Shown: piece by piece, positions 1-64,000 of the stretch
How positions within the stretch are numbered: the stretch's first letter is position 1
How the letters are laid out: every line of letters begins with the position of its first letter
Assembly: GCA_049523355.1 (NCBI GenBank)
Contig: JBEKMY010000022.1
Location: 7,440-71,439, forward strand
DNA: 64,000 nucleotides
Source: Smithella sp.
GTDB taxonomy: Bacteria; Desulfobacterota; Syntrophia; Syntrophales; Smithellaceae
Direction: 5' to 3'
Notes under the pieces: generated by a model
What the model saw: only the letters and a program-made list of their open reading frames with translations
Databases searched by the model: none
Told to the model about the DNA's origin: nothing
Program-made: the position numbers and the translations under genes

Positions 1-2
1 AC

Positions 3-572
3 CTTATTGTAATAACGGATTGTATTTGCAGAAAAAGCAAGTCGGTTATTGGCAAAGCATGCGAAAAACCGGTTGAGGTATGTTTTATGTTCGGGTCTAT
101 GGCAAAATATTATCTTGATAATAAGATGGGGCGGGAAATTTCGTATGATGAAGGTGTAGCTATCCTGACCGAAGCGCAGAAGGCCGGTCTTGTTACCCAA
201 CCGGCAACTTCACAGAATCCCGGCGGCATATGTAACTGCTGTGGCGATTGTTGCGGAGTTTTAAGAGCGATAAAATTAGATCCGAAACCAGCCGATTTAG
301 TCTATTCCAACCATCAGGCCGCAGTGACCGGTGAAAACTGTTCCGGATGCGAAATCTGCATCGATAGGTGCCAGATGGATGCTATTGCAATTGATCATGA
401 AGGAATCGCCGTAATTGATTACGACAGATGTATCGGTTGCGGGCTCTGTGTTATTACCTGCCCATCCGACGCGATTATTCTTGAAAAGAAACCCCAAGAG
501 AAGAGAAAAATCCCTCCGAAAAATTCTTCTGAGCAGATGCTTGCTCTGGCAAGGAAGAGAGGGGTTATATAA
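3..572 (+). CDS. Cys-rich 4Fe-4S ferredoxin-domain protein, C-terminal part (5' end outside window)
   Basis: The frame is open from nt 3 (LIVITDCICRKSK...) into ORF 87..572. Motifs CNCCGDCCG, CSGCEICIDRC and CIGCGLCVITCP (CxxCxxCxxxCP). Confidence 0.7.
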   Translation, partial: LIVITDCICRKSKSVIGKACEKPVEVCFMFGSMAKYYLDNKMGREISYDEGVAILTEAQKAGLVTQPATSQNPGGICNCCGDCCGVLRAIKLDPKPADLVYSNHQAAVTGENCSGCEICIDRCQMDAIAIDHEGIAVIDYDRCIGCGLCVITCPSDAIILEKKPQEKRKIPPKNSSEQMLALARKRGVI

Positions 573-696
573 ATTCGCAAGCGAGCAAACACCTTCGCTT
601 TGCTTTGGGGTAAGCAAGCTATTACAGAGTTATAATTCTCCTTAATAATCGAAGATTATCCGCGGTTTGCTGCAGAGAGCTTCAATGCATTCATTT

Positions 697-1164
697 TTAT
701 TGCGTTGAGTTTCCTGATTTAAGTTGCCTGATTAAAAAGCTATCGAGTTGATTGGCAAAGGCCTGGCGGTCTTTTGCGTTGAAAACAGAGGGGCCGCCTG
801 TTATCGTGCCGTTGTTTCTTAGTTCATTGAGCAAATCACGCATGGCCAGCCGGTCTTTGATATTATGTTCGGTATAGAGTTTTCCTCTGGGGTTCATCGC
901 GAACGCTTTTTGAGTGATCACCCGATCGGCAAGCGGGATATCGGCTGTGATCACGAGGTCACCCTGCTGCACCAGTTCTGCAATGCGATCATCGGCCACA
1001 TCGGGACCATCCGGAACCAAAATGACTGAAATATGGGCGTGCTTGTCCAGCCGCAAAGGTTTATTCGCGACAAAAATCAGCGGCACATTCAGGCGTAAAG
1101 AGGCCTTAATCAAAATATCCTTAATTACGTTCGGAAATGCGTCCGCATCAACAAATATCCGCAT
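697..1164 (-). CDS. yaiI: YaiI/YqxD family protein (UPF0178/DUF188)
   Basis: MRIFVDADAFPNVIKDIL...DLVITADIPLA...LAMRDLLNELR aligns by eye along its full length with E. coli YaiI. Confidence 0.85.
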   Translation of the reverse strand: MRIFVDADAFPNVIKDILIKASLRLNVPLIFVANKPLRLDKHAHISVILVPDGPDVADDRIAELVQQGDLVITADIPLADRVITQKAFAMNPRGKLYTEHNIKDRLAMRDLLNELRNNGTITGGPSVFNAKDRQAFANQLDSFLIRQLKSGNSTQ

Positions 1165-1342
1165 AAATACTTTTCAATCCGACTGCTATCATTACGGGAA
1201 CACCAACCGTTGCGATAATACGCTTGGATTCATATTCCTCTAAGGTCTGTCGGCCGATTTCGACTGCTTTAAGTAAAAGTTCCTTCACAATATTTTCGCT
1301 CTTTAACATACGGGAGTTGTCACGATGCGACATTTTCCTCAT
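1148..1342 (-). CDS. small hypothetical protein
   Basis: 64-aa ORF wedged between two same-strand genes, with short overlaps at both ends. No recognisable motif. Confidence 0.3.
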   Translation of the reverse strand: MRKMSHRDNSRMLKSENIVKELLLKAVEIGRQTLEEYESKRIIATVGVPVMIAVGLKSIYADIC

Positions 1343-2753
1343 TACGGATAAGCTTTTTGCCGCATGAGTCTACATCAGATGCTATAAAATTTCTTTTCAG
1401 CAGGGACTCATAATAGTAATTTGAAACGGATAGTGCCCGCACTGCCTGTTCCGCTGTTTCGAATATCGGGATATGGTGCTTGGCGCGAATGGCAATGGAC
1501 TTGGCTATAGCGTTTGGTGTGTAGACGGCCGCTGGTTTATCGTAATGCTTGCAAATCTTCATCAGTTCCAGGAGAGTATCGATCACGAAAGGTTGCCAGA
1601 CACTCAGAAGGGGCAAAAGGCCGTCTACCTCGTCCGCGGAAAGAAGGATCTCGAAGATATCAAGATATGTCTGCGGCGGAGCTGGACCGATATCCACGGG
1701 GTTTTTAACATTAAAGACCTGTCCGGCTTTTTTCAACTTCTCCTGTGTCTGCGAGGATAGGCGTACCACCTGCAAACCCGCTTCCACCAGCAGGTCCGCA
1801 CTGATGCTGCCGAATGCCCCGGAATTTGTAAACATGGCAATCCGCTTTCCTTTCAAAAGAGGCATTTCCGTGAACATCTTGGGAAGAGAATGGAGTTCAT
1901 CGATTGATTTAAGACGGATGATCCCCGCCTGTTTGCAGGCGCTCTCGAAGATACAATCATTGTTGGCCATCCCAGCCGTATGAGACATGGCGGCCATGGC
2001 ACCCTCCGTGGTTCGGCCCACCTTGTAGATCATGATCGGCTTGCGCGATTTTTTGGCGGCTTCCATTAGTTTGCGGCCATTAGCCACATTTTCCAGATAT
2101 ATGCCAATGACTTCCGTCTCGTCGTGTTGAAAATAATCGATGAGATCTGCCTCATCCACATCGCACTTATTGCCGATACTGACAACTTTGTTCACACCGA
2201 CGAGGTCGTAATAAAGTGACTCCATGACCAGTACAGCAATGCCGCCACTCTGGATGATATAGGAAATAGTGCCCGGGGCCTCAAAAATCTGGTTCATTTC
2301 GACCAGGCTTGGGTTGACGCCGTAGAAACAGCAGAATTTTTTGCGGGTGTCCAATGTCCCCAGGCAATTCGGCCCCATTATACGGATTCCATTAGCCCTG
2401 GCGACATCGTCGATCTCGCACTGCATTGCCTCACCTTCTTGACCGCCTTCGGAAAAACCGGCGCTCTCGATGATTATCCGTTTGATTCCTTTGCGGGCGC
2501 AATCCTTGATAATGCCGGGAACGTTTTTTGCGGCTACGATGATTACCGCAAGATCGGGTGTTTCCGGGAGATCAATCAATGATGAATATCCCGGGTAGCC
2601 GTTCACTGCTTCCCCTTTTGAATTCAACGCGTATACGGCTCCCGTATACTGGAGATAATCCTTCAGCATGATGCAGATCGTGGCTCCCAGGTTGAAGGGG
2701 GTATTTGAGGCGCCGATGACAACAACTGATTTTGGATCGAAAAATGTTTCCAT
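1320..2753 (-). CDS. CoA-binding / ADP-forming acyl-CoA synthetase alpha-type protein
   Basis: N-terminal PKSVVVIGAS CoA-binding Rossmann signature, followed by a succinyl-CoA-ligase-like flavodoxin domain (IMGPNCLG, SGG). 477 aa. Confidence 0.8.
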   Translation of the reverse strand: METFFDPKSVVVIGASNTPFNLGATICIMLKDYLQYTGAVYALNSKGEAVNGYPGYSSLIDLPETPDLAVIIVAAKNVPGIIKDCARKGIKRIIIESAGFSEGGQEGEAMQCEIDDVARANGIRIMGPNCLGTLDTRKKFCCFYGVNPSLVEMNQIFEAPGTISYIIQSGGIAVLVMESLYYDLVGVNKVVSIGNKCDVDEADLIDYFQHDETEVIGIYLENVANGRKLMEAAKKSRKPIMIYKVGRTTEGAMAAMSHTAGMANNDCIFESACKQAGIIRLKSIDELHSLPKMFTEMPLLKGKRIAMFTNSGAFGSISADLLVEAGLQVVRLSSQTQEKLKKAGQVFNVKNPVDIGPAPPQTYLDIFEILLSADEVDGLLPLLSVWQPFVIDTLLELMKICKHYDKPAAVYTPNAIAKSIAIRAKHHIPIFETAEQAVRALSVSNYYYESLLKRNFIASDVDSCGKKLIRNEENVAS

Positions 2754-3133
2754 GTGCTGCTCACTTTTGATAAGATTTTTAAAACGTTTTTAAGTAGTCA
2801 AATCATTCAACCTTTGTCAAGAAAGAAAAATTAGTATTTCCTGACGAGGAATCATTTTTCTATTATAATTCCGGCAGTTATGATGTAATAATAAATACAT
2901 TGAATTCGTAAGCGGGTAAACACCCTGGCTTTAGAGTCAGCAAGCTATTATTGAATCATATAATACTTAAGAACCGAAGCTCTTCGCGACTTGCCGCGGT
3001 GAGCTTCAACAAGCAGAAGGCAACCTCAAAATTTTCTTGACCAGTATGTTCATTGTTTATATATACGCCAATCCCATGTAAGGAAGCCCTCTGCTTGACG
3101 CAAGACAAGAATAAATTCAAACAATCTGCTCGA

Positions 3134-3598
3134 ATGGCCCGTGCGAAAGCCTGCGGCCGCCGCACGCAGGTGCGCGAGTCGGGTATCCACGGTAAGGGCA
3201 TCTACGCCATCCGTCCCATCAAGGCCGGCAATAGAGTGCTGGAGTATAAGGGTAAGATCATTACATGGCGGAAGGCTCAGGCTCTCCACCCCCATGATCC
3301 CAGCCAACCCAACCACACCTTCTATTTCCACCTGGACGACGGGCACGTCATCGATGCCAAACAAGGTGGCAATACCGCCAAATGGATCAATCACTCCTGC
3401 GAACCCAATCTGGAAGCCGAACAGGATGGCATGCGCGTTTTTCTTAAAGCCCTGCGCGACATCAAAGTCGGTGAAGAGCTATTTTACGATTATGGTCTGA
3501 TCATCGATGGCCGGATAACACAAAAGCTCAAGAAGGAACATGCTTGCCTGTGCAATGCGCCCAATTGCCGCGGCACGATGTTAGCCTATAAAGGATAA
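3134..3598 (+). CDS. SET domain protein (putative protein-lysine N-methyltransferase)
   Basis: GIHGKGIYA, NHSCEPNL and ELFYDYG SET motifs, plus the post-SET cysteine cluster CLCNAPNCRG. Start chosen at MARAK; the upstream ATG at 3053 is possible. Confidence 0.8.
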   Translation: MARAKACGRRTQVRESGIHGKGIYAIRPIKAGNRVLEYKGKIITWRKAQALHPHDPSQPNHTFYFHLDDGHVIDAKQGGNTAKWINHSCEPNLEAEQDGMRVFLKALRDIKVGEELFYDYGLIIDGRITQKLKKEHACLCNAPNCRGTMLAYKG

Positions 3599-3714
3599 CA
3601 ACAGTTATCATACCGTTTCGAAATGCTATCCGTTCACAGTACTTATTTAATTTAATCCGGAATTACATCAATCTCATCAAATGCCGTGAATATAATCCGT
3701 TTTTAAAATTTCTC

Positions 3715-3743
3715 TTGACAAATGTTTTTAGTTTAATTATGAA
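3715..3743 (+). promoter_or_regulatory. sigma-70-type promoter of the aro leader
   Basis: TTGACA (3715-3720), 17 nt, TATGAA (3738-3743). About 27 nt upstream of the leader ATG. Confidence 0.5.
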
Positions 3744-3769
3744 GTCCTAGAATAAAGGATAAATTTTTC

Positions 3770-3868
3770 ATGATGGACAGAAAACTAAATGTAAATAACA
3801 ATATTTATGGTTATTGGTTTTATACCTATTTTACATTGGTCTGCCCGTCGCTGAAGAGGACTTGTTAA
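3770..3868 (+). CDS. aromatic-codon-rich leader peptide (32 aa) MMDRKLNVNNNIYGYWFYTYFTLVCPSLKRTC
   Basis: AAGGA lies 9 nt upstream of the ATG. Codons 3806-3832 read Y-G-Y-W-F-Y-T-Y-F. The ORF sits directly upstream of terminator-like hairpins and of aroF. It is too short for the ORF track. Confidence 0.6.
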   Translation: MMDRKLNVNNNIYGYWFYTYFTLVCPSLKRTC

Positions 3869-3880
3869 GGTAAAATAAAC

Positions 3881-3963
3881 CAAAACAGCCATGGGTAGAT
3901 CGAAAGAGCTTCCATGGCTTTACTGTTTTTAAGGCCATGGCGGCAAAAGTCATGGCCTTTTTT
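3881..3963 (+). promoter_or_regulatory. attenuator region with four CCATGG-core segments capable of alternative pairing
   Basis: A 3886-3894 cagccatgg, B 3912-3919 ccatggct, C 3933-3940 ggccatgg, D 3951-3957 catggcc. A:B and C:D can coexist; B:C excludes both. Confidence 0.55.
3931..3963 (+). terminator. rho-independent terminator hairpin 22 nt before the aroF start
   Basis: aaggccatg / catggcctt, a 9-bp stem with an 11-nt loop, followed by TTTTTT. Confidence 0.6.
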
Positions 3964-3984
3964 ATTATTCAGGAGGAGAGAATA

Positions 3985-4995
3985 ATGATCATTGTAATGA
4001 AAAATCATGCAACCGAAAAACAAATTGAAGATGTGGTTCACTGGATTGAGTCTGTCGGATATAAAGCGCATCCTTCAATCGGCGTTGAAAGGACAATCAT
4101 CGGGGCAGTCGGCGATAATCGTGACAAGGAAATTCTTAAATACGCCGAGTCTTTACCTGGAGTGGAAAAAACAATGCCTATTTTAAAGCCATACAAACTG
4201 GCAAGCCGTGAATCGCACGAAGGCAATACCATTGTCTCGGTTGGTTCGATTAAAATCGGCGGGCCGGAATTCGTAGTAATAGCCGGTCCCTGCGCGATTG
4301 AAAGCGAAGAACAATTGCTGGAGTCCGCCTATGTCGTTCAAAAAGGAGGCGCTCAGATTCTCAGGGGCGGCGCCTACAAGCCGCGCACATCGCCATACAG
4401 TTTCCAGGGCATGGAGGAAGAAGGCTTGAAAGTATTAAATGAAGTCAGCGTGAGAACGGGTCTGCCGACGGTTACCGAAGTGGTTAATCCGGCTGATGTT
4501 GATATTGTGGAATCCTTCGCCGATATGCTGCAAATCGGCGCGCGCAATGCGCAAAATTTCGCTTTGCTGAAAAAAGTCGGTCACTCACGCAAGCCTGTGC
4601 TTTTGAAAAGAGGCATGATGACAACTATCGAAGAGTTGCTTATGTCCGCGGAATACATTCTCTCCGAAGGTAATCCCAATGTAATCCTTTGTGAACGCGG
4701 CATCAGAACTTTTGAAACGGCCACGAGAAACACTCTGGATTTAAGCGCTGTTCCGGTGTTGAAAGGCTTGACGCATCTGCCGGTTATTGTTGATCCCAGC
4801 CATGCAGCCGGTAACTGGAAGTATGTTATTCCGTTATCCCGCGCGGCGGTCGCGGTTGGCGCTGACGGCCTTATTGTGGAAGTTCATCCGCAGCCGGAAA
4901 AAGCTGTTTCCGACGGAGCACAGTCACTCAAGCCGGAAAAATTCTACCAAATGATGGATGAATTAAGAGCGCTTACCGCGGTAATGAGGCGTTAG
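3985..4995 (+). CDS. aroF: 3-deoxy-7-phosphoheptulonate (DAHP) synthase, type I-beta with N-terminal ferredoxin-like regulatory domain
   Basis: Near-colinear with Thermotoga-type DAH7PS ([41 protein letters not shown]). AGGAGG RBS before the ATG at 3985. Confidence 0.92.
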
Positions 4996-5026
4996 AGTGT
5001 TTTTGTAAAGGAAGAAAAGGTGGGAT

Positions 5027-6118
5027 ATGCGAACGATAAAAGTTAATCTGGATAAAAAGTGCTTATCATCTTATGAAATACACATAGGCCCGGACATACT
5101 GGACCGGACGATGCTGCTTATAGCTAAAAATCATAAGGCGGGATATTACGCGGTGATTACTGACAATTGTGTAGGCGGTCTTTACGGGAAAAAGTTTCTT
5201 GCCGGTTTGAAAGATATCGGATTGAACGCGTTTTTGATTGAATTTCCCGCAGGCGAGGCTTCCAAAAATATTGATACTGTGCTTGATATCGCGGGAAAAT
5301 TAATGGAGGCGGGAGCCGACAGGGAGACGTGCCTTATTGCATTGGGCGGCGGTGTTGTCGGCGATATTGCCGGTTTTGTCGCTTCTATATTTATGCGCGG
5401 TGTTCCTTATATTCAGATTCCAACCACATTGGTCGCGCAAGTGGATAGCAGCATTGGCGGAAAAACGGGCATTGACCTTTCTTACGGAAAAAATTTGCTG
5501 GGGACTTTTTACCAGCCGCGTGCCGTGTTCGCGAATTTGAATTTTTTGGAAACGCTGCCGGAAAAAGAATTTAACAACGGTCTTGCGGAAATTATTAAAT
5601 ACGGAATTATTGACGATGAAAAAATGTTTCGTGCTCTGGAGTGCAACATGGACGCGATAAAATCAAAAGACCGGAAACTATTGCTTAATCTTGTGGAGAG
5701 TTGTTGCCGCATCAAGAAATCAATTGTCGAGATTGATGAAAAAGAGCAGGGATTGAGGCGTATTCTTAATTTTGGCCATACGCTGGGGCACGCACTGGAA
5801 ACAATTTCTCAATATACTATAACGCATGGCGAAGGCGTTGCTTTGGGAATGATAGCGGCGGCGGGTATTTCCGAAAAAATGGGCTATCTGAAAAACGATG
5901 AAACCATGCGTATCGAAGCTCTTGTCAGCCAAGCGGGACTTCCCGTAAAAATACCGAAGTCTCTCGATCGCGATGAGATTATTGCCCGGTTACGGATGGA
6001 TAAGAAGAAAAAAGGTGATATCATTCATTTTGTCTTGTTAAAAAAAATAGGAATGCCTTTTATCGATAAAAGCATTGAACCGAAACTTATTGCCGCAGTG
6101 ATTGAGGAGATGAAATAA
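5027..6118 (+). CDS. aroB: 3-dehydroquinate synthase
   Basis: GGGVVGDIAGFVA, PTTLVAQVDSSIGGKTG and LNFGHTLGHALE motifs. Confidence 0.92.
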   Translation: MRTIKVNLDKKCLSSYEIHIGPDILDRTMLLIAKNHKAGYYAVITDNCVGGLYGKKFLAGLKDIGLNAFLIEFPAGEASKNIDTVLDIAGKLMEAGADRETCLIALGGGVVGDIAGFVASIFMRGVPYIQIPTTLVAQVDSSIGGKTGIDLSYGKNLLGTFYQPRAVFANLNFLETLPEKEFNNGLAEIIKYGIIDDEKMFRALECNMDAIKSKDRKLLLNLVESCCRIKKSIVEIDEKEQGLRRILNFGHTLGHALETISQYTITHGEGVALGMIAAAGISEKMGYLKNDETMRIEALVSQAGLPVKIPKSLDRDEIIARLRMDKKKKGDIIHFVLLKKIGMPFIDKSIEPKLIAAVIEEMK

Positions 6119-7200
6119 TGAAGCCGCGAAGTTTGGAAATCTTAAGGGGAAAAATGAAAGAAAAAGACAAAGAAATCATCCGTCTTTTAAATGAACGATC
6201 GCAAATATCCGTCCAGATAGGCAAGGTTAAGGGAGAAGGTGGAATACAGGTATATGATCCCTCTCAGGAGGCAAAAGTTTACAATTATTTGCAGGAGTTA
6301 AATTCGGGTCCGCTCAGGCCTGCGGCAGTAAAGGCGATTTTCCGGGAAATTGTTTCTGCATCGCGCGATTTACAGCGGCCAACGACAATCGCTTTTCTGG
6401 GGCCGGAAGCCACATTTTCTCATTTGGTGTCCAAACTGCATTTCGGGGACTCCTGCCGATTCTTTCCCCAGAATGGAATCGCCCGGGTTTTTGATGAGGT
6501 GGAAAAAGGTACAGTGGATTGGGGTGTGGTTCCTGTGGAAAATTCTCTGGAGGGTTCTGTAAATGTTACACTTGATCGCCTGATTTTGACGCCCCTGAAA
6601 ATCAGGGCGGAGATTTATCTGCGCATCAACGAGTGTTTGATTTCGTCGGCAACAAGCCTCAAAGGCATAAAAAATATTTATTCCCATCCTCAGCCACTGG
6701 CTCAATGTCAGTCATGGCTCAGGACGAATATGCCGAATTGTACACTGGGCGAGATGGAGAGTACTGCCGCCGCAGTTCAAAGAGTGCGTGGTAAAAAGAC
6801 CGAAGCGGCAATAGGCAGTTCGTTGGCTGCCGAATGTTACGGACTGAACATACTGGCGGAGGGTATTGAAGATAATTCTTCCAATATGACCCGTTTTTTG
6901 GTTATTGGCAGGGGAGAAAGCTCGGCTACAGGCAATGATAAAACTTCCCTGATTTTCGCCACACCTCATTCTCCCGGTTCTCTTCATAGCGCTCTGTCGT
7001 CATTTGCCCGGCGAAAAATTAATCTGGCGAAAATAGAATCGCATCCTGTAAAGGATAAATTATGGGAATACAGTTTTTTTGTGGATTTGATAGGTCACAT
7101 AAAGGACAAGTATGTAAAGAGCTGTTTGCTGGAATTGAAGAAAAAAACTACTTTTTTGAAGATATTAGGTTCATACCCTAAAAATGAAGGCGCATTATGA
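6118..7200 (+). CDS. pheA: bifunctional chorismate mutase / prephenate dehydratase (P-protein)
   Basis: N-terminal CM helix (LRGKMKEKDKEIIRLLNERSQISVQIG), a PDT domain (AFLGPEATFSH, VPVENSLEGSV, TRFLVIG) and a C-terminal ACT domain. Confidence 0.9.
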   Translation: MKPRSLEILRGKMKEKDKEIIRLLNERSQISVQIGKVKGEGGIQVYDPSQEAKVYNYLQELNSGPLRPAAVKAIFREIVSASRDLQRPTTIAFLGPEATFSHLVSKLHFGDSCRFFPQNGIARVFDEVEKGTVDWGVVPVENSLEGSVNVTLDRLILTPLKIRAEIYLRINECLISSATSLKGIKNIYSHPQPLAQCQSWLRTNMPNCTLGEMESTAAAVQRVRGKKTEAAIGSSLAAECYGLNILAEGIEDNSSNMTRFLVIGRGESSATGNDKTSLIFATPHSPGSLHSALSSFARRKINLAKIESHPVKDKLWEYSFFVDLIGHIKDKYVKSCLLELKKKTTFLKILGSYPKNEGAL

Positions 7201-8771
7201 TTTGTATTCCCATTACCTCCGGCACAAATAAAGAAGCCATACGCGCAATAGAAAGAAGTTGCCGGTTTGCCGATTTTATCGAATTGAGAATGGATTTAAT
7301 CGGGGGAGGAAATCTTTCCCAATTGATTTCCGCCGCCCGCGACAAATCCGTTTCGATTAAAATAATTGTCACGTGCAGGAAAAAAGAAGAAGCGGCTCCT
7401 GCCCCGGCAGCCAATCGTGTCGAAAGCGCTGCGGGAAAGATAATCGACAAAAAAATTACTTTGTTCAAAGAGGCAATCGAACTGGGCGCGGATTTTATTG
7501 ATATCGAACTTGCCGAAGGCCGGATGGCGATCAGGGAGCTTAAATCTTTTTGTGCCAAATATGGCGGTAAAACAGGAGTCATCGTTTCTTATCATAATCT
7601 TAAAGAAACTCCGGCGTTGACAAAGTTAAAAGAAATATTTCATAAGTGCGCGCAGTCGAAACCGGATGTTATAAAGATAGTCACACTGGCGAAAACTTTT
7701 GAAGATAATCTGACAACGCTAAGTTTGATTCCTTACGCGCAAAAGCATTCTCAGAAAATAATTTCCCTGTGCATGGGAGATAAAGGCCGTATCAGTCGCG
7801 CTGTAGCCCCCTTGATGGGTAATTATTTGAGTTTTGCCACGCTTAGTCGAGAGGGACAATCCGCTCCCGGACAGTTTACCGTTAGGGAGATGAAACAAAT
7901 TAATGAGTTGTTTAAAAGTAAGTGGACTGCGCCCTTGGCGCCGGTATTGTCTTTGCGTAAGTCTTTGCCTCAGAATTATATTTTACTGGGCAATCCGGTA
8001 AGGCAAAGCCTTTCTCCATTGATGCACAACGCGGCTTTGAAAAAAATGGGGATTGAAGGACACTACAACGCTTTTTGCGTTAATGATCTGGCCGGCGCAA
8101 TGCAGGGTATAAAGGGAATGAATATCAGAGGGGCCAGTGTTACCATTCCCTTTAAAGTCGCGGTTATGGAATACATGGATGATATTGACGAAGATGCGCT
8201 GAAAATCGGAGCAATAAACACAATTATCAACAATAATGGTCGCCTGAGAGGTTGCAATACCGATTGGCTGGGATTGATTCTTACGCTTAAAAAAGCAATG
8301 CCGGTTAAAAATAAAACATTTGTAATCATTGGCGCGGGCGGAACAGCGCGGGCGGCTGCTTACGGAATAATGAAGGAAGGCGGATTCCCGATTATCGTTA
8401 ATCGCACGTTGGAAAAAGGAAAGATTTTGTCAGGGATATTGAACTGCCCTTTTTATTCCCTTTCCGAAGTGGGCAGAATTAAGGCTGACTGCCTGATCAA
8501 CACGACGTCTGTGGGTATGTATCCTCGTCAGGATAAATCGCCCGTGAAAATCCCGGCGCTGGCCGGATATAAATATGTTATGGATGTCATTTACAATCCG
8601 CTGACGACAAAATTACTTGCGGATGCTGAAAAACAGGGCTGTCACATTTTTTCAGGTTTGGATATGTTTGTAAATCAGGGAGCTGAGCAATTCCGGTTGT
8701 GGACGGGAAAAGAACCGCCCCGCTCATTGATGAAAAAGGTCATATTGGAGAGGTTAACTCAAATTGAATAA
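7197..8771 (+). CDS. aroDE: fused type I 3-dehydroquinate dehydratase / shikimate 5-dehydrogenase
   Basis: N-terminal half has the type I DHQase pattern (ICIPI..., IELRMD, VIVSYHN, IKIVT). C-terminal half is AroE (LGNPVRQSLSPLMHNAA, GASVTIPFK, NTDWLG, IGAGGTARA). ATGA overlap with pheA. Confidence 0.88.
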   Translation: MICIPITSGTNKEAIRAIERSCRFADFIELRMDLIGGGNLSQLISAARDKSVSIKIIVTCRKKEEAAPAPAANRVESAAGKIIDKKITLFKEAIELGADFIDIELAEGRMAIRELKSFCAKYGGKTGVIVSYHNLKETPALTKLKEIFHKCAQSKPDVIKIVTLAKTFEDNLTTLSLIPYAQKHSQKIISLCMGDKGRISRAVAPLMGNYLSFATLSREGQSAPGQFTVREMKQINELFKSKWTAPLAPVLSLRKSLPQNYILLGNPVRQSLSPLMHNAALKKMGIEGHYNAFCVNDLAGAMQGIKGMNIRGASVTIPFKVAVMEYMDDIDEDALKIGAINTIINNNGRLRGCNTDWLGLILTLKKAMPVKNKTFVIIGAGGTARAAAYGIMKEGGFPIIVNRTLEKGKILSGILNCPFYSLSEVGRIKADCLINTTSVGMYPRQDKSPVKIPALAGYKYVMDVIYNPLTTKLLADAEKQGCHIFSGLDMFVNQGAEQFRLWTGKEPPRSLMKKVILERLTQIE

Positions 8772-10020
8772 TCATGATGCTCATTTTAAGGAGACACACG
8801 CTACTGTTTTGATTCCCGGCTCTAAAAGCCTGAGTCAGCGGGCTTTAGTGGCTGCCGCGCTTGCGCGGAATAATTCTCTTCTGGACAATGTTCTTGTTTC
8901 CCAGGACACGCTTTATTTAATGGAAGGCTTGCGGAAGTTAGGCGTGAAAATTGTCTCAGCAAAAGAGGGTTTTCTTGTTTCCGGCACGGCGGGCAACATA
9001 ACAAACAACGGCGAAGAATTATTTTTGGGAAATAATGGCACCGCTTTACGGTTTTTGACGGCGCTTACGTGTTTGGGCAAAGGCAAATATGTTTTAACCG
9101 GCGAAAAGCGTCTCTGTGAAAGACCCGTGGGGGCTTTGGTGGAAGCGCTGCGAGAAATGGGAGTTGATATTTTTTGCCGGAATAATTGCCCGCCGGTGGA
9201 AATAAACGCCAACGGCCTGGCCGGAGGAAAGATAACTCTGCGGGATATCGAAAGTTCTCAATACGTGTCGGCGCTCCTTTTGTGCGCGCCTTATATGCCT
9301 GCAGGCATAGATTTAACTTTACAAGGCGGGATTGTTTCCATGCCTTACATTGATTTGACTATTAACGTGATGCGCGATTTCGGGGCCAAAATTACCCGGA
9401 CAGGGGAGTGTGGATATCATGTTAATGCCGGGGAAATTTATCAGGGGCGTAAATATCGGGTGGAAGGAGACGCTTCCAGCGCGTCCTATTTTTTTCTGGC
9501 CGCCGCGCTTTTAAGAAAAACAATCAGAGTCGCCGGAATTAACCGGCATTGCAAGCAGGGCGATGTCCGTTTGCTCAATGTTCTGGAAGAACTGGGCTGT
9601 ATAGTCAGGTCAGAAGAAAATTGGGTGGATATTACGGGACGTGATCTGGTAAAAGGAGATTTAACTTTCGACCTCAACGATATGCCGGATATGGTGCCAA
9701 CTTTAGCGGTGTTGTCGGCTTTCCGCAAAGGGCAAACCATTATAAACAATGTGGCTCATTTAAGAATAAAAGAGAGCAATCGTCTGGCTGCTGTAGTTAC
9801 GGAACTGAACCGCGTTGGCATTGAAGCCCGGGAGATGCCCGATGGCCTTATCATTCAGGGTGGGAAAATGCGTCCGGCAAAAATTGAGACTTATAACGAC
9901 CACCGGATGGCCATGAGCTTTGCCATTGCCGGTTTGCTTGAGCGAGGCATAGAAATAAGCGATAAAAAGTGTGTAGACAAATCATTCCCGACGTTTTGGG
10001 AGGAATTAAAGAAGCTATGA
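8764..10020 (+). CDS. aroA: 3-phosphoshikimate 1-carboxyvinyltransferase (EPSP synthase)
   Basis: IPGSKSLSQRAL, LGNNGTALRFL, MPDMVPTLAV, RIKESNR and DHRMAMSFA motifs. TTG start overlaps aroDE by 8 nt. Confidence 0.9.
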   Translation: MNNHDAHFKETHATVLIPGSKSLSQRALVAAALARNNSLLDNVLVSQDTLYLMEGLRKLGVKIVSAKEGFLVSGTAGNITNNGEELFLGNNGTALRFLTALTCLGKGKYVLTGEKRLCERPVGALVEALREMGVDIFCRNNCPPVEINANGLAGGKITLRDIESSQYVSALLLCAPYMPAGIDLTLQGGIVSMPYIDLTINVMRDFGAKITRTGECGYHVNAGEIYQGRKYRVEGDASSASYFFLAAALLRKTIRVAGINRHCKQGDVRLLNVLEELGCIVRSEENWVDITGRDLVKGDLTFDLNDMPDMVPTLAVLSAFRKGQTIINNVAHLRIKESNRLAAVVTELNRVGIEAREMPDGLIIQGGKMRPAKIETYNDHRMAMSFAIAGLLERGIEISDKKCVDKSFPTFWEELKKL

Positions 10021-10589
10021 AGGTTGTTTTGATCGGTTACAGAGCGACGGGAAAGTCCACTGTGGGCAGGATCCTCGCCGACAAGCTGAAAATTAATTTT
10101 TGGGATACCGATGCCATGGTGGAAAAAAACATGGAGATGCCGATCAAAGAAATTGTGGCGCTTCATGGGTGGGATTATTTCCGTGCAAAGGAAAAGGAAA
10201 TCATTAAATTTCTGATACAAAAAGAAGATTGTGTTATCGCCACCGGAGGCGGAGTGGTTTTATACAGAGAAAATGTGAATTTGTTAAAACAGAATGTGGA
10301 TTTGTTAAAGCAGTCGGGCGTAATCATATGGCTCAATGCTCCTTTGCTGGATATTATTGACAGGCTCAAGAAAGACGCGCAAAAGGAGGATACTCGCCCG
10401 CAGTTTACTTCCGGAAATATAATTCAGGAAACGATAGATATTATGAGAAAAAGGCTTCCTCTATATGAGAGCGCCGCGGATCATATCGTGGATACGTTAA
10501 AAAAGAATCCGGAACAGGTAGCGGAAGAAATTTATCAGTATTTGCGTAAATCGAAAATTTTGGATAAGATTATCAAAAGCGAAAATTAA
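10017..10589 (+). CDS. aroK: shikimate kinase
   Basis: MKVVLIGYRATGKSTVGR Walker A, ATGGG. ATGA overlap with the aroA stop. Contains an in-frame 21-bp tandem duplication. Confidence 0.88.
   Translation: MKVVLIGYRATGKSTVGRILADKLKINFWDTDAMVEKNMEMPIKEIVALHGWDYFRAKEKEIIKFLIQKEDCVIATGGGVVLYRENVNLLKQNVDLLKQSGVIIWLNAPLLDIIDRLKKDAQKEDTRPQFTSGNIIQETIDIMRKRLPLYESAADHIVDTLKKNPEQVAEEIYQYLRKSKILDKIIKSEN
10272..10313 (+). repeat. 21-bp x2 in-frame tandem duplication inside aroK (NVNLLKQ/NVDLLKQ)
   Basis: aatgtgaatttgttaaaacag / aatgtggatttgttaaagcag, 19 of 21 identical. Confidence 0.9.
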
Positions 10590-10746
10590 ACGGAGTATCC
10601 CTCCTTTATTAAAGGGGAATGAAGGGGGATTTTTCAGTCGCTTCCATGACATAAAATTCTCCCTGACACTTCTTTGCAAAGAGGGGGAAAAATTATCCGC
10701 CAAAACGGCGAAGAATTCCTTTAGGAATGATTTATAGGAGTGATTT

Positions 10747-11823
10747 ATGGCCGGCAATACCATTGGCAGTATTTTTCGCGTAACCACGTGGGGAGAGTCA
10801 CACGGTAGGGCTTTGGGAGCAGTTGTGGATGGTTGTCCTCCGGGGCTGGCCCTGAATGAATCGGATATTCAGAAGGCGCTGGATAGAAGAAAACCTTCAA
10901 CATCGGTTTCCTCGACGACAAGATTAGAGAGTGACAAAGCAGAGATTCTTTCCGGTGTTTTTGAAGGAAAAACCACGGGTACTCCTGTTTCGTTGATTAT
11001 TAACAATATTGACGCGAAATCTTCCTCTTACAATGAATTAAAGAATGTGTTCCGTCCCGGACAGGGAGATTTTACCTATCTGCAAAAATACGGTATCCGC
11101 GATTGGAACGGCGGGGGACGGGCCTCCGGCAGAGAAACAGCCGCCCGTGTCGCAGCGGGAGCTATTGCCGCCAAGGTGATTGCCCGCTTTGGCATGGATG
11201 TCATTGCCTACACGCAGGCAATCGGCTCAATCGCGATTGACCGTGACAAAATGCCGTCAGACAGGAGTTTGAGAAGATTTGTTTATGAAAATTCTCTTTT
11301 TTGCCCCGATCATCAAGCAGCGGCATTGATGGAAAAAAAGATAGCGGTAGTCCGTAAAAAGAAAGATTCCCTGGGCGGGGTTGTCGAAATTATTGTCCGC
11401 GGTTGTCCCGCAGGTCTTGGCGAACCGGTTTTCGACAAGATGGATGCCGATCTGGCCAAAGCTCTGATGAGCATTGGTTCGGTGAAGGCAGTGGAAGTAG
11501 GCGATGGTTTTACTCTGGCAGGCCTTCAGGGTTCAGTGGCCAATGATCAAATGAATAAAAAAGGTTTTAAAACAAATCATGCCGGGGGAATACTCGCGGG
11601 CATAACAAGCGGAGAACAAATTGTCCTGAGAGCTTATTGCAAACCCATTCCCTCAATAGCGAAACCGCAGCAAACCATAGATTCCAAAGGGAAAGAACGT
11701 ATAATTGAGATACAGGGAAGACACGACATTTGCGTGCTACCCCGGATAGTGCCTGTTTGCGAAGCAATGGTGAGCATTGTTCTGGCGGATCATTTACTTC
11801 GACAAAAGGCGATATGCGGATGA
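10747..11823 (+). CDS. aroC: chorismate synthase
   Basis: FRVTTWGESHG, GGGRASGRETA and RHDICVLPR motifs. Confidence 0.92.
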   Translation: MAGNTIGSIFRVTTWGESHGRALGAVVDGCPPGLALNESDIQKALDRRKPSTSVSSTTRLESDKAEILSGVFEGKTTGTPVSLIINNIDAKSSSYNELKNVFRPGQGDFTYLQKYGIRDWNGGGRASGRETAARVAAGAIAAKVIARFGMDVIAYTQAIGSIAIDRDKMPSDRSLRRFVYENSLFCPDHQAAALMEKKIAVVRKKKDSLGGVVEIIVRGCPAGLGEPVFDKMDADLAKALMSIGSVKAVEVGDGFTLAGLQGSVANDQMNKKGFKTNHAGGILAGITSGEQIVLRAYCKPIPSIAKPQQTIDSKGKERIIEIQGRHDICVLPRIVPVCEAMVSIVLADHLLRQKAICG

Positions 11824-12608
11824 AAAAAATTAAAGTAGGGGTAATCGGCGGCACGAAAGGTATGGGGCATTGGTTTGCCGGTTTGCTCAAAAATGAAGGT
11901 TGCCGGGTCCTTGTCAGCGGAAGAAAAACGGCGCTGGGAATAAACGAATTGGCTAAACTCTGCAATGTCATCGTTGTTGCCGTTCCTATTTCCGCGACCG
12001 CTGATGTAATCAGACAGGTCGGACCGTTACTTTCCCAGGATAAACTTTTGATGGATCTGACTTCGCTTAAAAAAGAACCGGTAAAACTGATGCTGGATAA
12101 TTCCAAGGCTGATGTTATCGGATGTCATCCTCTTTTTGGGCCTCAGTTAAAAGATGTTTCCGGGCAAAATGTTATATTATGCCCGGCACGGGGCAAAAAG
12201 TGGCTTGGCTGGCTTAAAGGAGTATTTAAAAAAAATAAACTGGTTGTTCTGGAATCAACACCCCGGAAGCACGATAAAATGATGGCAATTGTTCAAGCGC
12301 TTAATCATCTCAATACAATTACCATGGGAATGGCGCTTGCCCGGACAAACATCACCCTTTCGGAAATAAATAAATACTCCACGCCGATTTTCCGGACAAA
12401 ACTTGATATTATAAGAAAAGTGTTCACAGAAAGTCCCGAATTGTATGTTGACATTATTACGAAAAATCCGAAAACAGGCAAAATGCTGGATATCTACGAA
12501 AAAGCGCTCAAAGATATTCGCGGGAAAATCAAATCCGGAGAAAGGTTGAAAACCCGGAAAATTGTAGAGAAAGCGGCAACGAAATTATATGGAAGCAAAA
12601 ATCAATAA
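11820..12608 (+). CDS. tyrA: prephenate dehydrogenase
   Basis: KVGVIGGTKGMG Rossmann motif, GCHPLFGP. ATGA overlap with the aroC stop; the upstream part of ORF 11730.. is read-through inside aroC. Confidence 0.85.
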   Translation: MKKIKVGVIGGTKGMGHWFAGLLKNEGCRVLVSGRKTALGINELAKLCNVIVVAVPISATADVIRQVGPLLSQDKLLMDLTSLKKEPVKLMLDNSKADVIGCHPLFGPQLKDVSGQNVILCPARGKKWLGWLKGVFKKNKLVVLESTPRKHDKMMAIVQALNHLNTITMGMALARTNITLSEINKYSTPIFRTKLDIIRKVFTESPELYVDIITKNPKTGKMLDIYEKALKDIRGKIKSGERLKTRKIVEKAATKLYGSKNQ

Positions 12609-13356
12609 AGTCGCGGGAATGATCGCGGCGTCGAAACGTTTGGTTGTTTTTACCGGAGCCGGTATCAGCACGGAATCGGGCATACCGGATTTCAGGGGTC
12701 CTGACGGATTGTGGACCAAAGTTGATCCCGAAGATTTTACTATAGACAGATTTCTGCGTTCCGATGAGACACGCAAAAAAGTCTGGTATTATCTTGTTGA
12801 AGGCGGATTAATGGCCAATGCCGAGCCCAATAGGGCTCATCTGGCGATAGCCGAACTGGAAAAAATGAACAAATTAAGTTCGGTTATCACGCAGAACATT
12901 GATAACCTTCATCAGAGGGCAGGCAATAATCCGGAGTTAGTTCACGAATTGCACGGCAATATGCAATGGCTGGTTTGCCTCGATTGCGGCGAACGTTATG
13001 ATTTGGAACTGATGAGAACAAAACATCCATCACCTGATCATTTTCCAACATGTGAAAAATGCCGGGGTGTTCTGAAACCGGATGTTGTTTTTTTCGGCGA
13101 AATGCTTCCGCCGCATACTTTAATGATGGCAGAGCGGGAATCTCAGGAATGCGATTTGTTTATGGTGATCGGTTCTTCGCTAGTTGTTTATCCCGCGGCT
13201 TATATGCCGCTTTATGCCAAGCGCTCCGGCGCGAATATTGTCATTATTAATATGGGAGACACAGGTCATGATGATATCGCCGATGTGTTTATAGACGCTC
13301 CGGCAGGCGATACTATGGCCAGAATTATGAACAGATTAAAAGAAATTGTAAAATGA
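12589..13356 (+). CDS. cobB: NAD-dependent protein deacylase (sirtuin, Sir2 family)
   Basis: GAGISTESGIPDFRG, QNIDNLH, HG, and the zinc ribbon CLDCG...CEKCRG. Overlaps the tyrA end by 20 nt. Confidence 0.9.
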   Translation: MEAKINKVAGMIAASKRLVVFTGAGISTESGIPDFRGPDGLWTKVDPEDFTIDRFLRSDETRKKVWYYLVEGGLMANAEPNRAHLAIAELEKMNKLSSVITQNIDNLHQRAGNNPELVHELHGNMQWLVCLDCGERYDLELMRTKHPSPDHFPTCEKCRGVLKPDVVFFGEMLPPHTLMMAERESQECDLFMVIGSSLVVYPAAYMPLYAKRSGANIVIINMGDTGHDDIADVFIDAPAGDTMARIMNRLKEIVK

Positions 13357-13378
13357 CTTCCGGATTATATACAGACAA

Positions 13379-14152
13379 ATGTGCCTGATCGCCTTCGCAT
13401 ATAATGTGCATCCTTCTTACAGATTGATTCTTGCGGCGAACCGCGATGAATTCTACGAGAGGCCGTCGGCTCCCGCTGATTTCTGGGAAGATTATCCTCA
13501 GGTTCTTGCCGGACGCGATTTGAAAAACAAAGGCACATGGCTGGGCATAACCAAGTACGGAAAATTTGCTGCCCTCACCAATTATCGCAACCCTTCAACG
13601 TTTAGAAGCGACGCTCCGTCGCGAGGCAGGCTTGTCCGCCGCTACCTGACCGGCAATCAACAACCCGATAATTATCTGAAAAAAATTGCCTTGCAGGGTG
13701 ATAAGTATAACGGTTTTAATTTACTTTTAGGCGATAATAATGATCTTTTTATCTTCTCCAATCGGGGGGAGAAACAAAAACTCAAAGCCGGGATATACGG
13801 ATTGAGCAATAATCTCTTGAATTCACTCTGGCCGAAAGTAACAAGAAGCAGAAAAATGCTTAAAACAGCATTGGATAAAAAAGGATCTGATCTGGAAGAA
13901 GCATTGTTTTTCATGCTGTCTGATCGTCATATACCGCCGGATAAAAAACTGCCAAAGACGGGCATTGGCCTGGAATGGGAAAGGCTTTTGTCTCCTATCT
14001 TTATAGAGGGCCCGATTTACGGGACCCGCTCTTCGACAATTCTTTTGATCGGGAAAAATAAACGCGTCAAGTTTGTGGAAAAAGTTTTTGATGGACAAAA
14101 GCACCCATGGATTACCAGCCGCTTTTCCTTTAAACTGGAAAAAGGAGGATAA
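13379..14152 (+). CDS. NRDE family protein (DUF833 / TANGO2-like)
   Basis: MCLIAFAY...LILAANRDEFYERP is the family-defining N-terminus with catalytic-type Cys2 and the NRDE motif. Confidence 0.85.
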   Translation: MCLIAFAYNVHPSYRLILAANRDEFYERPSAPADFWEDYPQVLAGRDLKNKGTWLGITKYGKFAALTNYRNPSTFRSDAPSRGRLVRRYLTGNQQPDNYLKKIALQGDKYNGFNLLLGDNNDLFIFSNRGEKQKLKAGIYGLSNNLLNSLWPKVTRSRKMLKTALDKKGSDLEEALFFMLSDRHIPPDKKLPKTGIGLEWERLLSPIFIEGPIYGTRSSTILLIGKNKRVKFVEKVFDGQKHPWITSRFSFKLEKGG

Positions 14153-14153
14153 A

Positions 14154-14900
14154 ATGAAAGTCGTTTATCATGAAGATTATAACGAAGTTTATTCAAACGA
14201 TCCGGCTTCCGAGGCGGGCCGTATTCAGGCTGTGGAAATTGCTCTGCGCGGTAAAGTGACATTTTTAGAACCGGTCACAGCTTCACAAGAAGATATTCTC
14301 AAAGTACATACTCCTGATCATATAAAATCGGTTGAGCGGGAGGGAGTATACGAAATTGCGGCGCTTGCCGCAGGCGGCGCGATCAAAGCGGCGCAAATCG
14401 GTTTAACCGAACCTTGTTTTGCGCTAATCCGTCCCCCGGGTCATCATGCTTCGGCGGGCAGCGCCTGGGGATTTTGCTATTTTAACAATATGTCCATTGC
14501 TTTGGAGAAACTCAAAAGCGAAGGAAAAATTAAAAAAGCGTTTATTCTGGATTTTGATCTGCACTATGGAGATGGTAATGTTAATATTCTCGGTCACAAA
14601 GAATATGTAACGATCTTGAATCCCGCAGGGCAAAACCGCAACGAGTATTTAAAGATTGTGCAGGATGCTCTGGCACAAACGGACGCTGATATGATTGCCG
14701 TATCTGCCGGTTTTGACAATCACGAAGATGATTGGGGCGGCCTTTTAAAAACCGAAGACTACAAATACATGGGACGACTGGTAAGTGAAACTGCCCGTCG
14801 CAATCATGGCGGATGTTTTGGTATTTTAGAAGGCGGCTACAACCACAGTGTTTTGGGTAAAAATGTTCTGGCGTTTGTTCAAGGGATGGAAGAAAAATAA
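14154..14900 (+). CDS. Zn-dependent deacetylase of the histone deacetylase/AcuC/AphA family
   Basis: RPPGHHA, DFDLHYGDG and GFDNHEDD motifs. GGAGG RBS. The ATG lies 1 nt after the NRDE stop. Confidence 0.88.
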   Translation: MKVVYHEDYNEVYSNDPASEAGRIQAVEIALRGKVTFLEPVTASQEDILKVHTPDHIKSVEREGVYEIAALAAGGAIKAAQIGLTEPCFALIRPPGHHASAGSAWGFCYFNNMSIALEKLKSEGKIKKAFILDFDLHYGDGNVNILGHKEYVTILNPAGQNRNEYLKIVQDALAQTDADMIAVSAGFDNHEDDWGGLLKTEDYKYMGRLVSETARRNHGGCFGILEGGYNHSVLGKNVLAFVQGMEEK

Positions 14901-14936
14901 TATTCTTCTAAACTTTTTCGCTTCAAAAAGCGGGGA

Positions 14937-16316
14937 TCACTTACCGATACAAAAACTGGAAAATATCTTATCCAATACGTCATCATTGATTTTTTTGCCG
15001 GTTATTTCATCCAGATTGTCCAGAGCCTCCCGCAAGTCGAAAGCAGCGAATTCGGCTGAGATTCCAGACTCGATACTTTCTTTCGCGGTTTGAATGTTTT
15101 TATAGGATTTTTCTATTGCCAGTTTGTGCCGCATATTGGTAATCATCACACCGCCGGCATTAATATTCCCGCCGCTTCCTGATAAATCTATGATGGTGTT
15201 TTTCAGCTCTTCCAGTCCGGCCCCTGACTTGGCCGAGATTTTACGAAATTTCACTTCTTGCGGAAAAAGTTGTTCAAGAGTTTTTGTTTCCCAAACTTGC
15301 GGTAAATCAATTTTATTGATTGCTGCAATGATATTTCCGGTTCTACTTTTATCAATGATAGTTTTATCTTCATCTGTTAATGGTTTACTGACATCGAGCA
15401 TTACAATTACAACATCGGCTTGAGCAAGATTTTCCCATACCAGATGGATCCCTTCTTTTTCGATCAGGTTTTGCGGTTCTCTGATTCCGGCGGTATCCGT
15501 CAGATTAATAGGAATACCGCCTATATTGATTGTATCCGTTATTAAATCGCGCGTTGTTCCCGGAATATCAGTGACAATTGCTTTTTTTCTTCCCGTTAAA
15601 GCGTTAAGCAGGCTTGATTTTCCGACATTGGGCTTGCCCGTGATGATGACATTAACGCCTTCGGTATATGCTTTTGCCGCGCGGTATGTCGATAGAAGAG
15701 ATTGCAAATATTTAAGTGCCGGATCAATTTGCGGCGGCATTTTGGGAATTCTTTCACTGGATGTATCTTCAGTGAAATCAATCGCGGCCTCCAGCATGGC
15801 AATCGCGTCAATAAGACAAGAGCGCAGGTTCTCTATTTCTTTGCTCAGAGACCCTTTTAACTGGGCAAGACCTATAGTGTAAGCTTTTTGAGACTTGGCA
15901 GAAATCATTGCGGCGAGCGCTTCTGCCTGCGATAAATCAATACGGTTATTTAAGAAAGCGCGCTGGGAAAATTCGCCCGGACGGGCCAGGCGACACCCCA
16001 GTTCCTGCAGTTGTATCAGAATTGACCCGATGATGAGCGGATTACCATGACAGTTGATTTCTATAATGTCTTCTCCCGTGAAAGACCGTGGTTCGCGCAT
16101 GAAGGATATTAAAACCTCATCGAGGATGGTTTTGCCGTCAGCGGAGACAATATCTCCGTGATACAAATGATGGCTTTCCCATGAACAATTGTTAGAAGAT
16201 GGCTGAAAAATGCGGCGGGCAATTCCGAGAGCTTCGGGACCGCTTATACGAATTACCCCGATTCCTGACATGCCGAAAGGAGTAGCCAGCGCCGCTATGG
16301 TGTCTTGGCGAAGCAC
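14937..16316 (-). CDS. mnmE: tRNA modification GTPase MnmE
   Basis: DTIAALATP N-terminus, GKPNVGKSSLLNAL, DTAG, C-terminal FCIGK. Confidence 0.93.
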   Translation of the reverse strand: MLRQDTIAALATPFGMSGIGVIRISGPEALGIARRIFQPSSNNCSWESHHLYHGDIVSADGKTILDEVLISFMREPRSFTGEDIIEINCHGNPLIIGSILIQLQELGCRLARPGEFSQRAFLNNRIDLSQAEALAAMISAKSQKAYTIGLAQLKGSLSKEIENLRSCLIDAIAMLEAAIDFTEDTSSERIPKMPPQIDPALKYLQSLLSTYRAAKAYTEGVNVIITGKPNVGKSSLLNALTGRKKAIVTDIPGTTRDLITDTINIGGIPINLTDTAGIREPQNLIEKEGIHLVWENLAQADVVIVMLDVSKPLTDEDKTIIDKSRTGNIIAAINKIDLPQVWETKTLEQLFPQEVKFRKISAKSGAGLEELKNTIIDLSGSGGNINAGGVMITNMRHKLAIEKSYKNIQTAKESIESGISAEFAAFDLREALDNLDEITGKKINDDVLDKIFSSFCIGK

Positions 16317-16363
16317 AATAAGACCCCTCCTTTTTAAATTACAGTGTCAAATTGATTGAGAAA

Positions 16364-17275
16364 CTATTCTTGTTTTTTCGCCCGGATTCGCTTGTTGTTT
16401 CCTGTTCTCGCGGGAATAATGACAACTTTTCTGTATTTGCCTTCGCCGCGGCTTTGCGTTGTCAGCGATTCATCTTCCTGGAGCACCATATGAATAATGC
16501 GGCGGTCATGGGCGTTCATGTGGGCAAGTGATACCGGTTTTTTTGTCTTTTTTACTTTCTCTCTTATTTTTTCCGCTAAACCAAGCAGAAATTCTTCTCT
16601 TCGTTTTCTGTATTCTCCCAAATCAATCAGGATCATTTTATGATCATTATCAATTTTATTGATTGCTTTGTTCAATAGGTACTGAAGGGCATCAAGATTT
16701 TGTCCGCGTTTGCCGATAAGTAAGCCGCTGTCATCGCCCTCAATGCTAAGAATTATCTTTTCCTGTGTTTCATTAACAATCACCTTGTATTCCGGTGATA
16801 TTCTCAGCAAAATACCTTCCAGCAGATCCTTAGCTTTTGTCCCTATAATAGAAACGGGAATTGGATCGCTAACGGTAGCGGCAACGGGAAAGGGAACCAA
16901 AGATTTTTCCGCAGATTCTGCCACAAGCTCCATACGTTTTTTGGGCTGTTCAGCAGATTCTGTCACAGGCTCCATACGTTTTTTGGGCTTCTCCGCAGGA
17001 ACCTCTTTTTCGGGATTCTTTTTCGAATCCATTTTTATCTTTAATTCACTTTTAGGCTTTGGTTTATCCGTAAAGCTAAAATCCATATCCAGAGAAAGCA
17101 ATGATGCTCTTATTTTTGCTTTTTTGGAAAACAGACCTAAAAAACCTCCGGATTCTCCGGAGATAATTTCGATATTTAATTTTTCACGGGACACGCCAAA
17201 TTCGCTGCAGGCTTTCTCAATTGCTTCATCAATGGATTTTTCTTCTATCTCTAATGTTTTCGAACTCATTTCCAA
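16364..17275 (-). CDS. jag: Jag/KhpB-type RNA-binding protein (Jag_N, KH, R3H)
   Basis: Position between yidC and mnmE. KH (LLIGKRGQNLDALQYL) and R3H (MNAHDRRIIHMVLQ) motifs. Carries an internal tandem repeat. Confidence 0.88.
   Translation of the reverse strand: MEMSSKTLEIEEKSIDEAIEKACSEFGVSREKLNIEIISGESGGFLGLFSKKAKIRASLLSLDMDFSFTDKPKPKSELKIKMDSKKNPEKEVPAEKPKKRMEPVTESAEQPKKRMELVAESAEKSLVPFPVAATVSDPIPVSIIGTKAKDLLEGILLRISPEYKVIVNETQEKIILSIEGDDSGLLIGKRGQNLDALQYLLNKAINKIDNDHKMILIDLGEYRKRREEFLLGLAEKIREKVKKTKKPVSLAHMNAHDRRIIHMVLQEDESLTTQSRGEGKYRKVVIIPARTGNNKRIRAKKQE
16911..16994 (-). repeat. 42-bp x2 tandem repeat inside jag encoding PKKRME(P/L)V(T/A)ESAE(Q/K)
   Basis: Units 16911-16952 and 16953-16994 are nearly identical on direct reading. 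Confidence 0.85.
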
Positions 17276-17294
17276 TCCTTATACAACATATCAA

Positions 17295-18992
17295 TCAGGC
17301 TAATTTCTTATTGATGTAAACTTGCTGACCGATACTTAAAATATTATTTAATAACCAGTAAATGACCAGCCCTGAAGGGAAATTCAGGAAGATGAAAGTA
17401 AACACCACGGGCATCAGCAACATTATTTTTGCCTGCATCGGATCGCCCACAGTCGGGGTCATTTTTTGTTGCATAAATTGCGTAGCGCCCATGATAATCG
17501 GCGTAATGTAATAAGGGTCTTTGGCCGATAAATCCTGAATCCACCAGAAAAATGGCGACTGTCGAAGTTCAATGGCGTAAAGAAGTGTATTGTACAGGCC
17601 GATAAATACCGGAATTTGAATGAGTATCGGTAAACAGCCGCTGAGAGGATTAACTTTATGCTCACGATAAAGAGCCATGGTTTCCTGTCCGAGCTTTGCC
17701 TGGTCATTTTTGTATTTCTCTTTTAACGCGAGTACTTTAGGCTGAATTTTCTGCATTTCCTTCATGGACTTGTAACTTATATTCCCCAGAGGCCAGAAGA
17801 TAACCTTAATCAGAATTGTCAAAAGAATAATGGCCACTCCATAATTGCCGACGTACTGATACAGAAATTTGATAAAAATCAGCAAGCCAATGGAAAGCCA
17901 TTTCAATCCCGGTATAAATGAATCAAATTCAACGGCTTCCTGCAGAGATATGCCCTGTTTCTTCAGGAGAGTATAATCCTTGGGACCGATAAAAAGATTA
18001 TATTTGATCGAACCGGACTGCCCCGGCGGTATCACGCTTTTTGTTTCCTTGAGATTTACGGAAACGGTGTTGTCGCTGTCTTTGGACATGTTGATAGTAG
18101 TTAGAGAAGGATCTTGAGGAATAATTACAGCCATAAAATATTTTCTCTCAAATCCACCCCAGGAAACATCGGGGCCAAGACTCAAGTCAGTTGATATATC
18201 CGAAATTTTTTTACGTTTGATGGAATTGGACACATAGGCGACAGGCCCTTCCTTGCTGTAACGGTCTGCTTTTTGACTTGGATCAATATGTTCGTACCAG
18301 TTAAGCTGCGGTGCCTGGGCAAGAGGTGTGTCTGTCAGGTTGGATACTTTTACATCCAGCGCGATTGAATAATTGTCGGGATTAAAGGTAAAAATCTTTT
18401 CTATCTTGATTTTACCGTTAAAAGTTCGGGAAAATACCAGACGCTGTTCTGTTTTATTTGTTGTCATGTCCAGCTTTGTTGCATCGGCGTCGTAAATGGA
18501 ATCGGTGGCAATCTCGGCTGCTGATTCAGGGAAAGTAATTGCCAGCGGATAAGGCATATTTTCATTCACCGCAACAAGCTCGATTAAATCACTGTTCTTT
18601 TCCTTTGCCGGCTGTTTAACGCCGGATATTAAATTTGTGATTACAGGATAAATATCTTTCGCGCATTTTGTGCATTCTTTCTGATATTTTTTTAGTTGAA
18701 ACGATTTCAGCGCGGCGCCTCTGGTGGAAAATACAGCTGTGTAATTTTCCGTTTCTACCTTTATATCTCTTGGCGGTTCTTCTTTTTTAGTAATGGTCTG
18801 TTTAGCTGTTGGTTTTGACGCTGCTAAAGATTGTGAGGGCGCGGTTTGTTTTACTGCCGTATCGGTGCTTACCTGCTTCGATTCCAAAACAGGCGCCGCC
18901 TTTGGATGCACAGGTGGTTTGGCAAAAAATGCCTGATATGCAAAAAGTACGGCCATTGACAGGACTACAGCCAGAATTGTCCTTTTATCCAT
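17295..18992 (-). CDS. yidC: membrane protein insertase YidC
   Basis: 565 aa with a large periplasmic domain and the conserved C-terminal core (PLSGCLPILIQIPVFIGLY, GLVIYW). Confidence 0.93.
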   Translation of the reverse strand: MDKRTILAVVLSMAVLFAYQAFFAKPPVHPKAAPVLESKQVSTDTAVKQTAPSQSLAASKPTAKQTITKKEEPPRDIKVETENYTAVFSTRGAALKSFQLKKYQKECTKCAKDIYPVITNLISGVKQPAKEKNSDLIELVAVNENMPYPLAITFPESAAEIATDSIYDADATKLDMTTNKTEQRLVFSRTFNGKIKIEKIFTFNPDNYSIALDVKVSNLTDTPLAQAPQLNWYEHIDPSQKADRYSKEGPVAYVSNSIKRKKISDISTDLSLGPDVSWGGFERKYFMAVIIPQDPSLTTINMSKDSDNTVSVNLKETKSVIPPGQSGSIKYNLFIGPKDYTLLKKQGISLQEAVEFDSFIPGLKWLSIGLLIFIKFLYQYVGNYGVAIILLTILIKVIFWPLGNISYKSMKEMQKIQPKVLALKEKYKNDQAKLGQETMALYREHKVNPLSGCLPILIQIPVFIGLYNTLLYAIELRQSPFFWWIQDLSAKDPYYITPIIMGATQFMQQKMTPTVGDPMQAKIMLLMPVVFTFIFLNFPSGLVIYWLLNNILSIGQQVYINKKLA

Positions 18993-19009
18993 TTGAAACC
19001 TCTCTTTTT

Positions 19010-19237
19010 TTACTTGACGGGATCGTAACCGCCGGGATGCAGGGGATGGCAGCGAAGAATTCTTTTAATGCCCAGGAAAGATCCTTTTGCCGGCCCATGC
19101 AGTTTAATTGCCTCAATAGTGTATTCAGAGCATGAAGGATAGAAACGACAGCATGGAGCAAAAAAGAAAGGTGACAAGCAAGTTTGATATAAACGAACCA
19201 TTAAAACAAAAAGTTTTGTCAAAATATTCCTGAGCAT
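19010..19237 (-). CDS. yidD: membrane protein insertion efficiency factor YidD
   Basis: YQTCLSPF...[10 protein letters not shown]...[16 protein letters not shown]. Confidence 0.9.
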
Positions 19238-19240
19238 AAA

Positions 19241-19609
19241 TTATATGTTGTTATTTCGCGCGAAGAGTTCCGTCAATTCGTCACATGCTTTTTTATAAGT
19301 AATTCGGGGCGGCATATTTCTTTTAGCCATTATAACAACATCATGCCCGGCGGGAAACAAGTTCTTATTGAGACGGAAAAATTCTCTGATTAATCGTTTG
19401 ATTCTGTTTCTTCTTACCGCGTTTCCCGTTTTTTTTGTTACTGTAATTCCGAGCCTTTTAACCCCTTGTGTATTACTGCATGTGACAGTCGTAAAATGTT
19501 GAGAACTTCTCCAGACCCCCTGGTTATAAATTCCTTTAAACCTGCTTCTATTGGTTACCCTTTCCGGTTTCCGGTAAGATTGTTCCTTCATGCATATCGA
19601 CCTGACCAT
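19241..19609 (-). CDS. rnpA: ribonuclease P protein component
   Basis: Position between rpmH and yidD. Basic RNR-type motif ([18 protein letters not shown]). The start could be the downstream ATG at 19591. Confidence 0.88.
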
Positions 19610-19633
19610 CCTTAATTTGCTAAGGTGCCGGAT

Positions 19634-19771
19634 TTATACGGTTAAACGTTTTCTGCCTTTAGCTCTTCTTCGGCTTAAAACTTGTCTTCCTGTTTTTGAC
19701 TCCATTCGAATGAGAAAACCGTGAGTTCTCTTTCTTTTGGTATTTGTTTTATTGGTCAAAGTCTTTTTCAT
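19634..19771 (-). CDS. rpmH: 50S ribosomal protein L34
   Basis: Hand translation of the minus strand gives [45 protein letters not shown]. Too short for the ORF track. Confidence 0.9.
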
Positions 19772-19942
19772 AAGTAAAACCCCTAAAAGTAATAGGGTAA
19801 TGCGTTAATCATAGTAGCATTTGTTTGTCAAGGTTAAATTGGTTCATATGGAAAGTTCAATAGATTGCATCAATGCTAATTTATTTATAAATAACAATAC
19901 TTGAAAGAAAAATCAATCAAGTGTAAACATAACATTCAGGCC

Positions 19943-20316
19943 GGAGAAGATCAGATGATCGTCGGCAGAATTTATCTGCCGGAGGAAAGTCCGAGCTCCA
20001 CAGGGCAGGATGGTCGCTAACGGCGACTGGGGGTAACCCTAAGGAAAGTGCCACAGAAAATATACCGCCCGGAGCGAAAGTTCAGGGTAAGGGTGAAAAG
20101 GCGAGGTAAGAGCTCACCGCTTTTCCGGTGACGGAAAAGGCATGGTAAACCCCATCCGGAGCAAGACCAAATAGGAGAACGTTTAAGGGCTGCCCGCCTG
20201 ATGTTCTCGGGTAGTGTCGCTAGAGGCAGCAGGCAACTGCTGTCCCAGATGAATGATCATCGCCGCGTAAAGGGTGACCGAAACGCGGAACAGGACTCGG
20301 CTTATGATCTTCTCCC
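19943..20316 (+). ncRNA. rnpB: RNase P RNA, bacterial type A
   Basis: GAGGAAAGTCCGAGCTCCACAGGGCAG, GTGCCACAGAAA and ACAGGACTCGGCTTATGATC universal blocks. The P1 helix closes ggagaagatc (19943-) with gatcttctcc (-20315). Confidence 0.9.
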
Positions 20317-20340
20317 GTGCCTGTTTATACCGCTTCTAAA

Positions 20341-20372
20341 GGAAGTATTCGCCATGTTTGGCGAATACTTCC
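20341..20372 (+). terminator. perfect 13-bp stem-loop just after rnpB
   Basis: ggaagtattcgcc atgttt ggcgaatacttcc. There is no U tract, so a role as a terminator or processing site is uncertain. Confidence 0.35.
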
Positions 20373-20472
20373 CGACCATGCAGGTTCTAATTATTATGCG
20401 CTTTCCTTAAACGGAATGCCCACCCGGTCAGCAAGCCTAATGCCCCGCAGTTTTGTTTAGAATAGGGGTTCA

Positions 20473-20715
20473 TTACAAATGCTTTCCTTTCTCCTTTGCC
20501 TCCTTATAAAGCGTCCACATGCACAGACCGATGGCCAGAAGAAAGGAACAGACCATAAAGTTCGGTGTGGTTCCCAGGATTTCATCTATAAGGTAACCAA
20601 CATAAAGGAACAGGAAAGAAGATAGCACCATTGCAAATCCCCAGGCCGACAGCATTAATATGCCTCTAATCGTGTTGAACTGCTCACGATTTGCATTGGG
20701 TTTCTTTACCGGCAT
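20473..20715 (-). CDS. AtpZ/AtpI-family small membrane protein (putative F0F1-ATPase gene-1 protein)
   Basis: Two TM helices with the YVGYLIDEILGTTPNF pattern typical of PF09527. Start chosen at MPVKK. Confidence 0.6.
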   Translation of the reverse strand: MPVKKPNANREQFNTIRGILMLSAWGFAMVLSSFLFLYVGYLIDEILGTTPNFMVCSFLLAIGLCMWTLYKEAKEKGKHL

Positions 20716-20806
20716 GGTGCGCGCTACCTTTATTTCAGTGGAAATTATCAAACATAAACATCCGGGTGCTCTTGGAAAAAAATCGCTGGTCAATATTTAA
20801 TAGATG

Positions 20807-21001
20807 TTATTCTAATTGAATAAAATTTATGAATCTTTTTACCAGATCAATTCCGGAATCTGTAAAGAGGGCAACTAATATAATCATAAGAATGAATATT
20901 ATGATTAATTCGCGGTTGCGCATTTTCTTATATTTTCTTTTTATAAAACAAAGAATAATGCCACCTGCGACTAATACAATTAGATGCGGCAAAAAGTTCA
21001 T
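20807..21001 (-). CDS. small two-TM membrane protein, hypothetical
   Basis: 64-aa ORF with two hydrophobic helices separated by KRKYKKMRNR. Confidence 0.4.
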   Translation of the reverse strand: MNFLPHLIVLVAGGIILCFIKRKYKKMRNRELIIIFILMIILVALFTDSGIDLVKRFINFIQLE

Positions 21002-21133
21002 TTTGCTCTCCTTTTATTTACAATAATAAATATATTTAACAGGAAATGCCTCTTAAAAATATTATATATTATGTTTGATGAAAGTTCATGCTATTTATTA
21101 AAATGATTACATTGAAATTGGAGTTTCAGGAAT

Positions 21134-21164
21134 AAAAAAGGCCGAATCGAAATTCGGCCTTTTT
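21134..21164 (-). terminator. rho-independent (bidirectional-type) terminator after the Cache gene
   Basis: aaaaaa ggccgaat cgaa attcggcc ttttt. Confidence 0.75.
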
Positions 21165-21189
21165 GGTTAATTTATAAAATTAAGTTTAA

Positions 21190-22497
21190 TTATTTGTCGT
21201 CGTCATCATCATCGTCGAACGATTCCGAACCTTCCGAACCTTTTGGAACCTCCGCCTGTAATGAACGGGTAATTCCACGAACCAGGAGCAGCATAATAAA
21301 GAAGAGAATAATCATGGAAGCGATAAGAATAAAGATGACCGTCGCAGTCCATGCTTTTGATTCCTTTTCAATATTCTTGGATAACTTCGTTGCTTCTGCG
21401 TTAAATTTATCAACATCCAGTCCCAGTCCTACCCAGCCGAAACCGGCGGGTTGGGGAAGATTTGACGCATAAAACTTGATCGGAGCATAGGCGACGAACT
21501 TGGTGACCCCATTATATTTGTACATTAAAATCCCTGCTTTGCCCTGTGAAGCTTCTTTCGTGATTTTAAATATATTGGGATCCATAAAGCCCAACTGGAA
21601 CATGTTCAAAGCTTCCATGCCTTTCTTTGACATTTCTGCCGTATTCTCAGCCGTAAGAGTTGGAACAATTTTCCCATCGGGGGCGAGCCCAACAATATGT
21701 GAATCAGTAGGATGGGCAATCATAAAACCTCGATGGTCGACCATATAAGCGTAATTACCGGTAGAAGCATCCGCTTCAAATACCTTTTCCGCTTGTGTAG
21801 GAATAAGGTGATCGGTAAACTCGGCCAAATGACGATAATCCAGGGACAGTACAATTATACCGGCAAAGCCATTTTGATTGAACACAGGCGTCGCAAAACG
21901 GACGACTCCGGAAAACCTTTGTCCCTTATCGAACGCTGCCTTGTCGACATATAACCCTGTTACAGGGGAGACATAACTTTCGCCTTTGTTAAGATTTTTT
22001 GTCTTGGCAAAATAATCTTCAGTCTTATATGTTGTATTGGCCGGATTGCTGACATTAACCAGTTTTTTTGCCGCCTGTCCGTCCACAATTTTAATTAGTT
22101 CATTGCCGTTTTTGTCAATCAACGCCATTTCTTTATACAGCGGGATTAACACCTGCTGTATTTTACCGTTACTTTTGATCCATACCGGTTTTTTATTTTC
22201 AGAAACAAACTGCTTGTACATGCCTTCTGATGCGGGAATGATGGTGGCAACTTGCAAATCTTTATTGCATTCTCTTAAGAAACTGGCAACTTCGTTTGCT
22301 GTATTGACGGCTCTTGCTTTTATATCTTCCTGAACTCTGTTATCGAGAACTTTGATTGTTCTCTCGTTTATAGTAACCCCCAGCTTAAACATGCCGTTGG
22401 CAATTAAGAAAGCCATTAATGATAAGGGGATTACGATAAGCAGGAAGAACACGCCTCCTATATTTAAAGACCGCTTATCTTTTTTAGTTTTTGACAT
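21190..22497 (-). CDS. membrane-anchored double-Cache-like extracytoplasmic domain protein without output domain, poly-Asp C-terminus
   Basis: N-terminal TM, then about 330 aa extracytoplasmic with Cache-type patterns (YVSPV..., GVVRFATPVF, YAYMVDHRGFMIAHP, FVAYAPI), then a second TM. The cytoplasmic tail is only about 30 aa and ends SFDDDDDDDK. Confidence 0.75.
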   Translation of the reverse strand: MSKTKKDKRSLNIGGVFFLLIVIPLSLMAFLIANGMFKLGVTINERTIKVLDNRVQEDIKARAVNTANEVASFLRECNKDLQVATIIPASEGMYKQFVSENKKPVWIKSNGKIQQVLIPLYKEMALIDKNGNELIKIVDGQAAKKLVNVSNPANTTYKTEDYFAKTKNLNKGESYVSPVTGLYVDKAAFDKGQRFSGVVRFATPVFNQNGFAGIIVLSLDYRHLAEFTDHLIPTQAEKVFEADASTGNYAYMVDHRGFMIAHPTDSHIVGLAPDGKIVPTLTAENTAEMSKKGMEALNMFQLGFMDPNIFKITKEASQGKAGILMYKYNGVTKFVAYAPIKFYASNLPQPAGFGWVGLGLDVDKFNAEATKLSKNIEKESKAWTATVIFILIASMIILFFIMLLLVRGITRSLQAEVPKGSEGSESFDDDDDDDK

Positions 22498-22545
22498 TAC
22501 TAGTTCCCCCTAACCTTTGTTATTTTGTAGTTAATTTGTTTTATA

Positions 22546-22920
22546 TTAACCCAAAAAATAACGCATGTAAGGGTTAGCATAGAGAAGAACCAGAGAAACG
22601 ACCAGCGCGTAAATCGCGATGGATTCAGCCATGGCCATACCAACCAGCATGGTCATCATGATTTTGCCCTGTACTCCGGGATTTCTTCCAACTGCCTGAC
22701 AGGCACCACTTGCTGCGTTACCAATACCTGCGCCAGCGCCGATAGCTCCGAGGCCGATAGCCAGACCGGCACCGATCATTGCGGCCATAGCAAAGTATAC
22801 TTTAATGTAAGATTCGCCTGCCGGAATGGCTTCTGCGGCAAAAACGAGCGGACTCGCTATGAGCAGAACTGCTACAGATGTAAACGCGGTTAGAATTTTT
22901 TTACCAAAATTGTGTGACAT
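22546..22920 (-). CDS. atpE: F-type ATP synthase subunit c with N-terminal signal-peptide-like extension
   Basis: Hairpin core GLAIGLGAIGAGAGIGN...GRNPGVQGKIMMTMLVGMAMAESIAIYALVVSLVLLYANPY. It is preceded by KKILTAFTSVAVLLIASPLVFA-AEA. Confidence 0.85.
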   Translation of the reverse strand: MSHNFGKKILTAFTSVAVLLIASPLVFAAEAIPAGESYIKVYFAMAAMIGAGLAIGLGAIGAGAGIGNAASGACQAVGRNPGVQGKIMMTMLVGMAMAESIAIYALVVSLVLLYANPYMRYFLG

Positions 22921-23028
22921 TGTTTATCTCCTTTCATAATAAATTGTTTATTATTACTTCCTGTTACCATAACATAAATCGAAAGCCATGGGAAAGAGAA
23001 ATAATTTAACTCATTCTGTTCAAACTTA

Positions 23029-23045
23029 TTGCATGACTTATGCCA
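23029..23045 (-). promoter_or_regulatory. sigma-54 (-24/-12) promoter upstream of atpE
   Basis: The minus strand reads TGGCATAAGTCATGCAA, which is TGGCA-N7-TGCA with exact GG-N10-GC spacing. It lies about 100 nt upstream of the atpE ATG. Confidence 0.6.
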
Positions 23046-23222
23046 TAGCTTAAGCGCCGGGGGAAAATACTTCACGATTAAATAACGTGACTGTTGAAAA
23101 AATATCAATCTAATCTGTTGAGATTGTTTCATTTCACAAAAAATAAAAAATAAAAAAATTTATATAAAAAAATATCAGCAGGTTTTTTTACAATCTTAAT
23201 GGCATCAAAATTTGCGGCCGCA

Positions 23223-23261
23223 TTTAATGTTTTGTTAAACGTGTCTTTATAAAACATTAAA
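23223..23261. promoter_or_regulatory. 11-bp perfect inverted repeat (possible activator UAS)
   Basis: tttaatgtttt-N17-aaaacattaaa, about 180-215 bp upstream of the -24 element. An A-tract block (about 23137-23172) lies in between. Confidence 0.3.
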
Positions 23262-23443
23262 ATCAATTTGTGGAAGGCGGCTTTTTACGTAAGAGCGCTT
23301 GTCAGTTCTCTTTCCTTTTATATGTCCGCGATAATGCTCTTAAACAGGCTCGGAAAACACTTTTTTATATTTTTATTGAAATTTTCCGCTAAGGCCGTTA
23401 ATATCGTGAAAATAAAATAAGAAACTTTCATTAAAGGATTATT

Positions 23444-23623
23444 ATGCAGGAGATTTTAACGGCAGTCACTTACCTTATTGTATGGTTTTTTTGTTCTTAT
23501 ATTCTAAAAATCGAAAGTGGTTTTGCAAAACTTCTTATTTCACTGACAGCGGCAATTCTTGTTTATGTCTTAATAGGTATCAAGCTTTCCCATAAAGAAA
23601 ATAAAAAGGATAAAGAATATTAG
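23444..23623 (+). CDS. small two-TM membrane protein (59 aa), hypothetical
   Basis: MQEILTAVTYLIVWFFCSYILKIESGFAKLLISLTAAILVYVLIGIKLSHKENKKDKEY. The stop codon abuts the kinase GTG start. Below the ORF-track length cutoff. Confidence 0.4.
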   Translation: MQEILTAVTYLIVWFFCSYILKIESGFAKLLISLTAAILVYVLIGIKLSHKENKKDKEY

Positions 23624-26248
23624 GTGACTTTATTCAATAAAATTAAAATCCTTCTCTATAAGGCTGTGAGAGTGCGCATCTGGTTTGCCAGCATCACGGT
23701 TATCATCCTGTTTCTGCTTTTAGCTCTGACAGTGAACAGCGCCCGCGAAAAGGATATTGTGAATATCTTCAGCCGGCAGCAGCTTGTCAATGTTCAAAAC
23801 ACCGCAAAAAGAATGACAGATGTTTTTTCGCAGGTTGGGAAAAACATTGCTTTGTTTTCTCATTTTGATCCGCAGTTAAAAATGCCGCCCGGAGAAATGG
23901 ATAGTTATTATAAAGTACTGTCTTCCGGATGGGAAAACACTTTTGATACGATTGTCTATTTTGACGCTTCAGGCAAGATAGAGAGCTTTTACCCGCGCAA
24001 TACACGGCCTGCAATAAATTTATCAGATCACTTTAATATTATCCGGAAAAAACAAAAACAATATTTAGGTCTGGCTTTGCCCCAACCATCAGACGCAATC
24101 AGTTTAAAACAAAAAACGAACAGGTATCTGGTTGTTGGCTACCCTGTCAGGCGGCAAGACGGTAAATTTACCGGAGCGTGGTTAGTTTCATTTTCTCTTT
24201 CGGCGGTTATGGATAAATACAATAAACAAACAATAAATAATGAGTTGGGTGAACTCTGGTTAATCGATGAAAAACAGCAGGTAATTATTAATCGTGATTC
24301 AGAATTTAACGGGAGATATATAAAAGACATTTTGAAAAACAGCAGTGAAGCTAAAATGGATTTTTCGTCGGATAAAGGCGGTTTCTTTGAATCGACGGTT
24401 TTCCTGAATAATAAAAAACATCAGCGCAGTATTATTGCTTATTATCCATTGTTAAATGGAGATAAAAAATGGACTCTTCTGATTGTTGCTCCTTACAGTC
24501 AGGTCATTTCACCTCTACGCAAAACTTTTTTCTACACGCTTTTCAGTTCATTATTGCTCATTATTGTAGTTATTATTGCCAGCATGTCTTTTGCCTATAA
24601 AGAGGGTAAAAGACTGCGCATCACGGAAGAGAAGAAGAGATTAAATGAGCGGAAGGACTGGCAGGAAAAACTGCTGCGGGAAAAGAAAACTATAGAAGGT
24701 ATTATTGAAGGTTCGCCCATTCCCAGCTTTGTGATCAACAATGAACATAAAGTCATATTATGGAATCGGGCCTGTACGGAACTAACAGGTTATTCCGCTC
24801 AGAACATGCTCGGCACGGATAATCATTACAAGCCTCTCTATTCAGTCAAAAGGCCGCTTATCGCGGATTTGATCGTTGATAACCAGGTGGAGAACTTGAG
24901 TAAATATTACGGCAATAAAAAGATAAAGAAATCCGAAAAAGTTTTAGAAGCATATGAGGCGACGGATTATTTTGACAGTGTCGGCGGCCGCAGCCGGATA
25001 TTATATTTTCTGGCGGCTCCCATCTATGATGAAAAAGGTGAAATAATAGCGGCGATTGAAACACTGCAGGATATTTCACGTGAAAGGGAAATGACGAAAA
25101 GTTTAAGCGAATACGCCGAGACGCTGCAAAATGAATTGATCGAAAATATAGAACTCAGACGCCAGATAGAAGACATTTACAACTATTTACAGTCGATAGT
25201 GAACAGTTTGCCGGATATAATTTATGAAATTGATGAAAACGGCATCATCAATTTCGTCAGCCGCGGTTTGAGGAAAAAAGCGGAATCGTCTCCCCGTGAA
25301 TTCAAGAACAGGCATTTTCTGGAATTTGTCGCGTCAGGGTATGAAGATTTTGTGATGTCCAAATGGGAAGATGCGAAAAAAGGCATTTATCATCCTTATG
25401 AGATCGAAGCGAAGGATAAGGAGGGACGCAAGCGGAATCTACTGATTGCAACCTCTCCCGTTATTGGAACCAATCATTATCTGCTGGTTCAACGTGATAT
25501 TACCGAATTTAAAAATCTGGAGAAAAAACTTTACGACAGCCAGAAGCTGGCGGCTCTCGGACAGTTGTCGGCAGGGATAGCTCATGAAATACGCAATCCT
25601 CTTTCTTCAATCAAAATGAGTTTGCAAATATTGGCAAAACGCATGAATCCCGAAGGGAACGATTTGAAGAGATTCAAAATCGCGGAAAAAGAAGTGGACC
25701 ATCTGGAGATGCTGGTCAATAATATTTTAGCTTTTGCCAAACCGGTGGACGCGAAGAAAGCCCCTGTAAATCTGTCCAAAGTTCTGGAGCAGGCGCTGGC
25801 CATGGCGGAAAAGGAAATCACCGACAAAAAAATTACGGTGCGTACAAATTTCGGCGATATTCCTCCCGTTGCGGTTGATTCGGCAATGATGGCTGATGCT
25901 TTTTTAAATGTTATCCGCAACGCGTCGGAAGCCATGGCGGATAAAGGCGAAATCACGATTTCGCTTAGCTGCCCGGATGAAATTCGTCAGTCAGTGGTTG
26001 TGGAGATTAAAGATAATGGCAGCGGCATTGATGACGAAGATATGCCGCATATATTTAATCCTTTCTTTACGCGTAAAAATTATGGTACTGGTTTGGGACT
26101 TTCTCTGGTAAAGAAAATAATTGATATTCACCAGGGTACGATTGATATTTCCAGTAAGATGAATGAGGGAACGACGGTGCTTATTGTTTTGCCGCTGGGA
26201 ACAGAACTGGCCCGTTCATTCGTTACAAACGAAGAAGGTAATGTATGA
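23624..26248 (+). CDS. sensor histidine kinase (TM, Cache-like periplasmic domain, TM, PAS x2, HisKA, HATPase_c)
   Basis: H-box SAGIAHEIRNPLSS, N-box NVIRNASEAM, DNGSGI, GTGLGLS. Two TM segments flank an extracytoplasmic domain of about 270 aa. Confidence 0.9.
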   Translation: MTLFNKIKILLYKAVRVRIWFASITVIILFLLLALTVNSAREKDIVNIFSRQQLVNVQNTAKRMTDVFSQVGKNIALFSHFDPQLKMPPGEMDSYYKVLSSGWENTFDTIVYFDASGKIESFYPRNTRPAINLSDHFNIIRKKQKQYLGLALPQPSDAISLKQKTNRYLVVGYPVRRQDGKFTGAWLVSFSLSAVMDKYNKQTINNELGELWLIDEKQQVIINRDSEFNGRYIKDILKNSSEAKMDFSSDKGGFFESTVFLNNKKHQRSIIAYYPLLNGDKKWTLLIVAPYSQVISPLRKTFFYTLFSSLLLIIVVIIASMSFAYKEGKRLRITEEKKRLNERKDWQEKLLREKKTIEGIIEGSPIPSFVINNEHKVILWNRACTELTGYSAQNMLGTDNHYKPLYSVKRPLIADLIVDNQVENLSKYYGNKKIKKSEKVLEAYEATDYFDSVGGRSRILYFLAAPIYDEKGEIIAAIETLQDISREREMTKSLSEYAETLQNELIENIELRRQIEDIYNYLQSIVNSLPDIIYEIDENGIINFVSRGLRKKAESSPREFKNRHFLEFVASGYEDFVMSKWEDAKKGIYHPYEIEAKDKEGRKRNLLIATSPVIGTNHYLLVQRDITEFKNLEKKLYDSQKLAALGQLSAGIAHEIRNPLSSIKMSLQILAKRMNPEGNDLKRFKIAEKEVDHLEMLVNNILAFAKPVDAKKAPVNLSKVLEQALAMAEKEITDKKITVRTNFGDIPPVAVDSAMMADAFLNVIRNASEAMADKGEITISLSCPDEIRQSVVVEIKDNGSGIDDEDMPHIFNPFFTRKNYGTGLGLSLVKKIIDIHQGTIDISSKMNEGTTVLIVLPLGTELARSFVTNEEGNV

Positions 26249-27630
26249 TGCCGAGTATTCTTGTTATTGATGACGACGCTTCGATTGCGGAAACGCTGGA
26301 TCTGTATTTAACTGAAGAAGGGTACAAAGTTCGCACCGCGCTGACCGGCACGGAAGGTTTGAATAAGTATGTGCAGGCGCCATCGGATGTTGTCATTCTG
26401 GATATTCGTTTGCCTGATATTGACGGATTCACTGTCCTTGAAGATCTTAAAGAAGAAAACGAAAACGTTAAAGTCATTATGATAACCGCTTTTCATGATA
26501 TGGAAACAACCATTAACGCGATGAAGAGCGGCGCTTTCGATTATATTCATAAACCGGTCAATGTTGATGAACTGGATATGGCGATTAAGAAAGCCCTGAA
26601 ATCTCTGGAAATGGAAAAAAAGATTGATGGACTTTTAATGGAGCCGTCAAGGACTTTCCGGGTTGGAGATATCATCGGGACCGGCAATGAAATGCGGGAA
26701 ATTTTTAAAACGATCGGCACTGTTTCCCAGAGCCGCACCACCGTGCTGATTCAGGGTGAGAGCGGCACCGGCAAGGAATTGATTGCCAAAGTCATTCATC
26801 ATAATACGTCTCCTAATGAACCCTTTATCGCGGTCAACTGTTCCGCTATTGTCGAGACTCTGCTGGAATCCGAATTGTTCGGCCATGAAAAGGGCTCTTT
26901 TACCGGCGCGATTGCCCGCAAGCTCGGCAAATTCGAACTGGCGCGCTTTGGCACGGTATTTCTGGACGAAATCAGCGAAATGTCCGTTAACCTGCAGGCC
27001 AAGCTACTGCGGGTTTTGCAGGAAATGGAATTCGACAGGGTGGGAGGAAAAGATAAGGTCAAGGTAAACGCCCGCATTATGGCCGCTACTAATAAAGATT
27101 TAAAGACACTGGTTAAGGAAGGAAAATTCCGCGATGATTTGTATTATCGCCTGAATATCGTATCTATTAACTTGCCGCCGCTTCGCTCACGCAGGCAGGA
27201 TATTCCGCAGTTGATAGACTATTTGCTTGCAAAAATTAATCTGGATTTGCATAAGAAGATTATCGGGGTTTCCGACGAAATGATGGAAATATTCATGAAT
27301 TATAACTGGCCGGGCAATGTACGGGAACTGGAAAATCTGCTCGTGCGCGCCTGTGTTGTGGCCAAAGGCCAGGTGCTGGGAGTCGGAGATTTTCCGGAAC
27401 TGGGCAAGGAAGATGCTCTTAAATTGCCGGATGATGCATCCGCGGATTTGTTCAAATCGCCGGAAGCGGGTAAATTTCTAACGCTCGATGAGGTGGAAGA
27501 ACGCTACATCCGAAAAGTCATTAAAGAGACGGATAAAAACAAAGGGGAAATTTGCGAGGTGCTCGGAATTTCCCGGCCGACGTTTGAGAGGAAGTTGGAA
27601 AAATACGGAATCACCTTCGAAAGAGAATAA
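26245..27630 (+). CDS. sigma-54-dependent response regulator (REC, AAA+ activator, Fis-type HTH)
   Basis: ILVIDDD...DIRLPDIDG receiver, GESGTGKE Walker A, ESELFGHEKGSFTGA (GAFTGA-type loop), C-terminal HTH. ATGA overlap with the kinase. Confidence 0.92.
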   Translation: MMPSILVIDDDASIAETLDLYLTEEGYKVRTALTGTEGLNKYVQAPSDVVILDIRLPDIDGFTVLEDLKEENENVKVIMITAFHDMETTINAMKSGAFDYIHKPVNVDELDMAIKKALKSLEMEKKIDGLLMEPSRTFRVGDIIGTGNEMREIFKTIGTVSQSRTTVLIQGESGTGKELIAKVIHHNTSPNEPFIAVNCSAIVETLLESELFGHEKGSFTGAIARKLGKFELARFGTVFLDEISEMSVNLQAKLLRVLQEMEFDRVGGKDKVKVNARIMAATNKDLKTLVKEGKFRDDLYYRLNIVSINLPPLRSRRQDIPQLIDYLLAKINLDLHKKIIGVSDEMMEIFMNYNWPGNVRELENLLVRACVVAKGQVLGVGDFPELGKEDALKLPDDASADLFKSPEAGKFLTLDEVEERYIRKVIKETDKNKGEICEVLGISRPTFERKLEKYGITFERE

Positions 27631-27755
27631 AGGGCTTTTGAAAAACGGCCATCTGCTGCGTTTCCCTCACCCTTTTGTCGTTGCGACGTATGCAGAAAAT
27701 ACGTCTCACTCCTCAGGGGTCGGGGGCCTTGCATCTGACCATTTTTGAAAAGCCC
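27631..27755 (+). repeat. about 125-bp imperfect-palindrome intergenic repeat, copy E1
   Basis: Termini agggcttttgaaaaa / tttttgaaaagccc. Central hairpin gacgtat-gcagaaa-atacgtc. Colinear with the reverse complement of copy E3. Confidence 0.8.
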
Positions 27756-27786
27756 CTAAAACTAGTATGATGTTCCCGGATTTTCT

Positions 27787-27944
27787 GATACCATTTTGCT
27801 TTCTTCGGCTAACTTTGTTGGCATCGTCGTCGGCTTCCTCGACGTATGTTCATATACGACTGCGGAGCCTCCTCCTTGCCGCCGCGTTATCCTTTAAAAT
27901 CGAAATGGTATAAAAATGGCAAATTGGATTTTTTGAACAGTCCT
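27787..27944 (+). repeat. diverged member of the same repeat family, copy E2
   Basis: Central gacgtat-gttcat-atacgac hairpin and right end ttttttgaacagtcct. Followed, like E1, by the 16-bp motif aaaactagtatgatgt (27758-27773 and 27946-27961). Confidence 0.55.
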
Positions 27945-28103
27945 CAAAACTAGTATGATGTCCCTTGATTTTGTAATAGTTTCTAAATTTAAAATAAGAC
28001 AAGTCATTAAATAATAAGAATAAATAACAGTAAATAATAAACAGTTTTTGCTTGACTTTATTAAATTACTATGATAACTTAATAACTGAAAGTAATTATA
28101 GTA

Positions 28104-28787
28104 ATGGAGGTTATTATGATTAACATCACCCCGTTAAAAGAAAAAATATTGAATTGCATGACACAATGGGAAGAGGAACTATGGAGGTTATCAGAGCAGG
28201 CAAACCAAAATAGAAATTTGAGTCAAATGGATAAGACTAATTCAATTATGAGAGAGCAGAAAAAGATTTCTGATGCAATTAAAGACCTATTTGACGAAAT
28301 AGGAAAGGTTCAGAAAGAACCCGAAACTAATTCAGCAGACCGGACAATAAAAATAATTTGTCCACGAGAAGGAGAAAAACCTACTGCAATAAGAATTGGT
28401 GAGGAAGAAATACGAATCGATAGCTGGAATCAAATCCTTATAGTTATAGCAAATTGGATTCTTGAAGATAAAAAAAATCTTCCCGAAATTAAAAATTTTA
28501 TAAGTCCCAATAAGGAAGGGTTTGCAAAATCAGCGCAATGTAAGCCGCTAAAAAATGGTTGGTTTATTGAAGTAGGAGACAGTGCAAAAACACTAATTAA
28601 TAAAGCTAAGAAGCTATTAAGAAATACAGGTTACACAGAAGAAATTCTCGTTGAAACTAAAGATGAGACAATAACTTCTGCAGTTTCGGATAGGGTTTTT
28701 GATAATCGAACAAAAGTGATAAAACTTTATCGTAACGCTTCCCCAGAAAAACGGAATAAAATAAAAGAATTGTTAGGTCTCAATTAA
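28104..28787 (+). CDS. hypothetical protein, AT-rich orphan
   Basis: 227-aa ORF, visibly more AT-rich than its neighbours. No motif I can recognise. Bracketed by repeat copies E1/E2 and E3. Confidence 0.6.
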   Translation: MEVIMINITPLKEKILNCMTQWEEELWRLSEQANQNRNLSQMDKTNSIMREQKKISDAIKDLFDEIGKVQKEPETNSADRTIKIICPREGEKPTAIRIGEEEIRIDSWNQILIVIANWILEDKKNLPEIKNFISPNKEGFAKSAQCKPLKNGWFIEVGDSAKTLINKAKKLLRNTGYTEEILVETKDETITSAVSDRVFDNRTKVIKLYRNASPEKRNKIKELLGLN

Positions 28788-28950
28788 TTAAAAAAACTGC
28801 CGTATAATGCAAACGGGAATGGGAATGATACATGAAAATGTTTATTACAACGACTGTAATTTGTCTTATCATTTTCCCGATATTATATAATGTGCAAAAA
28901 TAACAGGGTCAGGTCTTGAAATATAAGTTTTTAAAAAAATGAAGGATAAA

Positions 28951-29074
28951 AGGGCTACTTAAAAATGTTCAGATGCAAGGCGCGCGAGTATCGCGGAGTG
29001 AGGCCTACTTTTTCGCAGGTCGCAGCGACGCGAACGGAGCGCAACGCCGCAGGTGAGCGTTTTTGAACAGCCCT
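28951..29074 (-). repeat. about 125-bp imperfect-palindrome intergenic repeat, copy E3 (inverted relative to E1)
   Basis: Termini agggctacttaaaaa / tttttgaacagccct. The reverse complement aligns position by position with E1. Ends 13 nt before the engB ATG. Confidence 0.8.
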
Positions 29075-29087
29075 TGAAAGTTGAATT

Positions 29088-29684
29088 ATGAAAATAATAA
29101 GTGCGGAATTTATAAAAAGCGCGGTCTGGCCGCCTCAATATCCTCCGGCGACGCTTCCGGAAATAGCTTTTGTCGGGCGGTCCAACGTGGGCAAATCATC
29201 TTTGATCAACACGCTTGTCGGGCGCAAGAATCTGGCGAAAACAAGCAATACTCCCGGACGGACGCAGTTGATCAATTTTTTCGCGATTAACGAAAAGGTG
29301 TCATTTGTCGATCTGCCGGGTTATGGATTTGCGAAAGTTGCTCAGTCTGTAAAGAAAGACTGGGGCGATATGATTGAGGCCTATCTGCGGGAGAGACTCA
29401 ATCTGGCTCTGGTAGTTTTTATTCTGGATATCCGGCGCGATCCCAGTGTTGATGATTTGGCCCTGCGCGATTGGCTGGAACATTATCGGATACCTTATGT
29501 ATATATTTTGACCAAAGTCGATAAATTATCCAACAATCAGGCGATTGCCCAAAAGCGCGCGATTGAAAAATCTTTGCGTGTATCGGCTGCAAACAAGCTC
29601 ATCCTTTTTTCGGCAATAACACAAAAGGGCAAGAGCGATATCTGGCAATTCATTGAAGAACATTTAAGGGCGCTTCCTGATTAA
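29088..29684 (+). CDS. engB: ribosome biogenesis GTP-binding protein YsxC/EngB
   Basis: EIAFVGRSNVGKSSLINTL, DLPGYG, TKVDK. Confidence 0.9.
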   Translation: MKIISAEFIKSAVWPPQYPPATLPEIAFVGRSNVGKSSLINTLVGRKNLAKTSNTPGRTQLINFFAINEKVSFVDLPGYGFAKVAQSVKKDWGDMIEAYLRERLNLALVVFILDIRRDPSVDDLALRDWLEHYRIPYVYILTKVDKLSNNQAIAQKRAIEKSLRVSAANKLILFSAITQKGKSDIWQFIEEHLRALPD

Positions 29685-30117
29685 CAGAATCAAATTTTTA
29701 TAATCAAACAATCGTTTTGACAAAGGCGCTGATAACTAAAGATATGTGTGAACGCCGGTCATTGAACGTTGGTCATTTTTTAATTCTTTTATATCAATAA
29801 GTTAACGAGGAAAATAGAAAAAAATAAAGTTAGGCTCTTGACAGGTTTATCAAATTATGCTAACCGTCCAATGCCGGTTAGACCTCGTCTAATGCAGGAA
29901 CTGAGACAGGATTTTTACATGAAAAAACGAGTTTTAATCAAGCGCTGAAAGGTAACGAAAAATTTAGTGCAGTAACAAGAGGGAAAGCAAGGTTGGATAA
30001 ATAACAATATACCTGGTACCGGCTTTTTCAAAACAGACCTCCACTAAAAATTTTTCTCTTACAGATTGTAATTTCGGTTGTATTTTAAATACGCTTCTAA
30101 ATAATAGGAGATGTTGA

Positions 30118-31293
30118 ATGTCACAAGCAGTTACGCCTTACCTGGAAATGTCCCAGGCGATAATGGATGCCGGTGGCGAGGCGCTGAAAAAATGCTATCA
30201 GTGCGGAACCTGCTCAGGCACCTGTCCGTGGACACCGATCACCCATTTTAATATCCGCAAGCTTGTCCGTTATGGCCAGTTGGGCTTAGACGGCATCGAA
30301 GAGTTTATGTGGGGTTGTTCCACCTGTAAGTTCTGTGTGGACAGATGCCCTCGCGGTGTCGAAATTATTGATGTGGTTACGGCCATTCGCAATGTCTATA
30401 GCGGCGGTGGCATGTTGCCGCAGACTTTGCGCTCTTTTGTCGGTTCCATGTCGGCCAGAGGGAATCCCTGGTCGGGCGATCAGGCCAGCCGAAACGACTG
30501 GGCCAAGAACAAATATCCTCTTTACACCAAAGAAACGGAGTATTTATTTTTTAGTTGTTGCACCGTTTGTTACGATCCCCGCAATAATAAACTGGCCAGG
30601 GCTGCCGCTGAAGTATTGAATCAGATGGGAGTCAGTTGGGGTTTGCCGTCCGTGGATGTTAACTGCTGCGGCGAGAGTTTAAAAAAGGTCGGCGATCTGG
30701 AGTTATTCGAAAGGCTGAAAAGCAATAATCTGAATTTCTTCAATTCTTCCGGTGTAGGAAAAATTATTACCGTATCACCCCACTGCCTGGCATCATTCAA
30801 GAAAGATTACGGCAATGACTATGAAGTAATCCATCTCAGTCAATTGATTGATCAAAAGATAAAAGAAGGCAAGCTGACCCCCAAGAAAGATTTTGGCGGC
30901 ATCAAGGTCACGTATCATGATCCCTGTTATCTGGGACGGCACAGCGGTGTTTATGATGCGCCGCGCGACGTACTGAAATCCATACCGGGCCTTGAATTTG
31001 TCGAGATGAAGCGCAGCCGCGAACAAAGCATGTGCTGCGGCGGCGGCGGCGGCGGATTATGGATGGAGAAACTCAAGGGAGAACGTTTAAGCGATCTGAG
31101 AATTGAAGAGGCGCTGTCTACCGGAGCGTCTATTCTGGCTACGTCCTGCCCGTATTGCATTACCATGTTTGAAGACAGTATCCGGACGCTCAATGCTGAT
31201 GATAAAATTTCAGTAAAGGATGTTACGGAACTTGCTCTGGAGAGCCTGGGAATTAGTATTGATGAGCCGGTTGTGGATACCTGCAGCGTTTAA
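30118..31293 (+). CDS. soluble HdrD-like Fe-S protein (HdrC-type 2x[4Fe-4S] fused to HdrB-type double CCG domain)
   Basis: CYQCGTCSGTCP and CSTCKFCVDRCP, then CCG motifs NCCGES and MCCGGGGGG and the cysteine pattern CPYC. No TM segments. Confidence 0.85.
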   Translation: MSQAVTPYLEMSQAIMDAGGEALKKCYQCGTCSGTCPWTPITHFNIRKLVRYGQLGLDGIEEFMWGCSTCKFCVDRCPRGVEIIDVVTAIRNVYSGGGMLPQTLRSFVGSMSARGNPWSGDQASRNDWAKNKYPLYTKETEYLFFSCCTVCYDPRNNKLARAAAEVLNQMGVSWGLPSVDVNCCGESLKKVGDLELFERLKSNNLNFFNSSGVGKIITVSPHCLASFKKDYGNDYEVIHLSQLIDQKIKEGKLTPKKDFGGIKVTYHDPCYLGRHSGVYDAPRDVLKSIPGLEFVEMKRSREQSMCCGGGGGGLWMEKLKGERLSDLRIEEALSTGASILATSCPYCITMFEDSIRTLNADDKISVKDVTELALESLGISIDEPVVDTCSV

Positions 31294-31355
31294 TGCAGTT
31301 GAAAATAAATAAAGTCAGAATGGTGATTCTGAAGGAAAAAAAGTAGGGAGAAATT

Positions 31356-33305
31356 ATGAGCAGAATTGGTGTTTTTGTTTGCCACTGCGGTTTGAATATA
31401 GCCAAGACGGTTCGTGTAAGTGAACTGGCGGAGTTTGCGGCTACACTTCCTGATGTTGTTGTAGCAAGGGACTACAAGTTCATGTGCTCCACGCCCGGAC
31501 AGGAGATGATCGCTAACGATATCAAGCAATATAAACTGGATCGTGTCATTGTTACAGCCTGTTCACCATTAATGCATGAAAAAACATTCCGCAAAGTTAT
31601 TGAAAGCGCCGGTTTGAATCAATATCTGCTGACCATCGTCAACATACGTGAGCAGCTTTCCTGGGTAACTCATGATATCGAAGAAGGCACATCAAAAGCC
31701 AAAGCGCTCTTGAATGGCGCGGTTTACAGGGCACGGAATCTGGCGCCGCTTAGCTCGCGGGTTATCGACGTTAACCCCGATGTGATGGTTGTCGGCGGCG
31801 GTATTGCCGGAATTCAGGCCGCGCTGGAGTTGGCCAATACGGGGAAAAAAGTTTACCTGGTCGAAAAGAATTCCACTATCGGCGGCCATATGGCTCAGTT
31901 CGACAAAACGTTTCCCACGCTGGATTGTTCAGCCTGTATTCTGACGCCCAAGATGGATGCCGTTTTGCAGCACAAAAATATAAATTTAATGACCTATTGC
32001 GAAGTAAGCGAAGTCAAGGGATATGTTGGCAATTTTGATATTACGGTTAAACAGAAGGCGCGTTATGTCGATCACAGCAAGTGTAATGCCTGTCTGGCCT
32101 GCACGGAAAAATGTCCCGGCAAAGGCGTTTCTGAATGGGATGAAGGGCTGGTAAAAAGAAAAGCTATTTACATTCCCTTCCCGCAGGCCGTACCGCAAAA
32201 GCCTGTTATCGACAAAGAGTCCTGTACTTATTTTATCAAAGGCAAGTGCAAACTTTGTCAGAAAGTCTGCGAACAGAAAGCTATTGATTACGAACAGCAG
32301 GATACTTTCTCCACGGTGAAAGTCGGTGCTGTAATTATAGCGACCGGCTATGATCTGATGGATACCAAACCGCTGGTTCAATACGGTTATGGCCAATATC
32401 CTGGCGTATATCACTCGCTGGAAGTGGAAAGACTGTTTAATTCCGCAGGTCCCACCGGCGGAAAGGTGACGCTCAGAGACGGATCGGAACCGAAATCTAT
32501 CGCAATCCTGCATTGTATCGGCAGCCGTGATAAAAATTATTGTGAGCATTGCAGCCGCGTCTGCTGTATGTATTCGCTTAAATTCGCTCATCTCTTCAAA
32601 GAAAAAACCTCCGCGGATGTTTATCAGTTTTATATTGATATGAGAGCGGCGGGCAAAGGTTATGAGGAATTTTACAACCGCCTGATAGAAGAAAACGTGA
32701 AGTTTATCCGTGGTAAAGGAGCCCGCGTCGCGGAAAGCGAAGAGGAGCCCGGCCGCCTGATTATGGAAGCGGAAGATACGATTACCAGTAAATTTATGAG
32801 GGTTCCGGTTGATATGGTTGTGCTTTGTCCAGCCATTGTGCCCCGGGAAGATGCAAAGGAAATTGGCAGACTATTTAATCTGAGCACTGACAAGCAGGGA
32901 TTTTTCATGGAGCGGCATCCCAAACTGGCGCCTCTGGCTACCATGACAGAAGGTATTTTTATCGCCGGTGTTTGTCAAAGTCCGAAAGATATTCCCGATA
33001 CCGTAGCGCAGGCCAACGGCGCGGCAGCGGAAGCTCTAACGATTGTTTCCATGGACAAAATGGAACTTGATGCGACCACGGCAATGGTCAATCCGGCCGC
33101 ATGTTGCGGCTGCCAAAACTGCGTGCGAGTGTGTCCTTACGGCGCTCCTTCATATAATCCCGATAAACGGGTTTCGGAAATTAATGAAGCTTTGTGTAAA
33201 GGATGCGGCTGTTGTGCATCGGTCTGTCCGACGTCGGCCATTATCGCCCGTCACTTTACCAACGAGCAGGTGTTGGCTGAGATGGAAGGCTTAATGGAGT
33301 TTTAG
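31356..33305 (+). CDS. hdrA: heterodisulfide reductase subunit A family flavoprotein
   Basis: VMVVGGGIAGIQAALELA FAD motif, multiple Cys clusters including the C-terminal CCGCQNCVRVCP...CKGCGCCASVCP. 649 aa. Confidence 0.9.
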   Translation: MSRIGVFVCHCGLNIAKTVRVSELAEFAATLPDVVVARDYKFMCSTPGQEMIANDIKQYKLDRVIVTACSPLMHEKTFRKVIESAGLNQYLLTIVNIREQLSWVTHDIEEGTSKAKALLNGAVYRARNLAPLSSRVIDVNPDVMVVGGGIAGIQAALELANTGKKVYLVEKNSTIGGHMAQFDKTFPTLDCSACILTPKMDAVLQHKNINLMTYCEVSEVKGYVGNFDITVKQKARYVDHSKCNACLACTEKCPGKGVSEWDEGLVKRKAIYIPFPQAVPQKPVIDKESCTYFIKGKCKLCQKVCEQKAIDYEQQDTFSTVKVGAVIIATGYDLMDTKPLVQYGYGQYPGVYHSLEVERLFNSAGPTGGKVTLRDGSEPKSIAILHCIGSRDKNYCEHCSRVCCMYSLKFAHLFKEKTSADVYQFYIDMRAAGKGYEEFYNRLIEENVKFIRGKGARVAESEEEPGRLIMEAEDTITSKFMRVPVDMVVLCPAIVPREDAKEIGRLFNLSTDKQGFFMERHPKLAPLATMTEGIFIAGVCQSPKDIPDTVAQANGAAAEALTIVSMDKMELDATTAMVNPAACCGCQNCVRVCPYGAPSYNPDKRVSEINEALCKGCGCCASVCPTSAIIARHFTNEQVLAEMEGLMEF

Positions 33306-33317
33306 TTATGGCATTAT

Positions 33318-33421
33318 AAGAAGTCCGTATGCTGCGTTGCGCTTTTTTTCGCTTCGCTGCGACCTGCGAAAAAGTAGGCCTCGCTTCGCGAACATCGCGC
33401 GCCTTGCCTCTGGAGTTTTTT
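33318..33421 (+). repeat. repeat family copy E4 (core only, termini degenerate) in the hdrA-mvhD intercistronic gap
   Basis: ctgcgttgcgct...gctgcgacctgcgaaaaagtaggcctc...cgcgcgccttgc is near-identical to the reverse complement of the E3 core. Confidence 0.75.
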
Positions 33422-33457
33422 ATTGCGCCATACAATGATTTTATAGAGAGGAAAGTT

Positions 33458-33874
33458 ATGTCATTTGAACCGAAAATATTGGGTATAGCCTGCAACTGGT
33501 GCACATATACAGGGGCGGATCTTGCCGGCACAACCAGATTGCAGTATCCGCCGAATGTCCGGGTTGTCCGGGTTATGTGCTCAAGTCGCATCAATCCTTC
33601 CTTTATATTCAGAGCTCTTCAGTTTGGCGCGGATGGAGTTTTAGTAGGCGGTTGCCATCCCGGAGATTGTCATTATAATACCGGAAATCTCTATGCGCGA
33701 AGAAGGCTTGCCACGACAAAAAAGATTCTGGAATTTGCAGGAATAGAACAGGGGAGATTCCGGGTGGAATGGATTTCCGCTTCCGAAGGCAACAGATTTG
33801 CCGAAGTTATTGAGGAGTTTACAACTCAAATTAAGAATCTTGGCCCCCAGACGAAGTTGAAGATACAGGAGTAG
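33458..33874 (+). CDS. MvhD/FlxD-type hydrogenase iron-sulfur (delta) subunit
   Basis: ILGIACNWCTYTGADLAG...VRVMCSSRINP...GADGVLVGGCHPGDCHY. Start moved to MSFEPK (GAGAGGAAA RBS) because the upstream part of ORF 33329.. translates the repeat. Confidence 0.88.
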   Translation: MSFEPKILGIACNWCTYTGADLAGTTRLQYPPNVRVVRVMCSSRINPSFIFRALQFGADGVLVGGCHPGDCHYNTGNLYARRRLATTKKILEFAGIEQGRFRVEWISASEGNRFAEVIEEFTTQIKNLGPQTKLKIQE

Positions 33875-33888
33875 GGTTGGGAGAAAAT

Positions 33889-34752
33889 ATGACTGATTTT
33901 AAAAAAATCGAAGAAAATTTAAAGAAGGAAGCAAAAAGGCTGTTGGAGTCCGGCGAAGTGACCGTAGTGCTGGCTTATGGAAAAGGATTCGATGAACAAC
34001 ATCCGATGCCCTACGCGGCGAAAAGTGTTGCGGACGTCGAAAATATCGTATTCAACGAATACTGCACTTATAACATGGCTCGTTATCTTGTTCGTTACCC
34101 GCAAGGGACAAAAATTGCCATCGCCGTGAAGGCAGCCGACAGCCGGGCGGTTGTTCAGCTCATCCAGGAAGAAAAAGTCAAGAGAGAAAACCTTGTGCTG
34201 CTGGGAATTCCCGTGACCGGTATGAAAAATTCCAAGACAGGCGAAGCGATTGATAGCAAGACCACATGCGGCATGGTTAATCCTGTTCTGTATGATGTTT
34301 TACTGAGCGAGGAAATCCATGGACAGAAGCCCGTGTCCCCCTACGATGTCCTGGCTGAATATGAAGCGATGGACAATGATGCCCGCTGGGAATTCTGGAA
34401 GAGTCAATTGGATAAATGTATTCGTTGTTATGCCTGCCGTAAAGCCTGTCCAATGTGTTATTGCGACCCGTGCTTTATTGATCAGCTAAAACCAAAATGG
34501 GCGGACAAGGCGCCGCAGTCTCCCGGTAATATTATGTATCACCTGACACGTTTTCATCATCTGGCGGGACGTTGTATTGACTGCGGTGAGTGTTCACGCG
34601 CGTGTCCGGTGGACATTCCTTTGTATCTTTTCCATAAAAAGGTGGCCAAGGAGTGCGAAGAGATGTTTAAGCAGGCGTCCGGTATGAGCATAGAAGACAA
34701 GCCCGTGCTGGTAAATTTCCGAGTCGAAGATTCAGACAAAATTTTGGAGTAA
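33889..34752 (+). CDS. FlxC-like 4Fe-4S protein
   Basis: CIRCYACRKACPMCYCDPC and CIDCGECSRACP clusters. Position after the MvhD-like gene. ATG at 33889 with GGGAG RBS (the ORF track uses TTG at 33877). Confidence 0.75.
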   Translation: MTDFKKIEENLKKEAKRLLESGEVTVVLAYGKGFDEQHPMPYAAKSVADVENIVFNEYCTYNMARYLVRYPQGTKIAIAVKAADSRAVVQLIQEEKVKRENLVLLGIPVTGMKNSKTGEAIDSKTTCGMVNPVLYDVLLSEEIHGQKPVSPYDVLAEYEAMDNDARWEFWKSQLDKCIRCYACRKACPMCYCDPCFIDQLKPKWADKAPQSPGNIMYHLTRFHHLAGRCIDCGECSRACPVDIPLYLFHKKVAKECEEMFKQASGMSIEDKPVLVNFRVEDSDKILE

Positions 34753-34762
34753 GGAGCGGTTT

Positions 34763-35800
34763 GTGTTGAAGAAAAAAGCAATAGAAAAAATACCCGAACT
34801 GGCAGCGGCGTTGATGGATAAGGGGTCGCTTCTTGCCCCCGTCAAAGAAGCCTCCGGTCATAACTTCGCGGAGATTAAAGATCCGCAAAAGGTTGATCTG
34901 AATTTCTACAATACCATTATGAGCCCGAAGGGAGCGTTTTTCCCCCATAAGGAAGATTTTATTAAATATAATACAGGCAAGCCCACGTCTGAGGCCGAAC
35001 AGATAGAAGTGGATCCCAAACCGGTATTCCTGTTTGGAGTGCGTCCCTGCGATGTCAGAAGTTTCTCCATTATGGATATCCACTTCAATGCCGCGGGAAT
35101 CGTTGATCCCTATTGGAGCCAGAGAAGAAAAGCAACAACCGTATTCGGCTATGCCTACGACTTGAATCAGCCGGTTGATGCCACCGATTTTTATAATTCG
35201 CTGGGAATTTATGCTGCCGATACCGAAGGCAGCGACATTTTTATGGTGAAGACAGATAAGGATTTGCTGCTCAAAGGCATTACCCCCAAAGGAGAGGAAC
35301 TTCTTGCAAAACTCAATACGCTTGTTGATGCGGGAGGGGATGATGAGAAATATTTTGAAGAAACTCTAAAAAAGGGTAAAGAATATAAAACACGTTTCCT
35401 GTGCATCGATCAGGACGTCATTGCCAAAAAACTGGAGGCCATTTTCGATAACAACGATTTCTGGACAAAAGCTTCATCCGCGTGCCTGAGTTGCGGCGCT
35501 TGCACATTTGTCTGCCCGAACTGCTATTGCTTTGACATTTGTGACGATACGATGTTCAGCAAAGGAACGAGGCGCAGAGTATGGGATGCCTGTATGTTTA
35601 CGGATTTCACACTGGAAGCGAGCGGCCATAATCCAAGAACACAGGTTTTCCAGAGATTAAGGCAGAAGATAAATCACAAATATTCATATCATGTGAAAAA
35701 ATACGGCGTAATTTCTTGTGTTGGCTGCGGACGCTGCACGCGTTCCTGTCCGGTCAACATTGATATATATTCGATTATTGAAGAAGCGCTGAAAGTATAA
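34763..35800 (+). CDS. FlxB-like / anaerobic sulfite reductase subunit A-like 4Fe-4S protein
   Basis: CLSCGACTFVCPNCYCFD and CVGCGRCTRSCP clusters. GTG start after an AAGGAG RBS. Confidence 0.75.
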   Translation: MLKKKAIEKIPELAAALMDKGSLLAPVKEASGHNFAEIKDPQKVDLNFYNTIMSPKGAFFPHKEDFIKYNTGKPTSEAEQIEVDPKPVFLFGVRPCDVRSFSIMDIHFNAAGIVDPYWSQRRKATTVFGYAYDLNQPVDATDFYNSLGIYAADTEGSDIFMVKTDKDLLLKGITPKGEELLAKLNTLVDAGGDDEKYFEETLKKGKEYKTRFLCIDQDVIAKKLEAIFDNNDFWTKASSACLSCGACTFVCPNCYCFDICDDTMFSKGTRRRVWDACMFTDFTLEASGHNPRTQVFQRLRQKINHKYSYHVKKYGVISCVGCGRCTRSCPVNIDIYSIIEEALKV

Positions 35801-35837
35801 GTTGCGTGTATTGAAAAAACATTTTTGAGGAAAAAAG

Positions 35838-36698
35838 ATGTCAAATAACAACCCTTACATACCTGTACCGGTTCAGATTGCCAGGATCACAAACGAAGTT
35901 GATACCAATGATATCAAAACATTTCGGTTTACTTTTCTGAACAAGGAAGACGAAGAAAAATTTAAATACACGCCCGGACAATTCGGTGAGCTGTCCATTT
36001 ATGGCAAAGGTGAATCGCCCATCGGTATTGCCTCTTCACCCACGGACCCGGGCTATGTTGAATTTACCGTCCAGAGAGCGGGAACAGTTGTGCCCGGTAT
36101 GGTGACTGCGGCTCTTCATGACCTGGAGGAGGGCGCTCAAATCGGTTTGCGCGGTCCTTTGGGCAACTCCTGGCCGATTGAATTCCTGGAGAATAAAAAT
36201 ATCGTGGTGGTTGGCGGCGGTTTTGCCTTTACAACCCTGCGTTCGCTGATTAATTACATGCTGTACAAGGACAACCGTAAGCGATTCGGTGAAATCACTG
36301 TTGTCTACGGCGCAAGGAATCCCGGCCTGCTCCTTTATAAGGACGAACTTTCCGCATGGGAAAAGAGAGATGATATCAAAACAGTCATCACCGTGGATAA
36401 GGGCGATGAAACATGGAAGGGCAGGGAAGGTTTTGTTCCCGCCGTATGCAAGGAAACGGCGCCTTCTCCCAAGAATGCAGTAGCCGTCATCTGCGGTCCG
36501 CCCATCATGATCAAGTTTACACTGCCGGTCTTTTTTGAGTTGGGTTTTTCCAAAGAAAACATTCTGACCTCACTGGAGATGCGCATGAAATGCGGAATCG
36601 GCAAATGCGGTCGCTGCAATGTCGGCAGTCAGTATGTCTGTAAAGACGGCCCCGTGTTTTCGCTGGCCCAACTGGATCAACTGCCCCGCGATTTTTAA
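35838..36698 (+). CDS. FlxA-like FAD/NAD(P)-binding oxidoreductase with C-terminal [2Fe-2S] (AsrB/PyrK family)
   Basis: FNR-like fold motifs (PGQFGELS, VVVGGGFAFTTL) and C-terminal CGIGKCGRCNVG. Confidence 0.8.
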   Translation: MSNNNPYIPVPVQIARITNEVDTNDIKTFRFTFLNKEDEEKFKYTPGQFGELSIYGKGESPIGIASSPTDPGYVEFTVQRAGTVVPGMVTAALHDLEEGAQIGLRGPLGNSWPIEFLENKNIVVVGGGFAFTTLRSLINYMLYKDNRKRFGEITVVYGARNPGLLLYKDELSAWEKRDDIKTVITVDKGDETWKGREGFVPAVCKETAPSPKNAVAVICGPPIMIKFTLPVFFELGFSKENILTSLEMRMKCGIGKCGRCNVGSQYVCKDGPVFSLAQLDQLPRDF

Positions 36699-36772
36699 TA
36701 ATGATTAAAGATTTGCCGGTTTTGGTAAATCGTAAATTATGTATACTCTTTATCATAGAGGAGAAATGAAAG

Positions 36773-37600
36773 TTGAACAAGATTCTTGAGAACAAAAATT
36801 TATCCGAGAACGTAGTCAAAATGGTATTTGAGGCTCCGCAAAAGAGAAAAGCCGGGCAGTTTATCGTTTTGAAAATTGATGAGAAGGGTGAACGAATTCC
36901 CCTGACCATCGTGGACTCCGACGCGCAGAAAGGAACCCTGACCATCATCTATCAAATTGTCGGGAAAACGACGGCGAAATTATCACAGATGAAGGCGGGT
37001 GATTCGCTGCAGGATGTTCAGGGACCGCTGGGAAATCCCACGGAGATTGAAAAATTCGGGCGCGTTGTCTGCGTGGGTGGAGGAGTTGGCGTCGGAGTTG
37101 TTTATCCGCTGATAGTTGCTTTGAAGAAGGCGGGCAACGAGGTAATTTCGATAATCGGCTCGCGCACCAAAGATTTACTCATTCTGGAAAAAGAAATAGG
37201 GGAAAATTCTGATCGTCTGATAGTCACTACTGATGACGGAAGCTACGGAGTTCATGGCTTTGTCAGCGCTGTATTGCAGGACATGATTGATAAGGGTGAA
37301 AAGATTGACCATGTCTTTGCCATTGGCCCTGTTCCCATGATGAGAGTCATTTGCGACGTAACAAAACCGCACGGCATCAAAACTACTGTGAGCTTGAATT
37401 CAATCATGGTGGATGCGACCGGGATGTGTGGCGCCTGCCGTGTGTCTGTCGGAGGCAAAACAAAGTTTACATGCGTAGATGGTCCTGAATTTGACGGACA
37501 TGAAGTTGACTTTAAATTACTGTCTGACCGCCTGAAGACTTACTGTGAATCAGAGCGCGAGGCTTATGAAAAACATAGGTGTGGATGTGATGGAAACTAA
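36773..37600 (+). CDS. nfnA: NfnA/SudB-type ferredoxin-NADP+ oxidoreductase small subunit (PyrK-like)
   Basis: AGQFIVLKIDEKGERIPLTI, VCVGGGVGVG, and the C-terminal cysteines CGACRV...C. TTG start. Confidence 0.8.
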   Translation: MNKILENKNLSENVVKMVFEAPQKRKAGQFIVLKIDEKGERIPLTIVDSDAQKGTLTIIYQIVGKTTAKLSQMKAGDSLQDVQGPLGNPTEIEKFGRVVCVGGGVGVGVVYPLIVALKKAGNEVISIIGSRTKDLLILEKEIGENSDRLIVTTDDGSYGVHGFVSAVLQDMIDKGEKIDHVFAIGPVPMMRVICDVTKPHGIKTTVSLNSIMVDATGMCGACRVSVGGKTKFTCVDGPEFDGHEVDFKLLSDRLKTYCESEREAYEKHRCGCDGN

Positions 37601-39005
37601 AGAAACCAAAGAAAAGAAAGAAAAAGTACCGCGTCAGAAAATGCCGGAGCAGGATCCTAAGAAAAGGGTTCATAATTTTGAGGAAGTTCCTTTTGGATAT
37701 TCCGAAGAAACGGCGATTATCGAAGCAAAGCGTTGCATTCAATGCAAAAAACCTGCCTGTATCGAAGGTTGTCCGGTTGATGTAAAAATCCCGGAATTCA
37801 TCAAGCAGATTGCCGAAGGTAATTTTATCGAAGCGGCAAAAATCCTGAAAGAAACCAACGGTCTTCCGGCAGTTTGCGGCCGCGTTTGTCCTCAGGAAGA
37901 TCAATGTGAAAAAACATGCATTTTAGGTAAAAAAGGCGAACCGGTGGCCATTGGCCGTCTGGAGAGGTTTGCTGCCGATTACGAACGCAATAGCGGCAAA
38001 GTATCTGTCCCAACAGTAGCCAAATCCAATGGTAAGAAAGTCGCCATTGCCGGCGCGGGACCATCAGGACTCACCATTGCCGGAGACCTGATCAAACTTG
38101 GATATGATGTGACTGTTTTTGAGGCGTTGCATAAATCCGGCGGCGTGCTTGTTTACGGTATTCCCGAATTTCGTCTGCCGAAAGCGATCGTGGAAGCGGA
38201 AGTTGACGGCCTGAGAAAGTTGGGTGTGAAGATTGAGACAAATTTTGTAATCGGACGGACAAAAACAATTGATGAACTTTTTGAAGAAGGCTTTCAGGCT
38301 GTTTTCATCGGTGTGGGCGCCGGAGCTCCTGTATTCATGAATATTCCCGGAGAAAACCTGATCGGTATTTATTCCGCCAACGAATATCTGACGCGCTCCA
38401 ATTTAATGAAAGCTTATCGCTTCCCCGAATATGATACGCCCATTGTTCGCGGCAAGAGAGTCGCGGTTATCGGCGGCGGTAATGTGGCTATGGATTCTGT
38501 CCGTACCGCATTGAGGTTAGGCGCGGAAAGGGCAATGATTATTTATCGCCGTACCGAAGTGGAAATGCCGGCAAGAAAAGAGGAAGTCCATCACGCCCAG
38601 GAAGAAGGCGTTGAATTCCTGATGCTGACAGCTCCGGTGGAATATATCGGAAACAAAGACGGCTGGGTAACCGGTATGAAATGCATTAAAATGGAATTGG
38701 GCGAACCCGATAAATCGGGAAGAAGAAGCCCTGTCCCCATCAAAGGTTCCGAATATATGATCGATGTTGATACAGTCGTGGTTGCCGTGGGAACCGTAGC
38801 CAATCCCATCGTTCCCGCAACGACAAAGGGACTGGAGGTAAATAAGTGGGGTTATATTGTTACGAAAGATGAATCGGGTTTGACAAGCCGTGAAGGTATT
38901 TATGCCGGAGGCGATATTGTTACCGGCGCGGCAACGGTTATTCTGGCGATGGGCGCAGGCCGCAAAGCCGCCACCGCGATACACGAATATTTGTCAAATA
39001 AATAA
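37590..39005 (+). CDS. nfnB: NfnB/SudA/GltD-type NADPH-dependent oxidoreductase large subunit
   Basis: CIQCKKPACIEGCP, VCGRVCPQEDQCE, and two dinucleotide-binding motifs VAIAGAGPSGL and VAVIGGGNVAMD. Start chosen at METKE, overlapping the nfnA end. Confidence 0.88.
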   Translation: METKETKEKKEKVPRQKMPEQDPKKRVHNFEEVPFGYSEETAIIEAKRCIQCKKPACIEGCPVDVKIPEFIKQIAEGNFIEAAKILKETNGLPAVCGRVCPQEDQCEKTCILGKKGEPVAIGRLERFAADYERNSGKVSVPTVAKSNGKKVAIAGAGPSGLTIAGDLIKLGYDVTVFEALHKSGGVLVYGIPEFRLPKAIVEAEVDGLRKLGVKIETNFVIGRTKTIDELFEEGFQAVFIGVGAGAPVFMNIPGENLIGIYSANEYLTRSNLMKAYRFPEYDTPIVRGKRVAVIGGGNVAMDSVRTALRLGAERAMIIYRRTEVEMPARKEEVHHAQEEGVEFLMLTAPVEYIGNKDGWVTGMKCIKMELGEPDKSGRRSPVPIKGSEYMIDVDTVVVAVGTVANPIVPATTKGLEVNKWGYIVTKDESGLTSREGIYAGGDIVTGAATVILAMGAGRKAATAIHEYLSNK

Positions 39006-39023
39006 TTAGTTTTGAGCTTTAAG

Positions 39024-39066
39024 CAAAAAAAAAAGACAGACCGGTTTCGGTCTGTCTTTTTTTTTG
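39024..39066 (+). terminator. rho-independent terminator after nfnB
   Basis: aaaaaaaaaa agacagaccg gttt cggtctgtct ttttttttt. Confidence 0.85.
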
Positions 39067-39300
39067 TATATTGCTCATCGGGTAATTTAAAGCCGCTATT
39101 TTAAAAGCATCAATTTACGGCGGCCATTTTGGGGCCTGCTTCAAATACGCAGGGGAAATGAGGATGATCATCTTGTTGTAAATAGTGTTTTGCCTGAACA
39201 ACAGTAGGGTCAGTTTTACGAAGCGGAGAATCCGGAACTATTTGTAATTTGAGGTATTTTTAATACTAAATGTCAGGAGAATAAATCCGGCTAAAATTAT

Positions 39301-39313
39301 TGACCGTCGGTCA
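39301..39313. promoter_or_regulatory. 13-bp perfect palindrome, candidate operator
   Basis: TGACCG-T-CGGTCA, 52 bp upstream of the -35 of the CoA-transferase operon promoter. Confidence 0.3.
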
Positions 39314-39364
39314 CAGATATTTAACAATAATATCAATAACTTATAATAACGATGTCGATAATAC

Positions 39365-39393
39365 TTGACCATAAAATATTGTCATAGTAGAAT
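39365..39393 (+). promoter_or_regulatory. sigma-70-type promoter
   Basis: TTGACC, 17 nt, TAGAAT. About 50 nt upstream of the CoA-transferase start. Confidence 0.45.
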
Positions 39394-39442
39394 TCATACA
39401 ATATTATTGTGCAAGAAAATGCATTAAGAAGGAGGTATGTAT

Positions 39443-40534
39443 ATGGCTAAGTATCTCTACAATCAAGAGGCGGTCGAAAACCTCAGGTTGAGCGATACGT
39501 CCATTTTGGACAGGTTGGTAGATTTTGAATCGGCCCGCGCGGCGCATCTGAAGAAGGAACACGCTAAAAAAGATAAACGGATGACGATTGGCGAGGCTGT
39601 TGCGACTTATGTGAAGGACGGTGATATCATCACCGATGGAGGATTTTCTTATGTCAGAACACCGCATCAGGCGTTTTTCGAAGTAATTCGCCAAGGTAAA
39701 AAGAATCTCCAGATGATTGGCGCTCCCAATACCAATCAGACCTTTTTTATCTGTTATGGGCTCGTGGAATACTCTCACAATTCTTACACCGGGGCGGAGA
39801 TGCGCGGAATTGATAAGGTCTATGACCGCGCGATCAAGGCCGGTAAGATCAAGATTCTTTCCGAATGGAGTCATGGCGGCATAGCTCAGGGATTCAAGGC
39901 TGCCCAACTGGGTACCCCGGGCGTTTTCAGCAAACAGATGCTCGGCAGTGACCTGGTGCGCTACAATCCCTACCTCAAAGTCATACAGCATCCTTTGAAG
40001 AAAAACAGTGATCCTGTTGTGTTCGTTCCGGCTTTGTATCCCGATGTGGCCTTTATTCATTGCCATGCGGCGGATAAATACGGCAACGCCTATATCTATG
40101 GTCCTGCCGTCAATGATCTGGCAGTGGCCGCCGCGGCGCGCAAACTCATCATCACGGCCGAAGAGATCGTTCCCGAAAACGAAATCCGCTACAATAAGCA
40201 GGGGCAGATCATTCCGTTTTTCTATGCCGATGCCGTTGTTGAGATGCCTTTTGGAGCAGTTCCCGGAAATATGCCCGGATACTACTACTGGTCGCGGCAA
40301 TGGTGGGAAAAGTGCATGCGTTTTGGCGGTGTATCCGACGAAAACATTATGGCATTTTGTAATGAATGGATTATGGGCACCAATAATCAGTTCGAATTTG
40401 TCGACAAACTGGGAGGCGCCAAGTGGATTGCGGAAGCCCGCCGTCAGACCAAGGCCGCCGAAGGCGACAATGAAGACATTGACTTCTCTTATGAAGAATA
40501 CACCCTGAAACATGATTCAGGGCTCTATTATTAA
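39443..40534 (+). CDS. family I CoA-transferase subunit A (glutaconate CoA-transferase GctA-like)
   Basis: MTIGEAVATYVKDGDIITDGGF..., ADKYGNAYIYGP. AAGGAGG RBS 7 nt before the ATG at 39443. Confidence 0.85.
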   Translation: MAKYLYNQEAVENLRLSDTSILDRLVDFESARAAHLKKEHAKKDKRMTIGEAVATYVKDGDIITDGGFSYVRTPHQAFFEVIRQGKKNLQMIGAPNTNQTFFICYGLVEYSHNSYTGAEMRGIDKVYDRAIKAGKIKILSEWSHGGIAQGFKAAQLGTPGVFSKQMLGSDLVRYNPYLKVIQHPLKKNSDPVVFVPALYPDVAFIHCHAADKYGNAYIYGPAVNDLAVAAAARKLIITAEEIVPENEIRYNKQGQIIPFFYADAVVEMPFGAVPGNMPGYYYWSRQWWEKCMRFGGVSDENIMAFCNEWIMGTNNQFEFVDKLGGAKWIAEARRQTKAAEGDNEDIDFSYEEYTLKHDSGLYY

Positions 40535-40548
40535 GCAAGGAGGATATC

Positions 40549-41340
40549 ATGCAAGACTTAAATGCTCCAGCCAATCCATTAGAGACATTGGCTTATATTA
40601 TCGCTCAACAGATTAACGATCATTCAATCGTGTATATCGGAACAGGAATTCCCATGGTGGCCGGGATTCTGGCCAAGAAAACCCATGCCCCCAATATTAC
40701 CATTGTTTATGAATCAGGCGGGCAGGATCCGATCGAGGGAGATATGCCCTGGTCGGTGGGCTGTCCCTTTACCTGGCGCAAATCACCAACCATTATGGAA
40801 ATGTCCTATTCTTTCGCGCAGTGTTATAACGGATATGTGGATATCGGATTTTTAGGCTTTGCCCAGGTGGATATGTACGGCAACGTCAATACGCACATGA
40901 TCGGCAAAGATTTTCACAAGCCCAAAGTTCGCATGACCGGCAGCGGCGGAAATAACGATCTGTCTTCGCTGACCGAAAAGATGGTGCTGGTCGGACTCCA
41001 GACCCCTGATAAGTTTCCTGAAAAGGTTGATTTTGTCACCTCCGTGGGACATCTGACCGGCGGCAATTCACGTCAGGAAGCCGGTCTCATCGGTAATGGT
41101 CCGAGCGCGGTAATTAGCCCATGGGGCGTCTATGACTTTGAGCCGGTCAGCAAGCGTATGAGGGTAAAATCCCTGACCCCGGGTGTCACTTTTGAGATCG
41201 CTCAATCGCTTACCGGCTTCGAACTTCTCAGACCTGAAGGCGAGATTCCGGATACCAAGCTCATCACACCCGAGTCCCTGAAGATCATACGCACCGATGT
41301 TGACCCGCATGGCGTTTTTACGGCCATGCCGACCGGATAA
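40549..41340 (+). CDS. family I CoA-transferase subunit B (GctB-like)
   Basis: VYIGTGIP...VYESGG...QVDMYGNVN...GSGGNND. AGGAGG RBS. Confidence 0.85.
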   Translation: MQDLNAPANPLETLAYIIAQQINDHSIVYIGTGIPMVAGILAKKTHAPNITIVYESGGQDPIEGDMPWSVGCPFTWRKSPTIMEMSYSFAQCYNGYVDIGFLGFAQVDMYGNVNTHMIGKDFHKPKVRMTGSGGNNDLSSLTEKMVLVGLQTPDKFPEKVDFVTSVGHLTGGNSRQEAGLIGNGPSAVISPWGVYDFEPVSKRMRVKSLTPGVTFEIAQSLTGFELLRPEGEIPDTKLITPESLKIIRTDVDPHGVFTAMPTG

Positions 41341-41502
41341 AAATTGATAGTTACAGCTACCGTTAGCGTTGTTGATATGCTAATTTTTGCACTGGCGCTT
41401 TTCTTAAAAAAGGCGTAAGTACTTAACGCATATTACAGGATATTGTTTTGAAGACGATATAAATCAAAAAACATAATCGTTTTTACATGAAAGGAGAATC
41501 AA

Positions 41503-43218
41503 ATGAATTATCTGATGCAGCCCAAAAAATATCAGAGCCTCATGGCCGACAAAGGTTCAAAGGATATTATGGACAAGACCGTTGCTTTCTTCGAGAAGTT
41601 TGGAAAGACAAAACTCACTGAAGATTTCAATAAAAAAGTATGGTATCGCGAGTTTGTTGATTTCATTGCCAAGGAGCAAATATTTGCCAAGCTTCTTACG
41701 CCCAACCAATATGGCGGCGGCGATCCGGATTGCCGCTGGGACACGGCCCGCAACAGCGAATACAGTGAGCTTCTGGCTTTTTATGGTTTGGGTTATTGGT
41801 ATTGCTTTCAGGTCAGTATTCTGGGGCTGGGCCCCATCTGGATGAGCCCCAATGAAAAGGCCAAGAAGAAGGCCGCGGAGTTACTAAAAAAAGGCGCGAT
41901 ATTTGCCTTTGGTCTATCCGAAAAAACGCACGGCGCGGATATCTATTCCACCGAAACGGTGCTTGCGCCGCAAAAAGACGGCACATGGATAGCTAACGGT
42001 GAAAAATATTACATAGGCAACGGCAATGAGGCGGAAATGGTCTCAACGTTGGGCAAGGTGAAGGACGGAACCGACGATTATGTTTTCTTTGTCACCAATT
42101 ATAAAAATAAAGCTTACGAACTCAAAAAGAATGTCATTTCCCATCAGGAATACGTTTCCAACTTCGCGCTTCATGATTATCCCATTACTGCGGATGATAT
42201 TCTCTCCCGAGGTTCTCATGCCTGGGATTCGGGCCTCAATACCGTGAACATCGGCAAGTTTAACATCGGTCCCGCTTCCATCGGCGTTTCGGAACACTGT
42301 TTTTACGAAGCCATAACTCACGCGGCAAACAGGATACTTTATGGCATGCCTGTAACCAATATGCCGCATGTGCGGAAAAATTTCATAGATGCCTGGCTGC
42401 GTATAGTGGGTATGAAACTCTACCAGCGCCGTTCCACCGACTATTTCCGTAATGCTAATGATAAAGACAGACGCTATCTTCTTTACAATCCCACCAGCAA
42501 GATGAAAGTAACCCTGCAAGCGGAGGAAGTAATCAATCTGCTCTGGGATGTGATCGCAGCCAAAGGTTTTGAAAAGGACACCTATTTCTCTATGGGCGCC
42601 TGCGATATTCGGGGGCCATCCAAACTCGAAGGCACCGTTCATGTCAACGTTCAGCTTATTCGCAAGTTCATGAAGAACTACTTTTTCAGTCCGGCTCAGT
42701 ACGCTCCGGTTGCTCCGGAATTTTCTCTCAAGGACGATCTTTTCCTGTTCAATCAGGGACCGACCAAGGGTCTGGGTTCGGTTCAGTTCCATGATTACAA
42801 ACCGGTCTTTGAAGCCAATAAACAGCTTCCGAATGTGGCTATCTTTATTCAGCAGATTAACCTTTTCAAGGAATTGCTGGAAAAAGCAGGTCCGGATAAG
42901 GCGCAGGATATGGATCCCTCATGGTCGCTGCCCGTGGGCGAGATGTTCTCGATTGTCGTCTATGGTCAGCTTATTCTGGAACAGGCTAAATTTGACAATG
43001 TGGACGCTGATGTAGTCAATCAGATTTTTGATTTTATGGTGCGTGATTTTACCCGCTTTGCCCTGCAGATTTACGGCATGCACAATACCAAAGATGAGCA
43101 GCGCGCCTATTGCAAGGACATCATGCTTATCAAGGCACAGGGAGATGATGCCCAGTACAACAGGATATGGACAAAATATGTGTATGCCTTAAACGGCGAA
43201 TACGCGATGAATGAATAG
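41503..43218 (+). CDS. acyl-CoA dehydrogenase family protein (long form)
   Basis: FGLSEKTHGADIYSTETV, GEKYYIGNGN. 571 aa with ACAD-like domain order. Confidence 0.8.
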   Translation: MNYLMQPKKYQSLMADKGSKDIMDKTVAFFEKFGKTKLTEDFNKKVWYREFVDFIAKEQIFAKLLTPNQYGGGDPDCRWDTARNSEYSELLAFYGLGYWYCFQVSILGLGPIWMSPNEKAKKKAAELLKKGAIFAFGLSEKTHGADIYSTETVLAPQKDGTWIANGEKYYIGNGNEAEMVSTLGKVKDGTDDYVFFVTNYKNKAYELKKNVISHQEYVSNFALHDYPITADDILSRGSHAWDSGLNTVNIGKFNIGPASIGVSEHCFYEAITHAANRILYGMPVTNMPHVRKNFIDAWLRIVGMKLYQRRSTDYFRNANDKDRRYLLYNPTSKMKVTLQAEEVINLLWDVIAAKGFEKDTYFSMGACDIRGPSKLEGTVHVNVQLIRKFMKNYFFSPAQYAPVAPEFSLKDDLFLFNQGPTKGLGSVQFHDYKPVFEANKQLPNVAIFIQQINLFKELLEKAGPDKAQDMDPSWSLPVGEMFSIVVYGQLILEQAKFDNVDADVVNQIFDFMVRDFTRFALQIYGMHNTKDEQRAYCKDIMLIKAQGDDAQYNRIWTKYVYALNGEYAMNE

Positions 43219-43245
43219 CAAAAAAGAATAAACATTAAGTTTTTT

Positions 43246-43284
43246 ATGGGTGAAGCATATTTTATATGCTTCACCCATTTTTTT
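43246..43284 (+). terminator. rho-independent terminator after the acyl-CoA dehydrogenase gene
   Basis: atgggtgaagcata / tatgcttcacccat, a 14-bp perfect stem followed by TTTTTTT. It overlaps the last codons of the convergent mtfA-like gene. Confidence 0.8.
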
Positions 43285-44080
43285 CGGCAGGGCAGTTATT
43301 TTGTCCCAAACGCAAAGAGGGATCCTGCCGGTAATATTCTTTGAGCACCCTGTAAAGGTCGGGTGCGTGTTTGATCATTAAACGAGGTTGATCGAAAAAT
43401 TGTTCGGTTGCTACGGCGAAGAATTCAGCTTCGTTAGTAGCGCCGTAGGCATTGAGAAATGATTTCCTGCCGTGTTCGGCATCATGCTTGAGACGAAGAT
43501 ATTCCTGAGAGCATATCTTTACCCAGTCGCGGTATTCCGCCCTGTCACGAAGCGGTGGCGTGCCGTCAGCCGCGCCGTCGAGCATATCCAGCTTGTGAGC
43601 GAATTCGTGATAAATAACATTATGCCCTGACTCGGGATGACGGCCGCCTTGCAGCGCGGCATCCCAAATAATGATGACCGGTCCCTGCCGAAAGGCTTGT
43701 CCGATAATCGGATGGCTAAGTTCTATTGGCGCCTGCGCATTCTCAAAAAAACCAAGTTTACGCTGGGGAGGAACCACAGTAGAGGGATAGACAATGATGG
43801 TTTCCACATTCTGATAATAATTGTGAGGCAGCCCCAGCAAAAGCAGACAGGCCTGGGCGGAGATGGTAACGCGGATTTCATCGGTAAGTATAAGCCCGCC
43901 TGCGCCTTCCCAATCTTTTTCGACGATGAAAACCTGGATCAACTCGCGTAGATGTTTACGCTCAGCGTCGCCCAGCATGCAGTAATGAGCAACATTGCGC
44001 CGGATAATGTCTTCCCATGCAAAAGGGAATGGAGCTGCAGTGATCTTTTTGCGGCGGCGATTGGCAAACCATTGAAACAT
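43271..44080 (-). CDS. mtfA: M90 family zinc peptidase (MtfA-like)
   Basis: VIYHEFAHKLD HExxH-type motif and NEAEFFAVATEQFF. Confidence 0.8.
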   Translation of the reverse strand: MFQWFANRRRKKITAAPFPFAWEDIIRRNVAHYCMLGDAERKHLRELIQVFIVEKDWEGAGGLILTDEIRVTISAQACLLLLGLPHNYYQNVETIIVYPSTVVPPQRKLGFFENAQAPIELSHPIIGQAFRQGPVIIIWDAALQGGRHPESGHNVIYHEFAHKLDMLDGAADGTPPLRDRAEYRDWVKICSQEYLRLKHDAEHGRKSFLNAYGATNEAEFFAVATEQFFDQPRLMIKHAPDLYRVLKEYYRQDPSLRLGQNNCPAEKNG

Positions 44081-44188
44081 GTTGATCCTCTTTAAAAAAA
44101 TAATTTAATATATAAATTGCTTTGTCCTTATGCTTTTCACACGACGCTTCCGTGAACTTATGTGATGGTCGAAGCAATTTTATATAAA

Positions 44189-44821
44189 TTAATTCATTAT
44201 CAAAATGATCGTCCGATATAAAAAATAAATCCCAAACACAACCAGAGATGTTCCGGCGATCAAAGAAATAAACCCCACTATTTTCTCATTGATGATTTTT
44301 TTGCCCCAATGCAGAGAGGCGGCAAGAAAAAACACCCAGATAAAACAGCCCAGCAAAATGGAAAGACATGATAAAAAAGTGGATAAATTCGTTTGTGCGT
44401 TCGTTTGTGACGCCAACAGGGCTCCGAAAACACCTGTCCACCAGATAATTGTCATCGGGCTGCAAATAGCCAGAACGTAACCGGTTATAAAAGAATTTTT
44501 ACGCATCCGCCGCGATTGATATTTTCCAACGGCTTTATGAAAAAACTCTTTCGCGCTGACTAAACCCAGATAAATCAAAATAAAGCTTCCCGCTATACCA
44601 AGAACAATTCTTATAAAGGAGATATTTAAAAAAGAAGTAAGGCCGAAAAAGATGAGAGTCAGATAAGTTGAATCGGCGCTCATCGCGCCCGCGCCGGTAA
44701 GAAACGCCTGCCTGAAACCGGAGTTCAATCCGCGTTTGATTATTTCCAGATTGACCGGTCCAATCGGCGCGGCAAGGGAAAGCCCTAAAATTATATTTTG
44801 CAGTAAGGAATATTTTCCCAA
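44189..44821 (-). CDS. LysE family amino-acid exporter
   Basis: Six TM helices and the N-terminal AAPIGPVNLEIIKRGL signature. Confidence 0.8.
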   Translation of the reverse strand: MGKYSLLQNIILGLSLAAPIGPVNLEIIKRGLNSGFRQAFLTGAGAMSADSTYLTLIFFGLTSFLNISFIRIVLGIAGSFILIYLGLVSAKEFFHKAVGKYQSRRMRKNSFITGYVLAICSPMTIIWWTGVFGALLASQTNAQTNLSTFLSCLSILLGCFIWVFFLAASLHWGKKIINEKIVGFISLIAGTSLVVFGIYFLYRTIILIMN

Positions 44822-45061
44822 GTCAAATGCTCACTTTAAAACGGCCGCAATATTTCACGGCGGGTACATGTAGTTGTAAATCGCATAAATTTATAAATTT
44901 GTTTTTATTATGCGGAAGAACAGGCTTATTTTTATCGTTTTAAATAACTTGACACGGAGTCGAAATGCGCCGTTTTCAGGTCTTTCAGCTCCGTGTCATT
45001 CATTATCACTTTTTTTATGTTTCCCTTAAAGAGTATTATAACACTTTATCAAAACATCCGT

Positions 45062-45706
45062 TCATTTCAAATGAATTTGTTTTCGCAGCGTGTCAATATC
45101 TGCTTTTCTAATGTATTCAATAATGTTCTTGTAGCACATATAGTGAAAACCATATCCCCCGTTGACCATTTCATCAATCGCTTTATCTTTTGTCCACCTT
45201 TGATAAATAATCCGGTACATGGCGATCATCAAACCTGTGCGATCCGAGCCATATTGACAATGAATAAGAAACGGCCCGTTTTCTTGGTTCGAGATAATCT
45301 TCATAACTTTGATCACGTCTTTGTCGATCACTTTCGAATCCTCCTCGCCCGCGTTCATGGGCACTCGCTCGATACGAAACTTCGACGCGGCGACCGGGAT
45401 GGTATCTCCATGGAATTCTCTCAGATCAATGATTGTCTTTATCTTAATTCCGGCCTTAGGATCAACAAGTTGCGCGAATCCGTCTTCGGTCGGTTGCGCG
45501 CTTCTATATAGATTACTGTTTATCTTGTAAAAATTAGATACATCACAAGTGCTCTTCATTTGAACAGCCCATGCTGAAGGACGCGGACCAATCGCCGAGG
45601 TCGATTTACATGTGACGCAACCTGACATAAGAAGTATAACCGCCAAGAAAAGTAATCCAATATAATTTCTTAATATTGATTTTTTCATGCTTCCTCCTTT
45701 CTGCAT
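45062..45706 (-). CDS. lipoprotein-type dual-specificity/tyrosine protein phosphatase
   Basis: The HCQYGSDRTG CX5R active site supports the minus strand over the overlapping plus-strand ORF. Lipobox LLMSGC. Confidence 0.8.
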   Translation of the reverse strand: MQKGGSMKKSILRNYIGLLFLAVILLMSGCVTCKSTSAIGPRPSAWAVQMKSTCDVSNFYKINSNLYRSAQPTEDGFAQLVDPKAGIKIKTIIDLREFHGDTIPVAASKFRIERVPMNAGEEDSKVIDKDVIKVMKIISNQENGPFLIHCQYGSDRTGLMIAMYRIIYQRWTKDKAIDEMVNGGYGFHYMCYKNIIEYIRKADIDTLRKQIHLK

Positions 45707-45817
45707 TTGTCTGGTTTCTAAAACTGTTTACACCTTTGGCGCTGTCCAATTTTGCCGGCGTAAGCCGGGTCATAATCACCCCGGCGCAATGTTTTGCGCC
45801 GGGAGAGATATATGGGT

Positions 45818-47041
45818 TTATGAAATTTCTTCTATACCGAGCGGATATTTTGACAGAACCTCGCAGCCGCCTTTTACGATGACAATATCATTCTCATAGC
45901 GGAATCCAATATTCTCTTCCGGCGCGGCATACTGCATTGCACAGACAACCATTTCATTTTCCTGATAGACATGATCCTGATCAGTCCAGTAGGGAAGGTC
46001 GGGATTAACGATTGCGCCTATACGCCATTCATCGCCGAAAAGACCGATGCCGTGTTCACAGGCGGGCTGAATAAAATCGCCGCAACCGCGCCCCTCCGCG
46101 AAGTCCATCATCAAAGCGGCAAGCGTTCCGGGTGTTGTGCCTGCGCGATAATTATCGATTACTTTCTGAACAATCGCGACAAAATTATCCGCGTGCCAGC
46201 GCTGACGTTTTGTCGTGGGCCCGATCAGATAATTATGCGAATGGTCGCCCAGCGCCAGTTTAAACATCGCGTGAAAATCCAGCATCAGTGGCTCGCCCGC
46301 TTTAATCTCTTTGGTAGTCGGAGGCGTACATGCGCCCAATCCGGTGCGGTATCCGCTGGAAATTTCATTGAGCCCCGCGAAATTCCACTCGGACACACTG
46401 CCTGCTTTGCGCATGGCCAGCGCGGCGATGCCGGCAATCACTGTTTCCGTCATTCCTTTGTATCCGCCATGCTCAAGCGCCGCCCGCGCCGCCTTGTGTC
46501 CTTCATCGACAATAATCGAAGCGGTACGAAAACGTTCAATAGTGCCTTTGTCTTTGATAAGTGAAAGAGCATCAATAATGTCGTGCGAGTTTACCCATTC
46601 AAAACCCGGCAGAGCGTCTTTAAAATGCGTATATTCCCAATGGGAAAGATTTCCTTCTGCTGTATAAGAGGAAATTCCGTCCTCATATCCGAGACGTCCT
46701 TTTTTGATACCGAGGTCATCCTTTATGAAATCGGTTATTGCGGAGACCTGATCCATGCCGCCCATCGGCCCGTAGGCGCGAACATGGTCGCTATCCAGCC
46801 ATGTTTCGTCACCGACACGCATCGCATCAACAACAAAGGTAAAATAGGTTGGCTGGCCTTGGGGCGGGATGATGATATAACTTCTCCAGGGACAGAATGT
46901 ATCCATAACAAAACTCATGGTGCGTATGCGTGAACCGAGATACACATCGATTCCCCGTTTGTGCATTTCGGTTTGTATTGCCCCAACGCGTCCAGGGTTG
47001 TCTATATAATACTTATCTTTCGGATCTAATATTCTGGTCAT
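45818..47041 (-). CDS. M24 family metallopeptidase (Xaa-Pro peptidase/creatinase-like)
   Basis: Creatinase-like N-terminal domain plus pita-bread-fold motifs (DFHAMF, GDHSHN, EHGIG). Confidence 0.75.
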   Translation of the reverse strand: MTRILDPKDKYYIDNPGRVGAIQTEMHKRGIDVYLGSRIRTMSFVMDTFCPWRSYIIIPPQGQPTYFTFVVDAMRVGDETWLDSDHVRAYGPMGGMDQVSAITDFIKDDLGIKKGRLGYEDGISSYTAEGNLSHWEYTHFKDALPGFEWVNSHDIIDALSLIKDKGTIERFRTASIIVDEGHKAARAALEHGGYKGMTETVIAGIAALAMRKAGSVSEWNFAGLNEISSGYRTGLGACTPPTTKEIKAGEPLMLDFHAMFKLALGDHSHNYLIGPTTKRQRWHADNFVAIVQKVIDNYRAGTTPGTLAALMMDFAEGRGCGDFIQPACEHGIGLFGDEWRIGAIVNPDLPYWTDQDHVYQENEMVVCAMQYAAPEENIGFRYENDIVIVKGGCEVLSKYPLGIEEIS

Positions 47042-47054
47042 ATTTTATCTCCCT

Positions 47055-47456
47055 TTAATACTGAGTTGGAATCTTGGCCAGAACTTTATTCATTCTGTCT
47101 GACACGGCTGCGAGTTTCAGCGCTTTGGCCAGATTGCCTTTTAGTTTAAGTTTCCCGGTCATCATAGCCTTTTGCGCACCCAGTTCCGCGCGGGAAATTC
47201 TGGCAAAAATTTCATAATCGCCAATGATTAAAAATTCAGCCTTGGGAGGCTCGCCGGTTCCGGTTTCAAATCGGGTAACTTTCCCGTCCTTGCATTCAAC
47301 AAATAAAAACATTTCCACCCCGCCGGGACAGTTTTTGTAAATGTTTGACATTGATGTGGTGACTTTATTCATTTTTTCCGGGGTAAGTTCCGATTGAAGT
47401 CTTTTGAGCGCTTCATCGCGCCATGACGGGCCTAAATACGCGTGCAGATCTGACAT
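47055..47456 (-). CDS. SCP2 sterol-carrier-like domain protein
   Basis: C-terminal GKLKLKGNLAKALKL SCP2 signature. Start at MSDLH with a CAGGAGG RBS. Confidence 0.7.
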   Translation of the reverse strand: MSDLHAYLGPSWRDEALKRLQSELTPEKMNKVTTSMSNIYKNCPGGVEMFLFVECKDGKVTRFETGTGEPPKAEFLIIGDYEIFARISRAELGAQKAMMTGKLKLKGNLAKALKLAAVSDRMNKVLAKIPTQY

Positions 47457-47734
47457 GTTGATTCCTCCTGCTTTGTCTTGTTTGTCGGGCAACACGGATG
47501 TGCTGACCGTATAGATTTTTATTTACAAATGGCACCTTTCCTTAAACGACGGTTTAATAACAAATCTCCTTAATTTTAAAAATTATAAGGGCAAAAAACG
47601 GACATGTCAACTTACATTATCCAGCCAAAGCTTTGCAGCTTTTTTATTTAATGACTAAGGCGCAAAGAATCAGATAATTCTGACGTCTTTGCGCCCCGGT
47701 ATTTTACTTGAAACTTTAAAAAATTCTTTTGCTC

Positions 47735-48307
47735 TTATTTGCCAAGCATCCCCGCTTTTAAATCTTTATCCGCCGGTTTGACACCGAGCCATATTCCGAA
47801 AAGCGCCTTTTTGAAATCCAGTCCTTGTACCGTGCACTTAAGCTCTTTATTTTTGTATACGTTTGTTCCCTCCGCGGGAATATATATAATATCATACACG
47901 TCGCCTATTTTGATGTTATCCTTAAAAGTTGAAACAAACGAGTCTATCCTGTCTTTGTAAGGCGTCGTGTTGCCGTTAGTGGAATTATTGAATCCCTCAC
48001 GGGTGGCTTGTTCCATCTTTTTGCCTGTTATCATTTTGGATATGATGAGGAGCTTGACCGACATGGTCTCATCGGCGTTTATTATCGCGACGGCATCTCC
48101 GCTTTTTTGCCTGAGGTAAAGCCCGCCAATGTAAGCTTTAATAAATAATTTTGTTCTGATTCCGGCCCCGTTCAATACCAGAACATCACTACCAGCCAGG
48201 ATGCTGTCCGGTATGTCTATATCGGCAACTTCTTTCGCGTAGCCGGTAGACGTAATAACAAGAAGGGCGGAAAACAAAAAAAATAATTTTTTAAACATTA
48301 CGGGCAC
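47735..48307 (-). CDS. secreted chalcone-isomerase-like family protein
   Basis: Signal peptide, LNGAGIRTKLFIKAYIGGLYL and ALFGIWLG motifs. Confidence 0.75.
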   Translation of the reverse strand: MPVMFKKLFFLFSALLVITSTGYAKEVADIDIPDSILAGSDVLVLNGAGIRTKLFIKAYIGGLYLRQKSGDAVAIINADETMSVKLLIISKMITGKKMEQATREGFNNSTNGNTTPYKDRIDSFVSTFKDNIKIGDVYDIIYIPAEGTNVYKNKELKCTVQGLDFKKALFGIWLGVKPADKDLKAGMLGK

Positions 48308-48503
48308 CTCTCTTTTTTTATTTTAGCCTTTAAAAGACCAACTAAATAATATGATTATGCTACTGTTCCTGTCAAGGATTGATAATGCTCTACTTTTTTT
48401 GCGAAGAGAGTATAGGAGGAAAGTCATTTGTATGTCAATTATTTTTATCAGCAAGATGTTTTGCTCCCAATAAAAAAACACCATTTTGCGGGAAGGCTTT
48501 TTC

Positions 48504-48532
48504 TTGACAAACATTCGTAAACACATTTAAAT
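48504..48532 (+). promoter_or_regulatory. sigma-70-type promoter
   Basis: TTGACA, 17 nt, TTAAAT, upstream of the SGNH hydrolase gene. Confidence 0.4.
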
Positions 48533-48584
48533 GTGAATGCCTAAGGCAATGGTATGTGCGCAATTTATTATTTTAGGTAATTGT

Positions 48585-49214
48585 ATGTATATAGCAAAAT
48601 CTCAGAAAGTAATATTTCTGCTGCTGGCAATTTTGGCAGTCTTTACCCTGACTGCCTGTCAGAAGCCTGCCAGACTGCCGGTGCTTGACAAAAGTGATGT
48701 TGTTGTCGCGTTTGGCGACAGTATAACTTTCGGTACAGGAGCCGATCCGCGGGAGAGCTATCCTGCAGTTTTGGAACAAATGATCGGAAGAAGGGTAGTT
48801 AATGCCGGTGTTCCCGGAGAAGTCACAGCAGAAGGATTGTCCCGCCTGCCGCAGATTTTGGATCAGGAGAAGCCGGCCTTGTTGATTCTTTGTCATGGCG
48901 GCAATGATACTCTCCGGCAGTTGAGCCGCGTTCAGACCGCCGATAACATCAGAGAAATGGTCCGCCTGGCCAGGCAAAGGGGCGTGGCGGTTGTTTTAAT
49001 CGCGGTGCCTTCTTTAGGTCTTTCTGTTTCACCGGCACCGATGTATCGCGACATTGCCAAAGAACTTAAAATTCCTTTGGAAGAAACAACATTATCCGAC
49101 ATATTGGCCGATGGTTCCCTCAAATCGGACTTAATTCATCCCAACGCTGCGGGATATCGCCGTCTGGCCGAGGCTGTTGCAATGCTTCTGAAAAAAAGCG
49201 GAGCAATCGATTAG
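48585..49214 (+). CDS. SGNH/GDSL hydrolase (arylesterase/TesA-like), lipoprotein
   Basis: VVAFGDSITFG, HGGND, DLIHPN. Lipobox LTAC after start MYIAKSQ. Confidence 0.8.
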   Translation: MYIAKSQKVIFLLLAILAVFTLTACQKPARLPVLDKSDVVVAFGDSITFGTGADPRESYPAVLEQMIGRRVVNAGVPGEVTAEGLSRLPQILDQEKPALLILCHGGNDTLRQLSRVQTADNIREMVRLARQRGVAVVLIAVPSLGLSVSPAPMYRDIAKELKIPLEETTLSDILADGSLKSDLIHPNAAGYRRLAEAVAMLLKKSGAID

Positions 49215-49268
49215 TTTCAATTTTTCATGCTTCCTGTCATTATTGTGCTGACGGGAATCCGCCGGACA

Positions 49269-49640
49269 TCATCTCTTTTGCGGGATGATTTCGAGCCAGT
49301 AATCGTCCGGATCATTAATAAAGTAGATTCCCATGGCTTTATTTTCAAAACAGATACAGCCCATTTTTTCATGCAGGGCATGAGCGGCGGTAAAATCATC
49401 CACTTTAAAAGCAAGATGAAATTCGTTGTCCCCCAGATTGTAAGGTTCTTTTCTGTCTTTGAGCCAGGTTAACTCCAACTGATGCGGCATTTTACCATCG
49501 CCAAGAAAGACGATGATAAAACTTCCGTCCGGCGCGTTTATACGCCGGACTTCCGTCAATTGCAGGGCGTTTTTGTAAAAGGCAATACTCTTTTCCAAAT
49601 TAATCACGTTGAAATTATTGTGGGCGAAAGTAAATTCCAT
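49269..49640 (-). CDS. VOC family protein / lactoylglutathione lyase-like
   Basis: HNNFNVINLEKSIAFY...LELTW...HLAF...DPDDYWLEII glyoxalase-fold pattern. Start at MEFTF. Confidence 0.75.
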   Translation of the reverse strand: MEFTFAHNNFNVINLEKSIAFYKNALQLTEVRRINAPDGSFIIVFLGDGKMPHQLELTWLKDRKEPYNLGDNEFHLAFKVDDFTAAHALHEKMGCICFENKAMGIYFINDPDDYWLEIIPQKR

Positions 49641-49690
49641 ATATTTGTTCCTTTCATGATATTTGCATTTCAATTAAGCCAAGTATTTCC

Positions 49691-50284
49691 TCATTTAATT
49701 TTATCGAGAAGGTCGCGGAATGTTTCTATCGGCTGCGCCCCGACTATTTGATATTTGTTCTCTATGATGAATAGCGGGATGCCTGTCAAGCCGATCAACC
49801 CTCCTTCTTTTCTGGCCTGGTTCAGACGTAATTCATATCGGCCATCGCGAACAGCGCTGAGCATTTCCTTTTCATCAAGACCGCTTTTTTTAGCAACGGC
49901 GGCAATAACATCCGGCTTGCCGATATCCAATCCTTCCGTAAAATACGCATGAAACATGTTCTCATGAAAAGAATCGTATCGGCCTTTGTCGCGGGCAAAT
50001 TCAGAGGCTATCAGCGCTGATCTGGAATTGGAAAGAACGGTGTGACTTCCGAAGACAACGCCCACTTCGGCTCCCCGTTTGCGCAGCTGGTCATAGAATA
50101 GAGAGAGATCGTTACCTCTGAATCTCTCGGAAAGCAACATTCCGCCGGGCGGCGTCTCCGGATGAAGCTCGTAACTCACCCATGTATCTTCAATGGCGTA
50201 TTCTTTTTTTAACCGGTCGACAATGCCCTTGCCGATATAACAAAAGGGACAAATATAGTCGGAAAATATTTTAAAGTTAATCAT
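49691..50284 (-). CDS. DsbA family oxidoreductase (FrnE/HCCA-isomerase-like)
   Basis: FSDYICPFCY redox motif near the N-terminus and GIPLFII near the C-terminus. Confidence 0.8.
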   Translation of the reverse strand: MINFKIFSDYICPFCYIGKGIVDRLKKEYAIEDTWVSYELHPETPPGGMLLSERFRGNDLSLFYDQLRKRGAEVGVVFGSHTVLSNSRSALIASEFARDKGRYDSFHENMFHAYFTEGLDIGKPDVIAAVAKKSGLDEKEMLSAVRDGRYELRLNQARKEGGLIGLTGIPLFIIENKYQIVGAQPIETFRDLLDKIK

Positions 50285-50363
50285 TATTTTATTCCTCCGA
50301 AGAAACTTTCCCGCCCCTTGTGACTGCGTAAAATAACAAAAAATGTTATTGTATATCCTTTGC

Positions 50364-50394
50364 TGACGGAGGTGTCACTTAAGTGACGGAGGTG
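50364..50394. promoter_or_regulatory. candidate operator: 14-bp palindrome flanked by an 11-bp direct repeat
   Basis: tgacggaggtg at 50364-50374 and again at 50384-50394. GTCACTTAAGTGAC palindrome at 50374-50387. 80-110 bp upstream of the DsbA-family start. Confidence 0.35.
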
Positions 50395-50595
50395 AATAGA
50401 GGGACTCAAATTTGTAGCTTGGATAAAATTTACTGCTCCATTAATACATACACACCCTCAAATCCCGCGCTAGCTGGGGACGGACATGCAAACGGTTTAT
50501 AGATGTCCTATGTAGAGAAGAAGCAAAATCGCCAGAATATGTAATATCCACCAGCCAGGTTTGAATAATATAAAATATTTCATGGCTCCATCCTT

Positions 50596-51096
50596 CTATT
50601 TCCAGAAATAAATGCCTATAAGGTAAACGGCGGTTAGCGTGACAACATGCGCATACCAGAATCCCATGTTGGGAAAGCGGAAAAATCTGCCGCCGCGCAC
50701 CGATTCATCGGGACGTTGAATTGTACTTTCCATATCAAAAAGGGCTTTACCTACGGCAAATTTACCCCAAAGCAAAACAATATCGGCCAGCAGCGTTCCA
50801 AACAAAATTGTCTGTAGAGTCCATACCGGCGGAGGATTTTTAATTGAAAAATGAGCCATCGTAATTGTACCGATGATTACCGTTATGCCATTTAGAAGAT
50901 AAGCAAAAGAGATTGTTGAACGAAACATGAACAGGACAGGAATGATGATCGCGCTGATAAAACCGGCCACGGCAGGTACAATATTTTCCGCGTCTTTGGC
51001 AAGCGGATGTATCCTCAGATGCAGCAGCCAGCCGCCCAAAGCTAAAAAGAAGATGGCCAGAAGCAATGTTCGCTGAAGAGAATCTTTTTTCTTCAT
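50596..51096 (-). CDS. integral membrane protein, hypothetical
   Basis: 166 aa with about 5 hydrophobic helices. No recognisable motif. Confidence 0.55.
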   Translation of the reverse strand: MKKKDSLQRTLLLAIFFLALGGWLLHLRIHPLAKDAENIVPAVAGFISAIIIPVLFMFRSTISFAYLLNGITVIIGTITMAHFSIKNPPPVWTLQTILFGTLLADIVLLWGKFAVGKALFDMESTIQRPDESVRGGRFFRFPNMGFWYAHVVTLTAVYLIGIYFWK

Positions 51097-51398
51097 AGTT
51101 CACCTCTTGTTGTTTTAGGTTACTAAGACTCAAAAGAACAATTATCTATTTTTATAAATGCAAAATGGTTTATTAAATATACTCGCATTTTTTTTAATTT
51201 CAATTTGTTTTTCGGTAAAAAAACATTCTGGATTGCCGATTTTTCCGGACACCGGCCTTCGCCGGTGCGACGATTTTGACTTGATGATACAAATGAAGGA
51301 TCGAAATATTTTATGGAAAAACGTAAAAATGTTAAGTAAAATAATAGCGCCCTGCATGCGCCGGGGCTTCTTTTATTTAGAAATGGCGAGGAGGAATT

Positions 51399-51836
51399 AT
51401 GGATAGAGCACAGCTTGCGGTTGCCAAATTTGCGTCAGGTTATAATTGCGCGCAGTCGGTTCTTTTCTCTTTTTGTGACGATCTCGGTTTGGATAAGAAT
51501 AAAGCGCTCAAGATGGCCTGCGGCTTTGGCGCGGGTATGGGAAGGAAAGAGGAAGTTTGCGGAGCTGTGACCGGCGGGATCATGGTAATCGGCGCTAAAT
51601 ACGGCAGGGGAGAAAATGAAGACCGGAGCGCCACGGACACTGCTTATGTAAAGATAAGGGAATTTATGGATCGATTTTCCCAAAGACACGGCACTTATAT
51701 CTGTCGCGAATTGTTAAATGGTTGCGAGTTAACGACGGAAGAAGGGCAGAAGGCATTTATTGGTAACGATTATCTTAATAAAGTATGCAAAGTGTGCGTT
51801 AAGAGCGCGGTGGAAATACTTGAAAACATTATTTAG
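51399..51836 (+). CDS. C_GCAxxG_C_C family protein
   Basis: GYNCAQSVL...CGAVTGG...C..C pattern. Confidence 0.8.
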   Translation: MDRAQLAVAKFASGYNCAQSVLFSFCDDLGLDKNKALKMACGFGAGMGRKEEVCGAVTGGIMVIGAKYGRGENEDRSATDTAYVKIREFMDRFSQRHGTYICRELLNGCELTTEEGQKAFIGNDYLNKVCKVCVKSAVEILENII

Positions 51837-51896
51837 AACAGCTACAATATCCCTGTGAAATTTGATAATTAAAACCACAAAAAAAAGAGTTCACAA

Positions 51897-52280
51897 ATGG
51901 AAAAGAAGCAAAAATTTAAAATCTCAACATCTGTGCACGAAGACATTCCGGAAATTATCATCACAGGGGAAATAACCACTGATTCTATAGAAAAATTACA
52001 GAACGAAGTCATTGCGATTGCGAACTCAATAAATCCCCAAAATGTGTTGGTAGATGTCAGTGCGCTCAAAGGGCGTTTCGGATTTACAGAAGCGTATTTT
52101 CGCGTCAGGGATTATCCCTCGGATCTGCCAAGAGTTAATATTGCTTGTGTTGATCTTGCTGAAAATGCGGAATACCAGTCGTTTCATGAAAATACGGCTG
52201 TTAATGCGGGCCTGTCTTTTAAATGGTTTTCTGATATTGATGCCGCCAGAGCATGGCTTAAAAGTAAGTCTAAAAAATAA
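51897..52280 (+). CDS. hypothetical protein (possibly STAS-like)
   Basis: 127-aa ORF in clean intergenic context. The fold assignment is a guess. Confidence 0.5.
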   Translation: MEKKQKFKISTSVHEDIPEIIITGEITTDSIEKLQNEVIAIANSINPQNVLVDVSALKGRFGFTEAYFRVRDYPSDLPRVNIACVDLAENAEYQSFHENTAVNAGLSFKWFSDIDAARAWLKSKSKK

Positions 52281-52296
52281 AACAGTGTGTCAGCAG

Positions 52297-52857
52297 ATGA
52301 ATAAAAAGATTATCAAACCTACACCCTACGGATCTGTTTGTATCATATGGTCCATATCAAATAATTCTCCCCTGATTGCCGGTGTTCTGCTTTCCCGGCC
52401 TGGGCTGTCGGCTGAAGATCATACATCTGCGCTTTTCCCGGATTCCCGAATATTTTCCTGTGCGAAAATTGACGCGATAGCGCTTTCCATCAAGGCTTAT
52501 CTTGAAGGAGAGGACATTAAGTTTCCGCTGAATATTGTCGATTTTTCATTGTGCTCGAAATTTCAGCAATCGGTTTTACGCGCCGAGCATGCAATCCCGC
52601 GCGGCAGTGTCAGCACTTACGGGCTTATCGCGGCGCATTTGGGGATACCCGGGGGAGCACGGGCGGTGGGAAACGCTCTTGCTGGTAATCCTTTCCCCCT
52701 GATCGTTCCATGTCATCGGGCAATCCTCTCCAATCTTCATCTTGGCGGCTTTCAGGGTGGCGCAGAAATGAAGAAGGCTTTGTTGAAAAAAGAAGGTATA
52801 ATTTTTGATAAGGCGGGAAGGGTGATTAGTACACAATTGCATTATAGCCGAACGTAG
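52297..52857 (+). CDS. ogt: methylated-DNA-protein-cysteine methyltransferase
   Basis: IPRGSVSTYGLIA...GNALAGNPFPLIVPCHRAI active-site motif. Start at MNKKIIKP; the longer ORF 52054.. overlaps the upstream gene. Confidence 0.85.
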   Translation: MNKKIIKPTPYGSVCIIWSISNNSPLIAGVLLSRPGLSAEDHTSALFPDSRIFSCAKIDAIALSIKAYLEGEDIKFPLNIVDFSLCSKFQQSVLRAEHAIPRGSVSTYGLIAAHLGIPGGARAVGNALAGNPFPLIVPCHRAILSNLHLGGFQGGAEMKKALLKKEGIIFDKAGRVISTQLHYSRT

Positions 52858-52925
52858 AAGTTTGAATCCTTTCTTTAAACAGCAAAAATTGTCACCACGC
52901 CGCACACCTTACGGCCAAAACATTC

Positions 52926-52954
52926 TTGACATACAAGCCCGAAATTCGTATCTT
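52926..52954 (+). promoter_or_regulatory. sigma-70-type promoter
   Basis: TTGACA, 17 nt, TATCTT. About 100-nt leader before the acyl-CoA synthetase ATG. Confidence 0.45.
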
Positions 52955-53053
52955 GTCACCCATAAAAAACAAGTCCCTGTCAAACTTGTTAATTATGAAG
53001 AATGCCCGTGTAATACGGGTGAAAAACAGAAGAAAATCAAAAGGAACGAGAAA

Positions 53054-54688
53054 ATGCCTATCACAGAAATTCTTGCCCGCAACGCCGCTCTGTACGGCGA
53101 TGAAATAAGCCTTATCGAAATAAATCCCCAAATCAAAGAAATTAAAGCAGGCTGGAAGGAATACGAACTTGTCGAAACAAATCCTGAAAAAAGATACAGG
53201 CGGGAGATGACATGGCGCGAGTTTGACGACAAAGCCAACCGTTTGGCCAACTTTTTACTGGAAAGAGGTTTGGAAAAAGGGCACAAAGTAGGGATTTTGC
53301 TTATGAACTGCCTGGAGTGGCTGCCGATCTATTTCGGTATCCTGAAAACCGGTGCCATTGCGGTGCCCCTTAACTACCGTTATACCGAGGATGAAATCAA
53401 ATACTGTCTCGATCTGGCCGAATGTGATGTTTTAATCTTCGGGCCGGAATTTACCGAGAGAGTCGATGCGATCCGTGAGCAGATTCCGAAAATAAAAATA
53501 CGGCTGTTTTTGGGAATAGACTGCCCGGCGTTTGCCGAAAGTTATTACGCGCTCACGGCGTGCTGTTCCTCAATAGCTCCGAAAATCAAGCTCTCCGACG
53601 ATGATGACGCCGCTATATACTTTTCATCCGGCACCACCGGTTTTCCCAAGGCTATTCTCCACGCACACCGCAGCCTGATGCTATCCTGCGAATCGGAAAT
53701 GAATCACCATAAACAGACGCGCGAGGATAATTTCCTCTGTATTCCGCCGCTCTACCACACCGGCGCGAAAATGCACTGGTTCGGCAGCTTCCTTGCCGGC
53801 AGCAAAGCCGTTCTGCTGCGCGGTGTCAAACCGGAATGGATAGTAAGAGCTGTATCCGAGGAGCAGATAACAATTGTCTGGCTGCTGGTTCCCTGGGCGC
53901 AGGACATTCTGGATGCTATCGAACGCGGTGATATAAAGCTTGATCAATACAAACTCGATCAGTGGCGACTGATGCACATCGGCGCGCAGCCGGTTCCTCC
54001 CAGCCTGATCAAACGATGGAAAAAATATTTCCCCAACCATGATTACGATACGAATTACGGCCTGTCGGAATCTATCGGTCCCGGTTGTGTCCATCTTGGC
54101 ATGGAAAATATCCATAAAGTTGGCGCCATCGGAGTGGCGGGCTACAAGTGGGAAGTGCAGATCGTGGATGAAAACGGATGCCCCGTAAAACAGGGCGGGG
54201 TAGGCGAGCTTTGCGTAAAAGGCCCGGGCGTGATGAAATGTTATTACAACAATCCGGAAGCCACCGCCGAGATTCTCAAAGACGGCTGGCTATACACAGG
54301 TGATATGGCGCGAATGGATGAAGACGGTTTTATCTATCTTGTAGATCGCAAAAAAGACGTGATTATCACCGGTGGCGAGAACATTTACCCTGTTCAAATC
54401 GAGGATTTTCTGCGTACACATGACGCAATCAAGGATGTCGCTGTGATCGGGCTCCCCGACCACCGTTTGGGCGAAATCGTCGCGGCCGTCATTGAATTAA
54501 AGCCGGGTTTCTCCTGTTCCGAAGCCGGGATTACTCAGTTCTGCAACGCGCTGCCGCGTTACAAGCGTCCGCATAGAATCTTTTTTGAAAAGGTGCCGCG
54601 CAATCCAACCGGAAAAATTGAAAAGCCGAAACTTCGCGAAAAATATTGCGGCGGCAGCCTTGTCGAGGCGCAGACAGAGAGTCAATAA
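53054..54688 (+). CDS. AMP-dependent acyl-CoA synthetase/ligase
   Basis: YFSSGTTGFPKA AMP-binding motif, YGLSE, TGDMARMDEDGFIYLVDRKKD, PRNPTGKI. Start at MPITEIL. Confidence 0.88.
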   Translation: MPITEILARNAALYGDEISLIEINPQIKEIKAGWKEYELVETNPEKRYRREMTWREFDDKANRLANFLLERGLEKGHKVGILLMNCLEWLPIYFGILKTGAIAVPLNYRYTEDEIKYCLDLAECDVLIFGPEFTERVDAIREQIPKIKIRLFLGIDCPAFAESYYALTACCSSIAPKIKLSDDDDAAIYFSSGTTGFPKAILHAHRSLMLSCESEMNHHKQTREDNFLCIPPLYHTGAKMHWFGSFLAGSKAVLLRGVKPEWIVRAVSEEQITIVWLLVPWAQDILDAIERGDIKLDQYKLDQWRLMHIGAQPVPPSLIKRWKKYFPNHDYDTNYGLSESIGPGCVHLGMENIHKVGAIGVAGYKWEVQIVDENGCPVKQGGVGELCVKGPGVMKCYYNNPEATAEILKDGWLYTGDMARMDEDGFIYLVDRKKDVIITGGENIYPVQIEDFLRTHDAIKDVAVIGLPDHRLGEIVAAVIELKPGFSCSEAGITQFCNALPRYKRPHRIFFEKVPRNPTGKIEKPKLREKYCGGSLVEAQTESQ

Positions 54689-54707
54689 ACAAATATAGGA
54701 GAAAAGT

Positions 54708-55139
54708 ATGATTGCTTATCAGCTTTCCATTTTCGCGGAAAATAAATCGGGAAAACTTGCGAAAGTTACCGGCGTTCTGGCAAAGGAAAAAATCAATATA
54801 CGCGCGACGACGATAGCGACGGCGGATACATTTGGCATTATCAATCTGATTGTGGATGATCCCAAGAGAGCCGAAGCCGTTCTGTCACAGTCGGGTATGA
54901 CAGTGCATTTGCGGGAAGTTCTGGCGGTTTTGATTCCCGATACACCCGGCGGGCTGGATAAATTGATGCAACTGCTTTATCAGGAGGGCATCAATATCAA
55001 TAATGCCTATGGCTTTGTTTTGGAGAGTTCGAAAAAAGCGGTGTTCGTGGTTGATGTCGATCAGATGCAGAAAACGGAAAAGATTCTGGAGCAGAAAGGT
55101 TTTAAGACGCTTGATACGCAGTCACTTTCTGACATGTGA
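54708..55139 (+). CDS. tandem ACT domain protein
   Basis: Two copies of the ACT pattern (LSIFAENKSGKLAKVTGVLA... and IPDTPGGLDKLMQLL...). Confidence 0.75.
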   Translation: MIAYQLSIFAENKSGKLAKVTGVLAKEKINIRATTIATADTFGIINLIVDDPKRAEAVLSQSGMTVHLREVLAVLIPDTPGGLDKLMQLLYQEGININNAYGFVLESSKKAVFVVDVDQMQKTEKILEQKGFKTLDTQSLSDM

Positions 55140-55291
55140 TACTCTTTTGTTTGTAATTACCGTTTTGCAGGCGGTAATTATCGGTACTGTATATATTTTA
55201 TTTATTATGCGCTTCACTAAGGCAGCTTCCGCCTGCGAAGCTTTGTTTCAATAAGGATTAAGCCGTGTTAATTGGGCGCTTTTTAATCTTT

Positions 55292-56002
55292 CTAAGAGTA
55301 AATTCTCCCGTAGCTTTTAAGCAACTGAGTCATTAAATCGGCGTTTTTATGGGTGCCTTCAAGGATTTCTTCCATACCCAAAGGTTCATCCAGAAGGCCG
55401 TTCCCGAAATTATCGATAGAACAGACGCACGCATAAGGTATATCCAGTTCCACGGCAATTACTGCTTCATTTGCCATAGTCATGCCCACAATATCGGCAA
55501 AATTGGTCATCATTTTAATTTCAGCTTTTGTCTCCAGCCGGGGTCCCTGCGTTTGCCAGTAGGTTCCTTTTTTAATTACCGGTAAACCGTTTTCTAATGC
55601 CGCTTTGATTATTTTCTGCCGTACGTTTTCATTCAATGACGGTGTTATATGCACAGGTCTGTTTTTATGGATGGTGGGGGTGGCTGTAAGTGTAATAAAA
55701 TCATCGGGGACAACAATCATTCCCGGGCGTAAATCCTTCTTTAGTGAACCGGTGGAATTGATGCTCACTATTTCAGTAACCCCCATATCTTGCAGCGCCT
55801 TGAGATTAGCGCGATAGTTGATTAAATGAGGCAAGATATGATTTTTGGGGTCATTGCCGTGCCTTAGAATCAAGACGATTTTATCCATGGCAAATACAGA
55901 AGCCTGCCCGAATTCATTTTCTATCAATTTTAGCGAGCTATTTTTAAATAAATCACTTCTTTCCATGACTAATCTTGTGGAAATAACGCCCAAAATACCC
56001 AT
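55292..56002 (-). CDS. MTAP-family purine nucleoside / methylthioadenosine phosphorylase
   Basis: RHG..., NYRANLKALQDMGV, GPRLETKAE, VGMT motifs. Start at MGILGV with an AAGGAG RBS. Confidence 0.8.
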   Translation of the reverse strand: MGILGVISTRLVMERSDLFKNSSLKLIENEFGQASVFAMDKIVLILRHGNDPKNHILPHLINYRANLKALQDMGVTEIVSINSTGSLKKDLRPGMIVVPDDFITLTATPTIHKNRPVHITPSLNENVRQKIIKAALENGLPVIKKGTYWQTQGPRLETKAEIKMMTNFADIVGMTMANEAVIAVELDIPYACVCSIDNFGNGLLDEPLGMEEILEGTHKNADLMTQLLKSYGRIYS

Positions 56003-56189
56003 AAGAATCTCCTTTAATGTTAATTTGTATAGCAAATTAATTTAACGCAGTCAAAATAAACAGTTACTGCAATATTGGTTTTTAACAGCCAAAAAGAGCT
56101 TATTTTTGTATTATCATATAGCATTTGACTTTCTTTGCTTTGTTATGACATATAGACTTTCTACAAAGTATTAAAGGGGGATTTTATTA

Positions 56190-56519
56190 ATGAGCAGCCA
56201 ATTCTTGGGTATTGCAACGGATGATAATTTTGAAAATGAAGTTTTAAAAAGCGCAAAACCGGTACTCATTGATTTCTGGGCGCCCTGGTGCGGTCCCTGT
56301 AAAGCGATAGGCCCTATAGTTGAAGAACTTGCGGGACAGTTTAAAGATACTGTTAAATTTATGAAATTAAATGTTGATGAAAATCAGAAAACAGCGCTGA
56401 ATTATGCCGTGCGCAGCATACCGACCCTTATTCTTTTTAAAGACGGCAAAGTTTTAGATACTCTCATTGGCCTTGTTCCTCAGCAAAGGCTTGAAGATTT
56501 CGTCAAAAAATCCTTATAA
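56190..56519 (+). CDS. trxA: thioredoxin
   Basis: DFWAPWCGPCK active site. 109 aa. Confidence 0.93.
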   Translation: MSSQFLGIATDDNFENEVLKSAKPVLIDFWAPWCGPCKAIGPIVEELAGQFKDTVKFMKLNVDENQKTALNYAVRSIPTLILFKDGKVLDTLIGLVPQQRLEDFVKKSL

Positions 56520-56549
56520 AATTATTTAACATAAAAAGGTTGTGATTTG

Positions 56550-57308
56550 ATGTATTCAAGAATATTCAAAAAGATAATTGGATTGTGCATAGCTTTATCA
56601 CTGTTGTTGATTATCAGCGGCTTTTCGTTTTCAGATATTTTTGGTAAACAAGAAACGGTTAAATCTTCGCCCGAAGGACTTTATTCCAAGGCATCCGCTG
56701 AATATAGGAACGGCCATTATAAAAAAGCACAGGAATATTTCCAGCGCCTCAAGGAAGAATATCCATTGCACGATCTGGCAGTTTTAGCGGAGATAGGGGT
56801 GGCAGATTCCTTATATAGTGATAAAGAATACGCGAAAGCGGAAAACGCTTACACGGACTTTATTTCTCTTCATCCCGTCAACGAAAATGTTCCTTATGCC
56901 ATCTATCAATTGGGACTGTGCCATTATAATCAAATAGAAGATGTTGATCGCGATCAGACGGAAACGATGTCCGCTAAAAAGGAATGGGAAAAGCTGATAG
57001 CGCGATATCCTGAAAGTAAATTCTCCACCATGGCTGAAAAAATGGTACGTGAGTGCAAACAAAAACTTGCGGAACGGGAATTTTATGTGGGGAAATTTTA
57101 TCTAAGACAAGACAAGTATCAGGCAGCCCTTGCGCGTTTTGAGAAGGTGGCGCGTGATTATGCCAACATTGGCCTTGATTACAAGATAGAATATTACATT
57201 AAAGAAACCAAAGCAAAAATGGCTGAGGAAGAAAAACTGAAATTAAAAAAAGAAGCGGAAAGGAAAAAGAAGGAAGAAGAAAAGAAACAAAAAGCTGCAA
57301 CAAAATAA
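56550..57308 (+). CDS. bamD: outer membrane protein assembly factor BamD-like TPR protein
   Basis: Signal sequence and TPR pattern with YPES.F...A and GKFYLRQDKYQAALARF. Lys/Glu-rich tail. Confidence 0.75.
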   Translation: MYSRIFKKIIGLCIALSLLLIISGFSFSDIFGKQETVKSSPEGLYSKASAEYRNGHYKKAQEYFQRLKEEYPLHDLAVLAEIGVADSLYSDKEYAKAENAYTDFISLHPVNENVPYAIYQLGLCHYNQIEDVDRDQTETMSAKKEWEKLIARYPESKFSTMAEKMVRECKQKLAEREFYVGKFYLRQDKYQAALARFEKVARDYANIGLDYKIEYYIKETKAKMAEEEKLKLKKEAERKKKEEEKKQKAATK

Positions 57309-57337
57309 TATATATTCCAGCCTGATTAATTCCCGAT

Positions 57338-58909
57338 TTATTCTTCCAGTCTGATTTTCCTGATAATTTCCTGCCGCGTACTTTCCGGATTAACGGAAGT
57401 ATCAATTTTAAGGTGACAATCCGCCGGCACTTCGTCAATCGCATCGAAGTCGTCTTTTTGCTTATGAAACAATTCCCATCGTCCGTCGGAGGGATTGTCG
57501 TTATTCCTGATTCTTCTTTCCAGACGTTTCTTTGTGATTTTGTCGGGGCAGACGCATTCCAGGATATAAAAATGTACGCCGAGATTTCGCGCCAAATCAA
57601 GCGCCTTTTGGCGCTCGGTCCGTCTCTTGAAAGAGGCGTCAATAATTACCGCTTTTCGCTGTTTAATTTTCTGCGCGGCCAGATCATAAGCCTTGTCATA
57701 CGTAAGACGGGAAATATCGTCGGAATAAATACCCCGGCCGAAATCTTCATAATTCCTGCTTGTCGGTTTAATATGGAATAACTCTTTACGCAATATATCG
57801 GTGCGAATAATTTCCGCGCCAAAACGTGCCGCGAGTGCGCGTGCCTGATAACTTTTTCCTGAACCCATCAGCCCCGCGGTTAAAATCAATACCGGTTTAT
57901 CCAGACGGGTGGCGTAGGTATAGGCAAGATCAAAGTATCGCGCCGCGGTTTTTGTAATTTCCATGCGTTCGCGTTGAGTAATTTCCTTTTGATCACGACG
58001 AAAACTGGTTACTTTCCCGCGCACGTAAGCATAATAGCACCGGTAAAAATTCAGCAAGGTGAGCATATCTGTATCGCCGGAATGTTTAATGTAGGATTGA
58101 ATAAAAGCATCGGCGTGACGCGAGTAACCGTTGAAATCAATATCCATCGTTAAAAAAGCCACGTCTTGCGCAACATCGCCATAACGGAAACGCTCGTTAA
58201 ATTCGATGCAGTCGAAAATGATTATGTCATCCGTTACGCAAATATGTTCCAGATGCAAATCGCCATGACAATCTCTGATCTTATGATCAGAAACTCTTTT
58301 CCCGAAAAGAGTTTTATTTTCAACCAGAAATTTCCCCACGTAGTGTTTTATGAAATTATATTGATATTCGGGGATAGTAATATTTATACAGCTCAGTGTT
58401 TCAGCGAAATTTTCCTCATTATTGTGACGGATGTTTTCAATATCTCCCATTGCGTCAATTTTGCCGCCGGTTTGAGCCTGTTGATGAAAAGCGGCTATTT
58501 TCCCGGCCAGGTTATCCATCATCCTGTCATCGGTTAATCCTTGCAAAAGAAGTGTTTTGAGCATTCTGTCGGCAGGGAGCTTTTTCATCCGCACGGCATA
58601 ATCAATGATCTCTACGCCCCTGCCCAGAGTAATGTTTCCCTGAGAGTCTCGCGATATGGCCGTAACATCAAGATAGGTGTCAGCGGCAAGGCGTTTATTT
58701 AATCTCAGTTCTTCTTCACAATAAAACTTTCGTTTTTCCAGGCTGGTAAAATCCAGAAAATCAAACTTGAGAGGTTTTTTGACTTTGTAGACAATATCTC
58801 CGGCAATGAAAACATAAGAAATATGTGTCTGGATGAATTCGACAGTTGCCGGATTGTGAGGATAGAAGTCAACCTTTTTCATTGTTTCAATTAATTGATG
58901 ATGAATCAT
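57338..58909 (-). CDS. bifunctional phosphotransferase-fold / P-loop kinase protein
   Basis: APH-like catalytic HGDLHLEHI and D..EFNERF in the N-terminal two thirds. C-terminal GLMGSGKS P-loop module. Confidence 0.8.
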   Translation of the reverse strand: MIHHQLIETMKKVDFYPHNPATVEFIQTHISYVFIAGDIVYKVKKPLKFDFLDFTSLEKRKFYCEEELRLNKRLAADTYLDVTAISRDSQGNITLGRGVEIIDYAVRMKKLPADRMLKTLLLQGLTDDRMMDNLAGKIAAFHQQAQTGGKIDAMGDIENIRHNNEENFAETLSCINITIPEYQYNFIKHYVGKFLVENKTLFGKRVSDHKIRDCHGDLHLEHICVTDDIIIFDCIEFNERFRYGDVAQDVAFLTMDIDFNGYSRHADAFIQSYIKHSGDTDMLTLLNFYRCYYAYVRGKVTSFRRDQKEITQRERMEITKTAARYFDLAYTYATRLDKPVLILTAGLMGSGKSYQARALAARFGAEIIRTDILRKELFHIKPTSRNYEDFGRGIYSDDISRLTYDKAYDLAAQKIKQRKAVIIDASFKRRTERQKALDLARNLGVHFYILECVCPDKITKKRLERRIRNNDNPSDGRWELFHKQKDDFDAIDEVPADCHLKIDTSVNPESTRQEIIRKIRLEE

Positions 58910-59065
58910 AAGAGATTCCTCACAAACATCTACCCGGCAAAATTATTCGGCCTCAAGTTATTTTAACAATCATACGCCGATAATCAAGTCAAAATAAAAT
59001 TCGCGCTTGCACTCACGGATTATTCATGATTATTTTACATCTACGTACAACATGGGGAAGCATAG

Positions 59066-59716
59066 ATGTTTAAAAAACTGCGTAAAATAGCTAAAACCAA
59101 GCCCGCCGGAGCTGTCATTTACTGGATTGCATGTCTTTATTGTGCGACGTTGCGACTGAAAATAGAAAATGAAAATGAATGGTTCGATTATCTGGAGCAA
59201 GGCGGAAGGGTCCTTATATGCGGTTGGCATCAACAGTTTTTTATCGGGATTCGCGTTTTTAATAAATACAGGAAATATCAGCCCGCCTTGATGTCTTCCA
59301 AAAGTCTGGACGGGCAGATTGCCGGTGGTATTGCCGGTCGGGCAGGGTTCCATACGGTATGGGGTTCTTCTTCCAACAGCGCAAGCGCCGCCCTTAAAGA
59401 AATGATTCACAGGTTAAGAGATCATCGTATGGCGGCGCATGTACTTGATGGGCCGCGTGGTCCCGCGGGATTGGTTAAACTTGGCGCGATTGCTATTGCC
59501 CGCGGCGCCGGAGCCGTGATTGTTCCCTCAGTTGCAATTGCTGATAATGCCTGGTATTTGCACAGTTGGGATAGATTTATGATTCCTAAACCTTTCTCCC
59601 GCGTTACTATAAAATTTTGTCCTAAAATTGAGTTGCCATCGGCAATGGATAAAGCCGAATTTGAAAATCAAAGAAAAAAGCTGGAAGATATTATACGGCC
59701 GTATCTGAAACTTTAG
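59066..59716 (+). CDS. DUF374 lysophospholipid-acyltransferase-like protein
   Basis: CGWHQQFF...VLDGPRGPAG pattern typical of DUF374. Confidence 0.75.
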   Translation: MFKKLRKIAKTKPAGAVIYWIACLYCATLRLKIENENEWFDYLEQGGRVLICGWHQQFFIGIRVFNKYRKYQPALMSSKSLDGQIAGGIAGRAGFHTVWGSSSNSASAALKEMIHRLRDHRMAAHVLDGPRGPAGLVKLGAIAIARGAGAVIVPSVAIADNAWYLHSWDRFMIPKPFSRVTIKFCPKIELPSAMDKAEFENQRKKLEDIIRPYLKL

Positions 59717-59777
59717 ATGTAATTTATGTATTCCAGGTTTCCCGAAGCAACAAAAAATAGTGCGTGTAGAGTCTATA

Positions 59778-60425
59778 TTATTGGTATTGGTCGAGGAATT
59801 TGTGCAAAGCGGTCTTTAACCAGGCAAAAGATTCCTGTTTGGTTACAACAAATAGATATCCGCCGATGTTTTTTTCATTAAACTCGAACACTGTCCTTAA
59901 AACAATGGCTACGTTGCCAGGAGCAGTCAGGCTGGCGGATACTATATCGCGACTACTTTTTTCAACGACAACGCGTGGTGGTGAATAAGTAGAAAAATCA
60001 CCTAAAAGTTCAGAAATTTTTCCAATACATGCTCCGATCAGGATGTTGCCAATTTCCAGAAATGTTTCTTTCTCCATCTCATTAGCAGGATCTGAGAGAA
60101 ACAATTCATCTCCACTGCCCAGTATGGAAGATATTCTTTTTCCTGATCCGGACGGGAAAAACAAATAAGCGTTACCCTTAAATTTACCCCAGAAACTTTG
60201 TTCCACAACGGATACTTTATCGCAGTCTTTTAGTTCACTGTTAATATATACTGGAAGCTCAGAGGCTTGAAGCAGTATGACATCGGGAGGACTCAGGAGA
60301 ACAAAAATATCTATGAATTCTGCGAGATCCGCAGCGGCACGGCCAAAAGCGATATTCATGATTTCCTGCATGAGATCAGTTTCTTCGCTAGTAATCATCG
60401 CATTGGTGCTATCATTTATCGGCAT
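59778..60425 (-). CDS. cheC: CheC-type CheY-P phosphatase
   Basis: Two copies of the E-x2-N-x22-P active-site motif (QEIMN...LLSPP and LEIGN...TYSPP). Confidence 0.8.
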   Translation of the reverse strand: MPINDSTNAMITSEETDLMQEIMNIAFGRAAADLAEFIDIFVLLSPPDVILLQASELPVYINSELKDCDKVSVVEQSFWGKFKGNAYLFFPSGSGKRISSILGSGDELFLSDPANEMEKETFLEIGNILIGACIGKISELLGDFSTYSPPRVVVEKSSRDIVSASLTAPGNVAIVLRTVFEFNEKNIGGYLFVVTKQESFAWLKTALHKFLDQYQ

Positions 60426-60428
60426 AAT

Positions 60429-60809
60429 TTATCCACGCTCCGCCAGGGCATTGTCTGCTTCTTTGATGGCCGCTGTTATTGATTCTTTTGCCGGTGGCTT
60501 TTTTAATACCGAAAATGCGCCTAAATCATGTGCTTTTGCAATTGCTTTGATTTGAACATCCGCAGTACAAATTATAACAATTGCTTTTGGATCGACTTTT
60601 AAAATTTCTTCCAGGGCCTGAAAACCATCCATGACAGGCATCGTTAAATCCATGAAAGTCAGATCCGGTTTAATTTCCTTGAATTTTTCCACACCGCTTT
60701 TACCATCGGGAGCATCAAACATTTCGTAATCATTATCTTTAGGTATACAGCTCTTCATTATTTTTACAGATATGACAGAATCGTCAACAATTAATATTTT
60801 TTTAATCAT
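60429..60809 (-). CDS. cheY: CheY-like single-domain response regulator
   Basis: KILIVDDS...DLTMPVMDG...K receiver motifs. Start at MIKKIL with a GGAGAGG RBS. Confidence 0.88.
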   Translation of the reverse strand: MIKKILIVDDSVISVKIMKSCIPKDNDYEMFDAPDGKSGVEKFKEIKPDLTFMDLTMPVMDGFQALEEILKVDPKAIVIICTADVQIKAIAKAHDLGAFSVLKKPPAKESITAAIKEADNALAERG

Positions 60810-60852
60810 AAAAACCTCTCCCCATAGCGGTATGTTTTCCGGACAATTTCTT

Positions 60853-61265
60853 TCAGAACCGTTCCGCACACAGTGTGCTCTTTGTATAGGAGTTTCTGTT
60901 AATAAGCAACAGAAATTTTATCTTCCGTAACGCGTTAAAAAGTTTTGTTTGCGGTGATTTTTTCAATGTCTCGGCAATTTGTTATAAAATAAAATCGTCA
61001 CATTGATGGCCATGAGTATCATTTACTTTTTTGAAATAATCAATGTCGAACATGATCATGCCAAGCGGCTATTGGTAATGTTTGTTTCTTTCAATTTCTT
61101 CTTTTTGGGCGAATATACAGATTGCAACCTTTACGTGCTTCGGTGAGAGCATCTTTCCTGTTCATCTTAATAAGATTTGCCGGAAGTTAACTGCTCCTGT
61201 AGCTTCATAAATGGCGATAAGAATGTATTCAATGAAGCCATTTTCACTTAACACTAAAGCGTGTC
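60853..61265 (-). pseudogene. decayed GGDEF (diguanylate cyclase) gene remnant
   Basis: A single minus-strand frame reads ...[51 protein letters not shown]...[15 protein letters not shown]. The DxDxFKxxNDxxGH block is intact. There are three in-frame stops, RKIKF stands where GGDEF is expected, and the domain is truncated before cheY. Confidence 0.55.
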
Positions 61266-61467
61266 GTAAAAATCATCTAATTTCTATTATTTGCCTTGTA
61301 ATTTAAATAACTTTTATAAATATTTTAATATAGAAATATTTTGCAGTCAATATTTTAAAAAATGATTGGTCGTATTTATTGAATGCGCAACTTATTTTTT
61401 ATCAATATTAATAAGTTGGCAGCGTATAGTCAATATATTATATCCTGATTCGTATGTATATTATCCC

Positions 61468-61496
61468 TTGACTTTGGCGATATATTTTGGTGATAT
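61468..61496 (+). promoter_or_regulatory. sigma-70-type promoter for the riboswitch-cheA transcript
   Basis: TTGACT, 17 nt (ending TGg), TGATAT. About 15 nt upstream of the aptamer. Confidence 0.45.
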
Positions 61497-61512
61497 ATTA
61501 ATGTGTATGAAA

Positions 61513-61616
61513 AGTTTCAAATTGATCAAGGCAAACCGCCTGAAAAGACGGGACGCAAAGTCACTGACCTAAGTCTTCGTGTTGGGGGATATGGTGGCAG
61601 GACTGCCGTGTAAACT
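61513..61616 (+). promoter_or_regulatory. GEMM-I (c-di-GMP-I class) riboswitch aptamer candidate
   Basis: AAGGCAAACC-gccu-GAAA-agac-GGGACGCAAAG matches the class core. A GAAA tetraloop hairpin is paired with a canonical 11-nt receptor, CCUAAG (61568-73) ... UAUGG (61590-94), inside a long second helix (61560-61603). Confidence 0.7.
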
Positions 61617-61744
61617 CACAGTAGTCAATGACCCTGCCATGATATCAAGTATAACAATTTAAAAAAATTGATTGACTATATATCGAATAATTTCTTAACT
61701 TGCGGCGTTCGATAGAATAATATTTGAGTGGAAAAAGATAAAAA

Positions 61745-63763
61745 ATGGACCTAAATCATCTGGCTATATCGTTGATCGAGCTCGATCCGGAAAACATTTC
61801 AGATTTGGACGTATTTAAAAAAAGCCTGGTTCTTGCCCAAAAAAAGGCCAGGGGAAAAGTTAAAGATATTTTGGGACAGGCTTGTGCCGAGATAGAGTCA
61901 TGGTCGGGCTATGACCTGGAATCGCGCCGGGCGGGGATAGTTCGTTTGGGAGAATTATTGGAGCAGGCAATGGAATTTGGCGTGGAAAATTCCTCTGGCG
62001 CAAAACCAAAAAACCCCAAGGCCGTTTTGCCGGAAAAAATGAAATCGCTTAAATTTACTCTATCTGACGAGTTTGATGCGGATCTGTTAAATGAGTTTAT
62101 TGTTGAAAGCATGGAATGCTCTAACATGGCCGAGTCGGCCATTTTGGACTGGGAAAAGGATCCGAACAACCAGGAATTACTGAATACTATATTTAGGGGT
62201 TTCCATACCATCAAAGGAACCTCTTCCTTCATTAATCTGGACTGCGTTAAGGACGTGGCTCACAAAGCGGAATCTATGCTGGTTCGAGTCAGGGATGGTC
62301 AGGAGAGTTTTACAAGAGGCCATGCCGATTTGTCTCTTAAATCGTTAGACATGACCAAGAGCATTTTGGAACGGATGAAAACATCAGGTCCTGGTCAGCA
62401 AATAGAACTGCCTTTGGGCTATGAAGAACTGCTGGATGCCTTAAAGAATTTTATCTCCGGCACCCGGGATTCACACGTCAATGATCCGTCATCTGAGCCT
62501 GCTGTCAAGCCCGAACCCAGGGAAAAGCTTGCCCGGAAAGATGAAGAAGCTTCTGCAGATCAGTTCCCGGCTGCAAGCTCAGCTCCGGACCAGATAGTTG
62601 AGTCCACCGTCAGGGTCAAGATTGACCGGCTGGATAAGCTGTTGGATACGGTGGGCGAACTGGTGATCGCCCAGACCATGGTGGGACAGGATGAACTAAT
62701 CGTAAGCGGAAAACATCGCGAACTTAGTAAAAAAATATCCCATGCCGGAAAGATAGTGCGCGAACTTCAGGATCTGAGCATGATCCTTCGTATGGTTCCC
62801 CTGAAGGGCACCTTCCAGAAAATGGCCCGGCTGGCCCGCGATCTTTCCCAGAAAAATGGTAAAAGGGTAAATTTCACTGCTGAAGGTGAGGATATTGAGA
62901 TCGACCGTAACATGGTTGACATGGTTGCCGATCCGCTGATCCATCTTATTCGGAATGCTGTTGACCACGGTATTGAAACGCCGGAGGAACGCCGCCGACT
63001 CGGGAAATCCGAGGATGCCTTGATTTGTTTGACAGCCGGTCATGTTGAAGGCAGCATTATGCTGACAGTCTGGGATGATGGCAGAGGACTGAGCCGCCAG
63101 AAGATAGTGGACAAGGCCATATCTCGGGGCCTGATAGATTCGGCTGAACGGATGACTGACCAGGAGGTTTGGCAAATGATATTCCAGCCGGGCTTTTCCA
63201 CCGCGGAACAAGTGACAGAGGTCTCTGGCCGGGGAGTGGGGTTGGATGTGGTATGCCAGGCAGTAGATGCCCTGCGGGGCCGGATAGAGGTTCAAAGTTC
63301 GGAAGGTCAGGGCTGCGCCTTTATTATGAGAATGCCCCTGACCATGGCTATTACAGACGGAATGGTGGTTAGAGTGGGATCTCAAAGATACATCCTGCCT
63401 ATCGCCAACATCCAAAAAGCGGTAAGGCCGGTTGAGACAGATATCCACACGGTGAACCAAAGAGCCGAAATGCTTGACTTCAGGGGGGAGCTGTTGCCGG
63501 TTTTCAGGTTACACCGGCTTTTTGATATAACGGACGCTCAAACCGAACTTACTTTGGGGCTGTTGGTGGTGATAGGTGAGGGACAGCAGCGTTGTGCTCT
63601 TTTTGTAGACGATCTTTTATCCCAGACCCAGGTGGTAACCAAATTACTGGGCAAGGGGATCGACAAAGTACAGGGAGTGGCCGGAGGAGCCATTATGAGT
63701 GATGGTACGGTAGGTCTAATTCTGGACACTGCCGGAATAGTTAATATTGCCCGCAGCGATTAA
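61745..63763 (+). CDS. cheA: chemotaxis histidine kinase CheA
   Basis: Hpt FRGFHTIKGTSSF, dimerisation domain, HATPase (HLIRNAVDHGIE, DDGRGL, GRGVGLDVV), C-terminal CheW-like domain. Confidence 0.92.
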   Translation: MDLNHLAISLIELDPENISDLDVFKKSLVLAQKKARGKVKDILGQACAEIESWSGYDLESRRAGIVRLGELLEQAMEFGVENSSGAKPKNPKAVLPEKMKSLKFTLSDEFDADLLNEFIVESMECSNMAESAILDWEKDPNNQELLNTIFRGFHTIKGTSSFINLDCVKDVAHKAESMLVRVRDGQESFTRGHADLSLKSLDMTKSILERMKTSGPGQQIELPLGYEELLDALKNFISGTRDSHVNDPSSEPAVKPEPREKLARKDEEASADQFPAASSAPDQIVESTVRVKIDRLDKLLDTVGELVIAQTMVGQDELIVSGKHRELSKKISHAGKIVRELQDLSMILRMVPLKGTFQKMARLARDLSQKNGKRVNFTAEGEDIEIDRNMVDMVADPLIHLIRNAVDHGIETPEERRRLGKSEDALICLTAGHVEGSIMLTVWDDGRGLSRQKIVDKAISRGLIDSAERMTDQEVWQMIFQPGFSTAEQVTEVSGRGVGLDVVCQAVDALRGRIEVQSSEGQGCAFIMRMPLTMAITDGMVVRVGSQRYILPIANIQKAVRPVETDIHTVNQRAEMLDFRGELLPVFRLHRLFDITDAQTELTLGLLVVIGEGQQRCALFVDDLLSQTQVVTKLLGKGIDKVQGVAGGAIMSDGTVGLILDTAGIVNIARSD

Positions 63764-63803
63764 TGATACAGCGTAATAAACAGGCCATACAGGAGGAAAA
63801 AGC

Positions 63804-64000
63804 ATGAAAAACGCAAGCGCGGTTAATAAAAATCAGTCCGAGAGGGTTGATTCCCGCGCCGGTAAGTACCTGACCTTTTTTCTTTCCAGTGAGGAATACG
63901 GGGTGGAGATATTAAAGGTTCAGGAGATTATCGGCCGGATGCCGATCACACCTGTTCCGCTGACATCCAAGTATATCCGGGGGGTCATCAATCTGCGGGG
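63804..64000 (+). CDS. cheW: CheW-like coupling protein (3' end outside window)
   Basis: AGGAGG RBS. YLTFFLSSEEYGVEILKVQEIIGRMPITPVP...IRGVINLRG is a typical CheW N-terminus. Confidence 0.85.
   Translation, partial: MKNASAVNKNQSERVDSRAGKYLTFFLSSEEYGVEILKVQEIIGRMPITPVPLTSKYIRGVINLR

Follow-up and report, generated by a model that had tools for sequence, protein, structure and literature searches.

The genome of Candidatus Smithella cisternae carries one atpB gene, one F1/b cluster and two c subunit genes (PMC5606693, Table S9). Proteins related to the AtpZ/Atp1/UncI group are linked in other organisms to assembly of the c-ring (PMC4383579; PMC9806626). In this study, we analyzed a 64-kb stretch of DNA from Smithella sp. 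(order Syntrophales), the whole of which is called the window below. Scaffold 437 of Ca. Smithella cisternae is an ortholog of the locus described here (L029). No account of such a module was found in the published literature, in agreement with an earlier note on this DNA, whose author knew of no described system with this composition.

Results

The locus is arranged around one divergent intergenic region (Table 1). To one side, the genes for a 59-aa transmembrane (TM) protein, a Cache/PAS kinase and a sigma-54 response regulator run toward EngB. To the other, a sigma-54 promoter leads to a c subunit gene (c1) and then to the gene for a 435-aa TM-dCache-TM protein with a poly-Asp/Glu tail.

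Table 1. Features of the c1 locus and their positions in the window
Feature	Position	Strand	Basis or remark
AtpZ/AtpQ-family small membrane protein	20473..20715	-	PF09527
64-aa two-TM protein	20807..21001	-	accessory
Intrinsic-terminator-like hairpin closing the c1-Cache operon	21135..21164	.	13-bp stem
TM-dCache-TM protein, no output domain, 435 aa	21190..22497	-	dCache_1 match
c1, F-type ATP synthase c subunit paralog, 124 aa	22546..22920	-	PF00137, TIGR01260
Putative conserved hairpin, c1 5' untranslated leader	22953..23005	-	pairing and covariation
Sigma-54 -24/-12 element TGGCAT-AAGTC-ATGCA	23030..23045	-	conserved consensus match
A/T-tract between candidate activator site and promoter	~23135..23190	.	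read from sequence
Inverted repeat, candidate upstream activator site for the regulator	23223..23261	.	16-nt arms
59-aa two-TM protein	23444..23623	+	abuts kinase gene
Sensor histidine kinase: TM, Cache-like periplasmic domain, TM, PAS x2, HisKA, HATPase_c	23624..26248	+	
Sigma-54 enhancer-binding response regulator, NtrC-type	26245..27630	+	REC, AAA+, HTH_8
EngB/YihA-type GTPase, end of regulator operon	29088..29684	+	Pfam annotation

The c1 protein scored 70.7 bits against PF00137 and 47.5 bits against TIGR01260, passing the cut-off of the latter (43.95). As the earlier note had described, the N-terminus (KKILTAFTSVAVLLIASPLVFA-AEA) resembles a signal peptide, and the GRNPG loop and the MAESIAIYAL segment with the carboxylate Glu are present, together with the full hairpin. 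Solved c-rings could be aligned with c1, and its mature part is almost unchanging over 85 variants. Because the hairpin, the RNP loop, the Glu and this near-invariance are all found, c1 has the appearance of a functional c subunit. No Na+ ligands of the Gln32 or Thr67 type are present, and the site residues are of the H+ type and not of the Na+ type. Neither atpB nor a second c gene was detected in the 64-kb window by the ORF list, by Pfam (20 further ORFs) or by a six-frame motif scan, which bears out the claim that this atpE has no other F-type ATP synthase genes nearby.

Relatives of c1 were found in 186 stretches from species-representative genomes. The best 80 of these 186 loci are 69-99% identical to c1 and belong only to Smithella, Smithellaceae, Syntrophaceae or Syntrophales. 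A neighborhood search for atpE-Cache pairs, proposed in the earlier note, placed the Cache gene directly after c1 in 72 of 73 loci; apart from two outliers, 35-58 nt separate the two genes (48 nt in Smithella sp.). Of 64 species loci, 61 have the regulator gene upstream of c1 and 60 have the kinase gene adjoining. This gene set is kept despite differing and rearranged flanking genes. Three loci (L064, L077 and L098) lack an adjoining two-component system but retain the promoter, c1 and the Cache gene, and another (L086) is without the Cache gene and without a kinase match. On one complete chromosome (L066), c1 contains a stop codon and the Cache gene is broken, and a second c paralog (c2) is intact; sequencing error is possible in this case.

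The sigma-54 element (TGGCATAAGTCATGCA, 23045-23030, minus strand) lies 109 nt ahead of the c1 ATG. It is the single match to TGGCAY-N6-TGCW in the 64-kb window, but 0.59 matches per window are expected by chance, so the site by itself is not significant; its significance comes from conservation. A TGGCAY-N5-xTGCA element, counted when at least 9 of the 11 consensus positions matched, was present in all 92 distinct c1 upstream regions, about 80-143 nt (mostly 100-112 nt) from the ATG, and in none of the 54 c2 upstream regions. The inverted repeat and A-tract that had been reported further upstream were also found, the arms of the repeat being 88% complementary. A dyad, TTTAAC-N5-RTTAAA, recurs upstream of the -24 box, at a distance of ~190-200 nt in Smithella-like loci and of ~110-145 nt in other clades, and the A/T-tract is a possible bend or IHF site. 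In the leader, 68.9% of cells were paired versus 47-53% in slid controls (alignment A4), and the covariation score was reached by 12 of 500 shuffles; these values are suggestive only of a conserved hairpin. A GC-rich hairpin with five GC pairs, bordered on each strand by runs of A and T, corresponds to the strong terminator that had been placed after the Cache gene. Overall, a conserved c1-Cache operon, probably activator-dependent through sigma-54 and the adjoining two-component system, is supported.

The divergent operon of a small TM protein, a kinase and a sigma-54 regulator was likewise confirmed with Pfam. The regulator matched Sigma54_activat (222 bits), Response_reg (102 bits) and HTH_8 (33.7 bits), and all NtrC-family domains are present, including a GSFTGA motif in the sigma-54 interaction domain; its nearest NCBIfam model was AtoC (464 bits, under the cut-off of 714 for that model). 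For the kinase, which had been described as carrying a Cache-like domain, the PAS, HisKA and HATPase_c domains were clear, but the dCache_1 match (38.7 bits) fell below the cut-off. Its ortholog in one clade (L015) is soluble and PAS-only. The stop codon of the 59-aa protein gene directly precedes the GTG start of the kinase gene. This small protein is conserved in 60 of 64 loci and had no family match in the Pfam or NCBIfam scans. The GTPase gene is syntenic in most loci.

The 435-aa protein passed the Cache-domain HMM check that had been suggested for it, with 47.7 bits against dCache_1 (cut-off 45), and scored 26.9 bits against HK_sensor_dom_bact. Its two hydrophobic helices, its place downstream of atpE and its DDDDDDDK end agree with the earlier description. 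Because the predicted structure had a pLDDT of 39, assignment of the double-Cache fold rests on the just-above-threshold HMM scores and on marginal profile matches to solved dCache domains. Its relatives are the sensor modules found in HAMP, GAF and kinase proteins, and the protein is homologous to those of kinases and HAMP proteins but is cut off just past TM2. TM1 is the most conserved segment, and a juxtamembrane motif, RGIxRS..AEVP, is also conserved. The acidic tail is present in all c1-linked copies except the truncated L066 copy and is missing in the one copy unlinked to c1. No similarity was found between this protein and the Cache domain of the adjoining kinase.

Past the terminator, the small TM protein and the AtpZ-like protein of the earlier annotation were both identified, the latter scoring 34.2 bits against PF09527 (cut-off 26.6). 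The AtpZ-like ORF spans 20793-20473, and the start chosen by gene callers (20715) gives 80 aa; NCBI names the protein AtpZ/AtpI family. Homologs of the two genes occur near c1 in about 25-26 of the 43 loci long enough for judging, in several arrangements, and they are accessory to the module. The AtpZ-like protein is 31-32% identical to AtpZ-like ORFs just upstream of candidate atpB genes in metagenome contigs L134 and L143, and is a paralog of the AtpZ encoded in the atpZ-atpI-atpB operon.

The second atpE that had been sought was found as c2, which is ~54% identical to c1 in the mature part. Two differently promoted c paralogs coexist in one genome. The c2 gene is convergent to the Cache gene in eight loci (L030, L031, L033-L035, L038, L042 and L066), and in 18 contigs a candidate atpB is found 3-7 kb from c2. 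In L170, the atpZ-atpI-atpB operon near c2 was confirmed with Pfam, and the c1 locus is distinct from this one, in line with the view that it stands apart from the atp locus. The general c-subunit model gave 70.7 bits for c1 versus 51-58 bits for c2. The loop shows a fixed difference (RNPGV in c1 versus RNPEA in c2), and the helix 1 Gly motif is retained in both. In this lineage, F0 genes are dispersed throughout. Since c2, too, stands alone and has a similar signal-peptide-like N-terminal extension, the orphan position and signal peptide are lineage traits and not marks of the module, contrary to the earlier interpretation.

Discussion

With confidence evenly balanced against doubt, we favor the reading that a signal induces this operon to supply an alternative F1Fo rotor subunit together with a dedicated membrane partner. 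A signal would be sensed by the adjoining kinase through its Cache and PAS domains (through PAS only in one clade), and the kinase would phosphorylate the NtrC-type regulator. The regulator would then bind the upstream dyad and activate the sigma-54 promoter; that the adjoining two-component system activates the c1 promoter is what we infer from this arrangement. As a result, c1 would be co-produced with the Cache protein, an obligatory partner whose two TM helices flank a large periplasmic double-Cache region and whose cytoplasmic tail is short and acidic. Many genomes also encode, close by, a second member of the AtpZ family and a 64-aa membrane protein. Because Ca. Smithella cisternae has one atpB and one F1/b cluster, c1 has either to operate within the one enzyme that both paralogs share or to act apart from it. 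With only one a subunit and one F1 in the genome, c1 would replace the constitutive c2 in the Fo rotor or mix with it. Incorporation into F1Fo may change the rotor in ring size (ions per ATP), in F1 coupling via the altered loop, or in stability, and a change of gearing through c1 would be one outcome. The earlier idea of a self-contained, inducible c-ring module therefore survives as a conserved activator-dependent operon, but not as a self-contained one, as a, b and F1 genes are absent from it. If the rotor swap is true, it would fit organisms living close to the thermodynamic limit, whose ATP synthase runs in both directions, and suggests that energy-starved Smithella and its syntrophic relatives are able to remodel the ATP-synthase rotor on a signal.

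The assignment of roles to the two paralogs could be reversed. Position and promoter suggest that c2 is the housekeeping c subunit. On sequence grounds only, the main subunit could be c1, which scores higher against the general c-subunit model. We consider it unlikely, though deserving of some weight, that c1 is the principal everyday c subunit and c2 the accessory one, with sigma-54 and the two-component system setting the Fo level according to energy or substrate status and the Cache protein serving as an auxiliary sensor with feedback to the kinase. An AtpZ-family gene accompanies c1 in many genomes, and c1 is very widespread in the order Syntrophales. Functional c subunits of Campylobacterota carry RNPG loops, and the PRK08482 model, which we take to be a Campylobacterota model, aligns with c1 residues 18-119. 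However, the paralog within a few kb of atpZ-atpI-atpB is c2, which is without any activator-dependent promoter, and a promoter dependent on an enhancer-binding protein would be odd for an essential constitutive subunit. The L066 chromosome, where c1 but not c2 is interrupted, also argues against this assignment, unless its stop codon is a sequencing error.

Within the favored rotor-subunit reading, the Cache protein most likely acts inside the membrane as a ligand-dependent partner. Its possible roles are feedback co-sensing with the kinase, or assembly or regulation specific to c1. A more specific proposal, which we regard as distinctly improbable, is that it couples a periplasmic ligand to the c1 ring and blocks, gates or stabilizes it, TM1 and the poly-acidic tail binding a ring without the acidic residue usual in the loop, with ligand-dependent control of proton flow or rotation as the outcome. 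The strict pairing at near-fixed spacing, the conservation of TM1, the restriction of the tail to c1-linked copies (the truncated L066 copy excepted) and the fixed loop difference are consistent with it, as is the absence of a transmitter domain, without which the protein cannot signal in the usual way. This proposal is entirely inferential, however: RNPG loops occur in ordinary c subunits elsewhere, and binding to the kinase or the 59-aa protein would account just as well for conserved TM helices and an acidic tail.

It is very improbable that c1 and the Cache protein form a separate stress-induced membrane device outside the ATP synthase, for example an ion-conducting oligomer. The module does have its own regulation and its own small membrane proteins and is without a, b and F1 genes, but c1 keeps all rotor features and is strongly constrained at exactly those positions, an AtpZ-family protein travels with it, and no precedent was found in the literature. 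That c1 and the Cache gene are neighbors through historical accident, with no functional link between them, is scarcely credible, since the pair is kept in 72 of 73 species-level loci amid rearranged neighbors, with a short constant gap, a single promoter and a single terminator.

Results

Conservation of the locus

The gene for c1, the F-type c subunit encoded in the window, belongs to a genuine, highly conserved module of which no description appears to exist. In this module the genes for EngB, a sigma-54 response regulator, a Cache/PAS kinase and a 59-aa transmembrane (TM) protein are divergent from a predicted sigma-54 promoter, which is followed by c1 and by the gene for a TM-double Cache-TM protein that has no output domain (the Cache protein). 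Copies identical to the window locus are present on peatland metagenome contigs. When one genome of each species was scanned, close relatives of c1 turned up in 186 stretches. The best 80 of the 186 are 69-99% identical, and all of them come from Smithella, Smithellaceae, Syntrophaceae or Syntrophales MAGs or from unclassified 'delta proteobacterium' MAGs.

Gene content was scored by tblastn on these best 80 of the 186 loci, with the loci long enough to judge as denominators. The Cache gene lies directly 3' of c1 in 72/73 loci, at a gap of 35-58 nt apart from two outliers; the earlier note had proposed a neighbourhood search for such atpE-Cache pairs, and the pairing is the rule within this set. 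Upstream of c1, the response regulator was found in 61/64 loci, and the kinase and the 59-aa gene in 60/64 each. The core is retained while the flanks vary: downstream of it are rnpB/rnpA/yidC in the window, PPDK in the related loci L012-L015 and RNase H/rpoD/dnaG in L016.

Positions of the features discussed in the text, in window coordinates unless a locus from the genome and metagenome scans (L-number) is named
Feature	Sequence	Positions	Strand	Remarks
RNase P RNA, class A	window	19943-20319	+	334 bits; between AtpZ-like gene and rnpA-yidD-yidC-jag-mnmE
Terminator-like hairpin	window	21135-21164		3' of Cache gene; flanking A and T runs
Cache gene	window	22497-21190	minus	435-aa ORF, 48 nt 3' of c1
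c1 gene (atpE)	window	22920-22546	minus	124-aa ORF
c1 leader hairpin	window	22953-23005	minus	pyrimidine-rich 5' arm, purine-rich 3' arm; conserved loop UUAUGUUAUGG
Predicted sigma-54 element	window	23045-23030	minus	TGGCATAAGTCATGCA; upstream of atpE, 109 nt before ATG
Inverted repeat	window	23223-23261		with A/T-tract, farther upstream of predicted promoter
Inverted repeat, ~60 nt	window	27696-27755 / 28952-29011		within 27696-29090, flanking 227-aa ORF
Direct repeats, 31-49 nt	window	27742, 27930, 29060		within 27696-29090, flanking 227-aa ORF
227-aa ORF	window	28104-28787		between regulator and EngB; no family match
Hdr/Mvh (Flox)-like cluster	window	30118-39005	+	CCG-domain, HdrA-like, MvhD/FlpD, ferredoxin and GltD-like genes
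c-di-GMP-I riboswitch	window	61520-61610	+	72.9 bits; upstream of 672-aa ORF 61745-63763
Soluble kinase	L015	7348-9420	minus	690 aa, PAS-PAS-PAS; no TM helices or Cache domain
Cache paralog region	L018	8471-10243		also in L019; 416-aa Cache paralog, 64-aa-like ORF, AtpZ-like gene
Interrupted c1-Cache pair	L066	10001-11700		in-frame stop in c1 signal peptide, Cache gene truncated; c2 intact
91-aa relative of 64-aa protein	L170	11449-11724		own signal-peptide-like N-terminus; 1.1 kb downstream of c2

c1 and a second c paralog

The product of atpE is a bona fide c subunit with no atpB beside it, as the earlier note had read it. It passes PF00137 (70.7 bits, cut-off 24) and TIGR01260 (47.5 bits, cut-off 43.95), and the three families by which that note proposed to check the locus (ATP-synt_C, dCache_1 and ATPase_gene1) were all detected above their cut-offs. 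The GRNPG loop and AESIAIY align to the solved c-rings 2wie, 4mjn, 3zk1 and 4bem, the last being the top solved-structure match. Both motifs, which supply the polar R-(Q/N)-P loop and the helix-2 carboxylate of a c-subunit hairpin, are kept in 85 c1 variants; the mature part hardly varies among these and is thus strongly constrained. The Na+ ligand set of the Ilyobacter/Propionigenium type (Gln32, Glu65, Ser66, Thr67, Tyr70) is incomplete in c1: Glu, Ser and Tyr are retained, and Ile stands at the Gln32 and Thr67 positions. As these two equivalents are missing, c1 would be of the H+ type. Its score against TIGR03322, the alternative c of N-ATPases, is 69.9 bits, below the cut-off of 130.85, and no other atp genes or atpR were found near it in the window. 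The ORF list, Pfam scans and a six-frame motif scan revealed neither atpB nor a second c gene within the 64 kb.

N-terminal signal peptides on c subunits are a known variant in Aquifex aeolicus and the Campylobacterota; the extension in front of the hairpin, hydrophobic and cleavable-looking, is the same there as in c1, with no relevant difference. PRK08482, a 105-aa model that we take to be of the Campylobacterota, aligns to c1 residues 18-119.

A search for a second atpE had also been proposed, and such a gene, here called c2, was found in related genomes. All matches listed in the homolog search seeded with c1 were orthologs at least 75% identical; c2 was recovered through the species-genome scan and the literature. 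In Smithella, a further c gene lies eight genes away from atpB: Ca. Smithella cisternae M82_1 carries one F1 and b/b' cluster, one atpB (gene 4_23) and two genes listed as 'ATP synthase subunit C' (4_31 and 437_33; PMC5606693 Table S9). Locus L029 of the species-genome scan is scaffold 437 of the M82_1 assembly, and the Hdr/Mvh-like genes numbered 437_40-44 (PMC5606693) match those adjoining the module in the window; 437_33 is therefore the ortholog of the window's c1. A metagenome scan seeded with c2 gave 18 contigs in which c2 and a candidate atpB are 3-7 kb apart on opposite strands, and in L170 both the atpZ-atpI-atpB operon and c2 were confirmed by Pfam. In a peat/fen clade (L030, L031, L033-L035, L038, L042, L066), c2 is convergent to the Cache gene.

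The two paralogs are ~54% identical in the mature part, with the Gly-rich helix 1, the RNP loop and E-S-x-x-I-Y of helix 2 in common. Met and Leu occupy the Gln32 and Thr67 positions of c2, so that the Na+-ring equivalents are missing in both proteins, and both are probably of the H+ type. Fixed differences are found in the loop (RNPGV in c1, RNPEA in c2), between the helix-1 glycines (Ala against Thr) and at the residue preceding Glu (Ala against Ile); they give no readout of ring size. Like c1, c2 is a lone gene with a signal-peptide-like N-terminus. The orphan position and the signal peptide, which the earlier note had taken as marks of the module, are therefore traits of the lineage, and what is distinctive in c1 is its regulation and its partner. 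The interruptions of c1 and the Cache gene in the complete chromosome OY970063.1 (L066) point to a decaying module or else to errors of long-read sequencing.

Promoter and leader of c1

The sigma-54 promoter proposed from the window sequence is supported by comparison. The window element, TGGCAT-AAGTC-ATGCA, has GG and GC 10 nt apart, as in the consensus TGGCAC-N5-TTGCW. The pattern TGGCAY-N6-TGCW matches once in the 64 kb against a chance expectation of 0.59, so the match is not significant by itself; its conservation alters that. All 92 distinct c1 upstream regions contain a GG-N10-GC element that agrees with TGGCAC-N5-TTGCA at 9 or more of the 11 specified positions (92/92), at 79-143 nt, mostly 100-112 nt, from the start codon. 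The element occurs in none of 54 distinct c2 upstream regions (0/54), 41 of which have no GG-N10-GC whatsoever. The inverted repeat and A-tract reported farther upstream were also recovered, and a TTTAAC-N5-RTTAAA-type dyad is found repeatedly upstream of c1, at distances that are specific to each clade. The conserved element, the dyad and the adjacent enhancer-binding regulator are strong comparative evidence for activator-dependent sigma-54 transcription. No other convincing sigma-54 promoter that might share the regulator was found in the window.

The c1 leader contains a conserved hairpin with compensatory-looking changes in several genera. In a sequence-based alignment, 68.9% of its cells were paired, compared with 47-53% in slid controls, and RNAalifold predicted no structure on a MAFFT alignment of the leader; this hand-projected hairpin appears modestly supported. 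Masking of the Shine-Dalgarno sequence by the pyrimidine arm was unsupported (mean pairing probability 0.44 vs 0.51 in shuffles). A search of Rfam over the module region gave nothing besides the RNase P RNA.

The Cache protein

The architecture proposed for the second gene of the operon, two TM helices around a double Cache domain with no transmitter, also found support. Residues 118-342 match dCache_1 (PF02743) with 47.7 bits against a gathering cut-off of 45, and one hydrophobic helix lies on either side of a domain of ~345 residues. No transmitter or output domain was found past TM2, where ~29 residues lead to a poly-Asp C-terminus (...SFDDDDDDDK). The strong hairpin behind the gene is consistent with the strong terminator at which the operon was said to end. 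An exhaustive search gave 506 relatives, counted as cluster representatives. Those at 30-52% identity are mostly longer, having the same TM-dCache-TM part and then HAMP, GAF, PAS and kinase domains, and the Cache protein stops where HAMP would start in them. Origin as a copy of the Cache domain of the module's own kinase was considered, and a comparison of the two showed no similarity.

Conservation across 85 distinct orthologs is highest in TM1 (VFFLLIVIPxSLMAxLIANGxxKLG), and a juxtamembrane motif, RGIxRS..AEVP, is conserved as well. With the exception of one truncated copy (L066), every c1-linked copy has a C-terminus of 6-10 Asp/Glu, usually with a Lys after them. The acidic tail is missing from the sole copy found without c1 and the two-component system (L018/L019). 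This paralog, in the Syntrophales MAG GCA_035416845, lies beside pta/ack genes, with no c subunit and no two-component system adjoining.

A single-sequence search of the Cache protein against solved structures gave nothing, and a profile of 13 diverse relatives gave marginal matches to the dCache structures 2p7j, 3lid, 4wy9 and 3lib (E 0.05-0.9). AlphaFold, given a shallow alignment of 30 homologs at 79-92% identity, produced a model with a pLDDT of 39, and only the order of its secondary-structure elements is compatible with a dCache fold, in which two PAS-like modules sit on a long N-terminal helix. Across the wider Cache family (30-58% identity), seven polar residues are invariant: Glu123, Glu133, Arg200, His223, His230, Asp254 and His262. 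They may mark a ligand or metal site.

The two-component system and accessory proteins

The divergent operon encodes the 59-aa TM protein, a Cache/PAS histidine kinase and an NtrC-type regulator, in agreement with the earlier reading. The regulator has REC, AAA+ sigma-54 interaction and HTH_8 domains, and its translation contains GSFTGA as the GAFTGA-type loop. The closest NCBIfam similarities of the pair are to AtoS/AtoC, and neither equivalog cut-off was reached (AtoS 269.6 vs 646 bits, AtoC 464 vs 714); the module kinase and regulator are therefore not orthologs of these proteins. In one Syntrophales clade (L015) the kinase is soluble, and the 59-aa gene still overlaps its start. Judged from these gene products, the Cache and 59-aa proteins of this clade are the only membrane proteins of the module, besides c1, positioned for outside sensing.

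A 64-aa two-TM ORF and an AtpZ-like protein (NCBI name AtpZ/AtpI family; PF09527, 34.2 bits against a gathering cut-off of 26.6) come after the hairpin in the window, where the earlier note had placed them. Both are accessory: within the best 80 of the 186 loci, the AtpZ-like gene is inside 25/43 and the 64-aa gene inside 26/43, and they are found directly downstream, inverted downstream, or past EngB on the other side. The AtpZ-like protein was followed as a lead to atpB and gave homologs all within the same c1 module. The 91-aa long form of the 64-aa protein (L170) also accompanies the AtpZ-like gene past EngB in a clade with the order c1-Cache-c2. Defence-system models gave zero matches to the small proteins, the Cache protein and the 227-aa ORF.

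Discussion

In the best-supported account, a two-component system would turn on, via sigma-54, an alternative rotor subunit, c1, along with the Cache protein as its dedicated partner in the membrane. Many genomes also have genes for a second AtpZ-family protein and a small TM protein close by, and relatives of the former (AtpZ/Atp1/UncI) are implicated in c-ring assembly (PMC4383579; PMC9806626). Since a single a subunit and a single F1 are available, c1 most plausibly joins the same enzyme, where it would replace c2 or stand alongside it. This is where the earlier idea of a self-contained module fails: the window has no atpB, and only one a subunit and one F1 are available in Ca. Smithella cisternae (PMC5606693).

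The main rival is that the roles are reversed, with c1 as the everyday subunit and c2 as the special one. The earlier note's reading of c1 as inducible is supported, and the locus of c1 is separate from that holding atpZ-atpI-atpB, near which c2 lies. If the roles were swapped, the central point would be kept, namely two differently controlled rotor isoforms.

The Cache protein might be a feedback co-sensor for the kinase, an assembly or regulatory partner specific to c1, or a direct ligand-dependent brake. The last option would make it a ligand-sensing subunit of the rotor, bound to the c1 ring through the invariant TM1 and the poly-acidic tail, so that a periplasmic metabolite gates proton flow or rotation directly, in the F-type ATP synthase or in a free c-ring; we consider this improbable. 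It would place a rotary motor under direct sensory control, which no F-ATPase is known to show.

Several c paralogs for a single F1Fo are also present in Acetobacterium woodii (c1, c2/c3; 4bem). There the c genes are within the atp operon and are co-expressed, their products form one mixed Na+ ring, and the c1 of that species is a double hairpin. The c1 and c2 of the Smithella lineage, in contrast, are single hairpins, probably of H+ type, encoded at separate loci, and one of them, c1, is under predicted sigma-54/two-component control and paired with the Cache protein. Podospora anserina has two structurally different c genes for one ATP synthase, the regulation of which adjusts energy metabolism (PMC4956034). 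The likeness lies in regulated c-subunit paralogs serving one enzyme; however, these genes are eukaryotic and nuclear-encoded for mitochondria, and they have neither a sensor partner protein nor sigma-54 or two-component control. N-ATPases resemble the module in being extra F-type membrane components beside a normal enzyme, with a PF09527 protein, AtpQ (PMC2881411), but their operons have the full subunit set, AtpR and a c subunit with Na+ ligands, whereas the module has a c subunit alone and no AtpR. The AtpZ, Atp1, UncI and CGL160 proteins are likewise small membrane proteins tied to atp genes, and UncI and CGL160 are implicated in c-ring formation (PMC4383579; PMC9806626). The module's PF09527 member differs in being a second copy beside an alternative c, not ahead of atpI-atpB.

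On the regulatory side, AtoS/AtoC and ZraS/ZraR share the domain architecture of the module pair and a divergent target operon with a -24/-12 promoter and an upstream dyad. NtrC-type two-component systems are commonplace. YycH and YycI, which modulate the kinase WalK, are accessory membrane proteins without an output domain. They resemble the Cache protein in having a membrane-anchored extracytoplasmic domain, no transmitter and a gene beside a two-component system, but they do not belong to the Cache family, and no ATP-synthase subunit is co-transcribed with them. In the literature searched, no c subunit appeared as the dedicated target of an NtrC-type system, and we came across no description of a c-subunit/Cache operon, in line with the earlier note, whose author knew of no described system of such composition. 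Regulated c-subunit isoforms are already known; the unexplained Cache partner is new.

Smithella and Syntrophus are syntrophic degraders of fatty acids and alkanes that live on the smallest energy quanta known, and their ATP synthase makes ATP and, in reverse, powers uphill electron transfer. A strongly conserved second c subunit switched on by its own sensor system would be one concrete mechanism for tuning the ion-to-ATP ratio, with rotor subunits being exchanged or mixed. To our knowledge, its gene would be the first bacterial ATP-synthase rotor gene that is a dedicated sigma-54 two-component target. With a transmitter-less sensor domain as the obligatory partner, a rotary enzyme might also be controlled by a ligand directly. 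Were the Cache protein a feedback co-sensor alone, the locus would still offer a clear natural case of an ATP synthase that is remodelled conditionally. The organisms that carry it are of importance to methane formation in peat and digesters.

The surroundings of the module in the window have features of their own. Gene calls for the loci of other genera show no such ORF between the regulator and EngB, so the 227-aa region, with its flanking repeats, looks like an insertion. The Hdr/Mvh-like cluster adjoins the module, and comparable genes do so in L012-L015 and on Smithella M82 scaffold 437 (genes 38-44); a tie of the module to energy metabolism is possible on this arrangement. Structured RNAs identified in it are the RNase P RNA near the accessory genes and the c-di-GMP-I riboswitch toward its end.

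Follow-up and report, generated by a model that had tools for sequence, protein, structure and literature searches.

Does the untranslated 5' leader (5'UTR) of a chemosensory operon in Smithella carry a c-di-GMP riboswitch and, if it does, by which RNA structure, in which direction and for which ligand would it work? Smithella is an uncultivated-type syntroph of peat and digester communities, and little is known of its signalling. The leader in question lies in a window of 64,000 nucleotides, the whole stretch of DNA that was analyzed; an earlier note, made from the sequence alone, had described it as a GEMM-I (c-di-GMP-I class) leader placed in front of cheA and cheW. The positions of the features are reported in Table 1.

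Table 1. Features of the cheA leader and of its neighbourhood, in window coordinates.
Feature	Position	Strand	Basis
CheC/CheX phosphatase, divergent	59778-60425	-	Pfam
CheY-like receiver, divergent	60429-60869	-	Pfam
Sigma-70-like promoter: TTGACT (61468-61473), 17-nt spacer, TGATAT (61491-61496)	61468-61496	+	sequence
Module common with the GEMM-I leaders of pilD-type genes: aptamer and about 65 nt downstream	61517-61674	+	blastn
c-di-GMP-I (GEMM-I) aptamer, full length	61520-61610	+	RF01051 alignment
Specificity position (equivalent of Vc2 G20): G	61530	+	model alignment; consensus G immediately 5' of the junction pairs G-C/C-G
First hairpin, CCGCCU-GAAA-AGACGG	61536-61551	+	cmscan alignment, pair counts; one C.A mismatch, 61539/61548
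A equivalent to Vc2 A47, first A of the AAA linker (61557-61559)	61557	+	cmscan alignment
Second helix (P2) with 11-nt tetraloop receptor	61559-61604	+	cmscan alignment
Alternative hairpin, 59 nt, mutually exclusive with P2	61588-61646	+	minimum-free-energy fold, duplex energy, pair counts
C equivalent to Vc2 C92, first C of the GCC after P2	61606	+	alignment to the consensus gCC only; approximate
Proximal cheA leader, with purine-rich ribosome-binding region at about 61726-61738	61664-61744	+	blastn against riboswitch-less cheA loci
cheA, 672 aa	61745-63763	+	Pfam Hpt, H-kinase_dim, HATPase_c, CheW
cheW, cut by the window end	63804-64000	+	Pfam CheW, 43.8 bits

When scanned by cmscan, the leader matches the Rfam model of the c-di-GMP-I/GEMM-I aptamer (RF01051) at 61520-61610 on the plus strand, with a score of 72.9 bits, about double the gathering score of 35, and E = 2.2e-12 over the whole 64-kb window; all model positions (1-87 of 87) are covered. 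The covariance-model check that had been proposed for the element is thereby cleared and, together with the tetraloop and receptor and with the Pfam domains of CheA and then CheW downstream, the match bears out the presence of a GEMM-I-class leader before cheA-cheW. No other notable element emerged from a permissive Rfam scan of 60400-62000; elsewhere in the window, a full-length bacterial class A RNase P RNA is located at 19943-20319 (+, 334 bits).

The motifs on which the earlier note had relied are found in the sequence: the core AAGGCAAACC-GCCU-GAAA-AGAC-GGGACGCAAAG is present at 61528-61560, its GAAA tetraloop at 61542-61545, and the receptor consists of CCUAAG (61568-61573) and UAUGG (61590-61594), as claimed. 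In GEMM RNAs, characteristically, a GNRA tetraloop caps the first hairpin and a near-invariant AAA linker lies between the hairpins (PMC1950547). Here the GNRA-capped first hairpin is joined by AAA to the second one, which contains, in its canonical 11-nt form, the receptor accompanying the GAAA loop. In Vc2 numbering, the ligand-contacting residues G20, A47 and C92 correspond, by the model alignment, to G61530, A61557 and C61606, the last one approximately. In GEMM-I aptamers, G20 reads one guanine of the ligand, while C92 pairs with the other (PMC6140456, PMC5888326), as the Watson-Crick partner of G-beta (PMC6140456); the backbone phosphate of A47 is hydrogen-bonded to the 2'-hydroxyl of G-alpha (PMC5888326). 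The arrangement is that of a 5' regulatory element, with promoter (61468-61496), aptamer and cheA ATG (61745) following each other on the same strand, given a transcription start placed between the first two; 135 nt separate the 3' end of the aptamer from cheA. By all these sequence and structure criteria the element belongs to RF01051, and there is very little doubt that it is a c-di-GMP-I aptamer. An additional closing helix, formed by the aptamer flanks (AGUUU at 61513-17 with AAACU at 61612-16), was, on judgement by eye, left unassigned, as its register varies among relatives.

The promoter, present where it had been claimed, would start transcription near 61503-61505. It is conserved at 97% identity in five relatives (L044, L109, L001, L002, L003) and at 90% in L005, and aligns with the TTGACA box of cheA loci devoid of the riboswitch. 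A consensus promoter scan omits it, as the scan accepts a -10 hexamer only if its second base is A. Two further candidates within the leader were discarded: a second promoter, starting with TTGACT at 61672-61677, is not kept in L001 and other relatives, and a short upstream ORF from the AUG at 61639 lacks its start codon in L002, L003, L005 and L116. In the L005 operon, cheW is followed by an MCP gene and then by cheR.

Other sequences of the region deserve a description. Between cheY and the riboswitch lies the remnant of a GGDEF (diguanylate-cyclase) gene (60949-61104, -), matching Pfam with 45 bits at profile positions 20-71 of 161 and interrupted by in-frame stops. The site listed as its counterpart in L005 is 2798-3052 (-); in L004, a sister locus devoid of the riboswitch, the same position is occupied by an intact ORF of 300 aa (2744-3643, -) that contains a GGDEF motif, fragments are found in L006, L007 and L024, and nothing in more distant Smithella loci. 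An earlier link of the che cluster to c-di-GMP, at the level of a protein, may therefore have existed. The region between the two che promoters, which diverge, contains an inverted repeat formed by CAACTTATT and AATAAGTTG, 13 nt apart (61388-61396 and 61410-61418); since riboswitch-less L007 has it too, the repeat may serve as the operator of a DNA-binding regulator. Finally, AGTCAATAT is repeated at 61345-61353 and 61428-61436: read on the minus strand, each copy supplies the -35 box, TTGACT, of a promoter-like site directed toward cheY-cheC/X (10/12 matches for one site, 9/12 for the other), and many Smithella loci have the motif upstream of cheA as well.

The ability of the aptamer to enter a different structure had been suggested on the basis of six bases, GGCAGG, within the 3' strand of P2, complementary to a downstream CCUGCC. 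The latter is located, as stated, at 61633-61638; GGCAGG is also present, but its position was off by one base (61596-61601, not 61597-61602). The 6-bp pairing is real, and constitutes the core of a 21-bp hairpin, in which 61588-92 pairs with 61642-46, 61594-61601 with 61633-40, 61602-06 with 61621-25 and 61608-10 with 61617-19. This hairpin, instead of P2, is found in the unconstrained fold of 61505-61760. The duplex between the 3' half of the aptamer and the downstream strand reaches -25.1 kcal/mol, against -13.2 +/- 2.4 for shuffled downstream sequences (z = -5.0), and its start offset, +23/24, is shared by close relatives; the pairing is weak in L008 and L116, the most diverged copies. In nine cheA-type leaders, i.e. 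leaders with the element upstream of cheA, 92.6% of the hairpin cells are paired, and sliding the partner strand lowers this share to 23-64%. Compensatory changes occur in two pairs, including a G-C to A-U change in L005, and the covariation score is reached by 12 of 500 shuffles: the support that covariation lends to the hairpin may be rated as moderate, not strong. Two other approaches were of little use: RNAalifold, run on a MAFFT alignment of 61 leaders, returned a partial aptamer only, with GGC and GCC mis-paired, and was dropped for the platform; column mutual information was dominated by clade structure, with only columns 118-138 and 147-152 resembling real pairs.

The competitor thus found shares bases with the 3' side of P2, an overlap that is usual in this family (PMC1950547). 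By secondary-structure energy alone, the alternative fold is favoured, without ligand, by about 15-16 kcal/mol. When folding is followed on the growing transcript, P2 is the earlier structure to appear, and gives way only after transcription has reached about 61638-61646; this fits a kinetically controlled switch, with a decision window of 30-40 nt.

The distribution of the element among relatives is uneven. CheA orthologues were collected from 26 reference genomes, all from Smithella or Syntrophaceae (63-95% identity): in Rfam scans, only five of the 26 loci have the aptamer, placed about 225 nt upstream of cheA, with RF01051 scores of 73.6 (L001), 71 (L003), 69.5 (L002), 56.1 (L005) and 38.5 bits (L008), and is missing from the other 21. 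Five further cheA-type copies (L044, L105, L109, L116, L117) came from a metagenome scan. There, the aptamer-core pattern identifies 118 loci, and only these five, plus the truncated L124, have cheA downstream. In about 85 of the metagenomic loci, a near-identical aptamer precedes by 95-110 nt a prepilin-peptidase (pilD-type) gene (Peptidase A24 N-terminal domain); the remaining loci include pseudopilin or secreted-protein genes downstream. In L081 (298-657, -) and L107 (3764-4123, +), three tandem GEMM-I cores of the same aptamer subtype, about 165 nt apart, are located upstream of a signal-peptide protein; tandem arrangements had been reported in the first description of GEMM (PMC1950547).

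The similarity to these leaders is not limited to the aptamer. The L032 leader is 85% identical to the window over 141 nt (61528-61666) and, for about 25 other non-cheA leaders, blastn alignments proceed past the end of the aptamer (61610) up to 61664-61674. The hairpin that follows the aptamer in the metagenomic leaders (L027-L144) shows compensatory changes in 7 of its 12 pairs. By contrast, what riboswitch-less cheA loci have in common with the window is limited to the flank upstream, the TTGAC box and the final 55-80 nt that precede the ATG: when the leader is compared by blastn with the 26 orthologous loci, L007, L024, L006, L004, L013 and others match only 61664-61744, and their 5'UTR is about 100 nt long, versus about 245 nt where the element is present. 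Flanking DNA of the pilD-type loci gave no matches with the window and the Smithella loci; cheA-type and pilD-type copies are found in the same metagenomes.

These comparisons are most simply explained by a copying event, regarded as probable, in which one sublineage of Smithella received a pilD-type module in its cheA 5'UTR. The direction, from pilD to cheA, is suggested by three observations: the pilD type is far more numerous and diverse; the cheA type is confined to a small clade; and three cheA-type leaders (L003, L005, L116) retain the pilD-proximal motif AAGAUAGACUG(GA), with the former ribosome site decayed.

How the switch may reach the expression of the downstream genes was evaluated by looking for the common output devices. 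In agreement with the earlier note, the scan finds no intrinsic terminator on the plus strand; a U-tract, sought after both the aptamer fold and the alternative fold, is absent in either case, and no obvious terminator is seen in any of the metagenomic leaders. The sole terminator-like site of the region is on the minus strand, at 61536-61551, where the first hairpin of the aptamer, as its reverse complement, is followed by TTTGCCTT; it is probably incidental, since no gene on that strand reads into it. Accessibility of the ribosome site was calculated, for 11 cheA-type and 64 pilD-type leaders, as the probability that positions -15 to +4 are unpaired when the aptamer is locked or free: locking the aptamer produces no consistent shift in either set (35/64, p = 0.29, for the pilD type). 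In cheA leaders the site is mostly open in both predicted switch states. The released strand forms with the ribosome site a duplex no better than that of shuffled sequence. Occlusion of the ribosome site, lacking both a consistent shift and above-chance pairing, was therefore not retained; the suggestion of the earlier note, control of translation or of RNA stability, is neither supported nor refuted by these results.

The platform is left with a conserved hairpin competing for the 3' side of P2, no U-tract and no consistent effect on the ribosome site. As the module stayed conserved at about 70 nt from a foreign ribosome site after its apparent transplant, the output would be intrinsic to it, acting on transcript elongation or stability and not through Shine-Dalgarno masking. 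A broader reading may be offered tentatively, being on the doubtful side: aptamer and anti-aptamer hairpin would form a portable cassette, working with neither terminator nor ribosome-site occlusion (e.g. through Rho or a ribonuclease), which was copied from a pilD-type leader into the Smithella cheA 5'UTR and placed the chemosensory operon under pilus c-di-GMP control, possibly as the GGDEF gene decayed. If true, it would document riboswitch recruitment by duplication of a whole module.

It is likely, on the evidence described, that the 5'UTR of the Smithella cheA-cheW(-MCP-cheR) operon contains a functional c-di-GMP riboswitch, switching through the 61588-61646 hairpin. According to the proposed mechanism, transcription would begin from the TTGACT-17-TGATAT promoter, and the aptamer would be complete well before the competitor strand is made. 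Binding of c-di-GMP in the interval of about 30-40 nt that precedes 61633-61646 would keep the aptamer locked; with no ligand, its 3' half would refold with 61611-61646 into the 59-nt hairpin, and the binding pocket would be destroyed. Aptamer identity, the G at the specificity position, the competing hairpin with its conservation and the folding order are the observed or computed steps of this scheme, while the output is the part that we infer.

In the commonest GEMM design, the hairpin formed without ligand is the repressive element. The same may hold here, c-di-GMP raising the expression of the cheA operon together with that of the pilus genes: this direction is adopted with belief and doubt in equal measure, and both direction and effector (Rho, an RNase or other) are guesses. 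That there is no regulation, or some other outcome, is considered rather improbable. The opposite logic is possible, if unlikely: the ligand would free the C-rich, G-poor stretch 61611-61660, with recruitment of Rho or exposure of an RNase site, and c-di-GMP would lower cheA-operon expression, in line with the usual rule that high c-di-GMP means less motility. The absence of both terminator and ribosome-site pairing fits such a scheme, and a precedent exists in Cd1, by which c-di-GMP switches OFF the flagellar operon of C. difficile (PMC9262584). Base composition also appears to agree, as C exceeds G only in 61600-61660 (C/G 1.2-1.6, versus 0.2-0.9 on either side) and does so in 44 of 52 pilD-type platforms. 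This bias, however, is an automatic consequence of complementarity with the aptamer's 3' strand, which is rich in G; it is therefore not independent evidence, and was discarded as a sign of a Rho-loading site. Moreover, the freed stretch is short for such a site, and the same module precedes pilus genes, which elsewhere are switched on by c-di-GMP and cGAMP riboswitches.

Far less probable is that the module, once copied into the cheA leader, still folds but no longer controls expression. The absence of a recognisable output device would be explained, as would the decay of the pilD-proximal part of the module (CUGGA to CUGCA, CUGUA or CUAUA), the 21 of 26 orthologous loci without the element, and the erosion of L008 (38.5 bits), where G20 is replaced by A and one junction G-C pair is broken. 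Against this stands the conservation of the aptamer, far better than that of neutral sites over a CheA divergence of 15-25%. In L002, L003 and L005, its identity to the window is 92-95%, compared to 76-78% at the third-codon positions of cheA and 69-93% for the other segments of the leader, of which the aptamer is the best conserved; in L116, the figures are 89% for the aptamer and 64% for third-codon positions. Since its identity exceeds that of third-codon positions, the aptamer features the pattern of purifying selection. Pairing is maintained as well: over 61 related leaders 94.9% of aptamer cells are paired, with double changes in 4 of 22 pairs, and P2 reaches 97-98% in the cheA-type set. 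Within nine cheA-type leaders no covariation is observed in the aptamer, which hardly varies there. At one P2 pair, 61562/61601, the cheA type has C-G, while all pilD-type leaders have U-A or U-G, so that pairing has been kept through a double change; the compensatory change from U-A to C-G postdates the split of the two types. The alternative hairpin has been kept too.

For the preferred riboswitch reading, the predicted ligand is c-di-GMP, not 3',3'-cGAMP, because a G occupies the G20 position in the window and in every intact cheA-type relative. The spacing between G61530 and A61557, 27 nt, is the same as between G20 and A47 in Vc2. It is highly improbable that the aptamer senses cGAMP, or both dinucleotides, like the Geobacter GEMM-Ib RNAs. 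The host lineage is 'deltaproteobacterial', as is Geobacter, and bispecific natural GEMM-I variants exist (PMC6140456); an A, moreover, is found in the G20 column of two pilD-type relatives. Yet position 20 is an A in the GEMM-Ib RNAs that sense cGAMP, and cGAMP is discriminated against by Vc2 in its wild-type, G20 form (PMC6140456); at the corresponding site (A14 of Gs1761) the window has G61530. There is good confidence that the window element is functional and c-di-GMP-selective. The two relatives, L093 and L127, are pilD-type leaders with A for G at alignment column 25 (AAAAAGCAAACC), and represent candidate cGAMP-sensing or bispecific variants. In L056, the G20 column contains U, and the adjacent paired G (G21 equivalent) is replaced by A.

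As to chance resemblance or a scan artefact, a full-length match with E = 2.2e-12 over 64 kb, kept at the same position in relatives, makes it negligible.

Neither the RNA class nor its association with chemotaxis genes is new, as copies upstream of cheW, cheY, MCP and pilus genes were tabulated in 2007, when GEMM was first described (PMC1950547). The literature on c-di-GMP riboswitches and cheA yielded no paper describing a cheA-specific case: this is a small gap, and knowledge of the riboswitch class itself is left unchanged by the window element. What the element offers is a testable link, at the RNA level, between c-di-GMP and the expression of a CheA-CheW-MCP-CheR chemosensory operon in Smithella. 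Its chimeric-looking 5'UTR suggests a way in which riboswitch regulons may grow, by copying of modules between leaders, and the large set of related GEMM-I RNAs upstream of pilD, pseudopilin and cheA genes, with no canonical terminator or ribosome-site stem, provides material for the study of a non-standard output mechanism.

Vc2 of Vibrio cholerae, located upstream of VC1722 (tfoX-like), is the type member of RF01051. The window element resembles it in the GGCAAACC...GAAA...GGGACGCAAAG core, in the GAAA tetraloop with its 11-nt receptor, in G20 and in the equivalents of A47 and C92; it differs in organism and downstream gene, and in featuring a 59-nt hairpin that competes with P2, with no evident terminator or ribosome-site stem. 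Cd1, from the flgB operon of Clostridioides difficile, is likewise a class-I c-di-GMP aptamer leading a motility-related operon, and its control is kinetic, exerted during transcription; unlike the window element, however, this OFF switch uses a canonical intrinsic terminator (PMC9262584). The Geobacter GEMM-I/GEMM-Ib RNAs (pilM riboswitch, Gs1761) belong to a related bacterial group. They are associated with type IV pilus genes, and the stem that competes with their aptamer includes its 3' part, sequestering the ligand-pairing C (PMC9262584, PMC1950547); the pilM riboswitch is an ON switch with a true terminator (PMC9262584). Those RNAs have A20 and respond to cGAMP, and are ON switches because of a competitor that is a true terminator, whereas the window has G20 and no U-tract. 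Finally, the leaders of pilD-type and pseudopilin genes (L027-L144), from peat, bog and digester metagenomes, share with the window a near-identical core and the homologous 65 nt or so, among which is the strand complementary to the aptamer's 3' half. In them only about 20 nt separate the end of the module from the pilD start codon and the inner alternative hairpin, the one with compensatory changes in 7 of 12 pairs, is in another register, while in the window about 70 nt of cheA-specific leader are added.
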